Shown here piece by piece: positions 1-64,000 of a stretch of DNA of 64,000 nucleotides (its first letter is position 1; each line of letters opens with the position of its first letter). Position numbers and translations under genes: made by a program. Source of the DNA: a virus; the IMG/VR virus record IMGVR_UViG_3300046723_000260, positions 1 to 64,000 of that record. One strand, 5' to 3'. The notes under the pieces were generated by a model, which saw only the letters and a list, made by a program, of their open reading frames with translations, did not search any database and was not told the origin of the DNA.

Positions 1-411
1 ATCTCGGACTACCCGGTCGAGGAGGGCGGCTTCCAGAGCTACGACAAGGTGCAGCTCCCGTTCGAGTGCCGGGTCCGGATCACGTCGAGCGGGTCGAGCG
101 GCGACCGCGCCGCGCTGCTCGCCGCCCTCGACCAGATCGCGAACTCGCTCGACCTCTACGACGTCGTCACGCCGGAGCGGGTCTACACCTCGGTCAACGT
201 CCACCACATGGACTACCGGCGAACCGCGACGAACGGCGTCGGCCTCCTGGTGGTCGACCTCTGGCTCGTCGAGGTCCGCGTCACGGCGACGGCGACCTTC
301 ACCAACACGCAGCAGCCCGGCGACTCGGGCCAGCAGGGCGTCGGCAACGTCCAGCCGCAGGCGCCGTCTGGCGGCTTCGACGAGGCCGGGTTCGTCGGCG
401 GGGTGCAGTGA
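1..411 (+). CDS. Dit-like baseplate/tail protein (5' truncated)
   Basis: Frame open from base 1: ISDYPVEEGGFQSYDKVQLP..., the YPVE.G motif typical of Dit-like proteins upstream of baseplate genes. Confidence 0.7.
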   Translation: MSDYPVEEGGFQSYDKVQLPFECRVRITSSGSSGDRAALLAALDQIANSLDLYDVVTPERVYTSVNVHHMDYRRTATNGVGLLVVDLWLVEVRVTATATFTNTQQPGDSGQQGVGNVQPQAPSGGFDEAGFVGGVQ

Positions 412-716
412 TGCAGATCGTCCCGCTCCAGCCGATCGCGAACCAGAGCGTGCAGGTCCAGCTCGGCGACCAGGCCTGCACGCTCGGGATCCAGCAGCTC
501 GCCTACGGGCTGTTCATGACCGTCACGGTCGGCGGCGCGCTGATCATCGCCGGCGTGATCTGCGAGAACCGCAACCGGATCGTCCGCTCGGCCTACCTCG
601 GATTCTCCGGCGACCTCGCGTTCGAGGACACGCAGGGCGCCGCCGACCCGGTCTACACGGGCCTCGGGACGCGCTTCCTGCTGGCGTGGCTCGAGCCCGC
701 CGACCTCGCGGGGTGA
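411..716 (+). CDS. Baseplate plug-like small protein
   Basis: ATG overlaps upstream TGA; MQIVPLQPIANQS...GDLAFEDTQGAADPVYTGLGTRF; synteny. Confidence 0.65.
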   Translation: MQIVPLQPIANQSVQVQLGDQACTLGIQQLAYGLFMTVTVGGALIIAGVICENRNRIVRSAYLGFSGDLAFEDTQGAADPVYTGLGTRFLLAWLEPADLAG

Positions 717-717
717 C

Positions 718-1743
718 ATGGTCACCAAGATCACCGTCAACCCGCTGCCGAAGAACGCGCTGCCCACGACGCCGGCGCCGCAGGCGTCGTTCGTCCGCCG
801 GCTCCTGGAGGTTTCGGTCAAGCTCGGCGGCGGCGGGAAGACCAACACGCCGTCGACGTTCTCGGAGAGCGGCACCGACACGGTGACGCTGTCGGGGCTG
901 CGGACCTCGGCGCGGATCCAGAACTCGGGGGCGCCGTCGGGGGCGAGCGCGACGATCCAGGTCTGGGGCATGAGCCCGAGCCTGATGAACCAGCTCGCGA
1001 CGCTCGGGATGGTCTACAACATCGTCGAGAAGAACGAGCTGACGCTGCTCGCCGGCGACGCGACCGCGGGCATGAGCCCGGTGTTCTCCGGGACGGTGGT
1101 CGCGGCCTACACGCAGTTCGACCAGGCCCCGGACGTCGCCTGCCGGTTCGACTGCAACTCCGGGCTCGGCGCCTCGACCGCGCCGGCCGCGGCGACGAGC
1201 TACGCCGGCTCGACCGACGTCGCGACCATCATGTCGAGCTTCGCGAAGCAGATGAACGTCGGGTTCGAGAACAACGGCGTCAACGTCAAGCTGTCGGCCC
1301 CCTACTTCTGGGGCAACGTCCGCGAGCAGGTCCGCGACGCCGCCGAGGCCGCCAACGTCAACGCCGAGGTGATCGAAGGCAAGCTCTGCATCTGGCCGAA
1401 GGGCGGCAACCGCAACACGACGACGGTGCCGGAGATCGGCGCGGCGACCGGGATGATCGGCTACCCGGCCTACACGCAGAACGGCATGATCGTGAAGACG
1501 ATCTTCTCCCCGAAGATCTCGTTCGGCGGGCTCGTCCACGTCACCTCGACGCTGTTCTCGGCGGCGGCGCAGTCGAAGTCGGCGAACGCCTCCCAGGTGC
1601 TGCCGCAGGACGGCAACTGGGCGATCTACAAGATCGACCACGCGCTCGACGCCTTCATGCCGGGCGGCCAGTGGATGAGCACGGTCTACGGCTACAACCC
1701 GAAGTACCCGAGGCCGACGGTGCCCGGCCCGGTGCTGTCGTGA
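718..1743 (+). CDS. Baseplate hub protein
   Basis: 341 aa with IQVWGMS, GFENNGV and TGMIGYP motifs; lies between plug and spike. Confidence 0.75.
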   Translation: MVTKITVNPLPKNALPTTPAPQASFVRRLLEVSVKLGGGGKTNTPSTFSESGTDTVTLSGLRTSARIQNSGAPSGASATIQVWGMSPSLMNQLATLGMVYNIVEKNELTLLAGDATAGMSPVFSGTVVAAYTQFDQAPDVACRFDCNSGLGASTAPAAATSYAGSTDVATIMSSFAKQMNVGFENNGVNVKLSAPYFWGNVREQVRDAAEAANVNAEVIEGKLCIWPKGGNRNTTTVPEIGAATGMIGYPAYTQNGMIVKTIFSPKISFGGLVHVTSTLFSAAAQSKSANASQVLPQDGNWAIYKIDHALDAFMPGGQWMSTVYGYNPKYPRPTVPGPVLS

Positions 1744-2714
1744 GCAACGACGCCTTCGGCTACGGCCAGCAGGGTCCGGGCGACGCCGCGGACGACTTCA
1801 ACATCACCACGTTCCTCGTCCGGCAGATGATGCTGCGGATGCGGACGATGGTCCCGGTCGTGGTCAAGGCCGTGACCGGGGGAGGAGCGGCGGCGGCCCC
1901 GCCGACGGTCGACGTCCAGCCGCTGGTCAACCAGGTCGACGGCAACGGCAACCCGCAGCCGCACGGCACGGTCCACGGGATCCCGGTGCTCCGGATCCAG
2001 GGCGGCGACTCGGCGATCGTGATCGACCCGAAGGTCGACGACGTCGGCTACGTCGCGGTGTCGGACCGCGACATGTCCACGATCAAGAAGACCAAGAAGC
2101 CGTCGAACCCCGGCTCGTGGCGGAGCTACGACCTCGCCGACGGCGTCTACGTCGGCGGCCTGTTCGGGGCGGCGCCGACGCAGTACGCGCTGTTCGACGA
2201 CAGCGGCATGAAGTTCCTGGACCGCAACGGCAACACGATCCTCGGGTCGTCGTCCGGGCTGGACGTCACGCCGAAGACGGGCCAGCCCGTGACGATCCAC
2301 GGCGACGAGGTGGTCACCGGCAACCTGACCGTCGACGGCACCGGGCACATCGTCGGCAACGTGACGCTAGACGGCGCGCTCGGCGTGACCGGGAAGGCCA
2401 CGGTCGGCTCGTTCGAGATCGGCACCGGAGCGACGATCACGCGCATCCTGACCGGGACCAAGACTACCAACTTCGGCGGCGCCATCACCACCGGGACCAT
2501 CACGACCACGACTCTGACGGTGACCGGGGCCAGGGCCGGCGACTACGTCGCGGTCGGCCTCAACGGAGGTCCCGGCAACGGGCTCATGACGCTTTACGCC
2601 TGGGTGTCATCGAACGACACGGTCACGCTCGGGCTCGGCAACCCATACTTCGGGGCGTCATCGCTCCCGGTCAGCACCTCAACGTACAATGTGATAGTCA
2701 TCGGGACGACGTGA
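1740..2714 (+). CDS. Baseplate spike (Gp138-like N-terminus) with extra C-terminal beta domain
   Basis: GTG overlapping stop; TVDVQPLV, DPKVDDVG..DRD and R.YDLADG motifs; beta-helix-like middle. Confidence 0.75.
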   Translation: MSNDAFGYGQQGPGDAADDFNITTFLVRQMMLRMRTMVPVVVKAVTGGGAAAAPPTVDVQPLVNQVDGNGNPQPHGTVHGIPVLRIQGGDSAIVIDPKVDDVGYVAVSDRDMSTIKKTKKPSNPGSWRSYDLADGVYVGGLFGAAPTQYALFDDSGMKFLDRNGNTILGSSSGLDVTPKTGQPVTIHGDEVVTGNLTVDGTGHIVGNVTLDGALGVTGKATVGSFEIGTGATITRILTGTKTTNFGGAITTGTITTTTLTVTGARAGDYVAVGLNGGPGNGLMTLYAWVSSNDTVTLGLGNPYFGASSLPVSTSTYNVIVIGTT

Positions 2715-2721
2715 GGGTGTG

Positions 2722-3105
2722 ATGGCAGAAACGATTCTCCTCGACACCGTGACATGGGACCTGGTCCTCGACGCGAACGGCAACATCGCGCACGCGAAGG
2801 AGCCGTACTCGCTGGCGCAGGACGCCGCCTCGGCGATCAAGACGTTCGCCGGCGAGTGCTACTGGGACACGACGGTCGGCGTCCCCTACATGACGCAGAT
2901 CCTCGCGCAGTCGAACCCGCTGGCGCTGATCAAGCAGCTCTTCGAGGACGCGGCGCTGACGGTCCCGGGGGTCGGCGCGGCGACGTGCTTCATCGAATCG
3001 GTCAACGACCGCGGCATCTCCGGGCAGATCCAGGTCCGGGCGGTGGCGAACATGCAAACCTCGACCGCGCAGTTCCAGACCATCAACCCGCAGACGGGAG
3101 CCTGA
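2722..3105 (+). CDS. Baseplate wedge / gp25-like protein
   Basis: WDLVLDANGNIA...AQD...F.GEC.WDTT.GVPY pattern; synteny. Confidence 0.7.
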   Translation: MAETILLDTVTWDLVLDANGNIAHAKEPYSLAQDAASAIKTFAGECYWDTTVGVPYMTQILAQSNPLALIKQLFEDAALTVPGVGAATCFIESVNDRGISGQIQVRAVANMQTSTAQFQTINPQTGA

Positions 3106-3106
3106 G

Positions 3107-4522
3107 ATGGCGAACATTCCCGGCACCAACGTCCCGGCCGTCACGTGGGGAACGAACGGCTTCCAGATGCCGCCCGGGCCGGACGTCCTCGCCGGCGTCC
3201 AGGCCGACATCAGCGCGGCGTTCGGCGCGACGCTGAACTACTCGCTCAACACGCCGCAGGGCCAGATCGCATCGAGCGAGGCGGCGCTGATCAACAACTT
3301 CAACTCGACCTTCGTCTACTACACGAACCAGGTCGACCCGGCCTACGCCAGCGGGCGGATGCAGGACGCCATCGGCCGCATCTACTTCCTGGAGCGGCTC
3401 GGCGCGACCTCGACCGCGCTGCAGGTCGCCTGCGTCGGAACGGTCGGCCTCGCGATCCCCGGCGGCGCGACGGTCCAGGACGCCTCCGGCAACGTCTACG
3501 CGGCGACCGTCGGCGGGACGATCCCGGCGGCCGGCACGGTCACGCTGCAGTTCAACAACCTCGTCGCCGGGCCGACCTCGGTGCCCGGCACGGTCTCGAT
3601 CTACCAGACGATCCCCGGGTGGGACACGGCGACCGTGGTCTCCGGAACGATCGGCAGCGACGCCGAGAGCCGGTCGTCGTTCGAGGAGCGCCGCCAGCAG
3701 TCGGTGGCGCAGAACTCGGTCGGGATGCTGTCGTCGATCCTCGGCTCGGTGCTCAACGTCGCCGGCGTCACCGACGCCTACGCGATCGAGAACGTCAGCG
3801 GCTCGCCGGTCACGATCTTCGGGCAGACCCTCGTCGCGCACTCGATCTACGTCGCGGCGCTCGGCGGCACCGACCTCGACGTCGCGACGGCGATCTGGCG
3901 AAAGAAGGCGCCGGGCTGCGACTACAACGGCAACACGACGGTGGTCGTGACCGACAGCAACTCCGGCTACAACCCGCCGCTGCCGACCTACTCGGTGAAG
4001 TTCACGCGGCCGCCGCAGCTCCGGGTGCTGTTCGCGGTGAACATCCTCAACAGCTCGCTGGTGCCGGCCGACGCGGTGACGCAGATCCAGAACGCGATCT
4101 CGTCCGCCTTCGTCGGCGGCGACGGCGGCCAGCGGGCGCGGATCGGGTCGAAGATCCTGGCGAGCCGGTTCTACGCGCCGGTCATCGCGCTCGGCTCCTG
4201 GGCGGAGATCATCTCGATCCTGCTCGGCTCGGCCAACACCGCGGCGGCCTCGTTCACGGGCGCGATCGCCGGGACGACGCTCACGGTCAGCGGCGTGACC
4301 GGGGTCGTGGCGATCGGGCAGACCGTGATCGACGCGACCGGCAACGTGCTGCCGGGGACGGTGATCCTGAGCGGCTCCGGCACGACCTGGACGGTCAGCA
4401 TCTCGCAGACCGTCGGCTCCGAGGCGATGCAGGGCGCGGTCGCGACCGCGACCTCGGTGCAGGTCCAGATCAACCAGGCGCCGGTCGTCGACGCCGTCGA
4501 CATCCAGGTGACGCTGACGTGA
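3107..4522 (+). CDS. Baseplate J-like protein
   Basis: TPQGQIA, G.MQDAIGRIYF.ER, G.DAES...FE.RR and HSIYV...GG motifs. Confidence 0.85.
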   Translation: MANIPGTNVPAVTWGTNGFQMPPGPDVLAGVQADISAAFGATLNYSLNTPQGQIASSEAALINNFNSTFVYYTNQVDPAYASGRMQDAIGRIYFLERLGATSTALQVACVGTVGLAIPGGATVQDASGNVYAATVGGTIPAAGTVTLQFNNLVAGPTSVPGTVSIYQTIPGWDTATVVSGTIGSDAESRSSFEERRQQSVAQNSVGMLSSILGSVLNVAGVTDAYAIENVSGSPVTIFGQTLVAHSIYVAALGGTDLDVATAIWRKKAPGCDYNGNTTVVVTDSNSGYNPPLPTYSVKFTRPPQLRVLFAVNILNSSLVPADAVTQIQNAISSAFVGGDGGQRARIGSKILASRFYAPVIALGSWAEIISILLGSANTAAASFTGAIAGTTLTVSGVTGVVAIGQTVIDATGNVLPGTVILSGSGTTWTVSISQTVGSEAMQGAVATATSVQVQINQAPVVDAVDIQVTLT

Positions 4523-5187
4523 GCGGCCCCCCGTACCCGCACCCGAGCCCGGCGCCGGGCAGCAACGCGATCGGCTCGTTCGTCATCGGCGTCTCGCCGA
4601 TCGGGACGATCAACCCGTTCGACGTCTGGACGACGGTCATCAGCCAGTACGCCAACTCGCCGATCCTGGATCAGCTCGTCGTCAACCTCGCGGCGTACTT
4701 CGACCAGACCAAGAACTTCGACGACTTCTATGACAACATCTGGAACATCGACACGGCGGTCGGCCACGGCCTCGACGTGCTCGGGCGCATCCTCGGCGTG
4801 AGCCGGACGCTGACCGTCGTCTCGACGCCGTTCTTCGGCTTCGAGCAGCAGGTCCCGACGGTCGACACGTGGGGGCCGCAGGGCCTCGGCACGTTCTTCT
4901 CGGGGACGTCGGCGACCTCGAACTTCAACCTGACCGACCAGGCGTACCGGACGCTGCTGTTCGCGAAGGCGTTCGCCAACGTCATCGACGGCTCGATCCC
5001 GTCGATCAACCAGCTCCTGCTGAACCTGTTTCCGAACCGGGGAAACGCTTACGTGATAGACAGCGGGGGGATGGCGCTGATCTATCGATTCGTGTTCATC
5101 CTGTCGCCGGTCGAGGCCGCGATCATCACGCAGAGCGGGGTGATCCCGAAGCCGGTCGGCGTGTTCTCGACCGTCGTGCAGTCGTGA
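4519..5187 (+). CDS. DUF2612-family baseplate protein
   Basis: SQYANSP, WNIDTA.G.GLD.LGRI.GVSR, L.D..YR.LL and PKPVGV motifs. Confidence 0.8.
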   Translation: MSGPPYPHPSPAPGSNAIGSFVIGVSPIGTINPFDVWTTVISQYANSPILDQLVVNLAAYFDQTKNFDDFYDNIWNIDTAVGHGLDVLGRILGVSRTLTVVSTPFFGFEQQVPTVDTWGPQGLGTFFSGTSATSNFNLTDQAYRTLLFAKAFANVIDGSIPSINQLLLNLFPNRGNAYVIDSGGMALIYRFVFILSPVEAAIITQSGVIPKPVGVFSTVVQS

Positions 5188-5197
5188 GGGGAAAGCG

Positions 5198-6124
5198 ATG
5201 AAGGCGTCGGACATCCCGTCGAAATTCCAGGTCCCGTTCGGCAACAGCGCGCTCGGCGCGGACATCCGCGCGATCCCGCTGACCACGGCGGACCCGAACG
5301 CGGCGTCGCTGCAGGCGGGCTTCCCGCCGCCGACGTTCACGCCGGTCGGCGCCGGAGGGGCCGCGCCCGACGGCCGCGACTTCAACGGCCTGTTCAACCA
5401 GTCGACCGCCTGGGACCGCTGGTTTTCGGCCGGCGGCCCGGTCGCGTGGGACTCAGGCTTCTCGGCCGCGATCGGCGGCTACCCGCTCGGCGCGATCGTG
5501 CGCTCGCTGACGATCCCGGCGAGCTCGTGGATCTCGACCGCCGACGACAACGTGACCAACCCCGACGCCGGCGGCGCGGGCTGGAGCGCCTACGGCCCCT
5601 CGACGGGGGACGTGAGGCTGACGCTGAAGGCCGCCGCCGACTACGGCTGGCTGATGCTCAACGACGGCACGGTCGGCAACGCCGGGAGCGGGGCGGGCTA
5701 CGCCAACGCCAACGCGTCGGCGCTGTTCAACCTGCTGTGGGGGCTCAACGCGACCTACGTCCTGATCTTCACCAGCGGCGGCGGGGCCTCGACCCGCGGC
5801 GGCTCCGCGGCGGCGGACTTCTCGGCCCTGAAGCGGATCTCCCTGCCGATCCAGCTCGGGCGGGCGTTCGCCGCCGCCGGGGCCGGCTCCGGGCTGACCA
5901 GCCGCGTCGCGGCGCAGTTCCTCGGCGAGGAGGCGCACCAACTGACCATCCCCGAGCTCGCCGCGCACACCCACCCGTCGCTCGCCATCATCACCCTGAA
6001 CTTCGGCACCCCGAGCACGCCGGTCAACCTCGCGACCACGGGCACCACCGGCTCGACCGGCAACGACCAGCCGCACAACAACATGCAGCCGTCGACGTTC
6101 TGGAACGCGATGATCAAACTGTGA
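5198..6124 (+). CDS. Tail fibre with tail-collar-like C-terminus
   Basis: GFPP.T...GG..P.G.DFNG and IGGYP.GA N-terminus; GEEAHQLT..EL.AHTH...HNNMQP C-terminus. Confidence 0.8.
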   Translation: MKASDIPSKFQVPFGNSALGADIRAIPLTTADPNAASLQAGFPPPTFTPVGAGGAAPDGRDFNGLFNQSTAWDRWFSAGGPVAWDSGFSAAIGGYPLGAIVRSLTIPASSWISTADDNVTNPDAGGAGWSAYGPSTGDVRLTLKAAADYGWLMLNDGTVGNAGSGAGYANANASALFNLLWGLNATYVLIFTSGGGASTRGGSAAADFSALKRISLPIQLGRAFAAAGAGSGLTSRVAAQFLGEEAHQLTIPELAAHTHPSLAIITLNFGTPSTPVNLATTGTTGSTGNDQPHNNMQPSTFWNAMIKL

Positions 6125-6132
6125 GGACGACC

Positions 6133-8142
6133 ATGAAGCGGATCCTCCTGGCGCTCGCGACCCTCCTGTGGGCGGGGCTTCCCGCCGCCGCGCAGGTCAC
6201 GTGCCCGACCTTCACCTTCGGCCTCGTCCTGACGGCGGGCCAGTGGCAGGCGTGCTTCGACGCCAAGCAGAACGCACTCGGCTACACGCCGGTCAACAAG
6301 GCCGGCGACGTCATGGTCGGCCGCCTGGTGACGACGGCCTCGACGACGCTCGCGGCGGGCTTCAACATCCCGCACGGCGCGGCGCCGTCCGCGCCGGTCA
6401 ACGGCGACCTCTGGACGACGACGACCGGGCTCTACGTCCAGATCAACGGCGTGACGGTCGGCCCGCTCTCCACCACCGCCGCGCCGACGTTCACGCCGAC
6501 GGTCACGATCAGCGGGGCGCTCGCCGACCAGCAGAGCGCGCTGGTGATCACGTCGACGTTGCCGGCGGTTCCGACCAACCAGCAGAACGGCGTCAACTTC
6601 ACCATCACGAGCGCCGGAACGGCGGCGCAGACCCAACGCGGAATGCTCATAACGCTGGCCGCCGGCTACACCGGATCGACCAACTCGCAGGGGCTCGGCG
6701 TTTTGAACTCCGTGGCCGGAACGGCTTCGACGCTGATCCCCGCCGCCGGGAGCGTCAACGCGCTCGGCAACATGGGCATAGTCGGCAACACCGGCAGCAC
6801 GACGACCGGCCTCAACGTCGGCGTCGACGGCATCGCGAGCGGCGGCAACATCAACGTCGGCCTGCTCGGCCTCGCTCAAAACGCCAAGAACTCCGCGACC
6901 AACATCGGCGTGGTAGGCAGCGCGATCAACACCGGCTCGAGCCCGGTCATGGTCGGCGGCTGGTTCTCGCTGAACCAGACCACCGTGCCGACCGTGTCGG
7001 CCGGCCTGATCGCGGACAACGGGGCGCAGGCGCTTCCGGTCGCGCTGTTCCAGGTCAACGGGGTAACCAAAACACAAATCACGTCGGCAGGCGTGGTGGA
7101 CATCACAGGGCCGGCAGGCAGCGGCGTGGCGGCGTTGATCGTCCGGCCTGACAACGCGACCGGCATCAACTTTGTGGTCCAGAGAAGCGCTGGCGGCGGA
7201 GGCACGGTGACCTTCGGCACGAGCAGCAACCACAACCTCACGTTCATGACGAACGCGACCGAATGGATGAGCCTGAGCGCCACCGGCACGTTCCTGATCG
7301 GCACGTCCACGTCGCGCTACACGCAGTTCACGCAGAGCGCGGGCGCGGTCACCGCGTCGCAGTTTCGATACGACGACAGCGCGCTGCACATCATGCAGCA
7401 GATACAGAACAACGGCGTCTTGGCCGCGGGACAGGGCGCGACCATCAACTTCGAGTACGGGACGGGCGGCGTGGCCACGGGCACCGCCGGGCGCCTCTAC
7501 TTCCCGTCCACCGACACCTGGGCCGCCGCCGGAAACCGATCCGCGCAGTTCCAGGTCGACGTGATCCAGGCCAACACCCTCACCCCGGCCCTGCAGCTCA
7601 CCAGCACGGCGTTCAACACCAACGGCTACGCCCGCTTCGGCAGCTTGTCGGCCCCGACTAACACCACGGCCGGGGACGTGACGGGAATCCGGTTTTTCGG
7701 AACGTCGGTCAACTTGGTCACCATCACCCAGCCGGCCGCCGGCTCGACCCTGACGATCCTCAACGGCAAGACGTTCACGGTCAACAAGTCGATCACCCTC
7801 GACGGCACCGACTCGACGACGATGACGTTCCCGAGCGTCTCGGCGACGATCCCGCGGACCGTGGCGAGCGGCGCGAAGGCGCTCGCGACCGGCGCGATCT
7901 CGTCGGCGACCTGCACGTCGGCGCAGACCGCGAGCGCGACCGGAACGCTGACGAGCGACGCGATCGAAGCGACGTTCAGCGCCGACCCGACCGGGACGGT
8001 CGGCTACCAGGCGGCGACGACGGGCATGCTGACGATCATGGCCTACCCCACGGCTGACACGGTGAACTTCAAGGTCTGCAACAACACCGGCTCCTCGATC
8101 ACGCCGGGGGCCGTGACGCTCAACTGGGCCGTGCTCCGATGA
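6133..8142 (+). CDS. Putative adhesin/tail-fibre-like protein with Sec signal peptide
   Basis: MKRILLALATLLWAGLPAAA-Q start; YTPVNKAGD.M.G and PSAPVNGDLW fibre motifs; Thr/Gly/Ala-rich beta repeats. Confidence 0.6.
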   Translation: MKRILLALATLLWAGLPAAAQVTCPTFTFGLVLTAGQWQACFDAKQNALGYTPVNKAGDVMVGRLVTTASTTLAAGFNIPHGAAPSAPVNGDLWTTTTGLYVQINGVTVGPLSTTAAPTFTPTVTISGALADQQSALVITSTLPAVPTNQQNGVNFTITSAGTAAQTQRGMLITLAAGYTGSTNSQGLGVLNSVAGTASTLIPAAGSVNALGNMGIVGNTGSTTTGLNVGVDGIASGGNINVGLLGLAQNAKNSATNIGVVGSAINTGSSPVMVGGWFSLNQTTVPTVSAGLIADNGAQALPVALFQVNGVTKTQITSAGVVDITGPAGSGVAALIVRPDNATGINFVVQRSAGGGGTVTFGTSSNHNLTFMTNATEWMSLSATGTFLIGTSTSRYTQFTQSAGAVTASQFRYDDSALHIMQQIQNNGVLAAGQGATINFEYGTGGVATGTAGRLYFPSTDTWAAAGNRSAQFQVDVIQANTLTPALQLTSTAFNTNGYARFGSLSAPTNTTAGDVTGIRFFGTSVNLVTITQPAAGSTLTILNGKTFTVNKSITLDGTDSTTMTFPSVSATIPRTVASGAKALATGAISSATCTSAQTASATGTLTSDAIEATFSADPTGTVGYQAATTGMLTIMAYPTADTVNFKVCNNTGSSITPGAVTLNWAVLR

Positions 8143-9239
8143 CGAAACGCCTCGCCCTCGCCGCGGCTCTCGCGCTCCTGGCGGCCGCGCCGGCCGCGCC
8201 GCAGTCGGTGTCGTTTCCGGGGCCGGGCCTCGGGGCTCCGACCGCCTGCAACACCACGCTGGTGTTCCTCACGACCACCGGGGCGAACACCTGGCTCAAC
8301 AACACCGGCTGCGCGACGTTCCAGATCGACTGCGTCGGCGGCGGCGCATCGGGGGCCGGCGGTCCCGCCGCCTCGAACGGTCGCCCCGGCGGCGGCGGCG
8401 GAGGCTGGACCAAGTCGACCGGCGTGACGGTACTCGGCGGCGCGACGGTCAACTACACCGTCGCCACGGGCGGCAGCGCCACGACCGGGACCACGGGCAA
8501 CGTCGGCGGAGACACCTTCTTCAACGACACGGTGTTCCCGTCCGCCGGATCGAACAAATGCGGGGCCAAAGGCGGGGCGGCCAACAGCAGCGACACCGGA
8601 GGCCTCGGCGGCTCGGCGACCGCCGCGTACGGCGGCGCGGGCGGCGGCACCCTCAACCCCGGCGCGTCGTTCGCCAAAGCGGGCGGTCAGGGTGGCACTT
8701 CCAGTTCGGTCTCGAACAACCAAGGCGGCGGAGGGGGCGGCGCGGGCGGGCCGAACGGCACGGGCGGCGCGGGCGGCGGCAGCACCGTCCTGACGGCGGG
8801 CGGCGGCGGCGGCGGCAACGGCGGCGGCTCGGCAGGAGCCGGGCCGACCGCCGGGACCACGGGCGGCAACGGCGGCGACAACTCCGGAGCCACCGGGCAC
8901 GGCGTCGGCACCGGCACGACCTGCGGGGCGGGCAGCAACGGCGGCGGCGGCTCGGGCGGCGGATCAAACTCTGGCGTGAACGTCGGCTGCGCCGGCGGCG
9001 GCGGCACCGAGTTCGACGGCAGCCACGGCGGCGGCGGCGGCGGCGGCGGAGCCGGCATTTTCATCAGCGGGACCGGAAGCACCAACGGCGGGCCGGGTGC
9101 CAATTACGGCGGCGCCGGCGGCGGCGGCTCAAGCCGCGGCGGCGCCGGCACGGCGACCAGCGGCGCTGGCGCCCCGGGCCTGATCGTCATCACGCCGATC
9201 TCGGCGAACGACAACTTCGAGCTGGCGAGGGCGGCCTGA
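8139..9239 (+). CDS. Glycine-rich adhesin-like protein with signal peptide
   Basis: MTKRLALAAALALLAAAPAA start; VGGGASG..GGGGGG, poly-Gly tracts and terminal GAPGLIVI typical of phage Gly-rich domains. Confidence 0.65.
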   Translation: MTKRLALAAALALLAAAPAAPQSVSFPGPGLGAPTACNTTLVFLTTTGANTWLNNTGCATFQIDCVGGGASGAGGPAASNGRPGGGGGGWTKSTGVTVLGGATVNYTVATGGSATTGTTGNVGGDTFFNDTVFPSAGSNKCGAKGGAANSSDTGGLGGSATAAYGGAGGGTLNPGASFAKAGGQGGTSSSVSNNQGGGGGGAGGPNGTGGAGGGSTVLTAGGGGGGNGGGSAGAGPTAGTTGGNGGDNSGATGHGVGTGTTCGAGSNGGGGSGGGSNSGVNVGCAGGGGTEFDGSHGGGGGGGGAGIFISGTGSTNGGPGANYGGAGGGGSSRGGAGTATSGAGAPGLIVITPISANDNFELARAA

Positions 9240-9472
9240 TGGGCGCGACCGAGGAAACCGCGAAGGCCGCCTCCGGGTTCATGGAGGCGATGAAGGGCCA
9301 GCCGCTGAGCCTCGCGCTCGTGGTGATGAACATCTGCTTGATGGGCCTGATGTGGAAGGTTTACACCAAGGCCGACGAGACCCGGCAGGCCCAGATGAAG
9401 ATGATCTTCGAGGCGCAGCGCGAGGTGCAGCAACTCCTCGTCAAATGCGTCATACCACCGGAGGGAAAGTGA
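9239..9472 (+). CDS. Small single-TM protein (holin/antiholin-like)
   Basis: One TM (PLSLALVVMNICLMGLMW), translationally coupled to the endolysin. Confidence 0.45.
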   Translation: MGATEETAKAASGFMEAMKGQPLSLALVVMNICLMGLMWKVYTKADETRQAQMKMIFEAQREVQQLLVKCVIPPEGK

Positions 9473-10344
9473 TGGCACATCCGTACCAAGAGCTCGCGGC
9501 GGAGTACGAATCCTGGGTGGCGAACTGCCGGCCGAGGCCGGAGCGCGAGCACGAGATCGACCAGGTCGCCCGCGGGCTCTTGCGCGGGCTCCAGCACTTC
9601 GACGCGATCGCGGCGGAGACCGGCATCCCGGTCGTCGTCATGGCGACGATCTGCCACCGCGAGTACGGCGAGAACGGCGCGATGTTCAACCGCAACCCGG
9701 CGCAGGGCGATCCCCTGACGCACCCCTCGACGCACGTCCCGGCGGGGCGGCCGCCGAGCGACCACTGGCCGGTCACCTGGGAGGTCGCGGCGCTCGACGC
9801 TTTCACGGTCTGCGACCGGCTCAACGTCAACAGCGCGCCGTGGTCGCTGCCCTACGCCTGCTGGAAGTGGGAATACTACAACGGCGGCGGCAGCCGGGCG
9901 CACGGCATCCGCACGCCCTACGTCGTCGGCGGCACGAACCTCCAGCAGCGCGGCAAGTACGTCAGCGACCACAACTGGGACCCGACCGCGATGGACCAGC
10001 AGCTCGGCTGCCTGCCGATCGCCATGCGGATGATCGAGCTGGAGCCGCGGCTGGCGTTCGGCGAGGCGGTCGAGCCCGCGGCCGAGCCCGCGGAGCCGGA
10101 GGTCGCGGCGGCCCCGCCCGCGGTCGGCGCGCACCTGACCGGGGTCAAGTGGGTGCAGGCCTCGCTCAACGTGGTGGAGAACCTCGACGCGCCGCTCACG
10201 GTCGACGGCAGCTTCGGCCGGCTGACCCGCGCCGCGGTGCGGAAATTCCAGCAGGAGCACGGCATGCCGGACACCGGCTACGTCGACGAGGCGTTCTGCG
10301 CGGCGATGGACGCCGCCCTTGCCGCGAATCGGCCGGCCACGTAG
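9472..10344 (+). CDS. Endolysin (lysozyme-like) with C-terminal peptidoglycan-binding domain
   Basis: H.RE..., QGDPL...THVP.GR, WE.YNG.G, PYV.GGT..Q.GKYV.D and D.QLG motifs; C-terminal VDG.FG..T.AAV..FQ..HG. Confidence 0.85.
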   Translation: MAHPYQELAAEYESWVANCRPRPEREHEIDQVARGLLRGLQHFDAIAAETGIPVVVMATICHREYGENGAMFNRNPAQGDPLTHPSTHVPAGRPPSDHWPVTWEVAALDAFTVCDRLNVNSAPWSLPYACWKWEYYNGGGSRAHGIRTPYVVGGTNLQQRGKYVSDHNWDPTAMDQQLGCLPIAMRMIELEPRLAFGEAVEPAAEPAEPEVAAAPPAVGAHLTGVKWVQASLNVVENLDAPLTVDGSFGRLTRAAVRKFQQEHGMPDTGYVDEAFCAAMDAALAANRPAT

Positions 10345-10353
10345 GAGGGGAAA

Positions 10354-10668
10354 ATGGCCGAAGAAACATCACCCCCGACGAGCGTCCCGACGGTGAAGCC
10401 GTCGAGGCCGATCTGGCTCCCGGACACGCAGGGCTTCCTCGCGATGGCGATCATCATCGTCGTCTCGTTCCTCGCGGTCATGCTGCTTTTCAAGAGCAGC
10501 GCGATGGACGACAAGGTCGCGGGCGCGTTCATGACGCTGCTCGGCGTGATGACCGGCTGCCTCAAGGACGTCTACAGCTACTTCTTCGGTTCGAGCTCGG
10601 GCTCGGCGAAGAAGGACGACGTGATCTCGGCGATCGCGGTAACGCCGACGCCGCCGCAGGAAAAGTGA
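10354..10668 (+). CDS. Holin-like 2-TM protein
   Basis: Two TMs followed by YFFGSSSGS.KK; GGAGG-like RBS upstream. Confidence 0.7.
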   Translation: MAEETSPPTSVPTVKPSRPIWLPDTQGFLAMAIIIVVSFLAVMLLFKSSAMDDKVAGAFMTLLGVMTGCLKDVYSYFFGSSSGSAKKDDVISAIAVTPTPPQEK

Positions 10669-10670
10669 AA

Positions 10671-11210
10671 ATGTTTCACGTGAAACACTTTTGTGCCGCG
10701 CTCCTGATCGCGCTCTTGCTGCCCGGCGTCGCGCTCGCCCAGGTCAAGAGGGCGGTCTCGCCGCTCGCCGCGCCGGCGAGCAACGACGTCGGCGACGTCC
10801 TGACGCGGATCGCGGCGAAGGGCACCGCGGACATCGAGGCCGCGGACTCCCTCGCCGCGGCGATCGACCCCGACACCGGGCAGATGCGCGACGAGATCGC
10901 GCACACTTGCTTCGTCGCGATGATCAAGTTCATCGGCAAACTGCCGAAGCCGGACAGCCAGCCGCCGGGGCCCGCGGTGATCTTCGAGCGCGTCCGCCTC
11001 GCCCGCCTGACGGCGCAGGCCGGGCTCCCGACCTACCTGCGGATCGGCTGCGCGCCGCTCGTGCAGGATGAGACGCTGCTGTTCGTCCGCCTCGCGGCGA
11101 TGGTCGGCGTCACGGTCGGGACCGGCGGCCTCGCGGCCCCGGCGATCCCGGGCCTCGCCGGCGGGCTGCTGCCGGCGTTGCCCGTGCTGAACCTGCTGCC
11201 GATCAGGTGA
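10671..11210 (+). CDS. Exported/membrane protein in lysis cassette (start may be GTG 10680)
   Basis: Signal peptide ...AALLIALLLPGVALA-Q; hydrophobic C-terminus. Confidence 0.55.
   Translation: MFHVKHFCAALLIALLLPGVALAQVKRAVSPLAAPASNDVGDVLTRIAAKGTADIEAADSLAAAIDPDTGQMRDEIAHTCFVAMIKFIGKLPKPDSQPPGPAVIFERVRLARLTAQAGLPTYLRIGCAPLVQDETLLFVRLAAMVGVTVGTGGLAAPAIPGLAGGLLPALPVLNLLPIR
10672..10687. promoter_or_regulatory. parS: parS site (perfect 16-bp consensus)
   Basis: TGTTTCACGTGAAACA, identical to the canonical chromosomal parS palindrome. Confidence 0.85.
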
Positions 11211-11214
11211 GCCG

Positions 11215-11634
11215 ATGTCCGCGCGGCGCTCCTCCGGCAGGCCCAGGCGTCGCGACGACGGCGTCCTGACCCCCGACACCGGGGTGCGAATGTCCCTGAC
11301 GCAGGTCGGCTTGTTCGGCGCGGGCATCTTCGTGGTCGCCGTCGGCTACGCCTTCATGGTCTGGAACCAGACCTCGACGAGCAAGGACGTCTCCGACATC
11401 AAGACGACCCAGGCGTCCTCGCTGATCACCCTGCAGACCGTCGCGCGGGACCAGGAGGAGAAGCGCCAGGCGCTCGCCCAGGAGTTCATCAAGAGCAACC
11501 AGAAGATCGCCGACAGCATCGGGCAGCTCACGACGCTGACGGCGGTGACGCAGGAGCGCCAGAAGGCCAGCGACGAGAAGCTCGAGCGAGTCCTCGGCCA
11601 GATCGGCACCGCCCTCCAGCCCAAGGCCCGATGA
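11215..11634 (+). CDS. TM + coiled-coil protein (lysis accessory)
   Basis: One TM then heptad-rich helix. Confidence 0.5.
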   Translation: MSARRSSGRPRRRDDGVLTPDTGVRMSLTQVGLFGAGIFVVAVGYAFMVWNQTSTSKDVSDIKTTQASSLITLQTVARDQEEKRQALAQEFIKSNQKIADSIGQLTTLTAVTQERQKASDEKLERVLGQIGTALQPKAR

Positions 11635-11677
11635 AGAATCGTGGTATTTGAACGCGCCCTCGGGGGGGTGTTCAAAA

Positions 11678-12064
11678 ATGCCGCTCAACAATTCCTGGAT
11701 GGGAATGTGGCAGATCATCGTGTCTGTCGCGTTGGCGGTGGGCATCGGCCTGATCGGCATGTTCTGGTCGCTGGCCGACCCGCGCTCCGACATCAAGGAC
11801 ATCAAGAACAACTACGTCACGCTGCGCGAGCACAACGACCTCGTGACGCGGATGACCGACGGCTTCCGGCGGCTCGAAGCGGAAAGCGTCGAGCAGCGAA
11901 AAGAGCTGGCGACGAAGGTCGAAACAGAGTCCCACGCGCACACCGACGACGCGACGCGGGCGGCGCTGGTCGGGCGGCTCGACGCGATGCAGCGGCAGAT
12001 CGACCTGCTGATCTCGCGGTCGCTGATCCAGCCGCCGCCGAACGCGAGCGTCCCGCCGCGCTAA
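11678..12064 (+). CDS. TM + coiled-coil protein (lysis accessory)
   Basis: WQIIVSVALAVGIGLIGMFW TM then coiled coil with YVT..EH motif. Confidence 0.5.
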   Translation: MPLNNSWMGMWQIIVSVALAVGIGLIGMFWSLADPRSDIKDIKNNYVTLREHNDLVTRMTDGFRRLEAESVEQRKELATKVETESHAHTDDATRAALVGRLDAMQRQIDLLISRSLIQPPPNASVPPR

Positions 12065-12103
12065 GGGCGCGCGCCTTGGGGTGGCAGCCTCGCCAGGACG
12101 CGC

Positions 12104-12499
12104 CTAAAGCCCGATCCGGTACGCCCATAGGGCCTGGAAGCCGGAAAGCGAGCGTACGGGGCTTATTTCGAGAACGGGACCCACCCGGACGCGGGCCAAA
12201 CCGTTCGACCCGATCGCCTTCGCCGCCGCCGGGGTCAGGTCGATCACCCGCCCCCGGGGGAGGTGGGGACTCCGGTCGACGATCTCGACGACGACGCTCC
12301 GCCCGTTGGCGAGGTTCTCGACCCTCGCCAACGAGCCGCAGGGGAGCGAGGGATGGGCCGCCAGCATCGCGACCGGGGAAAACCGTTTCCCCGGGCACGC
12401 CACGGCGTAGTCGACGTAGGTCGAGGCGACGCCGGTCTCGGCCGCCGCCGGAGCGGCGGCCAGGAGAAGCCCCACCATGCCGCCTAACGGTACTTTCAC
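12104..12499 (-). CDS. rlpA: RlpA-like (DPBB) lytic transglycosylase, exported
   Basis: ETGVASTY, AAHPSLP.G, V.NL.NGRSVVV.I.DR and RVIDLT.AAA motifs; N-terminal signal-like segment. Confidence 0.8.
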   Translation of the reverse strand: MKVPLGGMVGLLLAAAPAAAETGVASTYVDYAVACPGKRFSPVAMLAAHPSLPCGSLARVENLANGRSVVVEIVDRSPHLPRGRVIDLTPAAAKAIGSNGLARVRVGPVLEISPVRSLSGFQALWAYRIGL

Positions 12500-12936
12500 G
12501 ACTCGCCGATCACCTTCCGCGCCTCGCGGAGGATGCGGGAGACCTGGTAGCCGCGGACGGCCTCCTCCTCGACGCGGCGGCAGAAGACCGTCCCGCACCG
12601 CCTGATCTCGTCGGCGAACGCCACCGCCTCCTCGCGCGTCTGCTCGGCGCGGCGGACGTGGTCGTTGGCGATCTTGACGACGTCGTCGGCGATGACGTTG
12701 AAGCCCTGGAGGAATCCCTTGCCCGACAGGACTCCGACCTGCGGCATCGCGCGGTCCTTCTTGATCGCGGCGACGATCTCGTCGAGCAGCGCGTCGAGCT
12801 GCTTCACGCTCCCGGAGACGAGTTCGCCGTCCGGCACCGGCGCCTCGGGCTCTACGACCTTGATCTCGCGGGCGAGGTTGTCCAGGTCCACGACCGGCTC
12901 GGTCGTCGCTTTGAAGTCGTCCACAGTCATCGACAT
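12496..12936 (-). CDS. Hypothetical helical protein
   Basis: Phage-like codon usage, RBS-like GGAAAGGGA upstream, coupled to rlpA. Confidence 0.55.
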   Translation of the reverse strand: MSMTVDDFKATTEPVVDLDNLAREIKVVEPEAPVPDGELVSGSVKQLDALLDEIVAAIKKDRAMPQVGVLSGKGFLQGFNVIADDVVKIANDHVRRAEQTREEAVAFADEIRRCGTVFCRRVEEEAVRGYQVSRILREARKVIGES

Positions 12937-13044
12937 TTGGTTTTCCCTTTCCGTTTGCGAAGCAACAGCGTTCAGATTATAAAACGGCATCGAGGCTTTC
13001 CCTTGGCTTCGACTTCTTCAGTCATTCCCCCGTTTGAAGAGGCG

Positions 13045-13073
13045 ACGGCGCCGGTCCTGCCCACCGGCGCCGT
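13045..13073 (-). terminator. Hairpin, possible terminator
   Basis: ACGGCGCCGGT-N7-ACCGGCGCCGT 11-bp stem just downstream of ORF 13077-13517; weak U tract. Confidence 0.35.
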
Positions 13074-13076
13074 TTC

Positions 13077-13517
13077 TCATTTCGCCTTCCGCGCCGCGAC
13101 CGGGTCGAGCAGCTCGACCGCCTGCCCGGTCCACTCCGGATGCCCGCGCTTGGCGATCTGCTTCTTGATCAGCTCGATCTCGTCGGCGGAGAGCTCCACG
13201 GGATAAACCGCCTTGAAGACCTTCTGCGCGAGCGTCCACCGCTTGAGCTGCTCGGTGGCGTCGAGGTTCTGCTCCGGCTGCAGCAGCGAGCCGAGCGCGA
13301 GCCGGCCGAGCGTCACCGGGAATTCCCGCTTGCACTTCGGCGGCGGGCCGGGGTCGAAGTCGCCGCACTCGCGCAGCGGGTCGCCGGTCGAGGGATCGAC
13401 GAGCTGGGCCTGGAAGTTGATGCCCTTCGGCGCGGCCTCCTCGGCCTTCGCCGACATCGCCGGGACGAGCATCATCGGCACGACCAGCCACATCAGAATC
13501 AACGCGATCAGGTTCAT
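13077..13517 (-). CDS. Hypothetical exported protein
   Basis: Hydrophobic signal peptide, Cys pair, C-terminal L.ADEIELIK helix. Confidence 0.6.
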   Translation of the reverse strand: MNLIALILMWLVVPMMLVPAMSAKAEEAAPKGINFQAQLVDPSTGDPLRECGDFDPGPPPKCKREFPVTLGRLALGSLLQPEQNLDATEQLKRWTLAQKVFKAVYPVELSADEIELIKKQIAKRGHPEWTGQAVELLDPVAARKAK

Positions 13518-13702
13518 TCGACTTTTCCTTCCTTCGCTTCGAGTTGTTGCAGCGTCGCCAGCACCGCCTCCATGTGCTGCATGTGCAGGTCGGCGACCCC
13601 CTGCGTCATGTTTCTTCGCGCGACTTGGTGCGGATAAACCCGGCGGCGCATCTTGAGCTCGTATTCGACCTCGGCGATCTGGGACTTGACGGATACGCTC
13701 AT
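13514..13702 (-). CDS. Conserved phage hypothetical
   Basis: QIAEVEYELKMRRRVYP..V....MTQ..AD pattern common in phages. Confidence 0.65.
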   Translation of the reverse strand: MSVSVKSQIAEVEYELKMRRRVYPHQVARRNMTQGVADLHMQHMEAVLATLQQLEAKEGKVE

Positions 13703-13881
13703 GTCGGAACTCCGCATTTCGGACAACCGTGCAGCCACTCGCCGGCGATCTTTCGGGTGCGCCAGCCGTCGCGCTTCGCGGCGCTCCAGACCTCGGCGAA
13801 CTCCGCGCCCGGGTCGCCCTCGAAGACCTCGTCGCACGAATCGCACTCGATCAGAATTTTCCCGCCCTGCCGGTCGATCAT
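13699..13881 (-). CDS. Small zinc-finger protein
   Basis: CDSC...AKRDGW...HGCPKC. Confidence 0.65.
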   Translation of the reverse strand: MIDRQGGKILIECDSCDEVFEGDPGAEFAEVWSAAKRDGWRTRKIAGEWLHGCPKCGVPT

Positions 13882-13884
13882 GGT

Positions 13885-14058
13885 TCACCACGCCTCGTCG
13901 CTGACGTAGGTTGCTTCCTCCTCGCGCGTCGGAGCGCGGTACTGCCACTCGCCCGAGGACGCGCGCCGGCGCATGGCGACCGTGCAGGCGTCGAGCGTCC
14001 GGCCGTCGACGGCGATCTTCGGGCCGAGGATCACGACCGAGGTCCATTCGAGCGTCAT
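13885..14058 (-). CDS. Small hypothetical (57 aa)
   Basis: Read manually: MTLEWTSVVILGPK...MRRR..GEWQYRAPTREEEA..W; overlaps upstream stop. Confidence 0.5.
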   Translation of the reverse strand: MTLEWTSVVILGPKIAVDGRTLDACTVAMRRRASSGEWQYRAPTREEEATYVSDEAW

Positions 14059-14249
14059 GATTCAAACTCCTCCGGAGCTATCCCGGCGAAAATGGCGGTG
14101 CGAAGTTCCTGCTCGACGATGGAGCTTTGCGTGCGCTTCGCGATCTGCTCGATCTCGAACCCGCAGCCGGCGGGAATCCCGTCGAGCTTCAAACGGATCG
14201 CGCGGCGCATGCGCTCGAGGTCGTCCAGCGAATACTGACGACGTTCCAT
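14055..14249 (-). CDS. Small hypothetical
   Basis: MERRQYSLDDLERMR...VEQELRTAIFAGIAPEE; coupled overlaps. Confidence 0.5.
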   Translation of the reverse strand: MERRQYSLDDLERMRRAIRLKLDGIPAGCGFEIEQIAKRTQSSIVEQELRTAIFAGIAPEEFES

Positions 14250-14578
14250 CACTTGCTCCTGTTGAAGTTGTTCCAGAGCCGGATCGCGAGCGCGAACGGG
14301 TCGAGCCCGGCCGCCTCCCAGAATTGACGCTCGCCGACGCGGTGCTGCGCCTCCGGTCCCTCGCGGTGGCAGTCGGCGCAGAGCGGGACGGCCCAGCGGT
14401 CGCTCGGCCGCTCGTTTCCGCCCGCCGGGCGCTTGCCGTGGGGCAGCGACCCCATCTTGACGTGCGCGGCCTCGGAGAGCGGCGGGCCGCCGCAGACGCA
14501 GCACGGCTGCCGCCTGACGTAGTTGAGGAACGCCGGGGACGTCTCGCGCGGCTCGCGCTGGCGGAGGGCTTCGGTCAT
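14249..14578 (-). CDS. DUF968/Ref-like Zn-finger HNH-type protein
   Basis: FLNYVRRQPCCVCG...AAH...SDRWAVPLC.DCH...QH..GE..FW. Confidence 0.7.
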   Translation of the reverse strand: MTEALRQREPRETSPAFLNYVRRQPCCVCGGPPLSEAAHVKMGSLPHGKRPAGGNERPSDRWAVPLCADCHREGPEAQHRVGERQFWEAAGLDPFALAIRLWNNFNRSK

Positions 14579-14976
14579 GGCTTCCTCGGCTTGTGACCTG
14601 CGGCGTAATCATGCGCCTCCGGGTTGCCGGAGCCGATCAGCGCCGGCCAGGACGCCTGCTTGGTCTCGACCTCCGCGCCGAACCGCTCCAGCGCCTGCCG
14701 GACGACGGGCCAGCGCGCGGCGACCTCCTGCGAGAGTCCGATCATCGCGCCGGTGTGATAGCCGAGCGTGGACCGCGTCCGCTTCATCGCGACGACGCGC
14801 TGCTCCAGCGAGACGAGCGCGGCGGACGGGACGTGGTCGAGCCTCGCGCGGAGGTCGGCGGCGATCGCCTTCAGGAGGTCGAGATCGACGGCAGCGGCGC
14901 CGGTGCGACGCCAGAGCGCGATCAGGTTCTCGACCGCTTCGAGCTTCTCCTGAATGGTGAAGACGTGCAGCGTCAT
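14575..14976 (-). CDS. Hypothetical protein
   Basis: ORF coupled to neighbours by ATGA overlaps. Confidence 0.5.
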   Translation of the reverse strand: MTLHVFTIQEKLEAVENLIALWRRTGAAAVDLDLLKAIAADLRARLDHVPSAALVSLEQRVVAMKRTRSTLGYHTGAMIGLSQEVAARWPVVRQALERFGAEVETKQASWPALIGSGNPEAHDYAAGHKPRKP

Positions 14977-15299
14977 GCCTCGTCCCCGAACAGCAAAACG
15001 AGATGGGGGACCAGCGCGGCGCAGCTTTCCGAGACGAAAACGGTCTTCGGGCCAGCGAGAACCTTCGCGAGGTCTTCATCGGGACCCATGATCGCAGCGA
15101 GCGGATCGGAACCTAACGCCACCCCAAGGCCGGCTCGGCGTTTCAGCGCGTCGAGTACGAACCCTCCGCGTCGGATCGTGATCTCGTAGAACGAGACGTC
15201 GCCATGAGCGAGCTGGGCCTTGCCGCAGACGGCACAAGCCCCGAGCGCGACGAGCTGCTTCTCCTTGATACCCGGTAGCGCCTTCAGGTCATCCTGCAT
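14973..15299 (-). CDS. Hypothetical Zn-binding protein
   Basis: CAVCGK...ESC; coupled. Confidence 0.5.
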   Translation of the reverse strand: MQDDLKALPGIKEKQLVALGACAVCGKAQLAHGDVSFYEITIRRGGFVLDALKRRAGLGVALGSDPLAAIMGPDEDLAKVLAGPKTVFVSESCAALVPHLVLLFGDEA

Positions 15300-15861
15300 C
15301 AACGTTCTCCTTTTTCGGTGCGGGCAAAGCGCGGCGGCGCGGCGGAGCCTCGATCGCGGCCTCGCGCTCAAGATCCTCGCGGGCGAGCCCGATCATCGCC
15401 GCGATCAGGTCGAGCACGTCGCGCTTGCTCTGCTCGAACTCGTCGCGGAGCATGGAACTGAGCGCCTGGGACTTGGCGACGCGGACGTGGACGTGGCGAC
15501 CGGAGACGGTGATCCGGGCGTACTCGTCGAATCGCCGCAGCGCCTTCGCGAAGACCTTGGCGTCCTTCGGCGTGTCGAAGCCGTAGTGCGTGTGGCTGCA
15601 GTAATTGCACTCGACCAAGCACCACCGGCGAAGATGGTCCGCCGTCGGGAATATCTTCGCGACGTTCTCCGGGAGGTTGTCCCAGCCGCCGGCGACGGAG
15701 GCGAAGTAGTGGTTGTGCGAGCGCATCGACCGCTGCTCGACGAGCGTCAGCGGGTACTCCTCGCCGACGGCGAACTGCCGCTCGCACAGCGGCAGGAAGC
15801 GCGGCAGCGGCACCATCGAGCCGGCGTCGGTCCAGACGAAGACGACCGGGCGAATCTTCAC
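15289..15861 (-). CDS. NinB/DUF1367-like recombination accessory protein
   Basis: RS..SHNHYFA, E/DHLR.W.L and SQ...M...EF..SK..VL motifs; downstream of exonuclease. Confidence 0.55.
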   Translation of the reverse strand: MKIRPVVFVWTDAGSMVPLPRFLPLCERQFAVGEEYPLTLVEQRSMRSHNHYFASVAGGWDNLPENVAKIFPTADHLRRWCLVECNYCSHTHYGFDTPKDAKVFAKALRRFDEYARITVSGRHVHVRVAKSQALSSMLRDEFEQSKRDVLDLIAAMIGLAREDLEREAAIEAPPRRRALPAPKKENVDAG

Positions 15862-16517
15862 AGCATCCCCCGCAGCTTTGCGTAGAGCCGGTGCAGCTCG
15901 TGGTCGAAGACCTCCGCGGCGGCGGCGACCTCGGCGATCGCGGCCTCGTTGCGCTTCACGGTGAAACTGCGCGGCGGCATCCCCTCGTAGAACAGCAGGA
16001 GGTCGACCGCGTCGAGGTCGCAGACCCACTGCGTCCAGCGGACCTGCGCCAGATGCTCCGACGGGATCGAGGCGGTCGGCTCCAGCAGCGGGATCAACAG
16101 GTGCGGCGCGACGGTCTTGATCTCGAGCCCGCGCGAACGCCGCGAGAGCAGGCCGTCCGGACTGCACCCGACGAAGCGCCCGGAGGGAAGCCGCCGGCGG
16201 ACGAAGCCGACGCGCTCGACGGTGATCAAGTACGATCGCTCGTAGTGCTCGCGGGCGAGCGGCTCCATGTCGTTGCCGCGCTGCATCGCCGCGGTGACGA
16301 TCTTGCCCTCGGCGGGCTTGCCGGTCATCAGCTCGCCGGCGAGCTTCCGCATGTACTCGACGCGGGTCTTCGCGTCGGCGTCGCGGAGCACCATCGCGGC
16401 GCACGAGGCGGTGGGCGTTCCGAGCCGGAGCTCGTACCAATCCGGCGAGCCCTGTTCGACCTCGTCGAAGAACTCGACCTCGGGCGGCGGCTTCTTTTTC
16501 AGCGCGGCTCTAGCCAC
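15858..16517 (-). CDS. YqaJ/lambda-exonuclease family recombinase nuclease
   Basis: QGSPDW..LRLG.PTAS, M.RG..MEP.AR, GCSPDGL and GLEIK motifs. Confidence 0.9.
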   Translation of the reverse strand: MARAALKKKPPPEVEFFDEVEQGSPDWYELRLGTPTASCAAMVLRDADAKTRVEYMRKLAGELMTGKPAEGKIVTAAMQRGNDMEPLAREHYERSYLITVERVGFVRRRLPSGRFVGCSPDGLLSRRSRGLEIKTVAPHLLIPLLEPTASIPSEHLAQVRWTQWVCDLDAVDLLLFYEGMPPRSFTVKRNEAAIAEVAAAAEVFDHELHRLYAKLRGML

Positions 16518-17403
16518 CTGCCTGCTCCTTGATCAGCCGCTTGAGCGTGGTGATCGCCCTGCCGAAGTCGACCGCCGGCAGGTCGGCGATCTTCTCGATC
16601 TTCCACGGCTTGCAGAACGCGAGGCTGCTCTTGCCGAGAGCTTCGAGCGCCTCGACGATCTCGTCCTGCTGCTTCTGCGAGATCAGCGGGACGTCGCCCT
16701 CGACGACCGTGCCATCGACGACCGTCGCGCGGTTGCCGTCGTTGTCCATGCCCTCGATCTGGATGTCGAAGATCATGCACTTGAGGAAGCGCCGCGCGTA
16801 GGTGACGCTCGACCCGGAGCCCTGCGCCAGCGTCTTCGTCCCCTCGCCCTTCGGGCCTTTGTGGTCCATGCCGACGTCCATCTCGTAGCGCCGCGTTTGG
16901 CCGTCGGCGTGCGAGACGTCGCAGACGACGAGGTAGTGCTCGGGCAGCTTCGAGGCGCCGCCGCCGTAGGAGAGCGTGAAGCCGTTGCCGCGGATGAACG
17001 GGTCGACCTGCTTGCTGATGTCCTCCAGCTTCGCCCACCACGACTTCGTGTGCTTGTTGTAGGACTTGCGCTTGATCGAGATCGCGCTGATCTGCTGCTG
17101 CGCCTTCAGCATCGAGGCGTTGAAGGCGTGGGCGGCGACGCGGTCCTGCTCCTCGCGGATCATCGCCAGAATCTCCTTGGCGATCGCGACGTCCTTGCCG
17201 TCCTTGATCTGGCGGAGCTGGTCGATCAGCGCGTTCGGCGCGGGCACCCGCTCGACCTTGGCGAGCTGTCCCTTGTTGACGGCTGGCTGCGCCACGCCGC
17301 TCCCGGTCGTCGGTCGCCGCGGCTTCGGTCCCGGTTCGGGTTGGTGACCTCCGAGCAGGTCTGGTTGCTTTTCGGCGGTGGCGGTGGCGGTCTTGCGAGC
17401 CAT
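16510..17403 (-). CDS. erf: ERF-family single-strand annealing protein
   Basis: WAKLEDI, Q..GSSVTYARRF and DNDGN motifs. Confidence 0.85.
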   Translation of the reverse strand: MARKTATATAEKQPDLLGGHQPEPGPKPRRPTTGSGVAQPAVNKGQLAKVERVPAPNALIDQLRQIKDGKDVAIAKEILAMIREEQDRVAAHAFNASMLKAQQQISAISIKRKSYNKHTKSWWAKLEDISKQVDPFIRGNGFTLSYGGGASKLPEHYLVVCDVSHADGQTRRYEMDVGMDHKGPKGEGTKTLAQGSGSSVTYARRFLKCMIFDIQIEGMDNDGNRATVVDGTVVEGDVPLISQKQQDEIVEALEALGKSSLAFCKPWKIEKIADLPAVDFGRAITTLKRLIKEQAGG

Positions 17404-17422
17404 TTCGAATCTCCCTGTTTGA

Positions 17423-17438
17423 GTGGAAAAGTTTACCC
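17423..17438. promoter_or_regulatory. Putative operator (GTGGA-N6-TCCAC family)
   Basis: GTGGAAAAGTTTACCC upstream of erf. Confidence 0.45.
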
Positions 17439-17789
17439 TACCGGCGGGCCGATCTCCACGAGCGGCCAGTTGTTACTCCCCTTGTGAAGTCGGGCGTCGA
17501 TCGAGAGCCCCTGCGTCTGCTGGGCGTTGCCGCCGCCCTCGTCGAACCCCATGACGGAGACGAGCTTGCCGTTGACGTCGATGAACCGCGCGAGCGTCGC
17601 GTTCTGCTTGCTGGAGACGTAGCCGAGGTGCGTCCCGCGCGCCCAGACCTGGACGGCGTTCGTGTCGAATTGGTTGCTCGGTTCGCGGACCAGCGTCAGC
17701 GGTTCGTTGTTCGGCAGGTCGGAGACGAGCCCTATCGTGCCGCGGTGCTTCATGCCGACGAGCGCGTAGCGCAGCGTTCTCTCCGTCAT
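17433..17789 (-). CDS. Stand-alone HIRAN domain protein
   Basis: VGMKHR...LTLVREPSNQFDTNAVQVW...LGYV. Confidence 0.85.
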   Translation of the reverse strand: MTERTLRYALVGMKHRGTIGLVSDLPNNEPLTLVREPSNQFDTNAVQVWARGTHLGYVSSKQNATLARFIDVNGKLVSVMGFDEGGGNAQQTQGLSIDARLHKGSNNWPLVEIGPPVG

Positions 17790-17841
17790 AGCGTGATCCC
17801 TCCATCGGACGACGTCTTCCAAAGGTACGGCGAGCGGCTGT

Positions 17842-18789
17842 TCACCGAGTCACCCCTTTTCGTTTCCAGCCGATCTCCGCGCCCTCCATCGGCTCGTCGT
17901 GGTGGGTCGAGCGGGCGAAGGCGCGGACCGCCTTCTCGACCTCGCCGTCGTTGAAGAACGGGAACAGCTTCGCGGCCGACAGCAGCCGGCGGTCGACGAC
18001 GTAGGCGTAGGGCTCCTTCGCGGTGGTGAGCAGGACGCCGGCGCCCTCCTCGGTGACGCCGCGGGTCCGCACGAGGTCGGCGGGCTTCGCCAGCGTGGCG
18101 ATGCGGGCGTCGGTCGCGTCCTCGGCGGAGGCTTGCGACTGGACCGCGGAGGCGGCGGCACGGGCGGCGGCCTCGTCGGCGGCTTGCGCCGCGGCCTGGG
18201 CGGCGGCCTGCTTCTCGGCGATCTTCTCGGCGTTGCGGGCGCGCTCGGCGGCGCGCTGCGCCTCCTCGGCCTCCCGGGCGAGCCGCTCGGCCGCGGCCCG
18301 CTCCCTGCGCGCCTTCTCCTCGGCCTCCCGGGCGACGCGCTGCCGCTCCAGCTCGGCCAGCCGGAGCCGCTCGCGCTCGGCGGCCTCCTTGCGGGCTTGG
18401 TGGTCGTCGATCAGCCGCTGCAGTTGGTCGATCCACCCCGGGGTCGTTCGGCGCTCCTGCTTGTCGGCGGGCTGGATGATCTTCTGCAAACCCTTGAAGA
18501 ACGAGTTGATCGCGTTTTGGCGGCGGAGGTGCGGCTCGACCTCGACGACGCGGGTCTGCTCCATCCGCGCGTCGAGGTCGCGGAACCGCTTGATCAGCGC
18601 GCCGACCTGGAGCGCGGTCGCGTCGTCCTCGACCGGGTCACCGACCCGCAACGCCGCCACGCTGGCGAGGTTTTCGAGCGTGGTCTTCAGCCCGGCATAT
18701 TCGTCGTTGAGCCGCTCGGTCTCGATCCGGGCGTAGTCGACGCCGGTGTTGTCGCCGATCCCGGCGCGGGGGTTCGCAAGTTCGTTCAT
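17842..18789 (-). CDS. Coiled-coil hypothetical protein
   Basis: N-terminal GIGDN motif, long E/R/A-rich helix; typically precedes phage SSAP genes. Confidence 0.7.
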   Translation of the reverse strand: MNELANPRAGIGDNTGVDYARIETERLNDEYAGLKTTLENLASVAALRVGDPVEDDATALQVGALIKRFRDLDARMEQTRVVEVEPHLRRQNAINSFFKGLQKIIQPADKQERRTTPGWIDQLQRLIDDHQARKEAAERERLRLAELERQRVAREAEEKARRERAAAERLAREAEEAQRAAERARNAEKIAEKQAAAQAAAQAADEAAARAAASAVQSQASAEDATDARIATLAKPADLVRTRGVTEEGAGVLLTTAKEPYAYVVDRRLLSAAKLFPFFNDGEVEKAVRAFARSTHHDEPMEGAEIGWKRKGVTR

Positions 18790-18801
18790 GGTCTCTTCCT
18801 T

Positions 18802-18942
18802 TCAGGATGCGGCGGCGACGACGAGGAGGGCGGCGACGGCGGTCGCGAACGCCAGCGACCAGGCGACCGTCGCGTAGGTGCGCCGATCCTCCCGCTCGAT
18901 CCGCGGGAGGTTGAAGCCGTGGTTATTGCTGGGTTTGGTCAT
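18802..18942 (-). CDS. Small TM protein (46 aa), first gene of the leftward arm
   Basis: Read manually: MTKPSNNHGFNLPRIEREDRRTYATVAWSLAFATAVAALLVVAAAS. Confidence 0.45.
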   Translation of the reverse strand: MTKPSNNHGFNLPRIEREDRRTYATVAWSLAFATAVAALLVVAAAS

Positions 18943-19055
18943 TTCCGTCCGCCCCTGGTTCGGTTGCGCCGTGAGACCGTATTAGGGAAAAGTTTCCACA
19001 GAGTAAAGAGGGGTCGGCTTGTGCGGGCGCGGTTTTTGGGGGATATAGAGTCCCC
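18943..19055. promoter_or_regulatory. Divergent early promoter region with operator AGGGAAAAGTTTCCAC (18984-18999)
   Basis: AT-richer gap between leftward and rightward arms. Confidence 0.6.
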
Positions 19056-19379
19056 ATGACGATCGACCAGACGATCCGCTCGAACCTGCTCGCCATCGCG
19101 AGGGCCTACGCCAGGCGGCAGAAGCTGAGTCTAAGCACGGTCGGGCGGCAGTTTTACGGGAACCAGTCGTTCTTCGTGACGTTGCGGAAGCGGGATGGGA
19201 TCTCGATAACGCCCCCGAAGCTGGACGGCCTTTTGCAAGCCTTCTCCGACCGCTGGCCGGAGGGCTTGCCGTGGCCGGAAACCGCCCCGGTGACGATGGA
19301 GCGCCGGCCGCGAAAGAACGGTGGAAAAGAATCCACCCGATCGCTCGACGCTAGTGCGCCGGCCGAGCGAATCGCCTAA
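19056..19379 (+). CDS. Cro-like HTH regulator
   Basis: LSLSTVGRQFYGNQSFF..LR...S.T pattern and WPEGLPWP, resembling alphaproteobacterial phage Cro-like proteins; first rightward gene. Confidence 0.6.
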   Translation: MTIDQTIRSNLLAIARAYARRQKLSLSTVGRQFYGNQSFFVTLRKRDGISITPPKLDGLLQAFSDRWPEGLPWPETAPVTMERRPRKNGGKESTRSLDASAPAERIA

Positions 19380-19391
19380 AACCGCGGCGCG

Positions 19392-19625
19392 ATGAGCGCC
19401 GCCATGACCAACCACGACGACGAGCCCCTGACCACCTTCGAGGTGCCGCTGAACGACGACGCCGTCGAGCGGCTCCTCGCGCTGGCCAAGGCGACCAAGA
19501 CGCCGCCGCAGATCCTCCTCGCGTCGCTGCTCGACGAGCTGCTGCGCGACGAGGCGGAGGCCAACGGCAACGCCTCGGACGAGATCGCGTCTAAGATCAA
19601 AGGCGCGCAAGGCAAGCTGCATTAA
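19392..19625 (+). CDS. Small RHH-like regulator
   Basis: FEVPL.DDAVERL.ALA..T...P..L..SLL pattern. Confidence 0.4.
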   Translation: MSAAMTNHDDEPLTTFEVPLNDDAVERLLALAKATKTPPQILLASLLDELLRDEAEANGNASDEIASKIKGAQGKLH

Positions 19626-19682
19626 CCGGCCCACGCCGCCACGCCGGAATTAAGTGGTGGCATCATTCGGAGCTAGAACCCG

Positions 19683-19829
19683 ATGTCTGAAAAGCGAAAA
19701 GAAGTCGAAGCGATGATCGACAAGGCGGCGAAGGCCAACTCGGCCGACGAGGCCATGAAATACGCACAAGCCGCGCTCAACTCTGCGAACGCGCTGTGCT
19801 CGTTGAAGACCGCCGAACGGCAAGACTAG
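19683..19829 (+). CDS. Small hypothetical (48 aa)
   Basis: Read manually: MSEKRKEVEAMIDKAAKANSADEAMKYAQAALNSANA... Confidence 0.5.
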   Translation: MSEKRKEVEAMIDKAAKANSADEAMKYAQAALNSANALCSLKTAERQD

Positions 19830-19857
19830 GCAAAACCCCCAACCGGAGAACACTTTG

Positions 19858-20307
19858 ATGGCGCGGACACCAGCGAAGAACGGCAAGGCGAGCGAGGCGA
19901 TGGCCACGACCTTGATGCTGCCGAAGACGAAGACCCTCACGAGCCTGCTCGACACGAAGGGAACGCAGCTCAAGCGCGCGAGCAACGCGACCGGCGTCTA
20001 TCGGCAGGCGGTCGGCACCGCGAAGGAGAAGGACCACCTCGACACATGGGCGTGGGCCACGGCGAGCAAGATGGCGGAGATGCAGGACGACACCCTCCAC
20101 GTCCGCTACTTCCACCTGCTGCACTACCTGGAGGAGCTCGGCGTCACCAAGCGCGCGACCGCCCAGGAGGAGATGTTCTCCGCCGGCGAGACCGGGCCGA
20201 AGCTCGGCGACGAAGACGACGGCGACGAGCACTCGACCACGAAGCGGATCGGCCGCGCCGCCCGCCAGGTCGCGGAGGCCGCCGGGGCGACGCTCGCGTC
20301 GGACTGA
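19858..20307 (+). CDS. Hypothetical, possibly GapR/DUF2312-like DNA-binding protein
   Basis: AKEK.HLD...KM..M...L.HYLEELG...Q.EMF loosely parallels GapR; GGAG RBS. Confidence 0.4.
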   Translation: MARTPAKNGKASEAMATTLMLPKTKTLTSLLDTKGTQLKRASNATGVYRQAVGTAKEKDHLDTWAWATASKMAEMQDDTLHVRYFHLLHYLEELGVTKRATAQEEMFSAGETGPKLGDEDDGDEHSTTKRIGRAARQVAEAAGATLASD

Positions 20308-20309
20308 AC

Positions 20310-20870
20310 GTGGAGCAGGCGACCTTCCCCATCCTGCGAAGGCCGGCCCTGGTCCCGGGGCCGGTCTTTCTTTCGTTCGAGTGGACCGGCAAGCCGCCGC
20401 ACAAGGCGCGGCACCGCTTCCGAATCGTGATCCCGAAGAGCGCCTGGAGCTACCCGCGGGATCCGCGCGCGCCGAGGTTCATGACCGAGGCCGGCGTCAA
20501 GCAGATCTGGGTCCAGCCCTACGGCGACCCCGACACCGAGAAGCACGAGGCGGCGATCCGGGAGTACGCCGCGCTGCTGATGCGGGGGCGCGAGCCGTCG
20601 ACGCGCCCGCTGGCGCTGCTGCTCCACGTCTTCCGGCCGATCCCGGAGAGCTACTCGCGGCGGGAGCGCGAGGACGCGCTCGCCGGCGCGCTGCTGCCGA
20701 CGCCGCGGCCCGACGCCGACAACTACATGAAGCTCGTGAAGGACGCGATGAACGAGGTCGTCTACCGCGACGACGCCCAGGTCGTCGACGAGCGGTGCCT
20801 CAAGGTCTACTCGGACCAGCCGGCGCTCCGGATCGAGCTGCGCGAGTTCGTCGAGCCGGAATCAACTTGA
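20310..20870 (+). CDS. rusA: RusA-family Holliday junction resolvase
   Basis: G.P..KARHR, RPDADN..K.VKDA.N.V.Y.DD.QVV and K.YS..P motifs. Confidence 0.9.
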   Translation: MEQATFPILRRPALVPGPVFLSFEWTGKPPHKARHRFRIVIPKSAWSYPRDPRAPRFMTEAGVKQIWVQPYGDPDTEKHEAAIREYAALLMRGREPSTRPLALLLHVFRPIPESYSRREREDALAGALLPTPRPDADNYMKLVKDAMNEVVYRDDAQVVDERCLKVYSDQPALRIELREFVEPEST

Positions 20871-21007
20871 AAATTCAAGTTTTCAAGGTTGGGAATAGCG
20901 GGGACGGCGGCGGGACCGTCCGGTGGACTTAGACCGGCGACTCGGAGAAGGATGGAGAAGATTCCCCACGGGCGCAGCGCGCTCGATTCTTTTGACCGGG
21001 AGCGGCG

Positions 21008-21988
21008 ATGACTCAACTGATCAAATATGACGCGGCGCGCAAGGCGTTGGCGGAGGCGAGGCGCGTCGACGAGGTCAAGACCATCCGGGACAAAGCCGTC
21101 GCAGTCGCGGCCTACGCCAAACAAGCCAAGGATACGCAGCTTATCGACCATGCCACCGACATCCGGCTTCGTGCGGAACGTCGTGCCGGCGAACTGTTGC
21201 TGGCGATGGAAAAGAACAAAGGGGCGCGAGGCGGGGGCAAAAAAGACGCGCCACGCGGTCGTCTTAAACAACCGCGTGATGTAACGCCAAAACTCGCCGA
21301 GATCGGCATCAGCAAATCGCAATCCGCGAACTGGCAGCGGCTCGCCAAACTCCCCGAAAAGGATTTCGAGAACAAGGTCGGCGCCGCCAAGCGGAAGGCC
21401 GTCAACGCGCTGGACGGCACGGCGAAGCGGGACCGCCAAGAGATGCGGGCCGAGGACGAGCGGCGCGTCGCCGCGCTCGCGCCCATCGCCGGCAAGTTTC
21501 GCGCGCTGGTGATCGACCCGCCGTGGGACTACGAGTGGCTGTCGGTCGCGGGACGCGCGAAGCCGGGCTACGCCACCATGAGCCACGAGCAGCTTCTCGC
21601 GCTCGACGTGGCGGCGTGGGCCGAAGAGAACAGCCACCTCTACCTCTGGACGACCAACAACTTCATGACGCGGGCGGTCGAGCTGATGGCCCGATGGGGT
21701 TTCGCGCACAAAACGGTCCTCACCTGGGTGAAGCCGAAGATTGGGCTCGGCTCGTACTTCCGCAACACGACGGAGCACGTCCTGTTCGGGGTCCGCGGCG
21801 AGCTGCGGACGCGATCGGATTCGATCCGCACGCACTTCGAGGCGCCGATGGGCGAGCACAGCGAGAAGCCGGAGAAGTTCTACGAGATCGTCCGAGCGGC
21901 CTCGCATGGCCCGTACGGCGAGTTATTCCAGCGCCAGGAACGCCCGGACTTCATCAACCTTTACCAGCCGAAGGCAGCGGCGGCATGA
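21008..21988 (+). CDS. MT-A70 family adenine methyltransferase with N-terminal helical domain
   Basis: DPPW, YATM, LYLWTTN, TWVK, G.YFRN.TEH and HSEKP motifs. Confidence 0.9.
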
Positions 21989-22533
21989 ACGACTTCGCCC
22001 GCGACGACGCGTGGCAGCGCGGAGTTCGGGACCGCCTGCTGGCGCCGTTCTACGCCAAGCGCGCGACCGGCGGGCGATACGTCTTCATCGACAAGGGCAA
22101 GATCGCCTCGAAGCTGCAGCGGCTCTACGCGGTCGACACGATCCTGCAAGGCGGCGACGGCGAGGCGATCTGCGTCGAGGAGAAGATCGTACGCTGGCCG
22201 GCCAAGCGCGGAACGCCCTACACGGCGTTTTCATTGGAGACGAAGAGCTGCACGGTACCGGGGCGGGAGGCACCTGGATGGATGTGGTACGGCGAGGCTG
22301 ACTACCTGCTCTACGCCTTCGAGACCGCCGCCGGCGGCCTCGACTGCCACCTGATCGACTTCCCCAAGCTGCAGGAGTGGTTCTGGAAGTGCGAGCGGGA
22401 CTTCCCGACGTTCGGTCCGCTCGCCACGCTCAACCGATCCGCCGGCCGCGTCGTTCCTATCGAGAGCGTCAGGGCGGCCATCCCTTGCTGGCGGTTTCCG
22501 GTCGAAGAGGAGGCGTCATGCCCCGCAACATGA
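21985..22533 (+). CDS. Putative PD-(D/E)xK nuclease
   Basis: Q....VD....VEEK, LET.SC...GWM....AD.L.Y; coupled to MT-A70. Confidence 0.55.
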
Positions 22534-22727
22534 ACCGACGCGAGAACGAGAAGCGCGCCAAGGTCCGGCGCAGCTACGCGCTGGAGCGGTTCGAGCTCCG
22601 CGGGGAGCCGGAGCTTCGCGCGAACGCCGCCTCGCCGACCGCGATGGCGGTGAAGGTCAACCCGGACGCCGCGGCGATCGAGGCGTTCCTCGCCCAGCGG
22701 CGGGGGGGACAGGGGGGGACAAAATGA
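22518..22727 (+). CDS. Small basic hypothetical
   Basis: GGAGG RBS; overlaps neighbours. Confidence 0.45.
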   Translation: MPRNMNRRENEKRAKVRRSYALERFELRGEPELRANAASPTAMAVKVNPDAAAIEAFLAQRRGGQGGTK

Positions 22728-23036
22728 GCCGATCGACCACCCCAGTTTGCGATCTGATCGAGTCCCTCCTGTCCAGGGGGACGTCCCCCGAGAAGGCCAT
22801 AGACGCCGCTCGGGTTTTGGAGGTCTCAGGCACCAAGGAATGGGTCTCCGTAGAGGAGAAGCGCAAGCGGTGGCGGTTGAAGAAGGCTCGGCAACGCGCC
22901 GCGAAGAGGGGGGACAGCGGGGGGACACGAAAGCTGGACTCTATACTTACTGACTCTCCTAAGATTCAGAATCCAATTAAGAAAGACAGAAAGAAAGAGT
23001 CGCGTGTCCCCCCGTCCCCGGGGGACAGGGGGGACA
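22702..23036. repeat. Iteron-like G(5-7)ACA repeats around an A-rich tract: putative origin
   Basis: Copies at 22702, 22712, 22908, 22919, 23020 and 23028, inverted copy at 23005, palindrome GGGGGACGTCCCCC at 22776-22789. Confidence 0.6.
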
Positions 23037-23497
23037 ACTCCGGATGGCCGGCGGACTACGAGGCGCTGTTCTGGCAGAACTTCCCGGAGCAGCGCAGATA
23101 CGACAAGCCGCAGGTGATGGCGTGGTTGGCGAAGGCGCGGCGCGAGAAGTCGGTGGAGTGGGTTGTGTTGTTCGACGGCGTGCTGCGGTACGCGGCGTCG
23201 AATCCGGGCGAGTTCGCGAAGGCTCCGCTGCCGTGGCTGCGAGGGCAGCGGTGGATGGGCATTTACAGGGACGGAGGATCACGTGGGAAAACAACTGGCG
23301 CGGCGACCGATCACATCGCTGCCGCCGCGGCTCGCCGCTTTGGCGGGGGCGGTCGGCACCGTGCGGCACCCGGGGCAGCCGGTCCGGTACAACATGCCGG
23401 AGGGGATGGCGATGAGCGGGATGGAGCGCCAGGAGGCGGCGAGCCTGCTTTCGACCTTGAGCTCCGCGCTGGACCCGACGGCGTCTTTCGGCGGTGA
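22724..23497 (+). CDS. Replication initiator-like protein
   Basis: Basic R/K helix, low-complexity linker containing repeats, C-terminal F..FW..FP...K and P..WL.G.RW typical of phage initiators. Confidence 0.6.
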   Translation: MSRSTTPVCDLIESLLSRGTSPEKAIDAARVLEVSGTKEWVSVEEKRKRWRLKKARQRAAKRGDSGGTRKLDSILTDSPKIQNPIKKDRKKESRVPPSPGDRGDNSGWPADYEALFWQNFPEQRRYDKPQVMAWLAKARREKSVEWVVLFDGVLRYAASNPGEFAKAPLPWLRGQRWMGIYRDGGSRGKTTGAATDHIAAAAARRFGGGGRHRAAPGAAGPVQHAGGDGDERDGAPGGGEPAFDLELRAGPDGVFRR

Positions 23498-23879
23498 GGA
23501 CGGGCACTCGGCGAAGGGCGCGCTGCTCGCGAAGATGATCCACGGGCTCGGCGGCGCGGCGAACCAGAGCGAGACGGCGGCGACGGCGAAGATCGAGATG
23601 TACGCGGACGCGATCGAGGACCTGCCGGCGTGGGCGGTCGCGGAGGCGATCAAGCGGTGGGCGCGCGGTTCGTGCCCGCCGGAGATCTGCGAGAGTCCGA
23701 GGTTCGAGTTTCCCCCGGCGCCGGCGGTGCTGCGGCGGCTGGCGCAGAGCGACCTCGACCTGCCGCGCCGCTACGTCGAGATGCTTCGCAACCTGCTCGC
23801 GGCGCTGCCGATCGACGAGGCGATGAACCCGGAGCCGCGGCCGGCGGAGCCGGGCCTGCCGACGCTGCGGAGGATGTGA
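23283..23879 (+). CDS. Putative helicase loader/inhibitor-like protein (start uncertain)
   Basis: Y..AIEDLP.WAV..A..RW..G...F.P.PA.L motif following the initiator. Confidence 0.55.
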   Translation: MGKQLARRPITSLPPRLAALAGAVGTVRHPGQPVRYNMPEGMAMSGMERQEAASLLSTLSSALDPTASFGGEDGHSAKGALLAKMIHGLGGAANQSETAATAKIEMYADAIEDLPAWAVAEAIKRWARGSCPPEICESPRFEFPPAPAVLRRLAQSDLDLPRRYVEMLRNLLAALPIDEAMNPEPRPAEPGLPTLRRM

Positions 23880-24703
23880 TGCGCTTGATCCGCGTCTTCC
23901 CACGAAAGACCAGGGCGACCCCGGACGACGACCTCGTTCGGTTCGGTCCTCCCGGGATGTTCGACGAGGCCGACGAGGTTCACGTCTCGGTGACGTTCAC
24001 CTACGACAAGCCCGTGGCCGAAGACCTCGCGGAGCAATGGCGGCACGTCGCGCCGGTCAAGATCGGCGGCGTGGCCTACGGCGACGACAGCCTGGAGTTC
24101 ATCCCGGGGCGCTACATCAAGCCGGGCTACACGATCACATCGCGCGGTTGCCCGCGCCGCTGCTGGTTCTGCGCGGTCTGGAAGAAATGGCCGGAGCCGA
24201 ACGTCCTCCCGATCGTGCCGGGCTGGAACGTGCTCGACGACAACCTGCTGGCTTGCCCGCGGCCGCACGTCGAGGCCGTGTTCGAGATGCTTCGCGAGCA
24301 GGACCGCCGCGTGGAGTTCACCGGCGGGCTCGAGGCCCTGTCGTTGCAGGACTACCAAGTCGACCTTCTCGCCAGCCTGAAGCCTCGACCGAATATGTTC
24401 TTCGCCTACGATCCGCAGGACGAGTTCGAGACGCTGGAGAGCGCCGCGCGCCGGCTCCTCGCCGCGGGCTTCACGAAGCAATCCCACCGGCTGCGGTCGT
24501 ACTGCATGATCGGCTACCCGAAGGACACGCTCGCGGCGGCGGAGAAGCGACTGCTCCAGCTCGTCGACGTCGGCTTCACGCCGTTCGCGATGCTGTGGCG
24601 CCCGGACAACTCGGCGCAGGAGAAGCACATGCCGGGTCCAGAATGGCACGCCTTCAAGCGCCGCTGGATGCGACCGGCAATAATTCATTCGAGGGCAGCT
24701 TGA
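23879..24703 (+). CDS. Radical SAM enzyme
   Basis: TSRGCPRRCWFC (CxxxCxxC), LDDNLLA and Y.MIGY motifs. Confidence 0.85.
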   Translation: MRLIRVFPRKTRATPDDDLVRFGPPGMFDEADEVHVSVTFTYDKPVAEDLAEQWRHVAPVKIGGVAYGDDSLEFIPGRYIKPGYTITSRGCPRRCWFCAVWKKWPEPNVLPIVPGWNVLDDNLLACPRPHVEAVFEMLREQDRRVEFTGGLEALSLQDYQVDLLASLKPRPNMFFAYDPQDEFETLESAARRLLAAGFTKQSHRLRSYCMIGYPKDTLAAAEKRLLQLVDVGFTPFAMLWRPDNSAQEKHMPGPEWHAFKRRWMRPAIIHSRAA

Positions 24704-25068
24704 TGGGCAAGACCGACGAGCTCGACAACCTGTTCGCCCCCGAGGAGGCGAAGCGCCGCCGCGACGATCGCGCGGCGATGATCGAGCGCAACGTGGAGCG
24801 CAGCGCGCGGGAGGCCGAGATCGAGGCGAAGCGCCGGCAGAGGGCGCGGGAGTTCCTGGCCGAGACCAACGAGCGGACCCGGCTCGCGGAGTACCGCAAG
24901 GCCGGGGTCGAACCGCCGCAGTACACGCGGGTCTCGCTCGGGCTGCTGCTTTCGCTCGGCTGGACGATCGAGGAGGTCGAGGGCCGGCGCGTCCTGGTCA
25001 AGCCGCCGACGCCGCCCGATCCTGGACCGCGGCGCGGCCGCGAGCATTATGAGAGGGAGCAGTCATGA
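24703..25068 (+). CDS. Hypothetical protein
   Basis: Coupled ORF with charged helix. Confidence 0.55.
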   Translation: MGKTDELDNLFAPEEAKRRRDDRAAMIERNVERSAREAEIEAKRRQRAREFLAETNERTRLAEYRKAGVEPPQYTRVSLGLLLSLGWTIEEVEGRRVLVKPPTPPDPGPRRGREHYEREQS

Positions 25069-25695
25069 ATGATCTATCTGTCCGGACGCGTCGTCGAAGA
25101 TCTTCCGGCCGCAGTCGGGTTCATGCTTACGCCGAACAGCGAGAAGAAATGGAAGCATTGGCCGCCGCGCAAGGGCGCGGATTCGCCGCGGAGCTGGGCC
25201 GCAGACAGCGGGCGATTCTCAGACCCGAAAAGCTATGCGGACGAGAAGTATCTCGGATGGCTTTCTACGTTCGAGCCGACGCAGTGCCTGTTCGCGACGG
25301 CCCCGGACGTGCTCGGCGACCATGCGGCGACGCTCGCGATGTCAGACCCGATCATGCCGCTAATCAGGGCGTTCGGCTTCAAGGTCGCCTTCGTGGCGCA
25401 AGACGGATTCGACACGGCGCCGTGGGACAAGTTCGACTGCCTGTTCCTGGGCGGGACCAACGCCTTCAAGCTCGGGGCCGCAGTGCCTGGAATCGTTTCG
25501 GAGGCCAGATCGCGGGGCAAGTGGGTGCACATGGGGCGGGCCAACTCCTACAAACGCCTGCGCGTGGCGGCGGCGATCGGTTGCCAATCGGCCGACGGCA
25601 CGTTCCTCAGATTCGGCCCGCGCCAGAACTCCGTAAGGCTCGGCCGATGGCTGGACAAGCTCCACGCCCAGCCGCTGCTGCCGAAGGGATTCTAA
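25069..25695 (+). CDS. Compact TGT/DpdA-like transglycosylase
   Basis: ADSG.FS, PDV.GD, VAQDG, FLGG, VHMG and SADGT correspond to TGT-fold motifs; adjacent to queC and yhhQ. Confidence 0.6.
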   Translation: MIYLSGRVVEDLPAAVGFMLTPNSEKKWKHWPPRKGADSPRSWAADSGRFSDPKSYADEKYLGWLSTFEPTQCLFATAPDVLGDHAATLAMSDPIMPLIRAFGFKVAFVAQDGFDTAPWDKFDCLFLGGTNAFKLGAAVPGIVSEARSRGKWVHMGRANSYKRLRVAAAIGCQSADGTFLRFGPRQNSVRLGRWLDKLHAQPLLPKGF

Positions 25696-25696
25696 G

Positions 25697-26245
25697 GTGA
25701 AAACGCTCGTGCTATTCTCCGGTGGCCTGGATAGCGCCGTCGTGCTCGCCTCCTGCGTCGCGGCGGGCGACGAGGTTCTCGCAGTCGGCTTCGACTACGG
25801 TCAGCCGCATGCGATCGAGCTCGACCGCGCCGCCTTCATCGCGCGCGGCATGAACGTTCCCTACGAGGAGGTCGAACTTCCCGCGATGCCGCTGGCCGAC
25901 GACGTGGTGTTCGCCGGCCGCAACATGGTGATGGCGGCGGCGGCCATCTCGATCGCCCACGCCAGGGGGTTCGACCGGATCGCCCTCGGCTGCAATGCCG
26001 ACGACCATCGCCGCTTCCGCGACTGCCGCCGCGACTTCTGGTCAGCCATGCGAAGGGCGGCGCGGGCCTACGACGTCGGCATCAGCGCGCCGCTCTTGCG
26101 GTCGAGTAAACGCGCGATCGTGAGGCGGGCCAAGGCCCTCGGCGTTCCCGTCGAGCAAACATGGTCATGCTACGAACCGCGGGGCGGAGAACCCTGCGGA
26201 GAATGTCTCGCCTGCAAACTGCGAAAGGCAGCCCTATGCTCTTGA
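25697..26245 (+). CDS. queC: 7-cyano-7-deazaguanine synthase
   Basis: LFSGGLDS, FDYGQ.H..E, GRN, DCR and TWSCY...CGECLAC..R motifs. Confidence 0.85.
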   Translation: MKTLVLFSGGLDSAVVLASCVAAGDEVLAVGFDYGQPHAIELDRAAFIARGMNVPYEEVELPAMPLADDVVFAGRNMVMAAAAISIAHARGFDRIALGCNADDHRRFRDCRRDFWSAMRRAARAYDVGISAPLLRSSKRAIVRRAKALGVPVEQTWSCYEPRGGEPCGECLACKLRKAALCS

Positions 26246-26751
26246 TCCTGCTCTACGTCGCGACCATCCCCGCGGCGAATTACATGATCGGCCACGTCGG
26301 CACGGTCTGCATCCCCAACGGCCCATGCCTGATTCCGGTTCTGCCGGGCGTCCTGGCGCCCAGCGGCGTGTTGATGATCGGGGTCGCCTTGCTGCTCCGC
26401 GACCTCGTGCAACGCCGCCTCGGCGCGGCGTGGTCGCTCGGTTGCGTCGCGGCGGGGACGGCGGCGTCGCTCCTGGTCGCGCCGCCGGCGCTCGCGGCGG
26501 CATCTGGAATCGCCTTCGCCCTGTCCGAGCTGACCGACTTCGCGGTATTCACGCCGCTCTACCGGCGGCGGCTGATCGCGGCTCTCGCTCTAAGCTGCCT
26601 AGCTGGCGCCGTCGTCGACAGCGCGTTGTTCCTATGGCTCGCGTTCGGCAGCCTAGACCACCTGGCCGGGCAGATCATCGGCAAGGTCTATGCGGTTGCG
26701 GCATTCGCGATCATCAGCCCCGCAAGATGGGGCACGGAGAAGACGCGATGA
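26236..26751 (+). CDS. yhhQ: VUT/YhhQ family queuosine-precursor transporter
   Basis: Multi-TM; AN, G.....RD.VQ..LG, AS..AF.LSE..D..VF and VDS.LFL..AFG motifs. Confidence 0.8.
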   Translation: MLLILLYVATIPAANYMIGHVGTVCIPNGPCLIPVLPGVLAPSGVLMIGVALLLRDLVQRRLGAAWSLGCVAAGTAASLLVAPPALAAASGIAFALSELTDFAVFTPLYRRRLIAALALSCLAGAVVDSALFLWLAFGSLDHLAGQIIGKVYAVAAFAIISPARWGTEKTR

Positions 26752-26951
26752 CGCCGGACCAACTGAGCGACGACGACAAGCTTCTGATCCGCGGCATGAA
26801 CCACCGCGGCGCGATCTGCGAAGACACAGCGGGGCGCTACCGCCCGCTCAAGAGCAACGTCGCCGCGCTCCACTTCGACGGCCAGATGCTGGTCAACATG
26901 GTTTGGCTGCTGCGCCCGGAGGTGTCGCGGACCGAATCGGAGCGGGCATGA
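26748..26951 (+). CDS. Small hypothetical
   Basis: ATGA overlaps on both sides. Confidence 0.45.
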   Translation: MTPDQLSDDDKLLIRGMNHRGAICEDTAGRYRPLKSNVAALHFDGQMLVNMVWLLRPEVSRTESERA

Positions 26952-28225
26952 GCGTCAGGATCATCGCCGGGGACTGCCTGGCGGAGCTTCGCAAGATGCC
27001 GCCCGAGAGCGTCCACTGCGTCGTGACGAGTCCGCCGTACTACGGCCTGCGAGACTACGGCGCGGCGGGCCAGATCGGTCTGGAGCCGGACTTCCGCGAC
27101 TACGTCGCGAGGCTGGTCGAGGTCTTCCGCGAGGTCCGCCGCGCGCTGCGCTCGGACGGGACGCTGTGGCTCAACCTCGGGGACAGCTACGCGACGGGCG
27201 CCGGCGGCGTCGGTGCCAGGCCTGGCGGCGGCGCGCAGGGCGATGCCTGGGCCGGTTATCGCGGCGGGCGAAACGGATCAGAAGGGAAGCATGCCTACGG
27301 CGAAAACAACGGAGGCGTCGGGCCGATGACGCAGCCGAACCGGATGCCGCAGCGCGGGCTGAAGCCGAAGGACCTCATGGGCATCCCGTGGCGCGTGGCG
27401 TTCGCTCTGCAGGACGACGGCTGGTGGCTGCGCCAGGACATCGTGTGGGCGAAGCCGAACCCGATGCCGGAGAGCGTCACCGACCGCTGCACGAAGTCGC
27501 ACGAGTACCTTTTCCTGCTTTCCAAGAGTCAAAGGTACCATTTCGACCAGGAGGCGATCCTCGAGCCGATCTCGGCGGCGACGGTCGAGCGGCTCTCGCA
27601 GCCGGCGCTGGAGGAGCAGCTCGGCTCGCTCCGCGTCCCGGGCAAGATCAACGGGCCGATGAAGGCGGTGAGCCGGAGCGGCAACGCGCAGGAGGGCGTC
27701 CGGAACAAGCGTTCGGTCTGGACCGTGACGACGATCCCGTTCTCCGAGGCGCACTTCGCGACCTTTCCGCCCGCGCTGATCGAGCCGTGCGTCAAGGCGG
27801 GGACGAGCGAGAAGGGATGCTGCGCGAGGTGCGGCTCGCCCTGGGCGCGGCTCCAGGAACGAACCGTCGGCGGCGTGAGCGTGACGGTGCCGGCGCAGGA
27901 GAGGTTCGCGCGGCGCCCCGACGGCGCTCCGCTGATGGGCGACAACGCCTTCACGCAGGACGAGACGGAGCGCGGCTCGTTCGCCGCCAAGAACGGCGTC
28001 GTCAGGAAGGCCGACGCGGGATGGGCGGCAAGCTGCGAGTGCGGCGCGGGCGTGACGCCCTGCACAGTGCTAGACCCGTTCGGCGGCGCCGGGACTACCG
28101 GCCTGGTCGCCGATCGGCTCGGCCGCGACGCGGTCCTGATCGAGATCAATCCGGAGTACGCCGACATGGCGCAACGCCGCATCGAGAAGGACGCCGGCCT
28201 GTTCGCCAGCGTGGCGGCCGAATGA
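26948..28225 (+). CDS. DNA methyltransferase, N4C/N6A beta class
   Basis: VTSPPY, W.KPNPMPES..DR, HFATFP and DPFGGAGTTG motifs; CxxC...CxC insertion. Confidence 0.9.
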   Translation: MSVRIIAGDCLAELRKMPPESVHCVVTSPPYYGLRDYGAAGQIGLEPDFRDYVARLVEVFREVRRALRSDGTLWLNLGDSYATGAGGVGARPGGGAQGDAWAGYRGGRNGSEGKHAYGENNGGVGPMTQPNRMPQRGLKPKDLMGIPWRVAFALQDDGWWLRQDIVWAKPNPMPESVTDRCTKSHEYLFLLSKSQRYHFDQEAILEPISAATVERLSQPALEEQLGSLRVPGKINGPMKAVSRSGNAQEGVRNKRSVWTVTTIPFSEAHFATFPPALIEPCVKAGTSEKGCCARCGSPWARLQERTVGGVSVTVPAQERFARRPDGAPLMGDNAFTQDETERGSFAAKNGVVRKADAGWAASCECGAGVTPCTVLDPFGGAGTTGLVADRLGRDAVLIEINPEYADMAQRRIEKDAGLFASVAAE

Positions 28226-28911
28226 CCTGGACGCTGGCCTCCGGGCACGATCGCCGCGCGCTGGACGTGGTCGACGGCCTCGGCTGCTGCGCCGAGGCCG
28301 GGCCGCACTACTCGCGCCGCACGCCCGGCGCCCCGAGCTTCACCGGCGTCGGCCAGGAGATCGTGCTCGTGACCGACTGCGGCCGCGCGGTGTGGGCCGC
28401 CGTTCGCAACGAGCTGCCGGCCCCGGCCTTCACCGGATGGCGCTCCAGGCACGGCGACCTGTTCCGGGAGCTGAAGCGCCGCGAGCCAGGGCCGCCGAGC
28501 AAGCCGGGCTTCCTCTTCAGGAACATGATGTTTCGCAACCTCGGCGCCGGGCTGTCGTCGGACCTGATCCGGTCGGCGGTCGAGGAGACCTATCGGCAAT
28601 GGGCGCGGAGGTACGGGACGGTCCCGCCCGAGCGGTTGCGGACCGAGGTCGAGGTTGCGAAGGTCAAGTCCGCGAATCCCGGATACTGCTACCTGATGGC
28701 GGGCTGGGAGCGCGGGCAGATCGTCCGGGGAAAACTGCACCTTTGGGCGCCGATGAGGGAGGAAAGCCGTGACCGAGAAACAGGCCGCCGGTTCGATTCC
28801 GGGGCGGAAGCGGAGGAACGGGAGGGGCCGGGCCAAAAAACGCGCCGGCGAGGCTCCGCCGCGGATGGAGCGGGTCTCGCTCCCGCTCTCGAAGATCTAC
28901 CCCTGGCCTGA
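28222..28911 (+). CDS. Putative Mom/GNAT-like DNA-modifying acyltransferase
   Basis: HYSRR, FRN.G.GLSS.LI and NPGYCY..AGW resemble Mom-like GNAT motifs; lies among MTases. Confidence 0.45.
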   Translation: MTWTLASGHDRRALDVVDGLGCCAEAGPHYSRRTPGAPSFTGVGQEIVLVTDCGRAVWAAVRNELPAPAFTGWRSRHGDLFRELKRREPGPPSKPGFLFRNMMFRNLGAGLSSDLIRSAVEETYRQWARRYGTVPPERLRTEVEVAKVKSANPGYCYLMAGWERGQIVRGKLHLWAPMREESRDRETGRRFDSGAEAEEREGPGQKTRRRGSAADGAGLAPALEDLPLA

Positions 28912-29383
28912 CAATCCGCGGACCCACCCGCCGGCCCAGGTCGCGCTCCTCGCCGAGCTGATCAAGCGGTACGGCCCCGACCAGGACATCGTCGTCGACG
29001 AGGACGGCGTGATCCTCAAGGGCCACGGGCGGCTCCTCGCCGCGACGCTCGCCGGGCTGCGCGAGTTCCCGGTCACGCGCCGGACCGGCCTGTCGGAGGC
29101 CGACAAGACCGCGATGCGGATCCAGGACAACCAGGTCGCCCTGCTCTCGGGCTGGGACCGCGACCTCCTGCGCGGCCAGATCGGCGCGCTGCGGGCGGAC
29201 GGCTTCGACGTGAAGCTGCTCGGCTTCGGCGACACCCAGCTCGTGCAGTTCGAGACGCTGCCGGGGCCGCCCGGCGAGTTCCCGGCGTTCGGGGAGGACA
29301 TCCCGACGGCGTTCTGCTGCCCGAAGTGCGGGTACAAGTGGTCGGGCTCCGCCGCGCCGGGCAAGGCGACGGACGACGAATGA
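28769..29383 (+). CDS. ParB/Srx N-terminal domain protein with C-terminal CPKCG (start may be 28865)
   Basis: NPRTH...Q, IVVDE.GVIL.GHGRL.AA and R..DN motifs. Confidence 0.85.
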   Translation: MTEKQAAGSIPGRKRRNGRGRAKKRAGEAPPRMERVSLPLSKIYPWPDNPRTHPPAQVALLAELIKRYGPDQDIVVDEDGVILKGHGRLLAATLAGLREFPVTRRTGLSEADKTAMRIQDNQVALLSGWDRDLLRGQIGALRADGFDVKLLGFGDTQLVQFETLPGPPGEFPAFGEDIPTAFCCPKCGYKWSGSAAPGKATDDE

Positions 29384-31458
29384 CCGCGTGGTTCTGCCAA
29401 CGCGACGGGCGGACGGGAGCGATCAAACGCCGGTCGCTCGACTTGCATCCGTCGTTCACGATATGCGCGCAGGGGACCGGCGACGCCTTCGCTGGCGAGT
29501 ATTGGATCGAGGAAACGGGTGAGAGCATGATTCCCAAATCGCCGACCGCGCCCAGGCGCGGGGAGAAGCAGTTGTTCGACGGCGGCAAGCCGGAGTACCG
29601 CGTGCCGCTGGTCTCGGAGATCGCGGCGATGCCCTGGAACGGGATGACGGTCGCGACCACCTTCGCGGGCTGCGGCGGCTCGAGCCTCGGCTACCGGATG
29701 GCGGGCTTCCGCGTGGTCTGGGCGAACGAGTTCGTGCCGGTCGCCCAGGAGAGCTACCGGGCCAACATGGCGGCGGGGACCGTGCTGGACGGCCGCGACG
29801 TGCGCGAGATCGAGGCCGCGGAGATCCTGAAGGCCGCGAAGCTGAAGGTCGGCGAGCTGGACCTGTTCGACGGCTCGCCGCCGTGCCAGGCGTTCTCGAC
29901 CGCGGGCAAGCGCGAGCGGGGATGGGGCGAGGAGCGCCAGTACGCCCACGGGGCCAAGCAGAAGAACGAGGACCTGTTCTTCGAGTTCTGCCGGCTGCGC
30001 GACGGCCTGCAGCCGCGGGCGTTCGTGGCCGAGAACGTGTCGGGCCTCGTGAAGGGCGCGGCCAAGGGCTACTTCCTGGAGATCCTGCGGCGGCTGAAGG
30101 TCGGCTACCGGGTCGAGGCGCGGCTGCTCGACGCGCAGTGGCTCGGCGTCCCGCAGCAGCGCCAGCGGATCATCTTCGTCGGCGCGCGCGAGGACCTCGG
30201 GCTCGAGCCCGCGTTCCCGGCGCCGCTGCCGTACCGCTACAGCGTCCGCGACGCGCTGCCGTGGATCGGGCGGGCGACGCTCGACATGGGCGGCAGCTTC
30301 AAGCCCGCCGGCGGCGGCGACGTGACCAACCGCCCGGCGCCGACGATCATCTCCTCGACGTCGCACCACATGAAGGTCGAGGCCGAGATCGTGGTCGGGC
30401 GCGGCAGCAGGCGCAGGCGCGAGAGCGGCGAGCCGTTGAGCGCGGACGAGCCGAGCATGTCGGTGCTGGCCGACGGCGGGCGGAAGAACAGCTCGCAGTT
30501 CATGGTGCAGTACGCCAACGGGCAGCCGCCGCGGGACATCACCGACCTCCCGGCCCCGACGGTCACCGCGGGCCCCGGCGACGGCAGCGGCGGCGGCCCG
30601 CGCAACCACTTCAAGATCGTGAAGAACAAGAACGCCGCGCACCGCGGCAAGGGCCAGGAGTACCCCGAGGACGAACCGGCGCCGACTGTGATGGCGCGGC
30701 GGTCGAACTTCGATGCGGAGATCGTCTACCGGGGGCAGAACGGCGGCAAGGACTACGGCGAGCGCCGAAGGTCCGTCGACGAGCCAAGCGCGGCGATCTC
30801 CTCGCATGGCTACGGAGCGGCGGCGAAGCACCAAGTCCACGTCGAGGAGCGCGTCGTCCAGAACTCGCGCTACGACAAGCAGGTCGACGTGACGGACGGG
30901 CCCGCGCTCACCGTCGGCACCCACGGGCGGGCGAAGTCGTCGAACCATCTGGAGGTCGAGGTCCGCAAGATCGCCAACGGCGACACCGTCCCGGACAACG
31001 TCGCGGCGACGCTGGAGGGCTACGCCGTCGGGGAGGAGTGGGACAAGCTCAACCCGGGCCAGCAGTCCGACAAGTTCTTCTCGCTGGTGCGGCCCGACGC
31101 GGGGAAGCCTTGCCCGACCATCACGGCGATGGGCGTCGGCAGCGTCAACCAGGGATCGCCCGGCGGGACCGCCGCCGTCACGCACCCGACCGAGAAGCGC
31201 AAGTTCACGATCGAGGAGCTGAAGCGGATCTGCGCCTTCCCGGACGACTTCGTCCTGGTCGGCACCTACGGGCAGAGGTGGGAGCGCCTGGGCAACTCGG
31301 TGCCGCCGGTCATGATGCGGCACATCGCGGAGGCGGTCAGGGACCGGGTGTTGCTTCCCGCGCGAGCCGCCGCCAGAAGCGCCGCGCCCGCCGGACGTTC
31401 GCCTCCTCGTTCCACCAGCGGTTCACGCCGGAAGGGTGCGGGCAGATCGCGATCCTGA
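29380..31458 (+). CDS. DNA cytosine-5 methyltransferase with expanded variable region (start may be 29527)
   Basis: FAGCGG, GSPPCQ.FS, ENV.G, Q.R.R and R...FPD...GNSVPP motifs. Confidence 0.9.
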   Translation: MTAWFCQRDGRTGAIKRRSLDLHPSFTICAQGTGDAFAGEYWIEETGESMIPKSPTAPRRGEKQLFDGGKPEYRVPLVSEIAAMPWNGMTVATTFAGCGGSSLGYRMAGFRVVWANEFVPVAQESYRANMAAGTVLDGRDVREIEAAEILKAAKLKVGELDLFDGSPPCQAFSTAGKRERGWGEERQYAHGAKQKNEDLFFEFCRLRDGLQPRAFVAENVSGLVKGAAKGYFLEILRRLKVGYRVEARLLDAQWLGVPQQRQRIIFVGAREDLGLEPAFPAPLPYRYSVRDALPWIGRATLDMGGSFKPAGGGDVTNRPAPTIISSTSHHMKVEAEIVVGRGSRRRRESGEPLSADEPSMSVLADGGRKNSSQFMVQYANGQPPRDITDLPAPTVTAGPGDGSGGGPRNHFKIVKNKNAAHRGKGQEYPEDEPAPTVMARRSNFDAEIVYRGQNGGKDYGERRRSVDEPSAAISSHGYGAAAKHQVHVEERVVQNSRYDKQVDVTDGPALTVGTHGRAKSSNHLEVEVRKIANGDTVPDNVAATLEGYAVGEEWDKLNPGQQSDKFFSLVRPDAGKPCPTITAMGVGSVNQGSPGGTAAVTHPTEKRKFTIEELKRICAFPDDFVLVGTYGQRWERLGNSVPPVMMRHIAEAVRDRVLLPARAAARSAAPAGRSPPRSTSGSRRKGAGRSRS

Positions 31459-31798
31459 AGGCCAACCCGGGAATCCAGACGAACGGCTTCAGCGCGCGCG
31501 GCAGGAAGAACGCCCGCGCGACGTGGTCGCCGAGCAGCACCACCGGGCGGTCGGAGAGGTCGCCGTTCATCATCATGCCGCCGGCGATCTCCTGCGCCTC
31601 GCGGAGCGGGAAGAGGTCGCCCTTCCCCGCCTTCCCGGGGAAGTCGGAGATCACGTTCACGCGCTCGAACAGGAGCGCGAAGTCGTCGGGCCCGAGGCCG
31701 CAAAGCTCGGCCAGCCGCCTTCCGCACCGCCCCGAAAGCGGCCGCGCCGGATCCGTGTTGGGACCCGGCGCTTGGCCGACGATCAGCGGTCTCCTCAC
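31337..31798 (-). CDS. Uracil-DNA-glycosylase superfamily protein
   Basis: IVGQAPG, G..G.RL, VVLLG and PHPSG.NRWWN motifs. Confidence 0.75.
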   Translation of the reverse strand: MRRPLIVGQAPGPNTDPARPLSGRCGRRLAELCGLGPDDFALLFERVNVISDFPGKAGKGDLFPLREAQEIAGGMMMNGDLSDRPVVLLGDHVARAFFLPRALKPFVWIPGLAFRIAICPHPSGVNRWWNEEANVRRARRFWRRLAREATPGP

Positions 31799-32082
31799 GA
31801 GGCGCACCAGCCGGCGAGGATCCAGCGATCCTCGCCGCACCGCGCGAGCATCGGGAGCGACCATTTGTCGTGGTGGTTCTCGAAGATCCACTCGGCGGCC
31901 TCGATGTCGCTGGCGAACTTCCGGTCGCACTTGACCACGCCGATGCCCGCGGTCCCGAGGTGCCCGGTGTAGGGGCCGTGGCCGTTCTCGTGCCGCTCGG
32001 CCGCCTGGTAGTCCTCCGCCTTCTTCACGGCCTCCGTCCAGGTCTTGGCGCAGACGACGTGGCTGCAGGTGTGCGCGCCCAC
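31795..32082 (-). CDS. Hypothetical protein
   Basis: A..E.GH..YTG...W...GW conserved-looking phage protein. Confidence 0.55.
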   Translation of the reverse strand: MGAHTCSHVVCAKTWTEAVKKAEDYQAAERHENGHGPYTGHLGTAGIGVVKCDRKFASDIEAAEWIFENHHDKWSLPMLARCGEDRWILAGWCAS

Positions 32083-32085
32083 GGT

Positions 32086-32517
32086 TCACGCCTCCTGCGG
32101 CGCGACGAAGCGCGAGTAGTAGCGCCCGTCGCGGGTTTCGACCGACCAGCCCGGCATGCTGTGGCGGACGTAGTGGACCTTCGCCCGCATCGGGTGCGCC
32201 TCGATCCCGAACTTCTCGACGAGCTCCGCCATCGACGCGCCCTCGGGGCCGGACATGAACGTCGCGACGTCCAGCGCGGGGACCGGGCCGCCCTTCTTCG
32301 CCGGCGCGGCCTTCGCCTTCGGGGCCGCTTTCGCCTTCGGCTTGTTGGCCTTCGCCTTGGCGACCGTCTTCTTCCGCTTCTTCATCGTGCTCTCCTGTTT
32401 GGGCGCCGAAGCCTTGACCGGCGCGGTGATGACGGGCTTCGCGGGCTTGCCCGCGGTCAGTTCGTAGTTGCGCTCCCGCAGCTCGCGGAGGCGCTGAGCC
32501 TTCGGCCCGAGCTTCAT
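32086..32517 (-). CDS. Lys/Ala-rich protein with C-terminal winged HTH (DUF3489-like)
   Basis: Histone-like KAK tract then PEGASMAEL...G...H.MR. Confidence 0.55.
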   Translation of the reverse strand: MKLGPKAQRLRELRERNYELTAGKPAKPVITAPVKASAPKQESTMKKRKKTVAKAKANKPKAKAAPKAKAAPAKKGGPVPALDVATFMSGPEGASMAELVEKFGIEAHPMRAKVHYVRHSMPGWSVETRDGRYYSRFVAPQEA

Positions 32518-32984
32518 TGCAGCACCCTCCCCCCGACGAGCCCGTCGAAGATCGACACGCCCAGGCTCAGCTCCTTTTGATGCCACCGGCCGACCTTCGC
32601 CTTGCCCCTCGCGTCGCGGACGATGTCGTAGAATCCGGCGATCTCGGCCTCGCTCGGCAGGGCGCTCTGCGCCGTGATCCAGAGGACCTCCTTGCGGTCT
32701 GCCTCCTTCGACGGGACCAGCTTGTCGGTGTTCGTCCCGACCGGGCGGACGACCATCCAGCCCTCGGTGATGACGACGACGCGGCTGGCGCTTCGCGCCC
32801 GGCAGATGTTCCTCACCGCGAGGATCGCGATCTCCTTCTGGGCCTGCCCGCCCCACGGCGCGCCGACCGGGATCACCCCGTCGGGGCACTGGATCAGGAA
32901 CACCGGGATGTGTTCGCCCCTCGCGTCGAACGACCGCCTCGCGGTCTTCTTCGCCTGCTCGAACAGCTCAGACAGCGTCTTCAT
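32514..32984 (-). CDS. Hypothetical protein
   Basis: EGWMV...PS...DRKE motif; coupled. Confidence 0.6.
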   Translation of the reverse strand: MKTLSELFEQAKKTARRSFDARGEHIPVFLIQCPDGVIPVGAPWGGQAQKEIAILAVRNICRARSASRVVVITEGWMVVRPVGTNTDKLVPSKEADRKEVLWITAQSALPSEAEIAGFYDIVRDARGKAKVGRWHQKELSLGVSIFDGLVGGRVLQ

Positions 32985-33196
32985 GCCGAAAAGCCCTCCA
33001 TGTAATCGACGTACAGAAAGGCGTTATTGGCTGGGTCAAACCACGACCGATCCTGCCCGGCCTCAAGTCTGGTCTTCGCCTGCTCGGCGTCGGCTTTCGT
33101 GCCGTAAACGACGCACCAAGTGTCGGTGCAGTTGTCGCCGACGTCCGTGACGTAGTCCTTAACGACGACCCATCGGCCTTCCGTCTTTCGTGCCAT
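32981..33196 (-). CDS. Small hypothetical
   Basis: Strong GGAGGAGG RBS. Confidence 0.6.
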   Translation of the reverse strand: MARKTEGRWVVVKDYVTDVGDNCTDTWCVVYGTKADAEQAKTRLEAGQDRSWFDPANNAFLYVDYMEGFSA

Positions 33197-33206
33197 TTCC
33201 TCCTCC

Positions 33207-33698
33207 TTAGTTGAGCGCCTTCGCGCGGTGAACCTTGACCTTCGAGTACGGCTTCGCGCAGCCCCTCTGCCAAGGGAACAACCCCTCGCGGTCGGGCAGG
33301 ACGACCTGCATCACGCGGTACTTCTGGCGCTTCGCGCGGTGGTAGCTCGTCGCCTGGATCGTGTAGCGTTTCTTCACGCTCTCGGCGGCGTCGACGACGC
33401 AGGCCGGGCACTTGCCGCCCATCTCGACCAGCTCGCCGTCCTCGAACGGCTTGCCGCGCTCGAGCATCATCTTCGACAGCGCGTTGAGGATGTACTCGTC
33501 GTCGTAGAGTCCGACGATGAGCAGCTCCGGCAAGTTCCGGTCGCCGTTCCCGATGGTGTAGACGAAGGCGTCGTTCACCGGGTCCGACGACGGATCGCCG
33601 GGGAACACGCCGACCAGCGCGCGCCCGGTTCGCTCGATGTTGTCGAGCATCTGCTGGCGCACTTTCTCGATGTCTGAGTCGTTCTCGACGAACTTCAT
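33207..33698 (-). CDS. DUF4262-like protein
   Basis: F.YTIG....LPEL...GL and QVV.PD..G.FPW motifs. Confidence 0.75.
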   Translation of the reverse strand: MKFVENDSDIEKVRQQMLDNIERTGRALVGVFPGDPSSDPVNDAFVYTIGNGDRNLPELLIVGLYDDEYILNALSKMMLERGKPFEDGELVEMGGKCPACVVDAAESVKKRYTIQATSYHRAKRQKYRVMQVVLPDREGLFPWQRGCAKPYSKVKVHRAKALN

Positions 33699-33861
33699 CT
33701 GCGAGCCTTCCGTTTTTCGATGATGAGTCGCTGGACTTCCTTCCAAAACGCGCCAGCCGGCGTTCGTTCGTTGTTCATCCGCGCGAAGACGCAGTGAATC
33801 TCGGCGTCGCGTCCGTATCGCTCGATCATGTGGTCGGCGGTTTCGGATGCAGTTCGTCCCG

Positions 33862-34101
33862 TCATCTGCGCGGTCTTTCCCTGTCATGCGCCGCGAGGAG
33901 AAGAGCCTCCGCGGGCGATAAGGCGGGGCCGAGGTAAGGCCCGCGCGCTGAGTAAACGTCGAGCCGATCACGGCGCGGCTTGACGTAGGCGATCAGGAGT
34001 TGACCCATCAGGATTCGCCCGTTCGAGATGGTGTAGGCGGGAGGCGGCCCCCGGAAATTTTCCGGGGGTTTCGCGCCGGCGTTCGTTCTGACCCAGCTCA
34101 C
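33862..34101 (-). CDS. Small hypothetical
   Basis: GTG overlapping upstream stop. Confidence 0.35.
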   Translation of the reverse strand: MSWVRTNAGAKPPENFRGPPPAYTISNGRILMGQLLIAYVKPRRDRLDVYSARGPYLGPALSPAEALLLAAHDRERPRR

Positions 34102-34559
34102 GCAGCACCCTTGACGGGAGGGGCGACCTCGACGAGGCGGAAGTCTTCCGCCGACAAGTCGCGCTTCAAACCGAACCAAGTGCGAGCGTCGCCGGTCGAG
34201 GCGATGAAGGTCCCGTTCCGCCCCTCGATCTTGAAGAGGACCGGCTTCTGCGAGCGGCTGTTCTTCAGCCCGACGATCGTCAGGACGCGCCCTCCGAACG
34301 TGACCGGCTTGTTCAGCCACTCAGCCTTCATCCCGAGGTACTCCGCGTTGTTCGAGTAGAACAGCGCCTCGGGCGTCGTCTTGTTTCCGCTCGCGTCCTT
34401 CAGGTTCTCGTCGATCAAGGTGAGGCGATAAGAGATCGTCCCGTTGATCGGGTCGACCGTCGCGCTGCGCTTGCCGGTCTTCAGACCGAACTTTTTGCAG
34501 ACCTCCTCGATCTCCTTGTCGAGCAGGGGCGCGATCGCGCGGAATTGTTTCAGGTCCAT
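34098..34559 (-). CDS. Hypothetical protein
   Basis: AGGAG RBS; first gene of a leftward unit. Confidence 0.6.
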   Translation of the reverse strand: MDLKQFRAIAPLLDKEIEEVCKKFGLKTGKRSATVDPINGTISYRLTLIDENLKDASGNKTTPEALFYSNNAEYLGMKAEWLNKPVTFGGRVLTIVGLKNSRSQKPVLFKIEGRNGTFIASTGDARTWFGLKRDLSAEDFRLVEVAPPVKGAA

Positions 34560-34604
34560 AAGTCGCTCCTTTAGGGTTTCGATGCGCCTATTCCTGTCGT
34601 GCGC

Positions 34605-34620
34605 GTGGAAAGTTGTCCAC
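34605..34620. promoter_or_regulatory. Putative operator in divergent promoter gap
   Basis: GTGGAAAGTTGTCCAC palindrome. Confidence 0.5.
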
Positions 34621-34742
34621 GCGGGAACACTATTTCGGGCATGGGCAGTGCTCGACCCATGACCCTCGGCCATGCCCGATTCCGTGGACTCTATAGAGGG
34701 CGCACCGCACAGTTCCGGGGTAGCAAAAATGGGAGATTCAAG

Positions 34743-34919
34743 ATGGTTGAAAAACGCGAAACTACAGACGGACGTTTCGTTGAGGTCGCGCCGCGAGAGT
34801 GGTGGGACACTCAAGGCATCGACATCGTCCCGGAACGGGTTGTCGATGCCTATCTGGAGACCAAAAGCGACGTTGGAATCGTTGTGTTCAGAATGGAGGA
34901 CCTCGATGCAACCGTCTGA
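34743..34919 (+). CDS. Small hypothetical
   Basis: GGGAG RBS; MVEKRETTDGRFVEV... Confidence 0.45.
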   Translation: MVEKRETTDGRFVEVAPREWWDTQGIDIVPERVVDAYLETKSDVGIVVFRMEDLDATV

Positions 34920-35271
34920 CCTGAGCCAATTCACCGGGACCGAACTATGGCATCGGCATCCTCTGAACCGGCGCTTCACCTACACCGACGGCGTCGCGTT
35001 CTTCGCCGAGCAGGCGAAGGCCTATTGGCTGCTCGACATCTTCGCGACCGAGCTCGCCGCCCCGCTCAAGCAGGCGGACGGGATGCTGTTCGTGACCTGC
35101 AAGGTCGAGGGCTCGAGCGCAGAGTTGTCGGCGGTGCGCGACGGCGGCGAGCCCCTGCTCTGGAGGCGGCGGATCGACTTCACCGACTGCCCCGAGGGGG
35201 AGTGGAAGTTCTACGTCGCGGAGGGCGGACCGGCGGGGTCGACCGTCATCATGCTCCCCTCTGAATACTGA
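34906..35271 (+). CDS. DUF6876-like protein
   Basis: L.QFTGTE.W.RH, YTDGV...AE...AYWL.D, I.FTD.P and LPSEY motifs. Confidence 0.8.
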   Translation: MQPSDLSQFTGTELWHRHPLNRRFTYTDGVAFFAEQAKAYWLLDIFATELAAPLKQADGMLFVTCKVEGSSAELSAVRDGGEPLLWRRRIDFTDCPEGEWKFYVAEGGPAGSTVIMLPSEY

Positions 35272-35669
35272 GCGGAGATCGAAGGAGACAAGGGCGGGGC
35301 CGAAAGCTCCGCCCTTTTGATTCTGTAGCCCCGCGACGGCTCGTTCTCGATCGCCCACCCGAGTTTGCCGAGCGAGAGGCGCGACGTCTTCAACGCATGT
35401 TGAATCTGGTTGCGCGAGGTCGCCTGCTCGCCCAGGACGCCGCTGAACAGATCGTCGAACGGCGTCCACCTCGGATACCGATCAACGAGGAAGCTGACCA
35501 GCTCGACCGCCCGCGGCGTCGCCTTGAGCGCGAGGCCGCCAGCGATCAGGCAGTTCGTGCGGAGGTCGGCGGTCAAGTCCGCCGACGGCAGCAACCCTCC
35601 GCAGCACGGACAAAGGTTCGACGGCTTCCGCGCCGCCAGATCGTCGATGTAGGCTTTGCGGCGGTTCAT
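35211..35669 (-). CDS. Winged-helix transcriptional regulator (OmpR-C-like) with CPCCG
   Basis: TPR..EL...L....., R..L..LG..IEN...RGYRI. Confidence 0.6.
   Translation of the reverse strand: MNRRKAYIDDLAARKPSNLCPCCGGLLPSADLTADLRTNCLIAGGLALKATPRAVELVSFLVDRYPRWTPFDDLFSGVLGEQATSRNQIQHALKTSRLSLGKLGWAIENEPSRGYRIKRAELSAPPLSPSISAQYSEGSMMTVDPAGPPSAT
35290..35318 (+). terminator. Rho-independent terminator
   Basis: AAGGGCGGGGC-CGAAA-GCTCCGCCCTTTT after the DUF6876 gene. Confidence 0.65.
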
Positions 35670-35955
35670 TGCCCGTTCTCCAAAGTTATCCCCAGGCCGA
35701 ACGATAAGCCCAGCGCCGCCGGCTCGTACAGGGGGGGAAAGTAGAATTTTTTCCCTTCACCGCCGCGCGCGGCTCGGATAGGATCCGGGGATGGATGCAA
35801 TTCACAAATTCCTCGTCGCCGCCGACGAGGCCGGGATGCCTTAACATGGTCAAAATTGCACAGCACATAGCCGCCACCTCGAGCAGCCTAGGCTTGTTTT
35901 CAGTTCGCCGCCCGCCGTGCGTTGAGTACCCGGCGGGCGGCGGTGTGTTCGCGCC

Positions 35956-36135
35956 ATGAGCGAAACCTTCCACATCGACATCGCGGTTTGCCAGGACGCC
36001 GGCGGCTTCTACGCCGCGGTCTTCATCGACGGCGTGCTCGAACGCGAGTCGCCTCGCGGGACAAGAGAGCAGGCGCAAGAGTGGGCCGACTTTATCCAGG
36101 CGATGGCCGAGAGCCTCAAGAACAGGAAACATTGA
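35956..36135 (+). CDS. Small hypothetical (59 aa)
   Basis: Read manually: MSETFHIDIAVCQDAGGFYAAVFIDG...; coupled to the glycosyltransferase. Confidence 0.45.
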   Translation: MSETFHIDIAVCQDAGGFYAAVFIDGVLERESPRGTREQAQEWADFIQAMAESLKNRKH

Positions 36136-37187
36136 TGACCGTCGAAGCCTGCCGAGAGATCGAGCGCCTGCGCGACGAGGGCGTCGCGCTCAACGCCGCG
36201 GGCGACGCCGCGGGCGCGGTCAAGGCATGGACCGAGATGGCGAAGTTCCAGCGACGGGTCGCGCCGAGCGGGATCCGCTACCTCCGCGGCGAGAGCTGGA
36301 CGAACGGCTTCGGCCACCTCGCGCTGCTCGACATGTGGGCGAAGCGCCGGGCGTTGGGCTTCAGCGAGGAGCGCCACGTCATCGTCACGCGCCCGGGGAT
36401 CATCGCGAACCCGTTCTACCTCTCGCTCTGGGCGCCCTGGTTCGAGATCACCGACGCGGCGCCACCCGACGCGATCCTGCGCGAAGACTACCCGATGGTG
36501 ATCGAGGTCAGCGGCGCGTTTCTGGAGCTGCACCACGCGGCGGCCAGGATCGAGGCAACGTGGCGAGAGCTGTGCATTCCGCGCTATCACCCGATCATCA
36601 CGATGCCGAAAGACCTGATCGAGCGCGGCCGCGAGCGGATCGCCCGCGACGGCGTCCGCGACTGGTTCGTCGGCATGCACCTCCGCCAGGGCGGCCCCCA
36701 CGACGAGGACTCGGTCCGCAACGTCGCCGACGAGCAGACCTACGCGCCGGCGGTCGAGTTCATCCGCCAGGCCGGCGGCAGCGTCCTGCGAATCGGAGAG
36801 CGCCCGCTGGCGCGGCCGATCCCGGGCGTCGTCGACTACGGCGGGGCGGGCGACTGGCCGGACTGCTTCGTGATCTCGCAGAGCCGGTTCTTCCTCGGCA
36901 CCAACTCCGGGCCGAGCGTCGTCGCCGGGACCTTCGGCGTGCCGCTGCTGATCGCGAACCACGCGCCGGCGGGCGGCCTGTTCCCGTACCGCGCCACGCT
37001 GGTCCGCAAGCGGGTGGTCGAACGCGTCCCCGGTTTCAGCGACGGCCGTCCCCTCTCGACCGAGGCGTGGCAATGCAAGAACCTCTGGACGACGTCCCAG
37101 CTCGAAGCGGAAGGGCTTCGGCTCGTCGACTGCACCGCCGCGGAGATCGTCGCAGGCGTGGCGAAGATGCTACAGGAGACCTCATGA
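36135..37187 (+). CDS. Glycosyltransferase (TIGR04372-like, GT-B fold)
   Basis: FGHLA, FV.MH.R..G, RN...Y..A, V.RIG, F.GT.SGP..VA..FGVP and D.T..EI motifs. Confidence 0.75.
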   Translation: MTVEACREIERLRDEGVALNAAGDAAGAVKAWTEMAKFQRRVAPSGIRYLRGESWTNGFGHLALLDMWAKRRALGFSEERHVIVTRPGIIANPFYLSLWAPWFEITDAAPPDAILREDYPMVIEVSGAFLELHHAAARIEATWRELCIPRYHPIITMPKDLIERGRERIARDGVRDWFVGMHLRQGGPHDEDSVRNVADEQTYAPAVEFIRQAGGSVLRIGERPLARPIPGVVDYGGAGDWPDCFVISQSRFFLGTNSGPSVVAGTFGVPLLIANHAPAGGLFPYRATLVRKRVVERVPGFSDGRPLSTEAWQCKNLWTTSQLEAEGLRLVDCTAAEIVAGVAKMLQETS

Positions 37188-37429
37188 GCCCGGTCGTGAT
37201 CGCGCTGCTCGGCGGCCTACACTGCTCGCTCCCGCCGCTCGACTTCCGCACGTTCTACTCGCGCTTCTACGCGTCGCCGGGCGACCGCCATTGGTTCGTC
37301 CGCGACGCGGAGGACCGCGGGACCGCCGCTCGCCGCCTCGCCGACGCGCTGGCCGACTTCGCGGACTACCGCGCCGGCCGCGCCGACAAGTGCCGCGACG
37401 GAATCATGGTGCCGGAGGACATCCCGTGA
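37184..37429 (+). CDS. Small hypothetical
   Basis: Coupled ORF with GGAG RBS. Confidence 0.45.
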   Translation: MSPVVIALLGGLHCSLPPLDFRTFYSRFYASPGDRHWFVRDAEDRGTAARRLADALADFADYRAGRADKCRDGIMVPEDIP

Positions 37430-37674
37430 AGATCGAACTGATCCTCTCCGACCGGCGCGGCCGCAGCTTCGTCGTGCGAGTGGAAGAGCCGAAGCTGATG
37501 CCCTTGGATCCGCGCGACAATCCGCGGACGCTCAAGATCGACGGCCTGCGCGACCTGACAGTGGAGAACGACGACGGCAGCTTCTTTCGGTTCGTGCCGG
37601 CGGCGCCCTGGCCGCACACGTTTCGGCAGAGGCTCCGCTGGCTCTTGGCGTGGCGGCGTTTGGAGGAGGACTGA
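37426..37674 (+). CDS. Small hypothetical
   Basis: GGAGG RBS, GTG start. Confidence 0.45.
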   Translation: MKIELILSDRRGRSFVVRVEEPKLMPLDPRDNPRTLKIDGLRDLTVENDDGSFFRFVPAAPWPHTFRQRLRWLLAWRRLEED

Positions 37675-37677
37675 CTG

Positions 37678-37950
37678 ATGAGCGAAGTCACCGAACAAGA
37701 CGTAGCCAACGTCGTGCTCGACCTTCTCACGCGGGCCGTCGTGTCCATATTCCGGTCCCAGCAGTTCGAGAACGCCGAGATGTTGGCCGCCAGCCTCACC
37801 GGCGTGTGCGGCGTCGCCATGATCGACCTGCTGATCGAGAAGTTCGACGTCGAGCCGGAGCAAGCGATCGCGCTGGTGCGCTCGAGCTTCGAGACGCGGG
37901 CGACCGAGATGGCGGAAGCGGTGGCCAAGCACAGGAGCAAGGCGAAATGA
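37678..37950 (+). CDS. Small hypothetical
   Basis: GGAGGAGG RBS. Confidence 0.55.
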   Translation: MSEVTEQDVANVVLDLLTRAVVSIFRSQQFENAEMLAASLTGVCGVAMIDLLIEKFDVEPEQAIALVRSSFETRATEMAEAVAKHRSKAK

Positions 37951-38174
37951 CCGGAGAACTCGACATCGCCCGCCGCAAGTTCGTCGACGAAGTCGTGAGC
38001 GGCAAGACCCGAAAGATTGGAGCGCCCGTCGAAGGCATCCGCGAGCCAGAACCGAGCGAGCATCCCGACGAGCGGATGAACCTCACGATCAAGGACGTGG
38101 GACGGTGGGAGCCGGAATCGTCCGGTCGCGCGAAAAACAATCAGGGAAACGATGGCGATGCCGGTCGGCGGTAG
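37947..38174 (+). CDS. Small hypothetical
   Basis: ATGA coupling. Confidence 0.4.
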   Translation: MTGELDIARRKFVDEVVSGKTRKIGAPVEGIREPEPSEHPDERMNLTIKDVGRWEPESSGRAKNNQGNDGDAGRR

Positions 38175-38586
38175 GCGAGAGGGTGCAGGCCGCAAACGCG
38201 GCGGCAAGAACAAGCGCACGGTGGAGCTTGAGCTTGCCACGGCGCGCGAGATCGACTCGGCGCGGATCAGCGGGCGCGAGCTGGCGAAAGACGTGCTCGA
38301 CCGGCTGATGAGGATCGCCGAGGGCGCGGCATCGCTGCACAAGCCGAACGAGGCGGGCCAAGGCGGCGACTGGTCGCTCTTCGGCGAGTGGTTCGACCGC
38401 ACGGCGTGGGTGGCGAAGGAGCTGGCGAAGTACCAGAGCCCGCAGCTCCGCGCGGTCGTGGTGTCGATGCCCGGCTCGCCGGTGCCGGAGCCGAAGGTGG
38501 TCGAGGGCAAGGTGCTCAACATGAAGGACCCGCGCGTCGTCGCGGCGGCCTACGTGCGGTTGGTGAAGACGACGGCGAGGAGCTGA
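38152..38586 (+). CDS. Putative terminase small subunit
   Basis: GGRREGAGRKRG.KNK.T N-terminus and A..LA.Y..P.L motif; upstream of TerL. Confidence 0.6.
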   Translation: MAMPVGGRREGAGRKRGGKNKRTVELELATAREIDSARISGRELAKDVLDRLMRIAEGAASLHKPNEAGQGGDWSLFGEWFDRTAWVAKELAKYQSPQLRAVVVSMPGSPVPEPKVVEGKVLNMKDPRVVAAAYVRLVKTTARS

Positions 38587-38687
38587 ACTAGGGGAGGCCG
38601 CGATGCAAAGCGCCGCAGCAGAATGGTTTGTCGTAGCTGGCTTATTCGCCATAGCGGTTGCAATTCTTATCAAGTGAGGTCGCTGAA

Positions 38688-38840
38688 ATGCCCATCTCTA
38701 CCGAGATAGACGCGCCAATGGCGAAGAACAAAGACGACGAACTCGTTACAATTTCGCGCTCATATCTGCTTTTGCTTTGGAGGCAATTGGACGAATTGCG
38801 AGAACGTGTCGCAAACTCGCCCCTCATCGAGTCAAAGTAG
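38688..38840 (+). CDS. Micro-ORF (cassette array)
   Basis: GAGG RBS then MPISTEIDAPMAKNKDDELVTISRS... Confidence 0.4.
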   Translation: MPISTEIDAPMAKNKDDELVTISRSYLLLLWRQLDELRERVANSPLIESK

Positions 38841-38849
38841 GCCGCCCAC

Positions 38850-39017
38850 ATGAGAACCGCTGCTGAATTAGAAGCCCTAGCTGTGGCTCAAGCCGTCGCC
38901 GCCGAGCGGGAGCGGTGCGCTAAGATTGCGGAGGACGAATATCGTGACGAACGCTGGCACGGCTATTATCGCCATGCGGGTATCGTCATCGCAGACAAAA
39001 TCCGAAACGCAAAGTAA
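38850..39017 (+). CDS. Micro-ORF with AERERCAKIAE motif
   Basis: Read manually: MRTAAELEALAVAQAVAAERERCAKIAEDEY...IADKIRNAK. Confidence 0.55.
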   Translation: MRTAAELEALAVAQAVAAERERCAKIAEDEYRDERWHGYYRHAGIVIADKIRNAK

Positions 39018-39026
39018 GCCGCTACG

Positions 39027-39191
39027 ATGGACCCAAATCTCCCGCACCATTGGCAGATCGTTGAGACGGCGACCATGCGCGTCGTTGCCGACAATCTCAC
39101 GCACGACCAAGCTTTGAATCAGTGCGAATATCTTGAGCCGCACCCTGAAACGACAGGCTTCCGCTACGTCATGCAGCCGGTTCGCAACTGA
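39027..39191 (+). CDS. Micro-ORF
   Basis: Read manually: MDPNLPHHWQIVETATMRVVADNLTHDQA... Confidence 0.45.
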   Translation: MDPNLPHHWQIVETATMRVVADNLTHDQALNQCEYLEPHPETTGFRYVMQPVRN

Positions 39192-39201
39192 GGCCGATCA
39201 G

Positions 39202-39327
39202 ATGACCCGCGTTCAAAAAGCTTCAAAGCTTCTCGATAATCTCGGCTTCGTTTTGCTGTTCGGGAAAGTGTCGGACGCCGAGCTAGTCAAGATCGTGTTG
39301 TGGATCAAAGATCAGTTGAAGGAGTAG
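39202..39327 (+). CDS. Micro-ORF
   Basis: MTRVQKASKLLDNLGFVLLFGKVSDAELVKIVLWIKDQLKE. Confidence 0.4.
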   Translation: MTRVQKASKLLDNLGFVLLFGKVSDAELVKIVLWIKDQLKE

Positions 39328-39334
39328 CCCCCCC

Positions 39335-39517
39335 ATGCAGATCGCCGCAGACCTCGACATAATCAGCAATCAAACCGCGTTCCTAAAACGGATCGCGGAG
39401 GCGCTGAGCATGACCGGGAATGGCACCCTCGGGGGCCAGATCAGTATGACGGCGCGGAATATCGAATTAGCTGCTGCGGCGATTGCCGAAAAGAACTCCA
39501 CTGCAAACGCAAAGTAG
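39335..39517 (+). CDS. Micro-ORF
   Basis: 60-aa helical ORF. Confidence 0.45.
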   Translation: MQIAADLDIISNQTAFLKRIAEALSMTGNGTLGGQISMTARNIELAAAAIAEKNSTANAK

Positions 39518-39526
39518 GCCAATAAA

Positions 39527-39676
39527 ATGCGCTCGTTCGTAGCGGTGCTGCTTCTCGCCGTCCCGGCGATCTGGTGGACGCCGAAGCAGCACCACGGCTG
39601 GGCGAGCGCGCCGCCGAAGTATTGCGCGCAATTCCCGTGCTACGAAAACCGGGCGAGGCTGCATGGCAGACGATAA
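39527..39676 (+). CDS. Micro-ORF with signal-like N-terminus
   Basis: Read manually: MRSFVAVLLLAVPAIWW...YCAQFPC. Confidence 0.35.
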   Translation: MRSFVAVLLLAVPAIWWTPKQHHGWASAPPKYCAQFPCYENRARLHGRR

Positions 39677-39944
39677 GTTCGGGGTCAAAGCCGCCGTCGC
39701 CGCGGAGCGCGAGCGGTGCGCCAAGATCGCCGAGGCCCGCGAGGACGACCCGTTCAAACTCTTCGGCGAGGTCGCGACGCTGATCAGGTCGGGCAACCCC
39801 ATGACGACGGTCAAGCCGGTGCCCCTGCTCTGCGTGATCGGCTGGCATAGCTGGACGCGCGGCCGCGAGCCGATCAAGCTGGGCGGCCCGGTCTATCGCT
39901 GCCGCCATTGCGCGGCGACGAAGGGGCGCTACGAGGCCGGCTGA
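39663..39944 (+). CDS. Hypothetical with AERERCAKIAE motif and C-x-x-G-x-H...CxxC
   Basis: Coupled to TerL. Confidence 0.55.
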   Translation: MADDKFGVKAAVAAERERCAKIAEAREDDPFKLFGEVATLIRSGNPMTTVKPVPLLCVIGWHSWTRGREPIKLGGPVYRCRHCAATKGRYEAG

Positions 39945-41602
39945 TGGACTGGAAGCACCCAGACTACGCCGCGATCTTCGCCGAGCGGATGGCCAACCTG
40001 CACCGCATCCGCGAGAACCCCGAGGTCAGCGTCCCGGTGCTCAAGGAGAAGTACCGCGACAACATCGCGGACTTCATCGCCGACTGGGGCGTGACGTTCG
40101 ACCCGAGAAACCCGGAGCGCGACCTCCCCGCCGTCGTGCCGTTCGTGCTGTTCCCGAAGCAGCGCGAGTGGGTCGAGTGGCTGATCCGGCACTGGCACGG
40201 CCAGACGCCCGGCCTGGTCGAGAAGTCGCGCGACGTCGGCGCGACGTGGCTCGCGGCGTGCACGGCCTGCTCGCTCTGCATCTTCAACGAGGGGCTCGCG
40301 ATCGGCTTCGGCTCGCGCAAGGAGGAGTACGTCGACCGCCTGGGCACCTTGAAGCCGATCCTGCCGAAGGCGCGGATGTTCATGGAGCACCTCCCCGTCG
40401 AGTTTCGCGGCGGCTGGCAGTCGTGGCGGGACGCGCCGTTCATGCGGATCAACTTCCCCTCGACCGGCTCGCTGATCATGGGCGAGGCCGGCGACCAGAT
40501 CGGCCGCGGCGACCGCGCCTCGATCTACTTCGTCGACGAGAGCGCCCACCTCGAGCGGCCCGACCTCGTCGAGATGTCGCTGTCGCAGACGACCAACTGC
40601 CGGATCGACATGAGCTCGGTGAACGGGATGAACAACCCGTTCGCGAGGAAGCGCCACGAGGGCAAGGTCGACGTCTTCGTGTTCGACTGGCGCGACGACC
40701 CGCGGAAGGATCAGGCGTGGTACGACGCGCTCTCGAAGGGCGAGGACGAGGGCGGCCGCGGGCTCGACCCGGTCACGATCGCCCAGGAGGTCGACCGCGA
40801 CTACTCGGCCTCGGTCTCCGGCATCGTGATCCCCGGCGAGTGGGTGCGCGCGGCGATCGGCGCCCGCGAGCGGCTCGGCCTGCCGAAGGGCGGGCGCAAG
40901 CTGCTGGCGCTCGACGTCGCCGACGAGGGCGTCGACCAGAACGCGGCGGTCGGCTGCACCGGCATCGAGATCGACTTCGCCGAGCAGTGGTCGGGCAAGG
41001 GCGGCGACATCTTCGGCACGGTCGCCAAGGCGTTCGCGATCTGCGACGAGCACGGCTACCCGGGGCTGCGCTACGACGCCGACGGCCTCGGGGCGGGCGT
41101 CCGCGGCGACGCGCGGGTGCTGAACGAGCAGCGCCGCAGCGCGCGGGCGCGCGAGCTGCCCGTGGTCGGCTTCCGCGGCTCCGAGGCCCCGTTCGATCCG
41201 GACGCCGCGGTCGAGGGCACGCTCGGGCGCGAGGGCGAGAAGGGGCGGACCAACAAGGACTTCTTCGCCAACCGCAAGGCGCAGGCGTGGTGGGAGCTGC
41301 GCCGGCTGTTCCGCAACACGCACCGATGGGTGACGACCGGCAAGGCGTCGAGCCCCGACGAGATCATCTCGATCGACCCGGCGATGCCGCTGCGCTCGAA
41401 GCTGGTCAGCGAGCTGAGCCAGGCGACGATGGCGTTCAACGGCCAGGGCAAGATGGTGATCGACAAGCAGCCCGACGGCATGAAGAGCCCGAACCTCGCC
41501 GACGGCGTCGTGATCCGGAAGGCGCGGATGGAGCGCGGCCCGCTGCGGATCACGCCGGAGATCCTGGCGGCGGTGTCGGGCGGGCGCAGGAGGATGCGGT
41601 GA
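39944..41602 (+). CDS. terL: Terminase large subunit
   Basis: Walker A EKSRDVGATW, Walker B YFVDESAH, nuclease LDVADEG.D and KSPNLAD. Confidence 0.95.
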   Translation: MDWKHPDYAAIFAERMANLHRIRENPEVSVPVLKEKYRDNIADFIADWGVTFDPRNPERDLPAVVPFVLFPKQREWVEWLIRHWHGQTPGLVEKSRDVGATWLAACTACSLCIFNEGLAIGFGSRKEEYVDRLGTLKPILPKARMFMEHLPVEFRGGWQSWRDAPFMRINFPSTGSLIMGEAGDQIGRGDRASIYFVDESAHLERPDLVEMSLSQTTNCRIDMSSVNGMNNPFARKRHEGKVDVFVFDWRDDPRKDQAWYDALSKGEDEGGRGLDPVTIAQEVDRDYSASVSGIVIPGEWVRAAIGARERLGLPKGGRKLLALDVADEGVDQNAAVGCTGIEIDFAEQWSGKGGDIFGTVAKAFAICDEHGYPGLRYDADGLGAGVRGDARVLNEQRRSARARELPVVGFRGSEAPFDPDAAVEGTLGREGEKGRTNKDFFANRKAQAWWELRRLFRNTHRWVTTGKASSPDEIISIDPAMPLRSKLVSELSQATMAFNGQGKMVIDKQPDGMKSPNLADGVVIRKARMERGPLRITPEILAAVSGGRRRMR

Positions 41603-41707
41603 TGGGCAAGCTCGTTCGCCGCTCGCTTGACCGGCGCTCTCGCGCCGTGCGACGGTCGCCGCAATCAAGTTGATTCCTTTCCTTTCAAGTTGAAACCGGA
41701 GCGGGCC

Positions 41708-42037
41708 GTGGGCAGCGCCAAGAGCGGCAGGACGAGCCAGTTCACGCTCCAGCAGCAGGACGAGATCGTCCGCGCCTACGTCCGCGGCATGAAGACCGCC
41801 GCGATCTGCGAGCAGTTCGGCTGCTCGAACTCCTACCCGGGGCAGCTCGCGCGCAGGCGCGGCCACCCGGGCCGGGTGTCGCAGAAGACCCGGGACGTGC
41901 TCAGCGCCGCGGCCCGCCGGCGAGAGCGTCCCTCGCCGCCGCCGGTCGTGGCGGCGCACACTCAGGGCGGCCGCACGACCGTCGAGCGCCAGGGCATCAC
42001 GCTGCCGCGGCTGAAATGCCTGGAGGAGGATCTATGA
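41708..42037 (+). CDS. HTH DNA-binding protein
   Basis: IVRAY..G.KTAAICEQFGCS.SY...LARR.G. Confidence 0.6.
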   Translation: MGSAKSGRTSQFTLQQQDEIVRAYVRGMKTAAICEQFGCSNSYPGQLARRRGHPGRVSQKTRDVLSAAARRRERPSPPPVVAAHTQGGRTTVERQGITLPRLKCLEEDL

Positions 42038-42108
42038 GGCGGGAGATCGTCCGCGCGGCGCTGCTGTTCGTCGCGCTGGTCGCGCTGAACGTGTTCTTCG
42101 GAGGCTGA
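42034..42108 (+). CDS. Tiny TM peptide (24 aa)
   Basis: GGAGGAGG RBS; MRREIVRAALLFVALVALNVFFGG. Confidence 0.4.
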   Translation: MRREIVRAALLFVALVALNVFFGG

Positions 42109-42112
42109 GCCG

Positions 42113-45100
42113 ATGGGATGGGGCGGGGCGCGTCCGGGAGCCGGCCGCAAGAAACCGAAGGCGCCGGCGACGCCGCCGCTCAAGCCCAAGCCGACTCCGG
42201 AGATGCGCGAGGCGGAGCGCCGCTCGGTCGCCGCCATGCACGAGATGATCGAGGCGTCCCGCGCGGCGGCCTCGTCGGCCCGCGAGAAGCAGGCGCACCT
42301 CAACCCGTTCGCCATCCGCCCGGACCTGTTCCCGCCGCCCGCCGTCCCGAAGGCCAAGGGGATGCGGCTCGCGATGGACGACGCGACCAACTGGGCGTCG
42401 AACGCCTGGGCGGCCTCCGGCGCGGTGCTCGGCGCGGCGCAAGAGGGGCTGATGTTCCTCGGCTACCCGTACCTCTCGGAGCTGGCGCAGCGCCCGGAGT
42501 ACCGGACCTTCGCGGAGACCATCGCGACGGAGGCGACCCGGAAGTGGATCAAGCTGAAGGGCTCGAAGGCCGAGGAGGAGGCCGAGGAGAAGGGCGCGAC
42601 CCCGGAGCAGGCGCAGGACGAGCAGGCCGAGGCCGACGACAAGAACGACAAGATCAAGGATCTGGAGGGCTACCTCAACCAGCTCCAGGTCCGCGACCAC
42701 TACGCCAAGATCGCGCTGCACGACGGGCTGTTCGGGCGGAGCCACCTCTACTACGACTTCGGCACCGATCTCGGCGATGACGAGCTCAAGACGCCGATCG
42801 GCAACGGTCGCGACGAGCTGACCAAGGCGAAGGTCACGACGGGATCGCTGAAGCGGCTGAGCGTGATCGAGCCGGTCTGGACCTACCCGACGACCTACAA
42901 CGCGAGCAACCCGCTGGCGCCCGACTGGTACAACCCGCAGGTCTGGTACGTGCTCGGGCGCGAGATCCACGCGAGCCGCATCCCGCGGTTCGTGAGCCGC
43001 GAGGTGCCGGACATCCTCAAGCCGGCGTACTCGTTCGGCGGGCTCTCGCTGACGCAGCTCGCCAAGCCCTACGTCGACATCTGGCTGACGACGCGGGCGA
43101 GCGTCGGGCAACTGATCCACGCGTTCTCGGTCATGGTGCTGATGACCGACCTGGAGAGCATCCTGCAGCCGGGCATCGCGACCTCGCTGCTGGCGCGCGT
43201 CAACCTGTTCAACGCGCTGCGCGACAACCAGGGGACGTTCGTCCTCAACAAGGAGACCGAGGAGTTCAAGAACGTCAGCGCGCCGCTCTCGGGCTTGCAC
43301 GAGCTCCAGGCCCAGGCGCAGGAGCACATGATGAGCGTCGCCCGCATCCCGGCGGTGAAGTTCACCGGGATGCAGCCGCAGGGGCTCAACGCGTCGAGCG
43401 AGGGCGAGATCAGGGCGTTCTACGACACCATCGAGGCGTTCCAGAACGCGTTCTTCCGCCCGAAGCTCAACACGACGCTCGACTTCGCGATGATCTCGCT
43501 GTGGGGCGCGCGCGACGAGGAGATCGTCTACGACTTCGAGCCGCTGTGGGCGCTGAGCGAGAAGGAGAAGGGCGAGCTTCGCAAGGCCGACGCGGAGACC
43601 GACCAGATCCGGATCGACACCGGCGTCGTTAGCTCGGAGGAGGTCCGCGCCAAGGTCGCGGCCGATCCGGACTCCGGCTTCGACAACCTCGACCCCAACG
43701 ACGTGCCCGACCTCCTGGAGGAGGAGGCGCAGGGCCTGCAGCCCGAAGGCGGGCGGCCGCAGCCGATCGCGCAGGGCGACCCGACCGGCGAAGTCAGCGA
43801 GGGAGGCGGGGCTAACGACGCCGTGGTCCCTTTCGGCGGCGGCGCTGACGAGGCGGGCTTCGAGGAATCGAAGCATCCCCGGGACGACGGCGGCAAGTTC
43901 ACGAGCGGCTCCGGCGGCGGCAAGGGCGTTCCGCACGCGCCGCAGTTCGGCCTCCAGCACGGCAAGTTCACCGCGCCCGGCGGCGGCTCGTCGTCGTCGT
44001 CCTGGTTCACCGGGTTCGGCGCGAAGAAGACCAACGTCGGGGAGCCGATCGACGTCTCGAAGATGAAGAAGGTCGGCGCCCAGATGGGCTCGAACCCGGG
44101 CGGCGTGTTCGAGGGCGAGGGCGGCGAGAAGTTCTACGTCAAGCGGGGCAAGTCGAAGGCCCACGTCCGCAACGAGATGGTCGCCGCGGCGCTCTACGAC
44201 CTGGCCGGCACGCCGACGCTGAAGTACCGGCCGGTCGAGGGCGGCGAGCACGTCGCGACCGAGATGGCGAAGCTCGACAAGGACAACGCGGCGAAGCTGT
44301 CGAAGGCCGAGCGGGCCGAGGCGGCGCGCGACTTCGCGGTCCACGCGTGGCTCGCCAACTGGGACGCGGTCGGCACCGGCGGCGACAACCTCGGCACCGT
44401 GCGCGGCGTGCCGACGGCGCTGGACCTCGGCGGCGCGCTGGAGTTCCGGGCGCAGGGCGCTCCGAAGGGCAAGGCGTTCGGCACGAAGGTCGGCGAGCTC
44501 GACACGCTGCGCGACGGCAGCAACCACGACGCGGCGAAGATGTTCGGCGACATGACGCCGGCGCAGATGCGCGAATCGGCGCGGTACGTCGCGGCGATCG
44601 GCGACCAGAAGATCAAGGACGCGGTCGAGAAGAACGGCGGCGACGCGGCGCTGGCCGAGAAGCTGATCAAGCGGCGCGACGACATCGCGGAGCGGATGAA
44701 GACGTTCGGCGAGGACGGCGACCCGGAGAGCCCGGACGGCACGATGGTCGTCCCCGCCGGCGGCAAGATGCCGATCAAGAAGCTGAACGGCGTGGCGTTC
44801 AAGCCGTGGCGGCCGCCGGCCGACTGGGCCGCGGTCGACGGCCAGGCCGAGATCGACGAGCCCGAGTTCTTCGTGACGCCGGGCAAGCGCGCCTCGACCG
44901 GCGTGATCGTGCGCGAGGCCGACGGGCGGGTGTGGCTGATCCAGCCGCGCAACGGCTACGGCGGCTACGAGGGGACGTTCCCGAAGGGCGGGCTCGAGAA
45001 GGGGCTGTCGCTGCAGGCCAACGCGATCAAGGAAACCTGGGAGGAGAGCGGGCTCAAGGTGAAGATCACCGGGTTCGCCGGCGACCACGAGGGCGACGCC

Positions 45101-47197
45101 TCGACGACGCGCTACTACCACGCCGAGCGCGAGGGCGGCGACCCGTCGCAGCACGACGACGAGAGCGAGGGCGTCGTGCTGGTCCCGGAGAGCAAGGCGG
45201 CGGGCTTCCTCAACCGCAAGCGCGACCAGGCGGTGCTGGCGCACGACGAGGCGAACTTCGAGGAGAGCAAGCACCCGCGCGACGCGGAGGGCAAGTTCGC
45301 CACGACCGCGGGAGGCGGCGGCGGGCCGAAGGAGTTCGCGAAGGAGCTGAAGAAGATCGTCGGCAAGCACGGCGAGGGCGGCTCGTTCGAGAGCGCCGAG
45401 AAGAAGGCGGTCGCCGCGCTGAAGAACAACGTCGGCGAGGAAGATCTGGAGGCGGCGCTGTCGCCGGTCGAGGCGCACGAGCTGAAGAAGGCGCACGGCG
45501 GCTCGCTCGCCAAGGCGATGCAGAACCTGGCCGAGGAACACGGCATCGGCGGGGAATCGCTCGCGGAGGAGCCTGATGATGAGGAGGAGGGCTCCCTCTC
45601 CGCGAAGCAGATCGAGGATCTCCCGCTGCTCGGCAAGGCGATGCAGTTCGTCCACGGCGGCGGGGTACCGCTGACGAACGCCGAAGCGACGACTTTGGCG
45701 AGCGAGATGGGAATGGAGATGCAGGACGTGTGGGACATGGTCGAAACGACCCCGCCCGATCTTACGCCATCGCTGGAAACGAAAGCTCCGGCGGCGACCT
45801 CTAGCGGCGGCAAGAAGACCGCGTTCGGCGGCCTGTGGAAGGTCGGCGTCGGTGCGCCGGGATCGGCCGAGGAGTTCGGCCACAACGTCGGGCACGTCCT
45901 CGGGAAGCCGACCAACGCGGGCTCGACCTACCGCACGATGCTCGGCTTCATGATGAAGAACGCCGCGAAGCACGGCATGCCCGAGATGGCCGAGAAGCTG
46001 AAGGACAAGCTCGGCGAGGCGTTCTTCCTGGCCGGCAACAAGGCGGCGCAGCAAGGCGAGGGCGCGGCCGCGGCGAAGGCGTTCAAGAAGGCGGCCGAGT
46101 TGGGATACCTCGGCGGCTCGCCGGCGGCGCCGCTCCTCGCACCCGCCGAGAAGGCGGTCGCGGCGGCGGCGAAGGCTCCGACCCCGAAGGCCGCGGCGAA
46201 GGCGGCGGAGGAGGTCAAGCCGAGCAGCTTCCCGGCCCCGACGGCGCAGGAGCTGGAGAAGGCGAAGAAGTCGGTGCAGCTCCAGTCCGCGTACGTGCCG
46301 GGCTTCAACGAGCTGCAGCAGATGAACGGGGCGATGACCGTGGTCCCGGAGGTGAACAAGCTCGTCAACGAGTTCAACGCCAAGTACGAGGGCAAGACGC
46401 TGACCGACGCCGGCGCGCTGGCGCAGAAGGTCAACGACTTCAAGACGCTCGGGGCGAAGGTCGCGGCGCTGAAGGCTTACGTGCAGCAGAACCAGACCGA
46501 GCTGCAAAAGAAGCAGGCGGCGAAGCAGAAGGAGGCGGCGGCCGAGCAGGCGAAGAAGGCCGCGGCGGAGAAGGAGAAGCTCAAGGCGCAGCACGCCGAG
46601 GTCACGAAGGAGCTCGGCATCACCGAGCCGGCCGAGCTGGAAGCCTTCGACGCGTTCGTCGACCACTTCGGCGGCACGAAGAACGCGCTCGACAAGTTCA
46701 AGTCGTGGACGGCGGAGGCGCAATACGCGGCGGCGAAGAACCCCGGCCACGGCTTCGAGAAGCTCTCCGGCTTCGAGATGGGCTGCATCAAGGCGTACAC
46801 CGGGCCGCAGTCCGGCTGGATCAACACGGCGATCCGCGACGACGCGATGACGCCGGCGCAGTTCATGTTCGAGAAGGTCCTCAACGCCGCGATCGACAAG
46901 CTGCCGAAGCAGACCAAGCCGACGAAGCGCGGACTCTCGCTCGACGCGGCGACGCAGGGGAAGCTCAAGCCCGGCGTGATCTGGACGCACCGCAACTTCG
47001 CGAGCAGCAGCTCGAGCGGATGGGGCGGCAACACCAAGCTGCACATCACGACCAGCGGCAAGGGCGGCGCATACGTCGACCCGATCTCGTCCCACAAGGG
47101 CGAGGACGAGACGCTGTTTAAGAGCAACCTGAAGCTCTATATTGAGAAGGTCGAGAACAAGGGCGGCGTGCTGCAGGTTTATTGCAAAGAGATGTGA
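42113..47197 (+). CDS. Portal protein (DUF1073-type) fused to kinase-like, Nudix and ADP-ribosyltransferase domains
   Basis: Portal F.GYP.L.EL.Q..EYR, IHASR, P.Y.FGGLS and IP.VK..G..P.GLNASSEGE; then GSNPGG..YVK..NE/NWD..DN..D.G kinase-like; Nudix box GGLEKGLSLQANAIKETWEESGL; ART YT..IN..R, KRG, FASSS and EDE. Confidence 0.9.
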   Translation: MGWGGARPGAGRKKPKAPATPPLKPKPTPEMREAERRSVAAMHEMIEASRAAASSAREKQAHLNPFAIRPDLFPPPAVPKAKGMRLAMDDATNWASNAWAASGAVLGAAQEGLMFLGYPYLSELAQRPEYRTFAETIATEATRKWIKLKGSKAEEEAEEKGATPEQAQDEQAEADDKNDKIKDLEGYLNQLQVRDHYAKIALHDGLFGRSHLYYDFGTDLGDDELKTPIGNGRDELTKAKVTTGSLKRLSVIEPVWTYPTTYNASNPLAPDWYNPQVWYVLGREIHASRIPRFVSREVPDILKPAYSFGGLSLTQLAKPYVDIWLTTRASVGQLIHAFSVMVLMTDLESILQPGIATSLLARVNLFNALRDNQGTFVLNKETEEFKNVSAPLSGLHELQAQAQEHMMSVARIPAVKFTGMQPQGLNASSEGEIRAFYDTIEAFQNAFFRPKLNTTLDFAMISLWGARDEEIVYDFEPLWALSEKEKGELRKADAETDQIRIDTGVVSSEEVRAKVAADPDSGFDNLDPNDVPDLLEEEAQGLQPEGGRPQPIAQGDPTGEVSEGGGANDAVVPFGGGADEAGFEESKHPRDDGGKFTSGSGGGKGVPHAPQFGLQHGKFTAPGGGSSSSSWFTGFGAKKTNVGEPIDVSKMKKVGAQMGSNPGGVFEGEGGEKFYVKRGKSKAHVRNEMVAAALYDLAGTPTLKYRPVEGGEHVATEMAKLDKDNAAKLSKAERAEAARDFAVHAWLANWDAVGTGGDNLGTVRGVPTALDLGGALEFRAQGAPKGKAFGTKVGELDTLRDGSNHDAAKMFGDMTPAQMRESARYVAAIGDQKIKDAVEKNGGDAALAEKLIKRRDDIAERMKTFGEDGDPESPDGTMVVPAGGKMPIKKLNGVAFKPWRPPADWAAVDGQAEIDEPEFFVTPGKRASTGVIVREADGRVWLIQPRNGYGGYEGTFPKGGLEKGLSLQANAIKETWEESGLKVKITGFAGDHEGDASTTRYYHAEREGGDPSQHDDESEGVVLVPESKAAGFLNRKRDQAVLAHDEANFEESKHPRDAEGKFATTAGGGGGPKEFAKELKKIVGKHGEGGSFESAEKKAVAALKNNVGEEDLEAALSPVEAHELKKAHGGSLAKAMQNLAEEHGIGGESLAEEPDDEEEGSLSAKQIEDLPLLGKAMQFVHGGGVPLTNAEATTLASEMGMEMQDVWDMVETTPPDLTPSLETKAPAATSSGGKKTAFGGLWKVGVGAPGSAEEFGHNVGHVLGKPTNAGSTYRTMLGFMMKNAAKHGMPEMAEKLKDKLGEAFFLAGNKAAQQGEGAAAAKAFKKAAELGYLGGSPAAPLLAPAEKAVAAAAKAPTPKAAAKAAEEVKPSSFPAPTAQELEKAKKSVQLQSAYVPGFNELQQMNGAMTVVPEVNKLVNEFNAKYEGKTLTDAGALAQKVNDFKTLGAKVAALKAYVQQNQTELQKKQAAKQKEAAAEQAKKAAAEKEKLKAQHAEVTKELGITEPAELEAFDAFVDHFGGTKNALDKFKSWTAEAQYAAAKNPGHGFEKLSGFEMGCIKAYTGPQSGWINTAIRDDAMTPAQFMFEKVLNAAIDKLPKQTKPTKRGLSLDAATQGKLKPGVIWTHRNFASSSSSGWGGNTKLHITTSGKGGAYVDPISSHKGEDETLFKSNLKLYIEKVENKGGVLQVYCKEM

Positions 47198-47199
47198 CG

Positions 47200-47523
47200 A
47201 TGGTCGAGCGAATCGACGCCACGCAGATGCTCCTGACGCCGGAGGAGGCCGCGCAGTTCGACGCGCAGGCCGCGGCGCAGGCGAGCGGATCCGCGAGCAA
47301 GGCCGAGGCGCGCTACCAGAACGAGCCGCGCGGCGAGGAGAGGTGCGACAAGTGCTCGATGTTCGTCGCGGGCTTCCCCACGGACCCCGGCGGCTTCTGC
47401 ACGAAGGTCACGTCGTTCCGCGGCGGCCCGCTCGGCACGATCTTCGCGGACGGCTGGTGCAGGTTCTTCGAGCCGGACCCGCTCGCGGAGGAGCAGCCCG
47501 AGGACTTCGCGGACTTGAAATGA
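47200..47523 (+). CDS. HiPIP-like (high-potential Fe-S) protein lacking a Tat signal
   Basis: SKAEARYQ.EP.G..RCDKCSMF...C.KV...G.I..DGWC.FF. Confidence 0.7.
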   Translation: MVERIDATQMLLTPEEAAQFDAQAAAQASGSASKAEARYQNEPRGEERCDKCSMFVAGFPTDPGGFCTKVTSFRGGPLGTIFADGWCRFFEPDPLAEEQPEDFADLK

Positions 47524-48305
47524 TCGCCAAGTCGGCCGCGCGCGCGATTCGCCCGAACGCCGGGATCGAGGCGGCGTACCGCAAGCGGCTCCGCCTCCTG
47601 CTGGAGGAGATGCGGCGCTCGGTCGAGCACTGGATCGAGGCCGCCTACCGGGACAACCCGCCGATCGCGATGGACTCGCCGGCCTCCGACCTCGACCGCG
47701 AGATGCGAAGGCTGTCGCGGCAATGGCGGCGGCGGTTCAACGAGGCTGCGCCGGAGATCGCGGCGCTGTTCGCGAGGCGCGCGCGAGGAGGAGCCGACGC
47801 GACGCTGCTGCGGATGCTCAAGCAGGCCGGCTTCACGGTCCCGTTCCGGATGACCAAGGGCATGCGCGACGTGGTCGACGCGACGGTCGCGGAGAACGTC
47901 TCGCTGATCCGCTCGATCCCGGAGAAGTACCTCGGCGACGTCCAGACGTCGGTGATGCAGAGCGTCAAGGCCGGCCGCGACCTCGCGACGCTGTCGAAGG
48001 ACCTTCGCAAGAACTACGGCGTGAGCTACCGGCGCGCGGCGCTGATCGCCCGCGACCAGAACAACAAGGCCACGAGCGCGCTGATGCGGGTCCGCCAGGT
48101 CGACCTCGGGCTCGAGAAGGGCGTGTGGCTGCACTCGCACGCCGGCAAGGAGCCGCGGCCGACCCACCTCGCCAACCACGGCAAGAAGTTCGACCTCAAG
48201 GAGGGCTGGTTCGACCCCGACCCGCGCGTCCGCAAGCGCATCCTGCCCGGCGAGCTGATCAACTGCCGCTGCGTCTGGAAGCCCGTCGTCCCGGGGCTGA
48301 CGTGA
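47520..48305 (+). CDS. MuF/SPP1 gp7 minor head protein (short form)
   Basis: ENV.LI.SIP, RA.LIARDQ..K, W.HS...PRP.H and PGELINCRC motifs. Confidence 0.9.
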   Translation: MIAKSAARAIRPNAGIEAAYRKRLRLLLEEMRRSVEHWIEAAYRDNPPIAMDSPASDLDREMRRLSRQWRRRFNEAAPEIAALFARRARGGADATLLRMLKQAGFTVPFRMTKGMRDVVDATVAENVSLIRSIPEKYLGDVQTSVMQSVKAGRDLATLSKDLRKNYGVSYRRAALIARDQNNKATSALMRVRQVDLGLEKGVWLHSHAGKEPRPTHLANHGKKFDLKEGWFDPDPRVRKRILPGELINCRCVWKPVVPGLT

Positions 48306-48496
48306 CCTCCGTCCTCCACATGAACCTGCTGCGGTTCCGGTGCGCCTACGCCCCCGGATTCCTCGGCGTGAGCGAGGAGGAGATCGACGCGATGAAGCGC
48401 GGCGCGCTGCCGGCGGAGCGCGTCGCCGAGATCGTCAAGGTCGCGGAAGTCGCCGCCGAGGGGCTGCGCGAGTCGCCCGTCCAGGGGACGTGCTGA
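48302..48496 (+). CDS. Small hypothetical
   Basis: GTGA overlap. Confidence 0.35.
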   Translation: MTSVLHMNLLRFRCAYAPGFLGVSEEEIDAMKRGALPAERVAEIVKVAEVAAEGLRESPVQGTC

Positions 48497-48576
48497 CGCG
48501 GCGGCGTGACAGGTCGCGGCTTTGATGTTAAAGACTCAGCCATCGAATCGGCCTTCGCGATCCTGGGGAGAGCTTC

Positions 48577-49053
48577 ATGTCGAATTTTTCCGGTCCGCTT
48601 TTGGTTGGCACGGTCGCGGGCACCTACAAGAGCGCGGGCGTCCTCGCCGCGGCGGGCCGCCGCGCGATGGTCTACGAGGCCGAGTTCGGCCAGACCGCGG
48701 CGCTGGCCTCGACCGACTGCCAATGCCAGTGGGACCTTTCCCGGATCGCCAGCACCAACACGATGGCCGCGACCGCGGTGGCGATGAACCTTCTGGACCC
48801 CGCCGACATCGCCGCGACGACGCTGTTCTACAACACCGTGACCACCGAGCCGCCGAACATCACGACCGTCGGCCTCGGCCTCAACCTGAAGAACTGGGCG
48901 ATCAACCAGCGCGGAAGCTACCGCTGGCGCGCGCTCGACGACGGCGACAACATCATCGTCGCCTCCGGCGCCTCGCAGGGCCTCGCGCTCCGGGTGCTGT
49001 CCTCGAACTTCACCGGCTCCGCGGTCGGGACGTTGAGCATCATCGAGCGGTGA
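48577..49053 (+). CDS. Putative virion beta-sandwich protein
   Basis: Thr/Ala-rich, NQRGSYRW; GGAG RBS. Confidence 0.55.
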   Translation: MSNFSGPLLVGTVAGTYKSAGVLAAAGRRAMVYEAEFGQTAALASTDCQCQWDLSRIASTNTMAATAVAMNLLDPADIAATTLFYNTVTTEPPNITTVGLGLNLKNWAINQRGSYRWRALDDGDNIIVASGASQGLALRVLSSNFTGSAVGTLSIIER

Positions 49054-49057
49054 TCGC

Positions 49058-49357
49058 TTGCCTCGGCTCGTAAGGCTGAAGCCGGGAGCGGTCTCCCAAT
49101 ACTTCGACGAGCCCGGCCAGTCCGGCCGGGTTCGCGAGATCCACTCCTCGACCTGCTCGCACTGCCAGCACATGACCGAGTTTCCGTCGATGCGGCGGAT
49201 GATGGAGTTCGTCGAGATCTGCCGCGGCTGCATGAAGCTGATCTGCCTCGGCTGCGTCGGGAAGCCCTGCGTCCCCTTCGAGAAACGTGTGGACATCAAG
49301 GAGCGGGAGGACGAGCTCCACGCGAAACTCGTGCGCGAGGGCTGGCGCTGCTATTAG
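49058..49357 (+). CDS. Cys-rich zinc-binding protein
   Basis: CSHC, CRGC..ICLGC...C. Confidence 0.6.
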   Translation: MPRLVRLKPGAVSQYFDEPGQSGRVREIHSSTCSHCQHMTEFPSMRRMMEFVEICRGCMKLICLGCVGKPCVPFEKRVDIKEREDELHAKLVREGWRCY

Positions 49358-49399
49358 AATGCCCCCCGATATTCTTTTCCACGCGAGGGCAAACATTCC

Positions 49400-49981
49400 A
49401 TGTCGACCTGCGACCACTGCGCGCTCTGGCTGGTGCGCCGAGAGACCGGCTACGACGGCGGCGAGATCGTCGTCACCTGGTTCGACCCCGACGGCCGCGG
49501 CAAGTGCCTGGGACCGCTCAAGGGCGTCCTGACCGAGCCGGAGTTCGGCTGCAACTCGTTCCAGGATGGCGGTCCGCTGATCGAGACCTCCCGCAAGGGC
49601 GGCCACCCGTGGCAGCACGCGACGCCGATCCCGTGCCCCGACTGCCGCAAGCCCGGCTGCGGCTTCGTCGCGCCCGGCGAATGCACGGCGATCGGCTGCC
49701 CCGGGACCGACAAGTGCCTCGGGCTCGGCAGCGCCAACGACGGGGCCGACGGCCGCTGCGTCGGCACCGGGACCGTGCTGCGCTACGACGACGGCTTCGT
49801 CGGCGACAACCGCACGAAGAAGCACCCGAAGGAATCGGAGCGGGTCGAGCCGAGGTCGTGCCAGCGGTGCGCCAGGCCGGTCGAGACGACGTGGCTGCAC
49901 TGCCCCCACTGCGGGCAGAACCTGCACGAGGAGGGGAAGACCGAGGTCCTCAACGACGTCCTGACCGGAGGCATCACGTGA
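49400..49981 (+). CDS. Cys-rich zinc-ribbon protein
   Basis: Multiple CxxC pairs, C-terminal CQRC...CPHCG. Confidence 0.6.
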   Translation: MSTCDHCALWLVRRETGYDGGEIVVTWFDPDGRGKCLGPLKGVLTEPEFGCNSFQDGGPLIETSRKGGHPWQHATPIPCPDCRKPGCGFVAPGECTAIGCPGTDKCLGLGSANDGADGRCVGTGTVLRYDDGFVGDNRTKKHPKESERVEPRSCQRCARPVETTWLHCPHCGQNLHEEGKTEVLNDVLTGGIT

Positions 49982-52320
49982 GAAGCGAGCACTTCTGGAG
50001 CTGGTTCGACGGCCACGCGGTGCCGCGGCTCAAGGGCGGCAACCCGCAGATGAACCGGGTCAACACGTTCCGGGCGATGTTCGAGCACCTCGACGGCTTC
50101 GAGGAGCCGCTGATCGTCGAGACCGGCTGCATCGAGGAGCCGGACAACTGGGTCGGCAACGGCTGCTCGACCATCATGTTCGACAAGTACGCGGACTTCG
50201 CCGGCGGCTTCGTCAGGTCGGTCGACATCGACCGGGGGAAGGCTTCGCGGGCCAACGCGCTGACCGGCGAGCGCACGACCGTCGCCTGCGCCGACAGCGT
50301 CGCGTTCTTGAAGGCGCTGGGCGCGCAGCCGGAAATTCCGGCGCTGGTCTACCTCGACGCGTCGCACCTCAACTGGCAGGTCGAGACCGAGGCGCAGGTC
50401 CACCACTTCCTGGAGCTGAAGGCGATCTGGCCGCGGCTGGCGCCCGACACGATGGTCGCGGTCGACGACAGCCCGGCGATCCTCGACGAGAACGGCCGGC
50501 TGATCATCTGCGGCAAGGGCGGGCTCGTCGCCCGGCACGCCGGCGAGGTCGGCGCGGCGCTGGCGTTCACCGAGTACCAGAGCGGCTGGACCGGCTTCCC
50601 CGGCTCGCCGGAGCGCACCGACGAGGCGGCCGAGGAGATCCTCGGGCGCGCGCGGTGGCTCCTGGAGAACGGCGAGTGGGCGAAGGCGCACCCGCTCTAC
50701 CGCTCGGTCCTGGTCCGCACCCCGCCGCCCTGGAACGGCGTCCAGCGCGTCATGCACGGCGAGGCTTGCGCGTTCTTCGCGCGGCTCGCGCTCCAGCACG
50801 AGCGGCCCGGCGCCGCGTTCGACTGGTTCAAGCGGGCGCTGGAGGCCGACCCGATGGCGGCCGACTACCGCGTCGAGCTGGTCAACAAGGCGATGCTGCC
50901 GCTCGGCATGACCGGCGCGGCGAAGTCGGAGGCCGAGCGGGCGACCAAGATCGAGCCGTCGAACCAGTACGCCTGGCGGACGCTCGGCCTGGTCGAGGGA
51001 AGGCTGAACAACGCGGCGAAGAGCCTCGCCGCGCACGAGGAGCAGGCGCGGCTGACCGGGCGGTCGACCGTGGCGCTGCTCGACGTGGTCGCGACGCTCG
51101 TCGACGTCGAGCGGTACGAGGAGGCGGCGACGCTGCTCAACGAGGTCGAGGCGCGCGACCCGAACGACGCGATGATGGGCGACGTCCGGCAGTGCCAGGC
51201 GATGATCCTGGCGCGGCACGGCGACCACGAGGCGGCGATCCAGCTCTTCGAGGACGCGATCGAGATCGGCTGCTGCGACCCGACGCTCTGCCACTTCCAC
51301 CTCTCGCTGTCGCTGCACTCGATCGGGCGCTACCGCGAGGGCTGGGCGCACCACTCGATGCGGGCGAAGAACGCGAGCGACCCGGCGCTGTTCGTGCCGA
51401 TGCGGCGGTTCGACCGGCCGCTCTTCACGCTCGACGCGCCGCCGTCGACGGTCCACGTCCACGCCGAGGCGGGAGCGGGCGACAACATCGCGATGCTGCG
51501 CTACCTGCCGCTGCTCCGGGAGATGGGCCACAAGGTCCGCTACGAGTGCCGCGACGAGCTGCTCGAGCTGGCGCGCTTCAGCCTGCCCGGCGTCGAGGTC
51601 GTGCCGATGGCGAAGGACTACCCCGGCAGCCTGGGGCTGCGGGACTTCGACCTGCACTGCCCGGTCGGCGAGCTGCCGCACGCGTTCGGGACCGAGGTCG
51701 ACACGGTGCCGTGGAGCGGTCCGTACCTCTCGGCCGACCCGGGGTGGGCCGAGCGGTTCGCCGAGCACAAGGGCAAGATCGGCCTCGCGTGGTCGTCCGG
51801 CATCCGCCCGGAGGGCATCTGGCTCAAGCGGTACGGCGAGCTGAAGTCGCTGAAGTTCAGGGACGTCGGTCGGCTGCTTTGGCAGGGCGACGGGTGGACC
51901 AAGCGGGCGTGGGAGAGGATGGTGTCGCTCCAGGTCGGATCGGGCCGCGAGGAGAACGACAAGCTGCTCCTCGCCGACGTGCTGAGCGAGAGCCCGACGT
52001 GGGCGGAGACCGCGGGGCTGCTCGCGAACCTCGACCTCGTCATCACGCCGGACACCGGGCTCGCGCACCTCGCCGGCGCGATGGGCAAGCGCACGATCCT
52101 GCTGATGCACTGCCACAACAGCGGCTGGCACTTCATGTGCGAGCGGCCCGGCGCGTTTTGGAACGAGCGCAGTCCGTGGTATCCGAGCGTCACCGTCGTC
52201 CGCCAGCGCGAATCGGGGCGGTGGGACGACGTCGTCGATCGCGCGCTCGGGATGGTCGAGCTGTGGGAGCGGACGCATGACCACGCAGAGGTGGCGGAGC
52301 CGGCGGGACCGGGAGCCTGA
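49978..52320 (+). CDS. Class I SAM methyltransferase + TPR + GT9-like glycosyltransferase fusion
   Basis: IVETG, SVDID, DSV.FL, YLD, VDD, GKG (MTase); TPR helices; E.G.GD.I...RY.P, GLAWS and LDLVITPDT..AHLAGAMGK, SPWYPS (GT9-like). Confidence 0.85.
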   Translation: MRSEHFWSWFDGHAVPRLKGGNPQMNRVNTFRAMFEHLDGFEEPLIVETGCIEEPDNWVGNGCSTIMFDKYADFAGGFVRSVDIDRGKASRANALTGERTTVACADSVAFLKALGAQPEIPALVYLDASHLNWQVETEAQVHHFLELKAIWPRLAPDTMVAVDDSPAILDENGRLIICGKGGLVARHAGEVGAALAFTEYQSGWTGFPGSPERTDEAAEEILGRARWLLENGEWAKAHPLYRSVLVRTPPPWNGVQRVMHGEACAFFARLALQHERPGAAFDWFKRALEADPMAADYRVELVNKAMLPLGMTGAAKSEAERATKIEPSNQYAWRTLGLVEGRLNNAAKSLAAHEEQARLTGRSTVALLDVVATLVDVERYEEAATLLNEVEARDPNDAMMGDVRQCQAMILARHGDHEAAIQLFEDAIEIGCCDPTLCHFHLSLSLHSIGRYREGWAHHSMRAKNASDPALFVPMRRFDRPLFTLDAPPSTVHVHAEAGAGDNIAMLRYLPLLREMGHKVRYECRDELLELARFSLPGVEVVPMAKDYPGSLGLRDFDLHCPVGELPHAFGTEVDTVPWSGPYLSADPGWAERFAEHKGKIGLAWSSGIRPEGIWLKRYGELKSLKFRDVGRLLWQGDGWTKRAWERMVSLQVGSGREENDKLLLADVLSESPTWAETAGLLANLDLVITPDTGLAHLAGAMGKRTILLMHCHNSGWHFMCERPGAFWNERSPWYPSVTVVRQRESGRWDDVVDRALGMVELWERTHDHAEVAEPAGPGA

Positions 52321-52417
52321 CCGGCGGGAGCTCCGCGAGATCGCCGAGAGCCCGCACAACCGGCGGCTCAACGCCGAGCTGATGCGCGCGCTGCGGCGCA
52401 AGAAGCGGAGGCGGTGA
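52277..52417 (+). CDS. Small Arg-rich peptide
   Basis: GGAG RBS; MTTQRWRSRRDREPDRRELREIAE...RRKKRRR. Confidence 0.35.
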   Translation: MTTQRWRSRRDREPDRRELREIAESPHNRRLNAELMRALRRKKRRR

Positions 52418-52423
52418 GGTGCG

Positions 52424-53092
52424 ATGCCCCTGGTCGACTCCAACCAAGCCTCGCTCTGGGACGGCAGCAGCGACCTCTCGCTCTATCGCGCCTGGGTCAA
52501 CAACCTGCCGGTCGGCTACCAGCGGATGGCCGACGGCAGCAGCCCGTTCATCGGCAACGACGCGAAGGCGCTGATCGCGGCGCTGGAGAGCCGCGGCCTG
52601 CTCAAGACGCACCGGCTCGTGCTGATCGGCGCGGGCTTCGGCTTCGTCCACGACGAGTTCCTCGCGGCGGGTTATGGGCCGACCGCCGACGGCACGGCGA
52701 ACGGCAAGCTGCTGAGCGTCGACACCTCGACCTACATCCAGGCCAACCTCAATGGCAACGCGCGCGTCCCGATCCTGAACGCCGACGTGAACGCGGCGAC
52801 CGGGCGCCGGACGGTGCGCCAGCAGTTCGGCAGCAACAACGCCGCGGTCGACTGGATCGTCACCGAGGACGTGCTCGGCACGCTGATCGGCGCCGGGCCG
52901 ACGCCGGGCGGCAACAACGAGATCGTGCCGCTCTGCCAGAACCTCCGCACATTCACCGCCAACGTCGCGCACTGGATCAGCCCGCTGACGGCGAGCAGCG
53001 ACCCGCGCCTCAACTGGAAGGCGATGAGCGAGTGGAAAGCCTGGGTCGCGCCTGACCTGGTGATCCAGCGCGGCACCTCGGCGGTGCTGTAA
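52424..53092 (+). CDS. Methyltransferase-fold protein
   Basis: VLIGAGFGF, VD.S.Y, ADV and DWIVTEDVL resemble class I SAM motifs. Confidence 0.45.
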   Translation: MPLVDSNQASLWDGSSDLSLYRAWVNNLPVGYQRMADGSSPFIGNDAKALIAALESRGLLKTHRLVLIGAGFGFVHDEFLAAGYGPTADGTANGKLLSVDTSTYIQANLNGNARVPILNADVNAATGRRTVRQQFGSNNAAVDWIVTEDVLGTLIGAGPTPGGNNEIVPLCQNLRTFTANVAHWISPLTASSDPRLNWKAMSEWKAWVAPDLVIQRGTSAVL

Positions 53093-56000
53093 TGGCATTG
53101 CCGACGACGATCACTGGAATCAGTACGGCGGCCGCTTGTGCGGGTCCATTTATTTCGAGCGGCGGGAATGTCTATTTCTTCGGCGTTGATGGAACGACCG
53201 CCACAACATTGCAGGCTTACAAAGCAACTGACCCGACGAGTTCGTTTTCCTCGATAGCGACGTGCGACGGATCGACCATCGTCACGACCAGCATCAACGT
53301 AATTAGTGCTTTTCAAGTCGGGGACACGATCCACATTTGCTTCGGGGGTCAGGCTTCTTCGACAACGGCCGGTTTTGGATATTGTGCTTTCGACATGTCA
53401 TCCGACGCCTTCTCTGTTTCCACGCCGGAAGGCCCCGCTCACAGCAGTTTGGACACAAGAACGTCAGGCGGAACTCTACAATTCGGAATATCCTGCATCG
53501 TCCGCTCCGGCGGCGAGGTTGTCGCCTTCTTCAGCGGTGCTCGCGTTGCCTCGATGGGCAACAGTTGGGCGCAGACTTACTACTCCCGGCGCACCGGAGT
53601 AAACACATGGTCTGCGAACACGCAGGTCAGTGCAGGCGGCGCAATAGACTTTACATTGCCGGAAGCGCTGTTGGGAGCATCTGATGAATTGCACTTTTGC
53701 TATGCGGCGAGCAGTGGAAATATATTCAGACAAAGGGCGCTAACGTCTGGAAATTCGTTGCAAACTGAGGGAAGCGTCTCCTTGGCAGTAACCGAAACCC
53801 AAGGAAATTCCTACGACCAGTCTGGAACAAGAAAGGTCATCGTCGCTGCTGGGACAAGCACGACCTCGAATGTCTATTTTGACGGTGGGAACACACCGAC
53901 GCTCAATACCTCCAACGGCGGCGATGGCACGTTCTCTATTCCTGAGAGGGTTTTTCATGATGGAACGACCGCATATTTGGTGGTGCGCCGGACGACCACG
54001 ACCGGTCTTGCCATCATAAGCTCCACAGACGGCGGGGCAACTTGGTCTGCGATCACGAACATATTTAGCGCCAGCATCACTCAGGCAGACTCCAACCTGT
54101 CCATCGATGGCAACGTCTTCACTCGCGGTTCCTCTGTCGTCATTCCCTATGTCGTCAATGACGGCGGCACGTTGAAGTACAACGAGTATTTGATCCGGTC
54201 GCTCGCCAGCCCGAGCGGCTGGAACGATCAATGGCCGCGCGCGCTTCCGATCGTCGCGAGAAACCGCCAGCGAGCCTCCGCGTTCCTTCGCGGCGACGAC
54301 GGCATCTACAACGTGATGGCGCCGCCTCCCGCCGCGCCGCCGTTCGGGTACGATCCGCCGCCGGTCCATCACCGCAAGCCGTACAACCGCGCGGCCGCGG
54401 GCATGCGCGGCAGCGACGGCACCGACGCGCCGAAGATCAACTTCTTCGACCACGGATTCCCGGTGCAGCCGCCGCAGCCTCCCCGCCGGCCGCCGACTCG
54501 ATCCGCCGCCGCGATCATGCCGAGCGTCAACGTCGACGCGGTCTTCCAGAGCTGGCGCAACGCCGGGTGGGAAGTGCAAGCGCCGCAACCTCCGCATCGC
54601 CGCCCGGAGCGCGGCGCCGCGATCTTGGAAGGAGACGACGGCACCGAAGCCCCGTTCGTTCCGCCATTCTCGCCGCCGCCGCCGCTCGACATGCCGACCC
54701 AGCTCCGCGCGAGGCCGATCAGGCTCGTCGACAAGGCGCAGCAAGACCCGCAGGCCGCGTTCCAGAACTTCGTCGGCTTCGGCTTCGAGGTCGCGCCGCC
54801 CGTGGCGAAGGGCAAGCGCACGGTGACCGTCGACGACGCGTCGCTCGATCCGCAGAACGCGTTCCAGTTCTTCCGCGACGCCGGGTTCGTCGCGACCTTC
54901 CCGCAGCCGCCGCACCCGAGGCCTGAAAGGTTCGGCGCGATCGCCCGAGGCAGCGACGGCACCGAGGGGCGCTTCCAATTCTGGATCAACGACGGCTGGG
55001 AGATCGCCCCGCACCAGCCCGGCCATCCGCGGCGCGAGCGGGCCGGCGCGATCCTCGAAGGCGACGACGGGAACGAGGGCGTCTTCGCGCAGTTCGTCCC
55101 GCTCGGCTGGCCGGTCCAAGATCCGCAGCCCCGGCATCCGAGGCCGGAGCGCGCCGCCGCCGCGATGACCGGCGACGACGGGATCCAGGCGACGTTCACG
55201 CTGACCGCGGCTCAGCCCGTCCTCTTCGAGCCGACGTTGCCGACGGTCAAGGCGCGGCCGAGGATCACGGCGGACGACGCGTCGCTCGATCCGCAGCAGC
55301 CCTACGCCGCGTTCTTCCCGCTCGGCTTCCAGGTCCAGGACTGGCAACCGCCGCATCCCCGTCCCGAGCGCGCCGCGGCGACGTTGGAGGGCGACGACGG
55401 AATCGAGGGGACGTTCGTCCTGACCGCGGCGCAGCCGACGCTGTTCGAGCCGGCGCTGCCGACGCTCCGCGCCCGCCCGAGGATCACCGTCGACGACGCC
55501 TCGGTCGACCCGCAGCAGCCGTTCGCGCAGTTCTTCGCGATGGGGTTCGAGCCGACGCAGTCGCAGCCGCTCCACCCGCGCCGCGAGAAGGCCGGGGCCG
55601 CGATGCGCGGCGACGACGGCTCGGCCGGCGTCTATCAGTTCTGGCGCAACTCCGGCTGGGAGGTTCAGCCTCCGCAGCCGCCCCATCCCCGGCCCGAGCG
55701 TTCGGGCGCGCTCGCCCGCGGCGAGGACGGCACCGAGGGCGTCCAGATCAACTTCGTCGCGCACGGCTGGCCGACTCAACACGTCCAGCCGCCTCACCCG
55801 CGCCCGGAGCGCGCTGCCGCGGTCATGCTCGGCGACGACGGCGACCAGGCGGTCTACCAGCCGACCTTCACGCCGGCGTGGTGGGAGGTCCAGACCCCGA
55901 TGCTGCGGCGCCGCCCGCCGCTGACGGTGGACGACGCCTCGCTCGACCCTCTCAACGCGTTCCAGGCGTTCGCCGCGATGGGATTCGAGCCGGCGCTGCC

Positions 56001-57480
56001 GCTGGTCCGCGTCCGGCGCCGCGTGCTGTCGGACAGGTGGACGTACGACCCGCTCCAGCCGTTCGCGCGGTTCTTCGACGCCGGCTTCTCGCCGACCTAT
56101 CCGCAGCCGCCGCACCCTCGACCGGAGAGGGGAGCGGCGATCCTGGAGGGCGACGACGGCTCGGAGGGCACGTTCACGGCGTGGCGGAACGCCGGGTGGG
56201 AGGTGCAACCTCCTCAACCCCCGCACCCCCGCCGCGAGCGCGCGGGCTCGATCGCGCGGGGGCTCGACGGGACCGATTCGCCGTTCGCGCAGTTCGTCAA
56301 CCACGGCTGGCCGATCCAGCCGCCGCAGCCTCCCCATCCGCGCCCGGAGCGCGCCGGCGCGTTGTTCGGGGGCGACCCTGGCAACGAGGCGGCCTTCGCG
56401 CAATTCTTCGCCCACGGCTTCCCCGTCCAGCCTGTGCAGCCTCCCCACCCTCGACCGGAGCGGGGCGGGGCGATCATGCGGGGGGACGACGGGACCCAGG
56501 CGATCTTCCAGTTCATCGTGACGCCGATCTCGGTGTTCGAGACGACCCCGCCGCTGCTGCCGCGCCCGACCGGATGGCGGGCCGCGGCGCTGATGCGCGG
56601 AGACGACGGCACGCAGGCGACCTTCGCCCGGTTCTTCGACCACGGCTGGGCGGTCCAGCACCCGCAGCCTCCGCACCCGCGGCGCGAGCGATGGGCCGGG
56701 CTGATCCAGGGCGACGTCGAGCCGCACTTCCGGTGGCTGCCGTGGCCGTACCTCGGGTTCGAGCCGACGCCGCCGCTCGCCGCGTTCCGGCGCCATCCGG
56801 GCGGGGCGATCGCGCAGGGCTCGTTCGTCGAGGCGGTCCTGGTGCAGGCCGCGGTCGCGTTCGGCTGGCAGATGGTCGACGCGCAGCTTCGCCGGCCGCC
56901 GACGCGGCGCGGCGCGGCGCTCCGGATCGACGACGTGATCTCGCGGCTCCTCGCGACGCCGACGCACGGCTGGCCGGTCCAGCCTTGGCAGCCGCCGCGG
57001 CCGAGGTGGTGGCGCGCGGGTTCGACCGCCGCGGGCGACCAGGGGACGCAGCGCCCGTTCGCGCTTTGGCGCAACGACGGATGGGAGGTCGCGCCGCCGA
57101 TGCTGCGCCGGCCGCCGCGCCGCGAGCGGTTCGCCGTCCCCGACGTCTTCAGCCCGGCGGTCGCGCCGCCGGCGTTCACCTGGCAAGGCGAGATGCCGTT
57201 CCAGCCGCCGCACCCGCGGCGCGCGCTCGACGACCGCTCGTGGGCCTGGCAGGGCTGGCTGATCCGGAGGCGCGCGCACGTCGCGAAGTGCCTCGCGTTC
57301 GACGAGGCGGTCTGGGAGTCCGAGCCGACGAGCGTGAGCGTCGCGAAGTGCTTTGCCTCTGACGCCGCGGCGTGGCAATCGGAGCCCGCGGCCGCCCGAG
57401 GCTTCGAGTCCATCTGCATCGACAGTGCGGTATGGTCGTGCCAAGCCTCCGATTCTGGACCGGAGCCAGACGACGCATGA
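53092..57480 (+). CDS. Large virion-associated protein: N-terminal beta-propeller (BNR) + long Pro-rich tandem repeats
   Basis: SSTDGGATWS Asp-box; about 13 GW.VQPPQPPHPRPER.GA...GDDG units. Confidence 0.75.
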   Translation: MALPTTITGISTAAACAGPFISSGGNVYFFGVDGTTATTLQAYKATDPTSSFSSIATCDGSTIVTTSINVISAFQVGDTIHICFGGQASSTTAGFGYCAFDMSSDAFSVSTPEGPAHSSLDTRTSGGTLQFGISCIVRSGGEVVAFFSGARVASMGNSWAQTYYSRRTGVNTWSANTQVSAGGAIDFTLPEALLGASDELHFCYAASSGNIFRQRALTSGNSLQTEGSVSLAVTETQGNSYDQSGTRKVIVAAGTSTTSNVYFDGGNTPTLNTSNGGDGTFSIPERVFHDGTTAYLVVRRTTTTGLAIISSTDGGATWSAITNIFSASITQADSNLSIDGNVFTRGSSVVIPYVVNDGGTLKYNEYLIRSLASPSGWNDQWPRALPIVARNRQRASAFLRGDDGIYNVMAPPPAAPPFGYDPPPVHHRKPYNRAAAGMRGSDGTDAPKINFFDHGFPVQPPQPPRRPPTRSAAAIMPSVNVDAVFQSWRNAGWEVQAPQPPHRRPERGAAILEGDDGTEAPFVPPFSPPPPLDMPTQLRARPIRLVDKAQQDPQAAFQNFVGFGFEVAPPVAKGKRTVTVDDASLDPQNAFQFFRDAGFVATFPQPPHPRPERFGAIARGSDGTEGRFQFWINDGWEIAPHQPGHPRRERAGAILEGDDGNEGVFAQFVPLGWPVQDPQPRHPRPERAAAAMTGDDGIQATFTLTAAQPVLFEPTLPTVKARPRITADDASLDPQQPYAAFFPLGFQVQDWQPPHPRPERAAATLEGDDGIEGTFVLTAAQPTLFEPALPTLRARPRITVDDASVDPQQPFAQFFAMGFEPTQSQPLHPRREKAGAAMRGDDGSAGVYQFWRNSGWEVQPPQPPHPRPERSGALARGEDGTEGVQINFVAHGWPTQHVQPPHPRPERAAAVMLGDDGDQAVYQPTFTPAWWEVQTPMLRRRPPLTVDDASLDPLNAFQAFAAMGFEPALPLVRVRRRVLSDRWTYDPLQPFARFFDAGFSPTYPQPPHPRPERGAAILEGDDGSEGTFTAWRNAGWEVQPPQPPHPRRERAGSIARGLDGTDSPFAQFVNHGWPIQPPQPPHPRPERAGALFGGDPGNEAAFAQFFAHGFPVQPVQPPHPRPERGGAIMRGDDGTQAIFQFIVTPISVFETTPPLLPRPTGWRAAALMRGDDGTQATFARFFDHGWAVQHPQPPHPRRERWAGLIQGDVEPHFRWLPWPYLGFEPTPPLAAFRRHPGGAIAQGSFVEAVLVQAAVAFGWQMVDAQLRRPPTRRGAALRIDDVISRLLATPTHGWPVQPWQPPRPRWWRAGSTAAGDQGTQRPFALWRNDGWEVAPPMLRRPPRRERFAVPDVFSPAVAPPAFTWQGEMPFQPPHPRRALDDRSWAWQGWLIRRRAHVAKCLAFDEAVWESEPTSVSVAKCFASDAAAWQSEPAAARGFESICIDSAVWSCQASDSGPEPDDA
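54400..57240 (+). repeat. Degenerate coding tandem repeats (~35 aa period)
   Basis: Recurrent HPR(P/R)ER and TVDDASLDPQ units. Confidence 0.75.
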
Positions 57481-57770
57481 ACACCTACCAGATCGACACC
57501 TCGATCAAGCTGCAGGGCATCTTCGTCGACGACGTCGGCCTGACCGCCGACCCGACGACGATCGCGCTGTTCGTCCGGCCTCCCGCCGGCGCGGTGCGGA
57601 CGTTCAACTTCCCGGCGGACGTCACGAAGGACCGCACCGGCGTCTACTCGATCGTCATCACGCCGGAGATCTCCGGGCAGTGGACTTACCAATGGCAGGG
57701 CGCCGGGGCGGTGGTCGCGACCTCGCCCGAGACGCCGTTCAAGATCGCGCCGACGACGCTGATCTCGTGA
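57477..57770 (+). CDS. Small Ig/BppU-like virion protein
   Basis: DPTT....V..P.G, TGVY...TP..SG.W.Y.W.G.G. Confidence 0.6.
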   Translation: MNTYQIDTSIKLQGIFVDDVGLTADPTTIALFVRPPAGAVRTFNFPADVTKDRTGVYSIVITPEISGQWTYQWQGAGAVVATSPETPFKIAPTTLIS

Positions 57771-57801
57771 CCGGCGAGGGAATCGGTGCTATCCATCGGC
57801 G

Positions 57802-57984
57802 ATGGGCCGGCTGAAATTCCTTCGGCGGTGGTTGCGGAGCGGGGTTTGCTACTCGCTCGTCGCCGCGCCGTGGCTCGCCGCCCCGATCGAGCGGTTCGCG
57901 CCCGGCGTCTATCCGTTCGGCCGCGAGCCCGTCCCGACCGACGAGGATCGCAAGCGCAGGCAGCGCGGCGCGGCGCGAACATGA
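57802..57984 (+). CDS. Small hypothetical
   Basis: ATGA coupling to the protease gene. Confidence 0.3.
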   Translation: MGRLKFLRRWLRSGVCYSLVAAPWLAAPIERFAPGVYPFGREPVPTDEDRKRRQRGAART

Positions 57985-60194
57985 TCACGAACCCGAGCTC
58001 CGGACCTCCCGCCGGCCTCCGCAAGCTGGTCGACGACATGCGCCAGCGCGGCATCGCCGACGACATGACGCCGGAGGACTGGGCGGCGATGCGGCGCGGC
58101 TTCAGCCAGTGGATGAGCGAGGAGGAGCGCGAGGGGGAGGAGCACGGCGAGGACGCCGAGTTCAAGGAATCGGATCACCCGCGCGACAACACCGGAAAGT
58201 TCGGATCGGGCGGCGGCGGCAAGACGTCGAGCAAGGATCCTGCCAGGGAGGGCCGGATCGCCGCCGGCTTCAAGGGCGGCACGCCCGGCGAGCAGGGCGA
58301 GATCGCGGCGAAGACCGACGCGGCGGCGGTCGAGCATTCCAAGAAGGCCGGGCTGGCGATCATCAAGCGGATCAAGCGCGACTCGTTCCTCGGCAAGTAC
58401 GCCAGCTCGGACGACGAGTACGGCAACGACCCGTTCACGGTCAGGAAGGACGGCTCGGTCGAGGTCTCGATGCGCGACGTCGGCCAGTGGGTCAACCCGC
58501 CCGGCAAGGAGCGCGAGGAGGACTACGACTGGAAGGTCCCGACCAAGGAAACCGAGGCCAAGGTCAAGGCGGCGGTCGCGTCGATGGAGAAGGAGCTCGG
58601 CGTCAAGATCAGCGTGAGCGGCGGCGAGAAGAGCTACACGTATTTCCGGATCTCCGCGCCGAAGGCCGGCGATGAGTCGGTGGCGACTGATTCGGCCCTT
58701 CGCCTCGCGCTCGACCGCGAATCGATCCGCGAGAAGTCGAAGGACGGGCACCTCCACGTCGCCCGCACGCCGATCTCGAAGGCGACCGTCAACCCGTACC
58801 GCGGCGCGGAGATTCCGAACTGCGAGGAGCTCGGCCTCGACCCCGAGGAGATCTACTACCTGCTGCGCGATCCGGACGAGCTGGCGAAGGCCGCGGCGAG
58901 CTTCAACGGCAAGCCTTTGCTGCGTAAACACGTGCCCGTCAGCGCCGAGGACCACGCCGCGCACGACACCATCGGCGCGGTGATGAACGACGCCGCGTTC
59001 GAGGATCCGTACCTCAAGGCGAGCCTCTCGGTTTGGCCGCAGGACGACATCGACGACATCGAGTCGGAGGCGAAGAAGGAGCTGTCGAGCGGCTACCACT
59101 ACCGCGCCGAGATGACTCCCGGAAATTTCCGTGGTATGCGCTACGACGGGGTGATGAGGGACATCGTTGGAAACCACGTCGCCCTGGTGAAAGATGGACG
59201 CGCCGGCCCGGACGTCGTGGTCGGTGACAGCATGGAGAGCCTCATGGCCAAGCCGACCCGTTTCGCCGCCCTCACCCTCGGCCTGGTCGCCGCCAACGTC
59301 GCACCGCTGATCGCCAAAGACTCGAAGATCGAGCTGCCGAAAGGCCTGTTCTCTTCGATCACCACCAAGAACTTCCAGACGAAAAGGACCGAGCTGCTCG
59401 GCGGCGTCCGCGCCGCGCTCGACGGCAAGCTCCGCAAGGGCCTCGCGCTCGACGCCAGCATGGAGCAGGTCGGCAAGGTGATGGACAACGTCGCCGGGCT
59501 GTTCGGCGAGAAGGGCGGCGACGAATCGGTCTCCGAGGAGCAGCACAACGCGATGGAGGCCGCGGCCCACGGCGAGAGCAACCTCGGCATCCCGAAGAGC
59601 GTCGGCGAGGAGTTCGAGAAGGCCGACAAGGGCAAGTCGTTCGACGCCGAGCCGTTGAAGAACTTCCTGCGCGAGAAGGGCATGGGCGAGGACGACATCA
59701 AGGCGGCGTTCGACATGCTGCCGAAGCCCGGCACGGACGCGTCCGAGGAGGAGCAGGCCGAGAAGACCGAGGAGGAGAAAAAGGCCGCGGTCAGCGAGGC
59801 CGTCGAGAAGGAGCGCAAAGCTATGGACGAGAAACTCAAGGGCATGGTCACGAAGACCGCGATGGACGAGGCGATCAAGGCCGCCGCGAAGACCACGCGC
59901 GAGACCGAGCGCGGCATCCGCGCCGCCCTGGACTTCGTCCGCCCCTACGTCGGCGAGCTCGCCTCGTCGCTGGCGCTCGACAGCGCCGACGACGTCTACC
60001 GCCACGCCGCGGTGGCGATGAAGATCGACGGCGCGAAGGACATCCACCCGTCGGCGCTGCCGACGCTGATCAAGATGCTGCCGAAGCCCGGCGCGCGCCA
60101 GACCGAGCACACCTCGATCGCGCAGGACGAGGCGACGGTGACCGACTTCGAGAAACGCTTCCCGAACGCCACCCGGATCCAGCCCGGCGCCTGA
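57981..60194 (+). CDS. DUF2213 prohead protease/scaffold with N-terminal cargo extension
   Basis: ISKA.VNPY.G.EIP, L.R.P.EL, ELSSGY and YDG.MRDI.GNHVALV..GRAG.DV.V.D motifs; acidic scaffold C-terminus. Confidence 0.9.
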   Translation: MITNPSSGPPAGLRKLVDDMRQRGIADDMTPEDWAAMRRGFSQWMSEEEREGEEHGEDAEFKESDHPRDNTGKFGSGGGGKTSSKDPAREGRIAAGFKGGTPGEQGEIAAKTDAAAVEHSKKAGLAIIKRIKRDSFLGKYASSDDEYGNDPFTVRKDGSVEVSMRDVGQWVNPPGKEREEDYDWKVPTKETEAKVKAAVASMEKELGVKISVSGGEKSYTYFRISAPKAGDESVATDSALRLALDRESIREKSKDGHLHVARTPISKATVNPYRGAEIPNCEELGLDPEEIYYLLRDPDELAKAAASFNGKPLLRKHVPVSAEDHAAHDTIGAVMNDAAFEDPYLKASLSVWPQDDIDDIESEAKKELSSGYHYRAEMTPGNFRGMRYDGVMRDIVGNHVALVKDGRAGPDVVVGDSMESLMAKPTRFAALTLGLVAANVAPLIAKDSKIELPKGLFSSITTKNFQTKRTELLGGVRAALDGKLRKGLALDASMEQVGKVMDNVAGLFGEKGGDESVSEEQHNAMEAAAHGESNLGIPKSVGEEFEKADKGKSFDAEPLKNFLREKGMGEDDIKAAFDMLPKPGTDASEEEQAEKTEEEKKAAVSEAVEKERKAMDEKLKGMVTKTAMDEAIKAAAKTTRETERGIRAALDFVRPYVGELASSLALDSADDVYRHAAVAMKIDGAKDIHPSALPTLIKMLPKPGARQTEHTSIAQDEATVTDFEKRFPNATRIQPGA

Positions 60195-60240
60195 ACCGGC
60201 CTGAACGCGAACCCGTAAGACCTCTGAGGAGAGCCAAGAC

Positions 60241-61209
60241 ATGAGCGGCACCGGCGGCTTCCAAACGCAAGTCACTTCGCAGCCCGCACCGGCGGTCGCC
60301 GGCGACTTCGCCAGCCAGAACCCGTACTTCTCGTACGACGCGGGCGACGGCGGCCTCGTCGCGGGATCGGCCGGCGTCACGATCGGCCGCTTCGCGTGGG
60401 TCTACCCGCCGCTCGACAGCGACAACGCCCCGCAGGTCGCGCTCAACAGCGGCTGGGGTCCGGTCACGGGCTTCGTGCACCGCGAGCAGCAGGGCCTGAT
60501 CACGAACTTCCTCGGCTTCGCCGGCATGGTGATCCCGAAGGGCTTCCAGATGACGCTGATGAACGGCGGCGACTTCTGGGTGGTCAACGACGGCTCGACG
60601 ACGGCGCAGATGGGCCAGAAGGCGTTCGCGAACCTCAACACCGGCCAGGTCTCGTTCGGCACGGCGGGCTCGCCGCCGAGCAGCGCGACCGACTCCGGCG
60701 GCGCGGTGGTCAACACCACGCTGACCCTGGTCGGCGGCGTCGTCGACAACGTCCTGACCGTCGCCTCGGTCTCGGCCGGCGTCGTCTACCCGGGAGCGGT
60801 CCTGAGCTCGAACGCGGTCGGCGTCGTCCAGCCGTACGGCTCGGGCGGCACGACCGGCACCGGCGGCGCGGGCACCTACCTGCTCAGCATCGGCGAGCAG
60901 ACCGTCGCGGCGGGCACCACGATCGGCGGCAACTACGGCGTCTACACCGTGGGAACCGCCACCGGCACGTTCACGGTCGGCATGCTGCTCACCGGCGGCA
61001 CGACGCTGCCGACCGTCCCGCCCCCGGCCCTGACGGTCCTGATCTCGGGCACCGGCGGCAACGGCTCGACGTTCGCGACCTCCGGCGGAGCCGTCGCGCA
61101 GACCTCCCACGCCCTCGTGGGCAGCTCCTCGGTCGAGACGAAATGGTACGCGATGTCGCAAGGCATCGCGGGCGAGCTGATCAAGATCAGCGACCACCCG
61201 ACCGGCTGA
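60241..61209 (+). CDS. Head decoration/cement protein with internal insertion
   Basis: FQ..V..QPA.AVAGDFAS.NP, GRFAW, GFVHREQQ, GDFW and ETKW...GEL.KIS. Confidence 0.8.
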   Translation: MSGTGGFQTQVTSQPAPAVAGDFASQNPYFSYDAGDGGLVAGSAGVTIGRFAWVYPPLDSDNAPQVALNSGWGPVTGFVHREQQGLITNFLGFAGMVIPKGFQMTLMNGGDFWVVNDGSTTAQMGQKAFANLNTGQVSFGTAGSPPSSATDSGGAVVNTTLTLVGGVVDNVLTVASVSAGVVYPGAVLSSNAVGVVQPYGSGGTTGTGGAGTYLLSIGEQTVAAGTTIGGNYGVYTVGTATGTFTVGMLLTGGTTLPTVPPPALTVLISGTGGNGSTFATSGGAVAQTSHALVGSSSVETKWYAMSQGIAGELIKISDHPTG

Positions 61210-61258
61210 CCGGCGTAGGACAACTCGGCCCAGAGAACACATCGCACAGGAGCCCACG

Positions 61259-62353
61259 ATGAACCTCCAAGAAGCCCGCGCCCAGTTCCAGGCCGACAAG
61301 CCGATGCTGGCGGCGCGCGGCGTCGTCCTTCCGGGCGTCGACCGCTACCTCACGCCGGCGGAGAAGGCGGACTTCCGGATCGCGATGGACGCCATCCCGG
61401 GCCTCGCCACCGACCCGTCCTCGGCGATCCCGGCGATCCTGACCACCGCGATCGACCCGCAGGTCATCCACGTGGTGTTCTCGCCGCTGGCCTTCGGCAA
61501 GATCCTCGGCGAGCAGAAGCGCGGCGACTGGCTCGAGGAAACCCGGATGTTCCCGGTCGTCGAGATGACCGGCGAGGTGTCGAGCTACGGCGACTTCAAC
61601 AACAACGGCCGCGCCGGCATCAACATGAACTGGCCGCAGTTCCAGTCGTACCTGTTCCAGACCTTCGTGCGCTACGGCGAGCGCGAGCTGGAGCGGGCCG
61701 GCCTCGGCAAGATCAACTACGTCAGCGAGCTCGACATCGCGGCGGCCTCGCTCCTCAACCGCTTCCAGAACCTGACCTACGCCTTCGGCGTCCAGACGCT
61801 GCAGAACTACGGGATCATCAACAACCCGTACCTGTCGGCGTACCTGACGCCGGCGACCAAGGCGGCGGGCGGCACGGCCTGGTTCACCGCGGGCGGCTCG
61901 CCGAACGCGACGGCGAACGAGGTCTACAACGACGTCGTCGCGCTGTGGCAGCAGGTCATCGCGCAGACGCAGGGCGCGGTCGACATGAACCAGAAGGCGA
62001 CGCTCGCGCTGTCGCCGCAGAGCGCGCTCGCGACCAAGTTCGCGAACTCGTTCGGCGTCTACGTCTCCGAGCTGCTGAAGACCGGCTTCCCGAACATGAA
62101 GGTCGAGCAGGCTCCGCAGTACGGCACGCAGACCGCGACCAACCCGCAGGGCGCCTCGACCGCGGGCAACGTCGTGCAGCTCATCCTCGACGACGTCGAC
62201 GGCCAGCAGGTCGCCTACGCCGCGTTCAACGAGAAGCTGCGCGCGCACAAGATCATCCCGGAGCCGTCGGCCTGGCAGCAGAAGAAGACCAGCGGCTCGT
62301 GGGGAACGATCACGCGGATGCCGGTCGGCATCTCGCAGATGATCGGCATCTAG
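61259..62353 (+). CDS. Major capsid protein (DUF2184-type)
   Basis: AMDA, GE.K.GDW, SYGD, QSY.FQT...YGERE, EKLRAH and QKK..G.WG. Confidence 0.9.
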   Translation: MNLQEARAQFQADKPMLAARGVVLPGVDRYLTPAEKADFRIAMDAIPGLATDPSSAIPAILTTAIDPQVIHVVFSPLAFGKILGEQKRGDWLEETRMFPVVEMTGEVSSYGDFNNNGRAGINMNWPQFQSYLFQTFVRYGERELERAGLGKINYVSELDIAAASLLNRFQNLTYAFGVQTLQNYGIINNPYLSAYLTPATKAAGGTAWFTAGGSPNATANEVYNDVVALWQQVIAQTQGAVDMNQKATLALSPQSALATKFANSFGVYVSELLKTGFPNMKVEQAPQYGTQTATNPQGASTAGNVVQLILDDVDGQQVAYAAFNEKLRAHKIIPEPSAWQQKKTSGSWGTITRMPVGISQMIGI

Positions 62354-62506
62354 GAAATACCTGGAGGGGCTCGGCACGACTCGCGAGGTCTCCGGCGCGG
62401 ACTTATAGGGGTCCGCCGAACCGGGCGACACCGCCGCCCACGAAGGGCGGACAGGACGTCCGGGGAAGGTTCTGAGAACCGGCCCCGTAGCTTTGAGGAG
62501 AGACTG

Positions 62507-63088
62507 ATGGCGGCAGCGGCGAGGAAGCTCCAACCGACGACGGCGAAGGTCGAGACCCGGGCGGCGCCGCGCGCCTCCGGGGCGACGGTCACGGTCGGCT
62601 GCAAGGTCGGGCTCGGGATGTACCTGCAGCTCCAGAACAGGCGCGAGGAGACCGAGGACACGCCGGGCGGCACGCGCAAGCGCGTCTACCACGACAAGGT
62701 CGGCGTCCGTTACCACGTCGCCGGCCCGGAGCGGCCGCGCGGCTCGCCGCCGGCGGGCTACAAGATGCCGATCGTCGTCTCCGGCGCGGCGCTGACCTCC
62801 AACATCCCGGCCGACTTCTGGGACAAGTGGCTGGAGCAGAACAAGGACGCGCCCTACGTCACCGGCGGCTTCGTGTTCGCGCACTCGCGGCGCTCCGACG
62901 TCGCGGACGAGGCGCGCGAGAAGGTCGGCCTGACGACCGGGCTCGAGCCGCTCAACCCCGAAAACGACGCGCGGATGCCGAAGCCGATCGGCTCGGGCGT
63001 CGGCGGCATCAACGTCGCGGACGAGATGCGGCCGCGCCTGCGGAGCGCCCAGGAAGAGCTGGAGGAGGCGGACGCGGACAGCGTCTGA
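62507..63088 (+). CDS. Conserved head-region protein
   Basis: VTVGCK...G..L, T.NIP.DFW..W, TGLEPL.P; GAGGAG RBS. Confidence 0.7.
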   Translation: MAAAARKLQPTTAKVETRAAPRASGATVTVGCKVGLGMYLQLQNRREETEDTPGGTRKRVYHDKVGVRYHVAGPERPRGSPPAGYKMPIVVSGAALTSNIPADFWDKWLEQNKDAPYVTGGFVFAHSRRSDVADEAREKVGLTTGLEPLNPENDARMPKPIGSGVGGINVADEMRPRLRSAQEELEEADADSV

Positions 63089-63187
63089 ACTCCCTCGATG
63101 GCGGGCAAGGTCAGGGAGTTCTGGGAGCTTAAGAAGGGCCATCCCCTGGTCGCGAGCGGGCACCTCCTGCTGAAGGAGGACTGAGCC

Positions 63188-63667
63188 GTGGCCGCGGTCG
63201 TCACCTACAGCTACGCGACGTGGACCGGGATGTTTCCCGAGTTCTCCGGCTGCACCGACGCGCAGGGCCTGGGCTTCTTCAACCGCGCGACGCTGATGTT
63301 CACCAACACGCAGGGCAACCCGGCGTTCTGCGACGGCAACATGGAGGCGCTGCTCTACCTCCTGACCTCGCACGTCGCCTGGCTGAACGCGCCGCGCGAC
63401 GCGAGCGGCAACCCGGCGGCGAGCGGCCAGCCCGCGCCGAGCGTGGTCGGTCGGATCTCCAACGCCAGCGAGGGCTCGGTCTCGGTCGCGACCGAGTGGA
63501 ACGGCTCCGGCTCGCCGTCGCAGGCCTGGTTCCTGCAGACCCGGTACGGCGCGGAGTTCTGGCAGGCGACGGCGCAGTACCGCGCCGCGCGCTACCAGGC
63601 GCGGCCGACCGTGGTCGGCGACGTCGCCTTCCCGGGGCCGGGCTTCGTCCGCGGCGGGAGGTGGTGA
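63188..63667 (+). CDS. DUF4054 head-tail adaptor
   Basis: FPEF, LL.LL.SH.A.L, VGRIS.ASEGSVSV and W..QT.YGA.FWQAT..YR. Confidence 0.85.
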   Translation: MAAVVTYSYATWTGMFPEFSGCTDAQGLGFFNRATLMFTNTQGNPAFCDGNMEALLYLLTSHVAWLNAPRDASGNPAASGQPAPSVVGRISNASEGSVSVATEWNGSGSPSQAWFLQTRYGAEFWQATAQYRAARYQARPTVVGDVAFPGPGFVRGGRW

Positions 63668-64000
63668 TGCGGCTCTCCGGGGGCGAGAAGTTCGAGGCGG
63701 CGATCCGCGACATCGCGTCGAAGCTCGCCGGCGGGGCGTCGACGCTCCGGGTCGGCTTCCTGGAGGGAGCGACCTACCCGGCGCGGCCCAAGGCGGCGCT
63801 CCGGAAGGCGTACGCGAAGAAAAAGACCGCGGGAGCCATCGAGGGCAGCCCCGGGACGATCAACGTCGCCAGCGTCGCGTTCTTCCAGGAGTTCGGCACC
63901 GGGACGATCCCGCCGCGGCCGTTCTTCCGGACCATGATCCGCGAGAAGAACGCGGAGTGGGGTCCGGCGTTCGCGACCCAGCTTCGGCTCACCGACTACG
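63667..64000 (+). CDS. Neck/tail-completion protein (3' truncated)
   Basis: LRVGFLEGATYP...VA.VA..QEFGT..IPPRPFFR. Confidence 0.8.
   Translation, partial: MRLSGGEKFEAAIRDIASKLAGGASTLRVGFLEGATYPARPKAALRKAYAKKKTAGAIEGSPGTINVASVAFFQEFGTGTIPPRPFFRTMIREKNAEWGPAFATQLRLTDY

Follow-up and report, generated by a model that had tools for sequence, protein, structure and literature searches.

In a 64,000-nt stretch of a virus record (IMGVR_UViG_3300046723_000260, positions 1 to 64,000; hereafter the window), we found a portal gene whose product continues into a kinase fold, a Nudix domain and an ADP-ribosyltransferase (ART), i.e. at least two unrelated effector domains in a single polypeptide. This portal fusion is a real and well conserved example of a described phage habit, in which host-modifying enzymes are hung on head proteins: fusions of ART and Nudix domains to Portal, MuF and capsid-processing peptidase are reported in the available text of Iyer 2017 (PMC5512222) and Iyer 2022 (PMC9503650), and predicted there to be packaged in the head and injected. 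We consider it probable (about 0.6) that the protein is a portal-anchored polyvalent effector, whose cargo would be built into the procapsid, freed in units during maturation, ejected with the DNA and active at infection.

The virus record is a complete, circularly closed 72-kb genome (100% complete by CheckV estimate), with ends overlapping by exactly 127 nt. The fusion is encoded among its late and head genes, in the order terminase, portal fusion, MuF, scaffold-like protein and major capsid, and was the sole portal match in the record. Its features are collected in Table 1. It is read in one continuous coding frame from an ATG, with a GGAGG 8 nt upstream. GC3 was 0.88-0.99 in this frame for 17 out of 17 windows of 300 nt (42113-47212). 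Because GC3 is high throughout and the frame shifts only past the stop, the ORF carries no sign of a frameshift or join. The first-pass annotation had allowed for the fusion being an assembly or frameshift artefact; besides the single frame and its high GC3, 73-77 of 81 independent homologues, drawn from many samples, share the architecture, and a cluster of identical proteins has 4 member sequences. The artefact is refuted as far as sequence can tell, and we give it next to no credence.

Table 1. Features of the portal-cargo ORF and of the scaffold-like head protein (positions in the window).
Feature	Residues	Positions	Strand	Remarks
Whole portal-cargo ORF		42113..47197	+	1694 aa, 181 kDa
Portal domain, Phage_portal_3	120-499	42470..43609	+	Pfam; homologous core to about residue 545
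Junction peptide 1	583-596	43859..43900	+	FEESKHPRDDGGKF; glycine-rich linker next
Atypical kinase-like domain	644-877	44042..44743	+	G-loop 659-664, K677, E688, D751, D758, N759, D771
Nudix domain	925-1029	44885..45199	+	Pfam; box 44987-45055
Junction peptide 2	1049-1062	45257..45298	+	FEESKHPRDAEGKF; glycine run next
Hypervariable region	1063-1370	45299..46222	+	First 180 aa orphan; residues 1252-1329 predicted four-helix module
Conserved helical unit	1371-1510	46223..46642	+	69-residue helix 1433-1501; travels with the ART
R-S-ExE ADP-ribosyltransferase	1509-1694	46637..47194	+	R1606, S1631, E1664, E1666
Junction peptide 3		58161..58202	+	FKESDHPRDNTGKF and glycine run; inside 802-aa DUF2213/scaffold-like head protein, 57786-60194

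The portal domain was recognised by Pfam with an E-value of 1.4e-75, and a sequence search of the PDB related it to gp19 of E217 (8fvh, E 1.5e-34) and gp19 of Pa193 (9b41). The C-terminal part of the Pa193 portal is described as a barrel (available text of PMC11042391), and in homologous solved portals the C-terminus corresponds to this barrel, at the capsid-interior end.

For the passenger that follows, a HipA/PI-kinase-like domain had been proposed from a set of short motifs, all of which were found in place (GSNPGG at 44087, YVK at 44135, NE at 44171, NWD at 44357, DN at 44384 and LDLGG at 44420), as were those of the other two enzymes (the Nudix box, KRG at 46925, FASSS at 46997 and E-D-E at 47102-47110). 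The AF2 model of the segment (pLDDT 89.1) includes a helical C-lobe, and puts the glycine loop, beta-3 Lys, helix-C Glu, catalytic Asp/Asn and Mg-binding Asp on the expected elements. In a Foldseek-independent structure search with this model, all 50 rows were kinase folds: CtkA ranked first (Z 14.3, 203 residues aligned, rmsd 3.3), as it also did with Foldseek, and other matches included MavQ (Z 13.1), CotH (12.9), PI4KII-alpha (12.1) and HipA (11.2). The kinase-like call is thus upheld by two structure searches, with a fold closest to atypical kinases of these types. At the sequence level, Pfam matched no kinase model on the segment, only three unrelated families far under their cut-offs (E 0.026-0.13), phmmer against the PDB gave 0 matches at E<=10, and neither HipA_C (PF07804) nor HipA_2 (PF20613) was found at E<=1 for the domain or for 22 members of its alignment. 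The sole case with such a match was a 3416-aa protein with five copies of the domain, for which summed E-values were 1.7e-18 (HipA_C) and 1.4e-17 (APH). A profile of the kinase-homologue alignment run against the PDB was set aside: its matches were all ARTs, owing to the ART that many of the short proteins with this kinase have as well. Judged in this way, the domain resembles HipA by fold and is not a HipA-family member by sequence. Over 238 copies of the domain, K677, E688 and N759 were kept in 238, D751 and D771 in 236, and D758 in 232. The family, which comprises 4047 clusters at 50% identity (E<=0.001), is an uncatalogued atypical kinase family with no matching Pfam model, and the most constant passenger of these portals.

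The Nudix domain scored 46.5 bits with Pfam NUDIX (PF00293, E 4.7e-12, cut-off 21.1), and its closest solved structure by sequence is an Ap4A hydrolase (3i7u, E 6.6e-6); both matches bear out the first-pass call. Compared with the consensus GX5EX7REUXEEXGU, the box keeps the Gly, the E of RE, the EE pair and the GU, while the first Glu is replaced by Leu and the Arg by Lys. The same variant is found across the Nudix clade, with Leu in 64 and Lys in 68 of 70 boxes.

The C-terminal domain had been described as a VIP2/Alt-like ART. The R-S-ExE fold and residues were recovered, whereas the closest solved structure is not VIP2 (Z 13.2) but Tre1, which was the best match both by sequence in the PDB (E 3e-8) and by fold, using the predicted model (Z 22.1, rmsd 2.2, 181/185 residues, 23% identity); XopAI (Z 20.0) and HopU1 (17.6) also matched. 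Foldseek gave target-normalised TM values of 0.84-0.87 for the model against 6drh/6dre. When the C-terminal 224 aa were scanned alone, Pfam ADPrib_exo_Tox (PF03496) scored 25.3 bits against a cut-off of 23.4. R1606, S1631-S-S and E1664-D-E1666 align with the catalytic Arg, Ser-Thr-Ser and Glu-x-Glu of Tre1, and over 139 copies of the ART, R1606 was kept in 139, E1666 in 138, S1631 in 135 and E1664 in 128. ARTs that modify arginine typically carry ExE, and the residue modified by Tre1 is R174 of FtsZ (available text of PMC11606950); we infer from the ExE motif a NAD+-dependent transfer to arginine. The ART ends at most 30 residues from the C-terminus in 112 of 115 proteins, and among short stand-alone proteins it was found as one fragment only. 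Against cultured phages, the ART segment gave 5 weak matches, all annotated 'minor head protein'.

Between Nudix and ART, what had been taken for an Ala/Lys helical spacer is not a plain spacer: it holds a hypervariable stretch (about 1081-1360), the four-helix module, which folds confidently in the predicted model, and the conserved ART-linked helical unit. For residues 1063-1375, the ESM Atlas returned no usable match, phmmer against the PDB one chance-level match, and a word-indexed search 4 partial homologues, all of them portal fusions. A likeness of the four-helix module to TPR was discarded, its Z of 7-9 only not being meaningful for helical folds.

Among 81 long portal homologues, the kinase was present in 77, the ART in 73 and the Nudix in 36. 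Judged by these homologues, the portal-cargo fusion is a lineage trait. A comparison of C-termini among related portals, as the first-pass annotation had suggested, revealed shuffled modules: ART identity was bimodal and did not follow portal identity, portals have swapped their ART cassettes, and modules assort independently. All matches in 50,697 phage records were below 60% identity; the portal fusion is the rule in a lineage of ~70-75 kb phages without close cultured representative. Kinase and ART also occur together beyond portals, in 24+5 of 99 non-portal proteins, as well as in gp117 of the cultured Pseudomonas putida phage Dolphis.

Pfam Acb1 was present in 8 of 120 portal homologues among the matches listed; in one homologue (P0009) the Acb1 domain (E 3.5e-33) comes after the portal and before the kinase. 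Acb1 is an anti-CBASS nuclease, and in some relatives it occupies the same slot as the cargo modules. A second anchor is DUF2213, to which kinase or Nudix is N-terminally fused in 3 of 33 proteins. Residues 100-298 of the phage's own DUF2213 protein are homologous to residues 1500-1698 of a portal fusion (E 4.8e-31). The DUF2213 part matches Pa193 gp24 in the PDB, there termed 'scaffolding protein'; the available text of PMC11042391 describes gp24 as a putative scaffold seen inside the capsid. PHROGs labels DUF2213 'head maturation protease', and a literature search for DUF2213 function returned nothing.

The boundaries of these modules are marked by a recurrent junction peptide, [FW]xE[SG]xHPRxxxG[KQ]F, followed by a glycine run. 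Three in-frame copies were found in the plus-strand ORFs of the genome, each at a module boundary in a head protein, and their DNA differs at synonymous sites; the minus strand has a fourth match, to a loose pattern, in which the flanking residues are missing. Kinase and Nudix lie between the same two copies (1 and 2). With the strict pattern, the peptide was present in 103 of 150 kinase-bearing proteins and missing from 47, at a median distance from the kinase(/Nudix) unit of 38 aa before and 13 aa after it; only 56 of 227 units had it on both sides. Another viral contig has six copies within one ORF. The major capsid gene has no junction peptide and so gives no hint of a general maturation protease with such a preference. 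The peptide may account for the release of the passengers. More specifically, a modular capsid-cargo system could use it as its dedicated signal for junction and release, present at every boundary between an anchor, either the C-terminus of the portal or the N-terminus of the scaffold, and an exchangeable enzyme cassette. There the polyprotein would be cut by the DUF2213 protein or autocatalytically, which would free the cassettes for ejection; we regard this as doubtful. As such a signal, it would replace the metallopeptidase of other polyvalent proteins and, if this is true, offer a practical handle by which chosen proteins could be loaded into phage capsids. Together with the kinase family, the junction peptide is among the fresher parts of the locus.

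How might such a protein work? The N-terminal ~560 residues would form the dodecameric portal, with the rest hanging from its C-terminal end, and up to 12 copies of the ~118 kDa cargo (~1.4 MDa) would be built into the procapsid. Since that end is, in homologous solved portals, the barrel at the capsid-interior end, a location of the cargo inside the capsid is highly probable. There would be two units bounded by the junction peptide, one made of the atypical kinase and Nudix, the other of the variable helical region and the ExE ART. As the head matures, they would be released by cleavage in or close to the junction peptides, a step to which we give less than even odds, and exit with the DNA at infection, for which the odds appear balanced. 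What speaks against this is that twelve passengers of 118 kDa would have to be unfolded in order to go through the portal and the tail channel. Once in the host, the units would act before expression of any phage gene: the ART would attach ADP-ribose to arginines of host proteins, in the way that Tre1 modifies FtsZ, the kinase would likewise target host proteins, by phosphorylation, and the Nudix would hydrolyse ADP-ribose-type or dinucleoside-polyphosphate nucleotides. The first-pass annotation had proposed that the enzymes act when infection begins, possibly in anti-defence, and at a dose of about 12 copies. All of this may hold, and it fits the context: the C-terminal barrel of homologous solved portals lies at the capsid-interior end, Acb1 occupies the same slot in relatives, and modules are shared with the scaffold-like protein.

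The cargo might instead stay covalently on the portal and never be injected. Its site of action would then be the cell that makes the virions, or the portal vertex; it might, for instance, modify proteins of phage or host while heads are assembled, or shield the packaging machinery from host defences that recognise the portal or the terminase. A search of the complete genome for classical prohead proteases came up empty, with no match to Peptidase_S78 or S49, and this possibility is raised for ARTs near packaging genes in the available text of Iyer et al. 2022 (PMC9503650). Moreover, out of 765 residues in the portal chain of Pa193, the model covers only 94-528, and long unseen portal tails thus exist in virions. 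However, carriage of the same modules by the scaffold-like DUF2213 protein makes sense only if they are meant for the inside of the procapsid, an Acb1 nuclease in that slot would need access to the cytoplasm of a newly infected cell, and flexible glycine-rich linkers together with a conserved peptide at each boundary suggest separation. We therefore hold permanent attachment to be unlikely.

The three enzymes could also form one substrate chain, the ART adding ADP-ribose and the Nudix trimming it to phosphoribose, which would block its removal by host ADP-ribosylhydrolases, while the kinase-fold domain would contribute nucleotide chemistry of a similar kind. AMPylation and glutamylation are also within the repertoire of kinase folds, and the trimming of protein-bound ADP-ribose is within that of Nudix enzymes. 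The co-occurrence of kinase and ART far beyond portals, the position of kinase and Nudix between the same two junction peptides and the box variant peculiar to the Nudix clade all speak for such a chain. Against it, the Nudix is optional (36/81), the modules assort independently, and units once cut apart need not meet, which makes this chain improbable.

Finally, the protein could be a MuF-like polymorphic toxin, its ART directed against competing bacteria or superinfecting hosts, with the small gene at 47200-47523 encoding its immunity protein. This 107-aa ORF starts 2 nt past the ART and shows translational coupling to the gene after it. Small ORFs follow 89% of MuF toxin genes (available text of PMC5576092); the exchange of ART cassettes among portals and the closeness to Tre1, an interbacterial toxin, point the same way. 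Yet none of 26 related IMG/VR loci has a homologue of the small gene, which counts against it as an immunity gene, and at one locus (L013) MuF directly follows the ART-bearing portal ORF. The small protein looks like a HiPIP iron-sulfur protein, unlike known ART immunity proteins, and neither integrase nor repressor was seen in 74 selected ORF translations outside the portal ORF, some of which were overlapping alternative frames. MuF itself is a separate gene (47520-48305, 261 aa) devoid of toxin domain. We judge the toxin-immunity explanation very improbable.

Returning to the portal-anchored effector, the host meets head-packaged effectors before any other phage protein, and almost none has been tested apart from T4 Alt. 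The locus offers a clean, complete example with three apparently active enzymes. In the literature we found the general class, and no paper on a portal-kinase-Nudix-ART protein; supplements of the Iyer papers may list this architecture.

The closest parallel is with phage polyvalent proteins (available text of PMC5512222 and PMC9503650), which likewise combine several unrelated conflict enzymes in one polypeptide, among the head genes of portal-terminase phages. According to the available text of PMC5512222, ARTs of polyvalent proteins belong to the Tox-ART-HYD2 clade, Alt/VIP2-type R-S-E ARTs being absent from genuine ones, whereas the phage ART is R-S-ExE; their kinase clade, found mainly in Verrucomicrobia and Bacteroidetes, lacks the C-terminal subdomain, whereas the phage domain has a helical C-lobe; and a zincin-like MPTase is proposed there as processing device, whereas Pfam found none in the portal-cargo ORF, which has the recurrent junction peptide instead. 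The atypical kinases CtkA (H. pylori), MavQ (Legionella), CotH (Bacillus), PI4KII-alpha and HipA share the bilobal fold (Z 11-14 over ~200 residues), but only 8-16% identity with the phage domain, which no Pfam kinase model matches. MuF polymorphic toxins of temperate phages (available text of Jamet et al. 2017, PMC5576092) resemble the fusion as portal-adjacent head proteins with variable C-terminal toxins, ARTs included, and a small ORF downstream; there the toxin is carried by an N-terminal MuF domain, whereas here the anchor is the portal, and the downstream ORF is not conserved. Tre1 (Serratia proteamaculans, PDB 6DRH/6DRE) has the same R-S-ExE site, but is delivered by the T6SS on a PAAR protein and paired with the immunity protein Tri1, whereas the phage ART rides on a portal and has no conserved immunity gene. 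T4 Alt is an R-S-E type ART, packaged in the T4 head as a separate protein (available text of PMC5512222 and PMC9503650). As a head-carried ART co-injected with DNA, it is the functional model for the portal cargo, likened by description only. Alt is sent to the head by a capsid-targeting sequence; the phage ART, in contrast, is fused to the portal.

The kinase-like, Nudix and ADP-ribosyltransferase (ART) domains read behind the phage portal in the first-pass annotation do form a single protein with it. Third-position GC in the frame of this ORF was 0.88-0.99 in 17 out of 17 windows of 300 nt, its phase shifted only past the stop codon, and the genome contained no other portal match. A frameshift artefact as the source of the fusion is ruled out by this continuity. 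The ORF starts with an ATG, 8 nt downstream of a GGAGG. It belongs to a single virus record of 72,242 bases, whose opening 64,000 make up the window. The two termini of the record share an overlap of precisely 127 nt; in the output of the search tool, the record is marked as 100% complete and as bearing direct terminal repeats. The gene order across the window is that of a contractile-tailed phage.

Main features of the phage genome (positions in the window)
Feature	Position	Strand	Remarks
Baseplate genes	700-4500		
YqaJ/ERF recombination pair and three DNA methylases	15-31 kb		
DNA-modification cluster	21008-31458	+	MT-A70, N6/N4 methylase, C5 methylase, ParB-like and QueC-like proteins
Terminase	39908-41602		upstream of portal-fusion ORF
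Portal-fusion ORF	42113-47197	+	1694 residues
107-aa gene	47200-47523	+	2-nt gap to the preceding portal-ART stop; ATGA shared with MuF at 47520
MuF; DUF2213 head protein; minor and major head proteins			downstream of portal-fusion ORF, in this order
TPR-repeat ORF	50101-52320	+	among head genes; weak methyltransferase and heptosyltransferase-like matches
1462-aa ORF	53092-57480	+	in head module; no Pfam, PHROG or NCBIfam match
DUF2213 head protein	57786-60194	+	802 aa

Apart from the fusion, the DNA-modification cluster suggests that the phage DNA is heavily modified against restriction. The first ~900 nt of the 1462-aa ORF have a lower GC content and, unlike the remainder, no third-position GC signal; this part could be a recent N-terminal acquisition or a miscalled start. 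Judged by the same signal, the frame of the TPR-repeat ORF, listed as 49504-52320, is coding only from about 50100.

Residues 120-499 of the fusion protein match Pfam Phage_portal_3 (E 1.4e-75), and the segment could be matched up to about residue 542 with two portals of known structure, those of Pseudomonas phages E217 (8fvh, E 1.5e-34) and Pa193 (9b41). Because the C-terminal part of the modelled Pa193 portal chain is described as a barrel in the available text (PMC11042391), the sequence past residue ~560 would, by homology, begin at the capsid-interior end of the portal. Some relatives carry Hint/intein domains within the portal domain (P0008, P0012, P0163, P0227), and two portal homologues (P0051, P0210) have Pfam topoisomerase I families (PF01028, PF21338) alongside Nudix.

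The next domain had been called HipA/PI-kinase-like, which holds for the fold. With the AlphaFold2 model (22 sequences, pLDDT 89.1, pTM 0.85), Foldseek ranked H. pylori CtkA first (E 3e-5, TM 0.51), followed by actin-fragmin kinase, PI4KIII-beta and many eukaryotic kinases. In an independent fold search, all 50 of 50 rows were kinase folds, including CtkA (Z 14.3, 203 aligned, rmsd 3.3), MavQ (13.1), CotH (12.9), PI4KII-alpha (12.1), Fam20 (11.4), HipA (11.2), actin-fragmin kinase and Rio1 (both 10.1). It does not belong to the HipA Pfam families by sequence: residues 620-885 matched no Pfam kinase model, the three families returned being unrelated and far below cut-offs, and a PDB sequence search with this segment gave no match. 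The model places the glycine loop (659-664) in a strand-loop-strand, K677 in strand 3, E688 in helix C, and D751, D758-N759 and D771 at catalytic-loop and DFG-like sites. These residues are kept in nearly all of 238 aligned copies (K677 238, E688 238, D751 236, D758 232, N759 238, D771 236). The domain is nonetheless widespread: HMMER, run in full against 1.84 billion cluster representatives, detected 4047 proteins at E<=0.001 (691 at E<=1e-30), of which almost all are large and multidomain. Among phage records, the domain was found in 20 of 50,697. One example is Pseudomonas phage Dolphis, whose gp117 is labelled an ADP-ribosyltransferase and lies outside a head module.

The Nudix assignment was confirmed (Pfam NUDIX, 46.5 bits for a cut-off of 21.1), the nearest solved relatives being Ap4A hydrolase (3i7u, E 6.6e-6) and Thermus Ndx1. 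Its box retains the EE pair, with Leu replacing the first Glu and Lys replacing Arg, a variant usual in its clade (Leu in 64 and Lys in 68 of the 70 boxes found among 75 domains). The R-S-E ART call was likewise borne out. By sequence, the C-terminal 224 residues resemble Tre1 (6drh/6dre, E 3e-8), and their R, S-x-S and ExE motifs align with its own. When residues 1241-1694 were modelled (35 sequences, pLDDT 88.3), the fold search retrieved Tre1 first (Z 22.1, rmsd 2.2, 181/185 residues), above XopAI (20.0), HopU1 (17.6), ART2.2 (15.6) and VIP2 (13.2), and Foldseek agreed with the Tre1 ranking. The catalytic residues are kept in most of 139 homologous domains (R1606 139, S1631 135, E1664 128, E1666 138). 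In the accessible part of PMC11606950, ExE is the usual motif of arginine-modifying ARTs, and the Tre1 target is FtsZ R174. Judged from sequence, the predicted enzymes look active.

What had been taken for an Ala/Lys helical spacer before the ART is not a plain spacer but a composite. Residues 1081-1360 are hypervariable, with 0-38% identity even where a relative shares 70-90% in kinase and Nudix; within them, a four-helix module is confidently predicted at 1252-1329. Residues 1371-1510 are conserved and helical and include one helix of 69 residues; of 115 portal-ART proteins, 95 have this unit alongside the ART.

The portal/kinase and Nudix/variable-region borders each carry a peptide, FEESKHPRDxxGKF followed by a glycine run, hereafter the junction peptide. 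A third genomic copy lies in the DUF2213 protein, past its first 130 residues. Synonymous differences separate the three copies at the DNA level, and conservation is therefore that of the peptide itself. By strict pattern, it was present in 103 of 150 kinase-bearing proteins. Around the kinase(/Nudix) unit, it was found within 120 residues upstream in 120/227 cases (median distance 38 residues), downstream in 87/227 (median 13) and on both sides in 56/227. In the cultured Xanthomonas phage PhiXhv-5, it sits at the end of the portal core. Scanning IMG/VR with one exact back-translation gave 14 stretches, 3 of them after a portal domain and 1 before DUF2213. Two overlapping loci on one contig of 30,664 bases (L031/L032) hold a single ORF of >1600 residues in which the junction peptide occurs six times at intervals of 150-270 residues, strung like beads. 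Among its modules, one scores above the Pfam PI3_PI4_kinase cut-off (29 against 27.1 bits) and a second bears a weak resemblance to ParB.

The fusion is both conserved and modular across a phage lineage. A portal-seeded search, limited to proteins of 931-2965 residues, yielded 391 proteins at E<=1e-10 among 8000 candidates scored, and many long homologues lie on contigs of 70-75 kb. Modules were counted by phmmer with segments of this protein against stored hits: among the 81 portal homologues absent from the top 150 kinase hits, the kinase was present in 77, the ART in 73 and the Nudix in 36. The ART ended at most 30 residues from the C-terminus in 112/115 proteins. The 26 related IMG/VR loci display all grades, from portal alone through portal with kinase, with kinase-Nudix or with ART only, to the full set. 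That the three enzymes take part in one concerted chemistry is very unlikely in our estimate. ART identity to this protein is bimodal (66-79% in 12 proteins, <=40% in the rest) and uncorrelated with portal identity (Spearman -0.04, n=109), and breakpoints fall immediately past the second junction peptide and near residue 1481. The C-termini of related portals, for which the first-pass annotation had proposed such a comparison, are therefore polymorphic by cassette exchange. Portal and kinase identities gave a Spearman coefficient of 0.13 (n=124). Pfam Acb1, an anti-CBASS nuclease family, occurs in 8 of 120 listed relatives; in the portal homologue P0009, it is placed between portal and kinase (E 3.5e-33). 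Cultured phages match the portal part only (<=28% query coverage; 0 of 890 records cover 80%). In 185,579 species genomes, the sole relative found lies in a Rhizobium sp. assembly (L027), on a contig of 75,865 bases, about the size of a phage genome; this is a hint that the host is alphaproteobacterial and the phage not integrated.

The portal is not the only anchor. The DUF2213 protein, a 'head maturation protease' in PHROGs, matches in the PDB, through its DUF2213 part, the Pa193 gp24 scaffold (9b40, E 1.4e-7), reported in the available text as a putative scaffold inside the capsid at five-fold vertices and present in virions (PMC11042391). It has a 130-aa N-terminal module, the junction peptide and a further module at residues 100-298, which is homologous to residues 1500-1698 of another phage's 2274-residue portal fusion (E 4.8e-31). 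Of 33 proteins scanned, 3 carry a kinase or Nudix as an N-terminal fusion to DUF2213. Portal C-terminus and scaffold N-terminus have in common that both point into the procapsid, and cargo anchors are interchangeable between the two proteins.

We favour, with a probability of about 60%, a portal-anchored polyvalent effector. Up to 12 copies of a 118 kDa cargo, some 1.4 MDa in total, would probably be incorporated into the head; that they leave it together with the DNA would be about as likely as not, and their release at the junction peptides somewhat less likely. Several observations count against this mechanism: no S78 or S49 protease match was found in the phage genome, the major capsid gene lacks the junction peptide, and the peptide is not universal among relatives. 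A cargo that stays tethered and is never injected is an unlikely alternative. It is highly improbable that the protein is a polymorphic toxin to which the 107-aa gene downstream confers immunity. This gene is translationally coupled to its neighbours, but its product is HiPIP-like: the four-cysteine pattern resembles that of high-potential iron-sulfur proteins, and sub-threshold matches were obtained to Pfam HIPIP (E 0.005) and to NCBIfam iron oxidase Iro (E 3.3e-7). No homologue of the gene occurs in the 26 related loci. An iron-sulfur-like protein within a head operon is odd in itself.

The portal-anchored effector has published counterparts. Iyer et al. 2017 defined polyvalent proteins, among them portal fusions with PBECR, 2H and InPase domains (PMC5512222), and Iyer et al. 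2022 described fusions of MuF, Portal or a capsid-processing peptidase to Alt/VIP2-family ARTs and to NudE-like Nudix domains, predicting their injection (PMC9503650; both as given in the available text). The concept of head-protein-fused effectors is therefore already in print. The present protein differs from these polyvalent proteins in having no metallopeptidase and in combining an R-S-ExE ART with other enzymes in one genuinely multi-enzyme chain, an arrangement that, according to the 2017 text, had not been observed (PMC5512222). Its kinase-fold family is also unlike the kinase clade of that text, which lacks the C-lobe. The junction peptide is a further distinguishing feature and, together with this uncatalogued kinase family, most deserves bench work.
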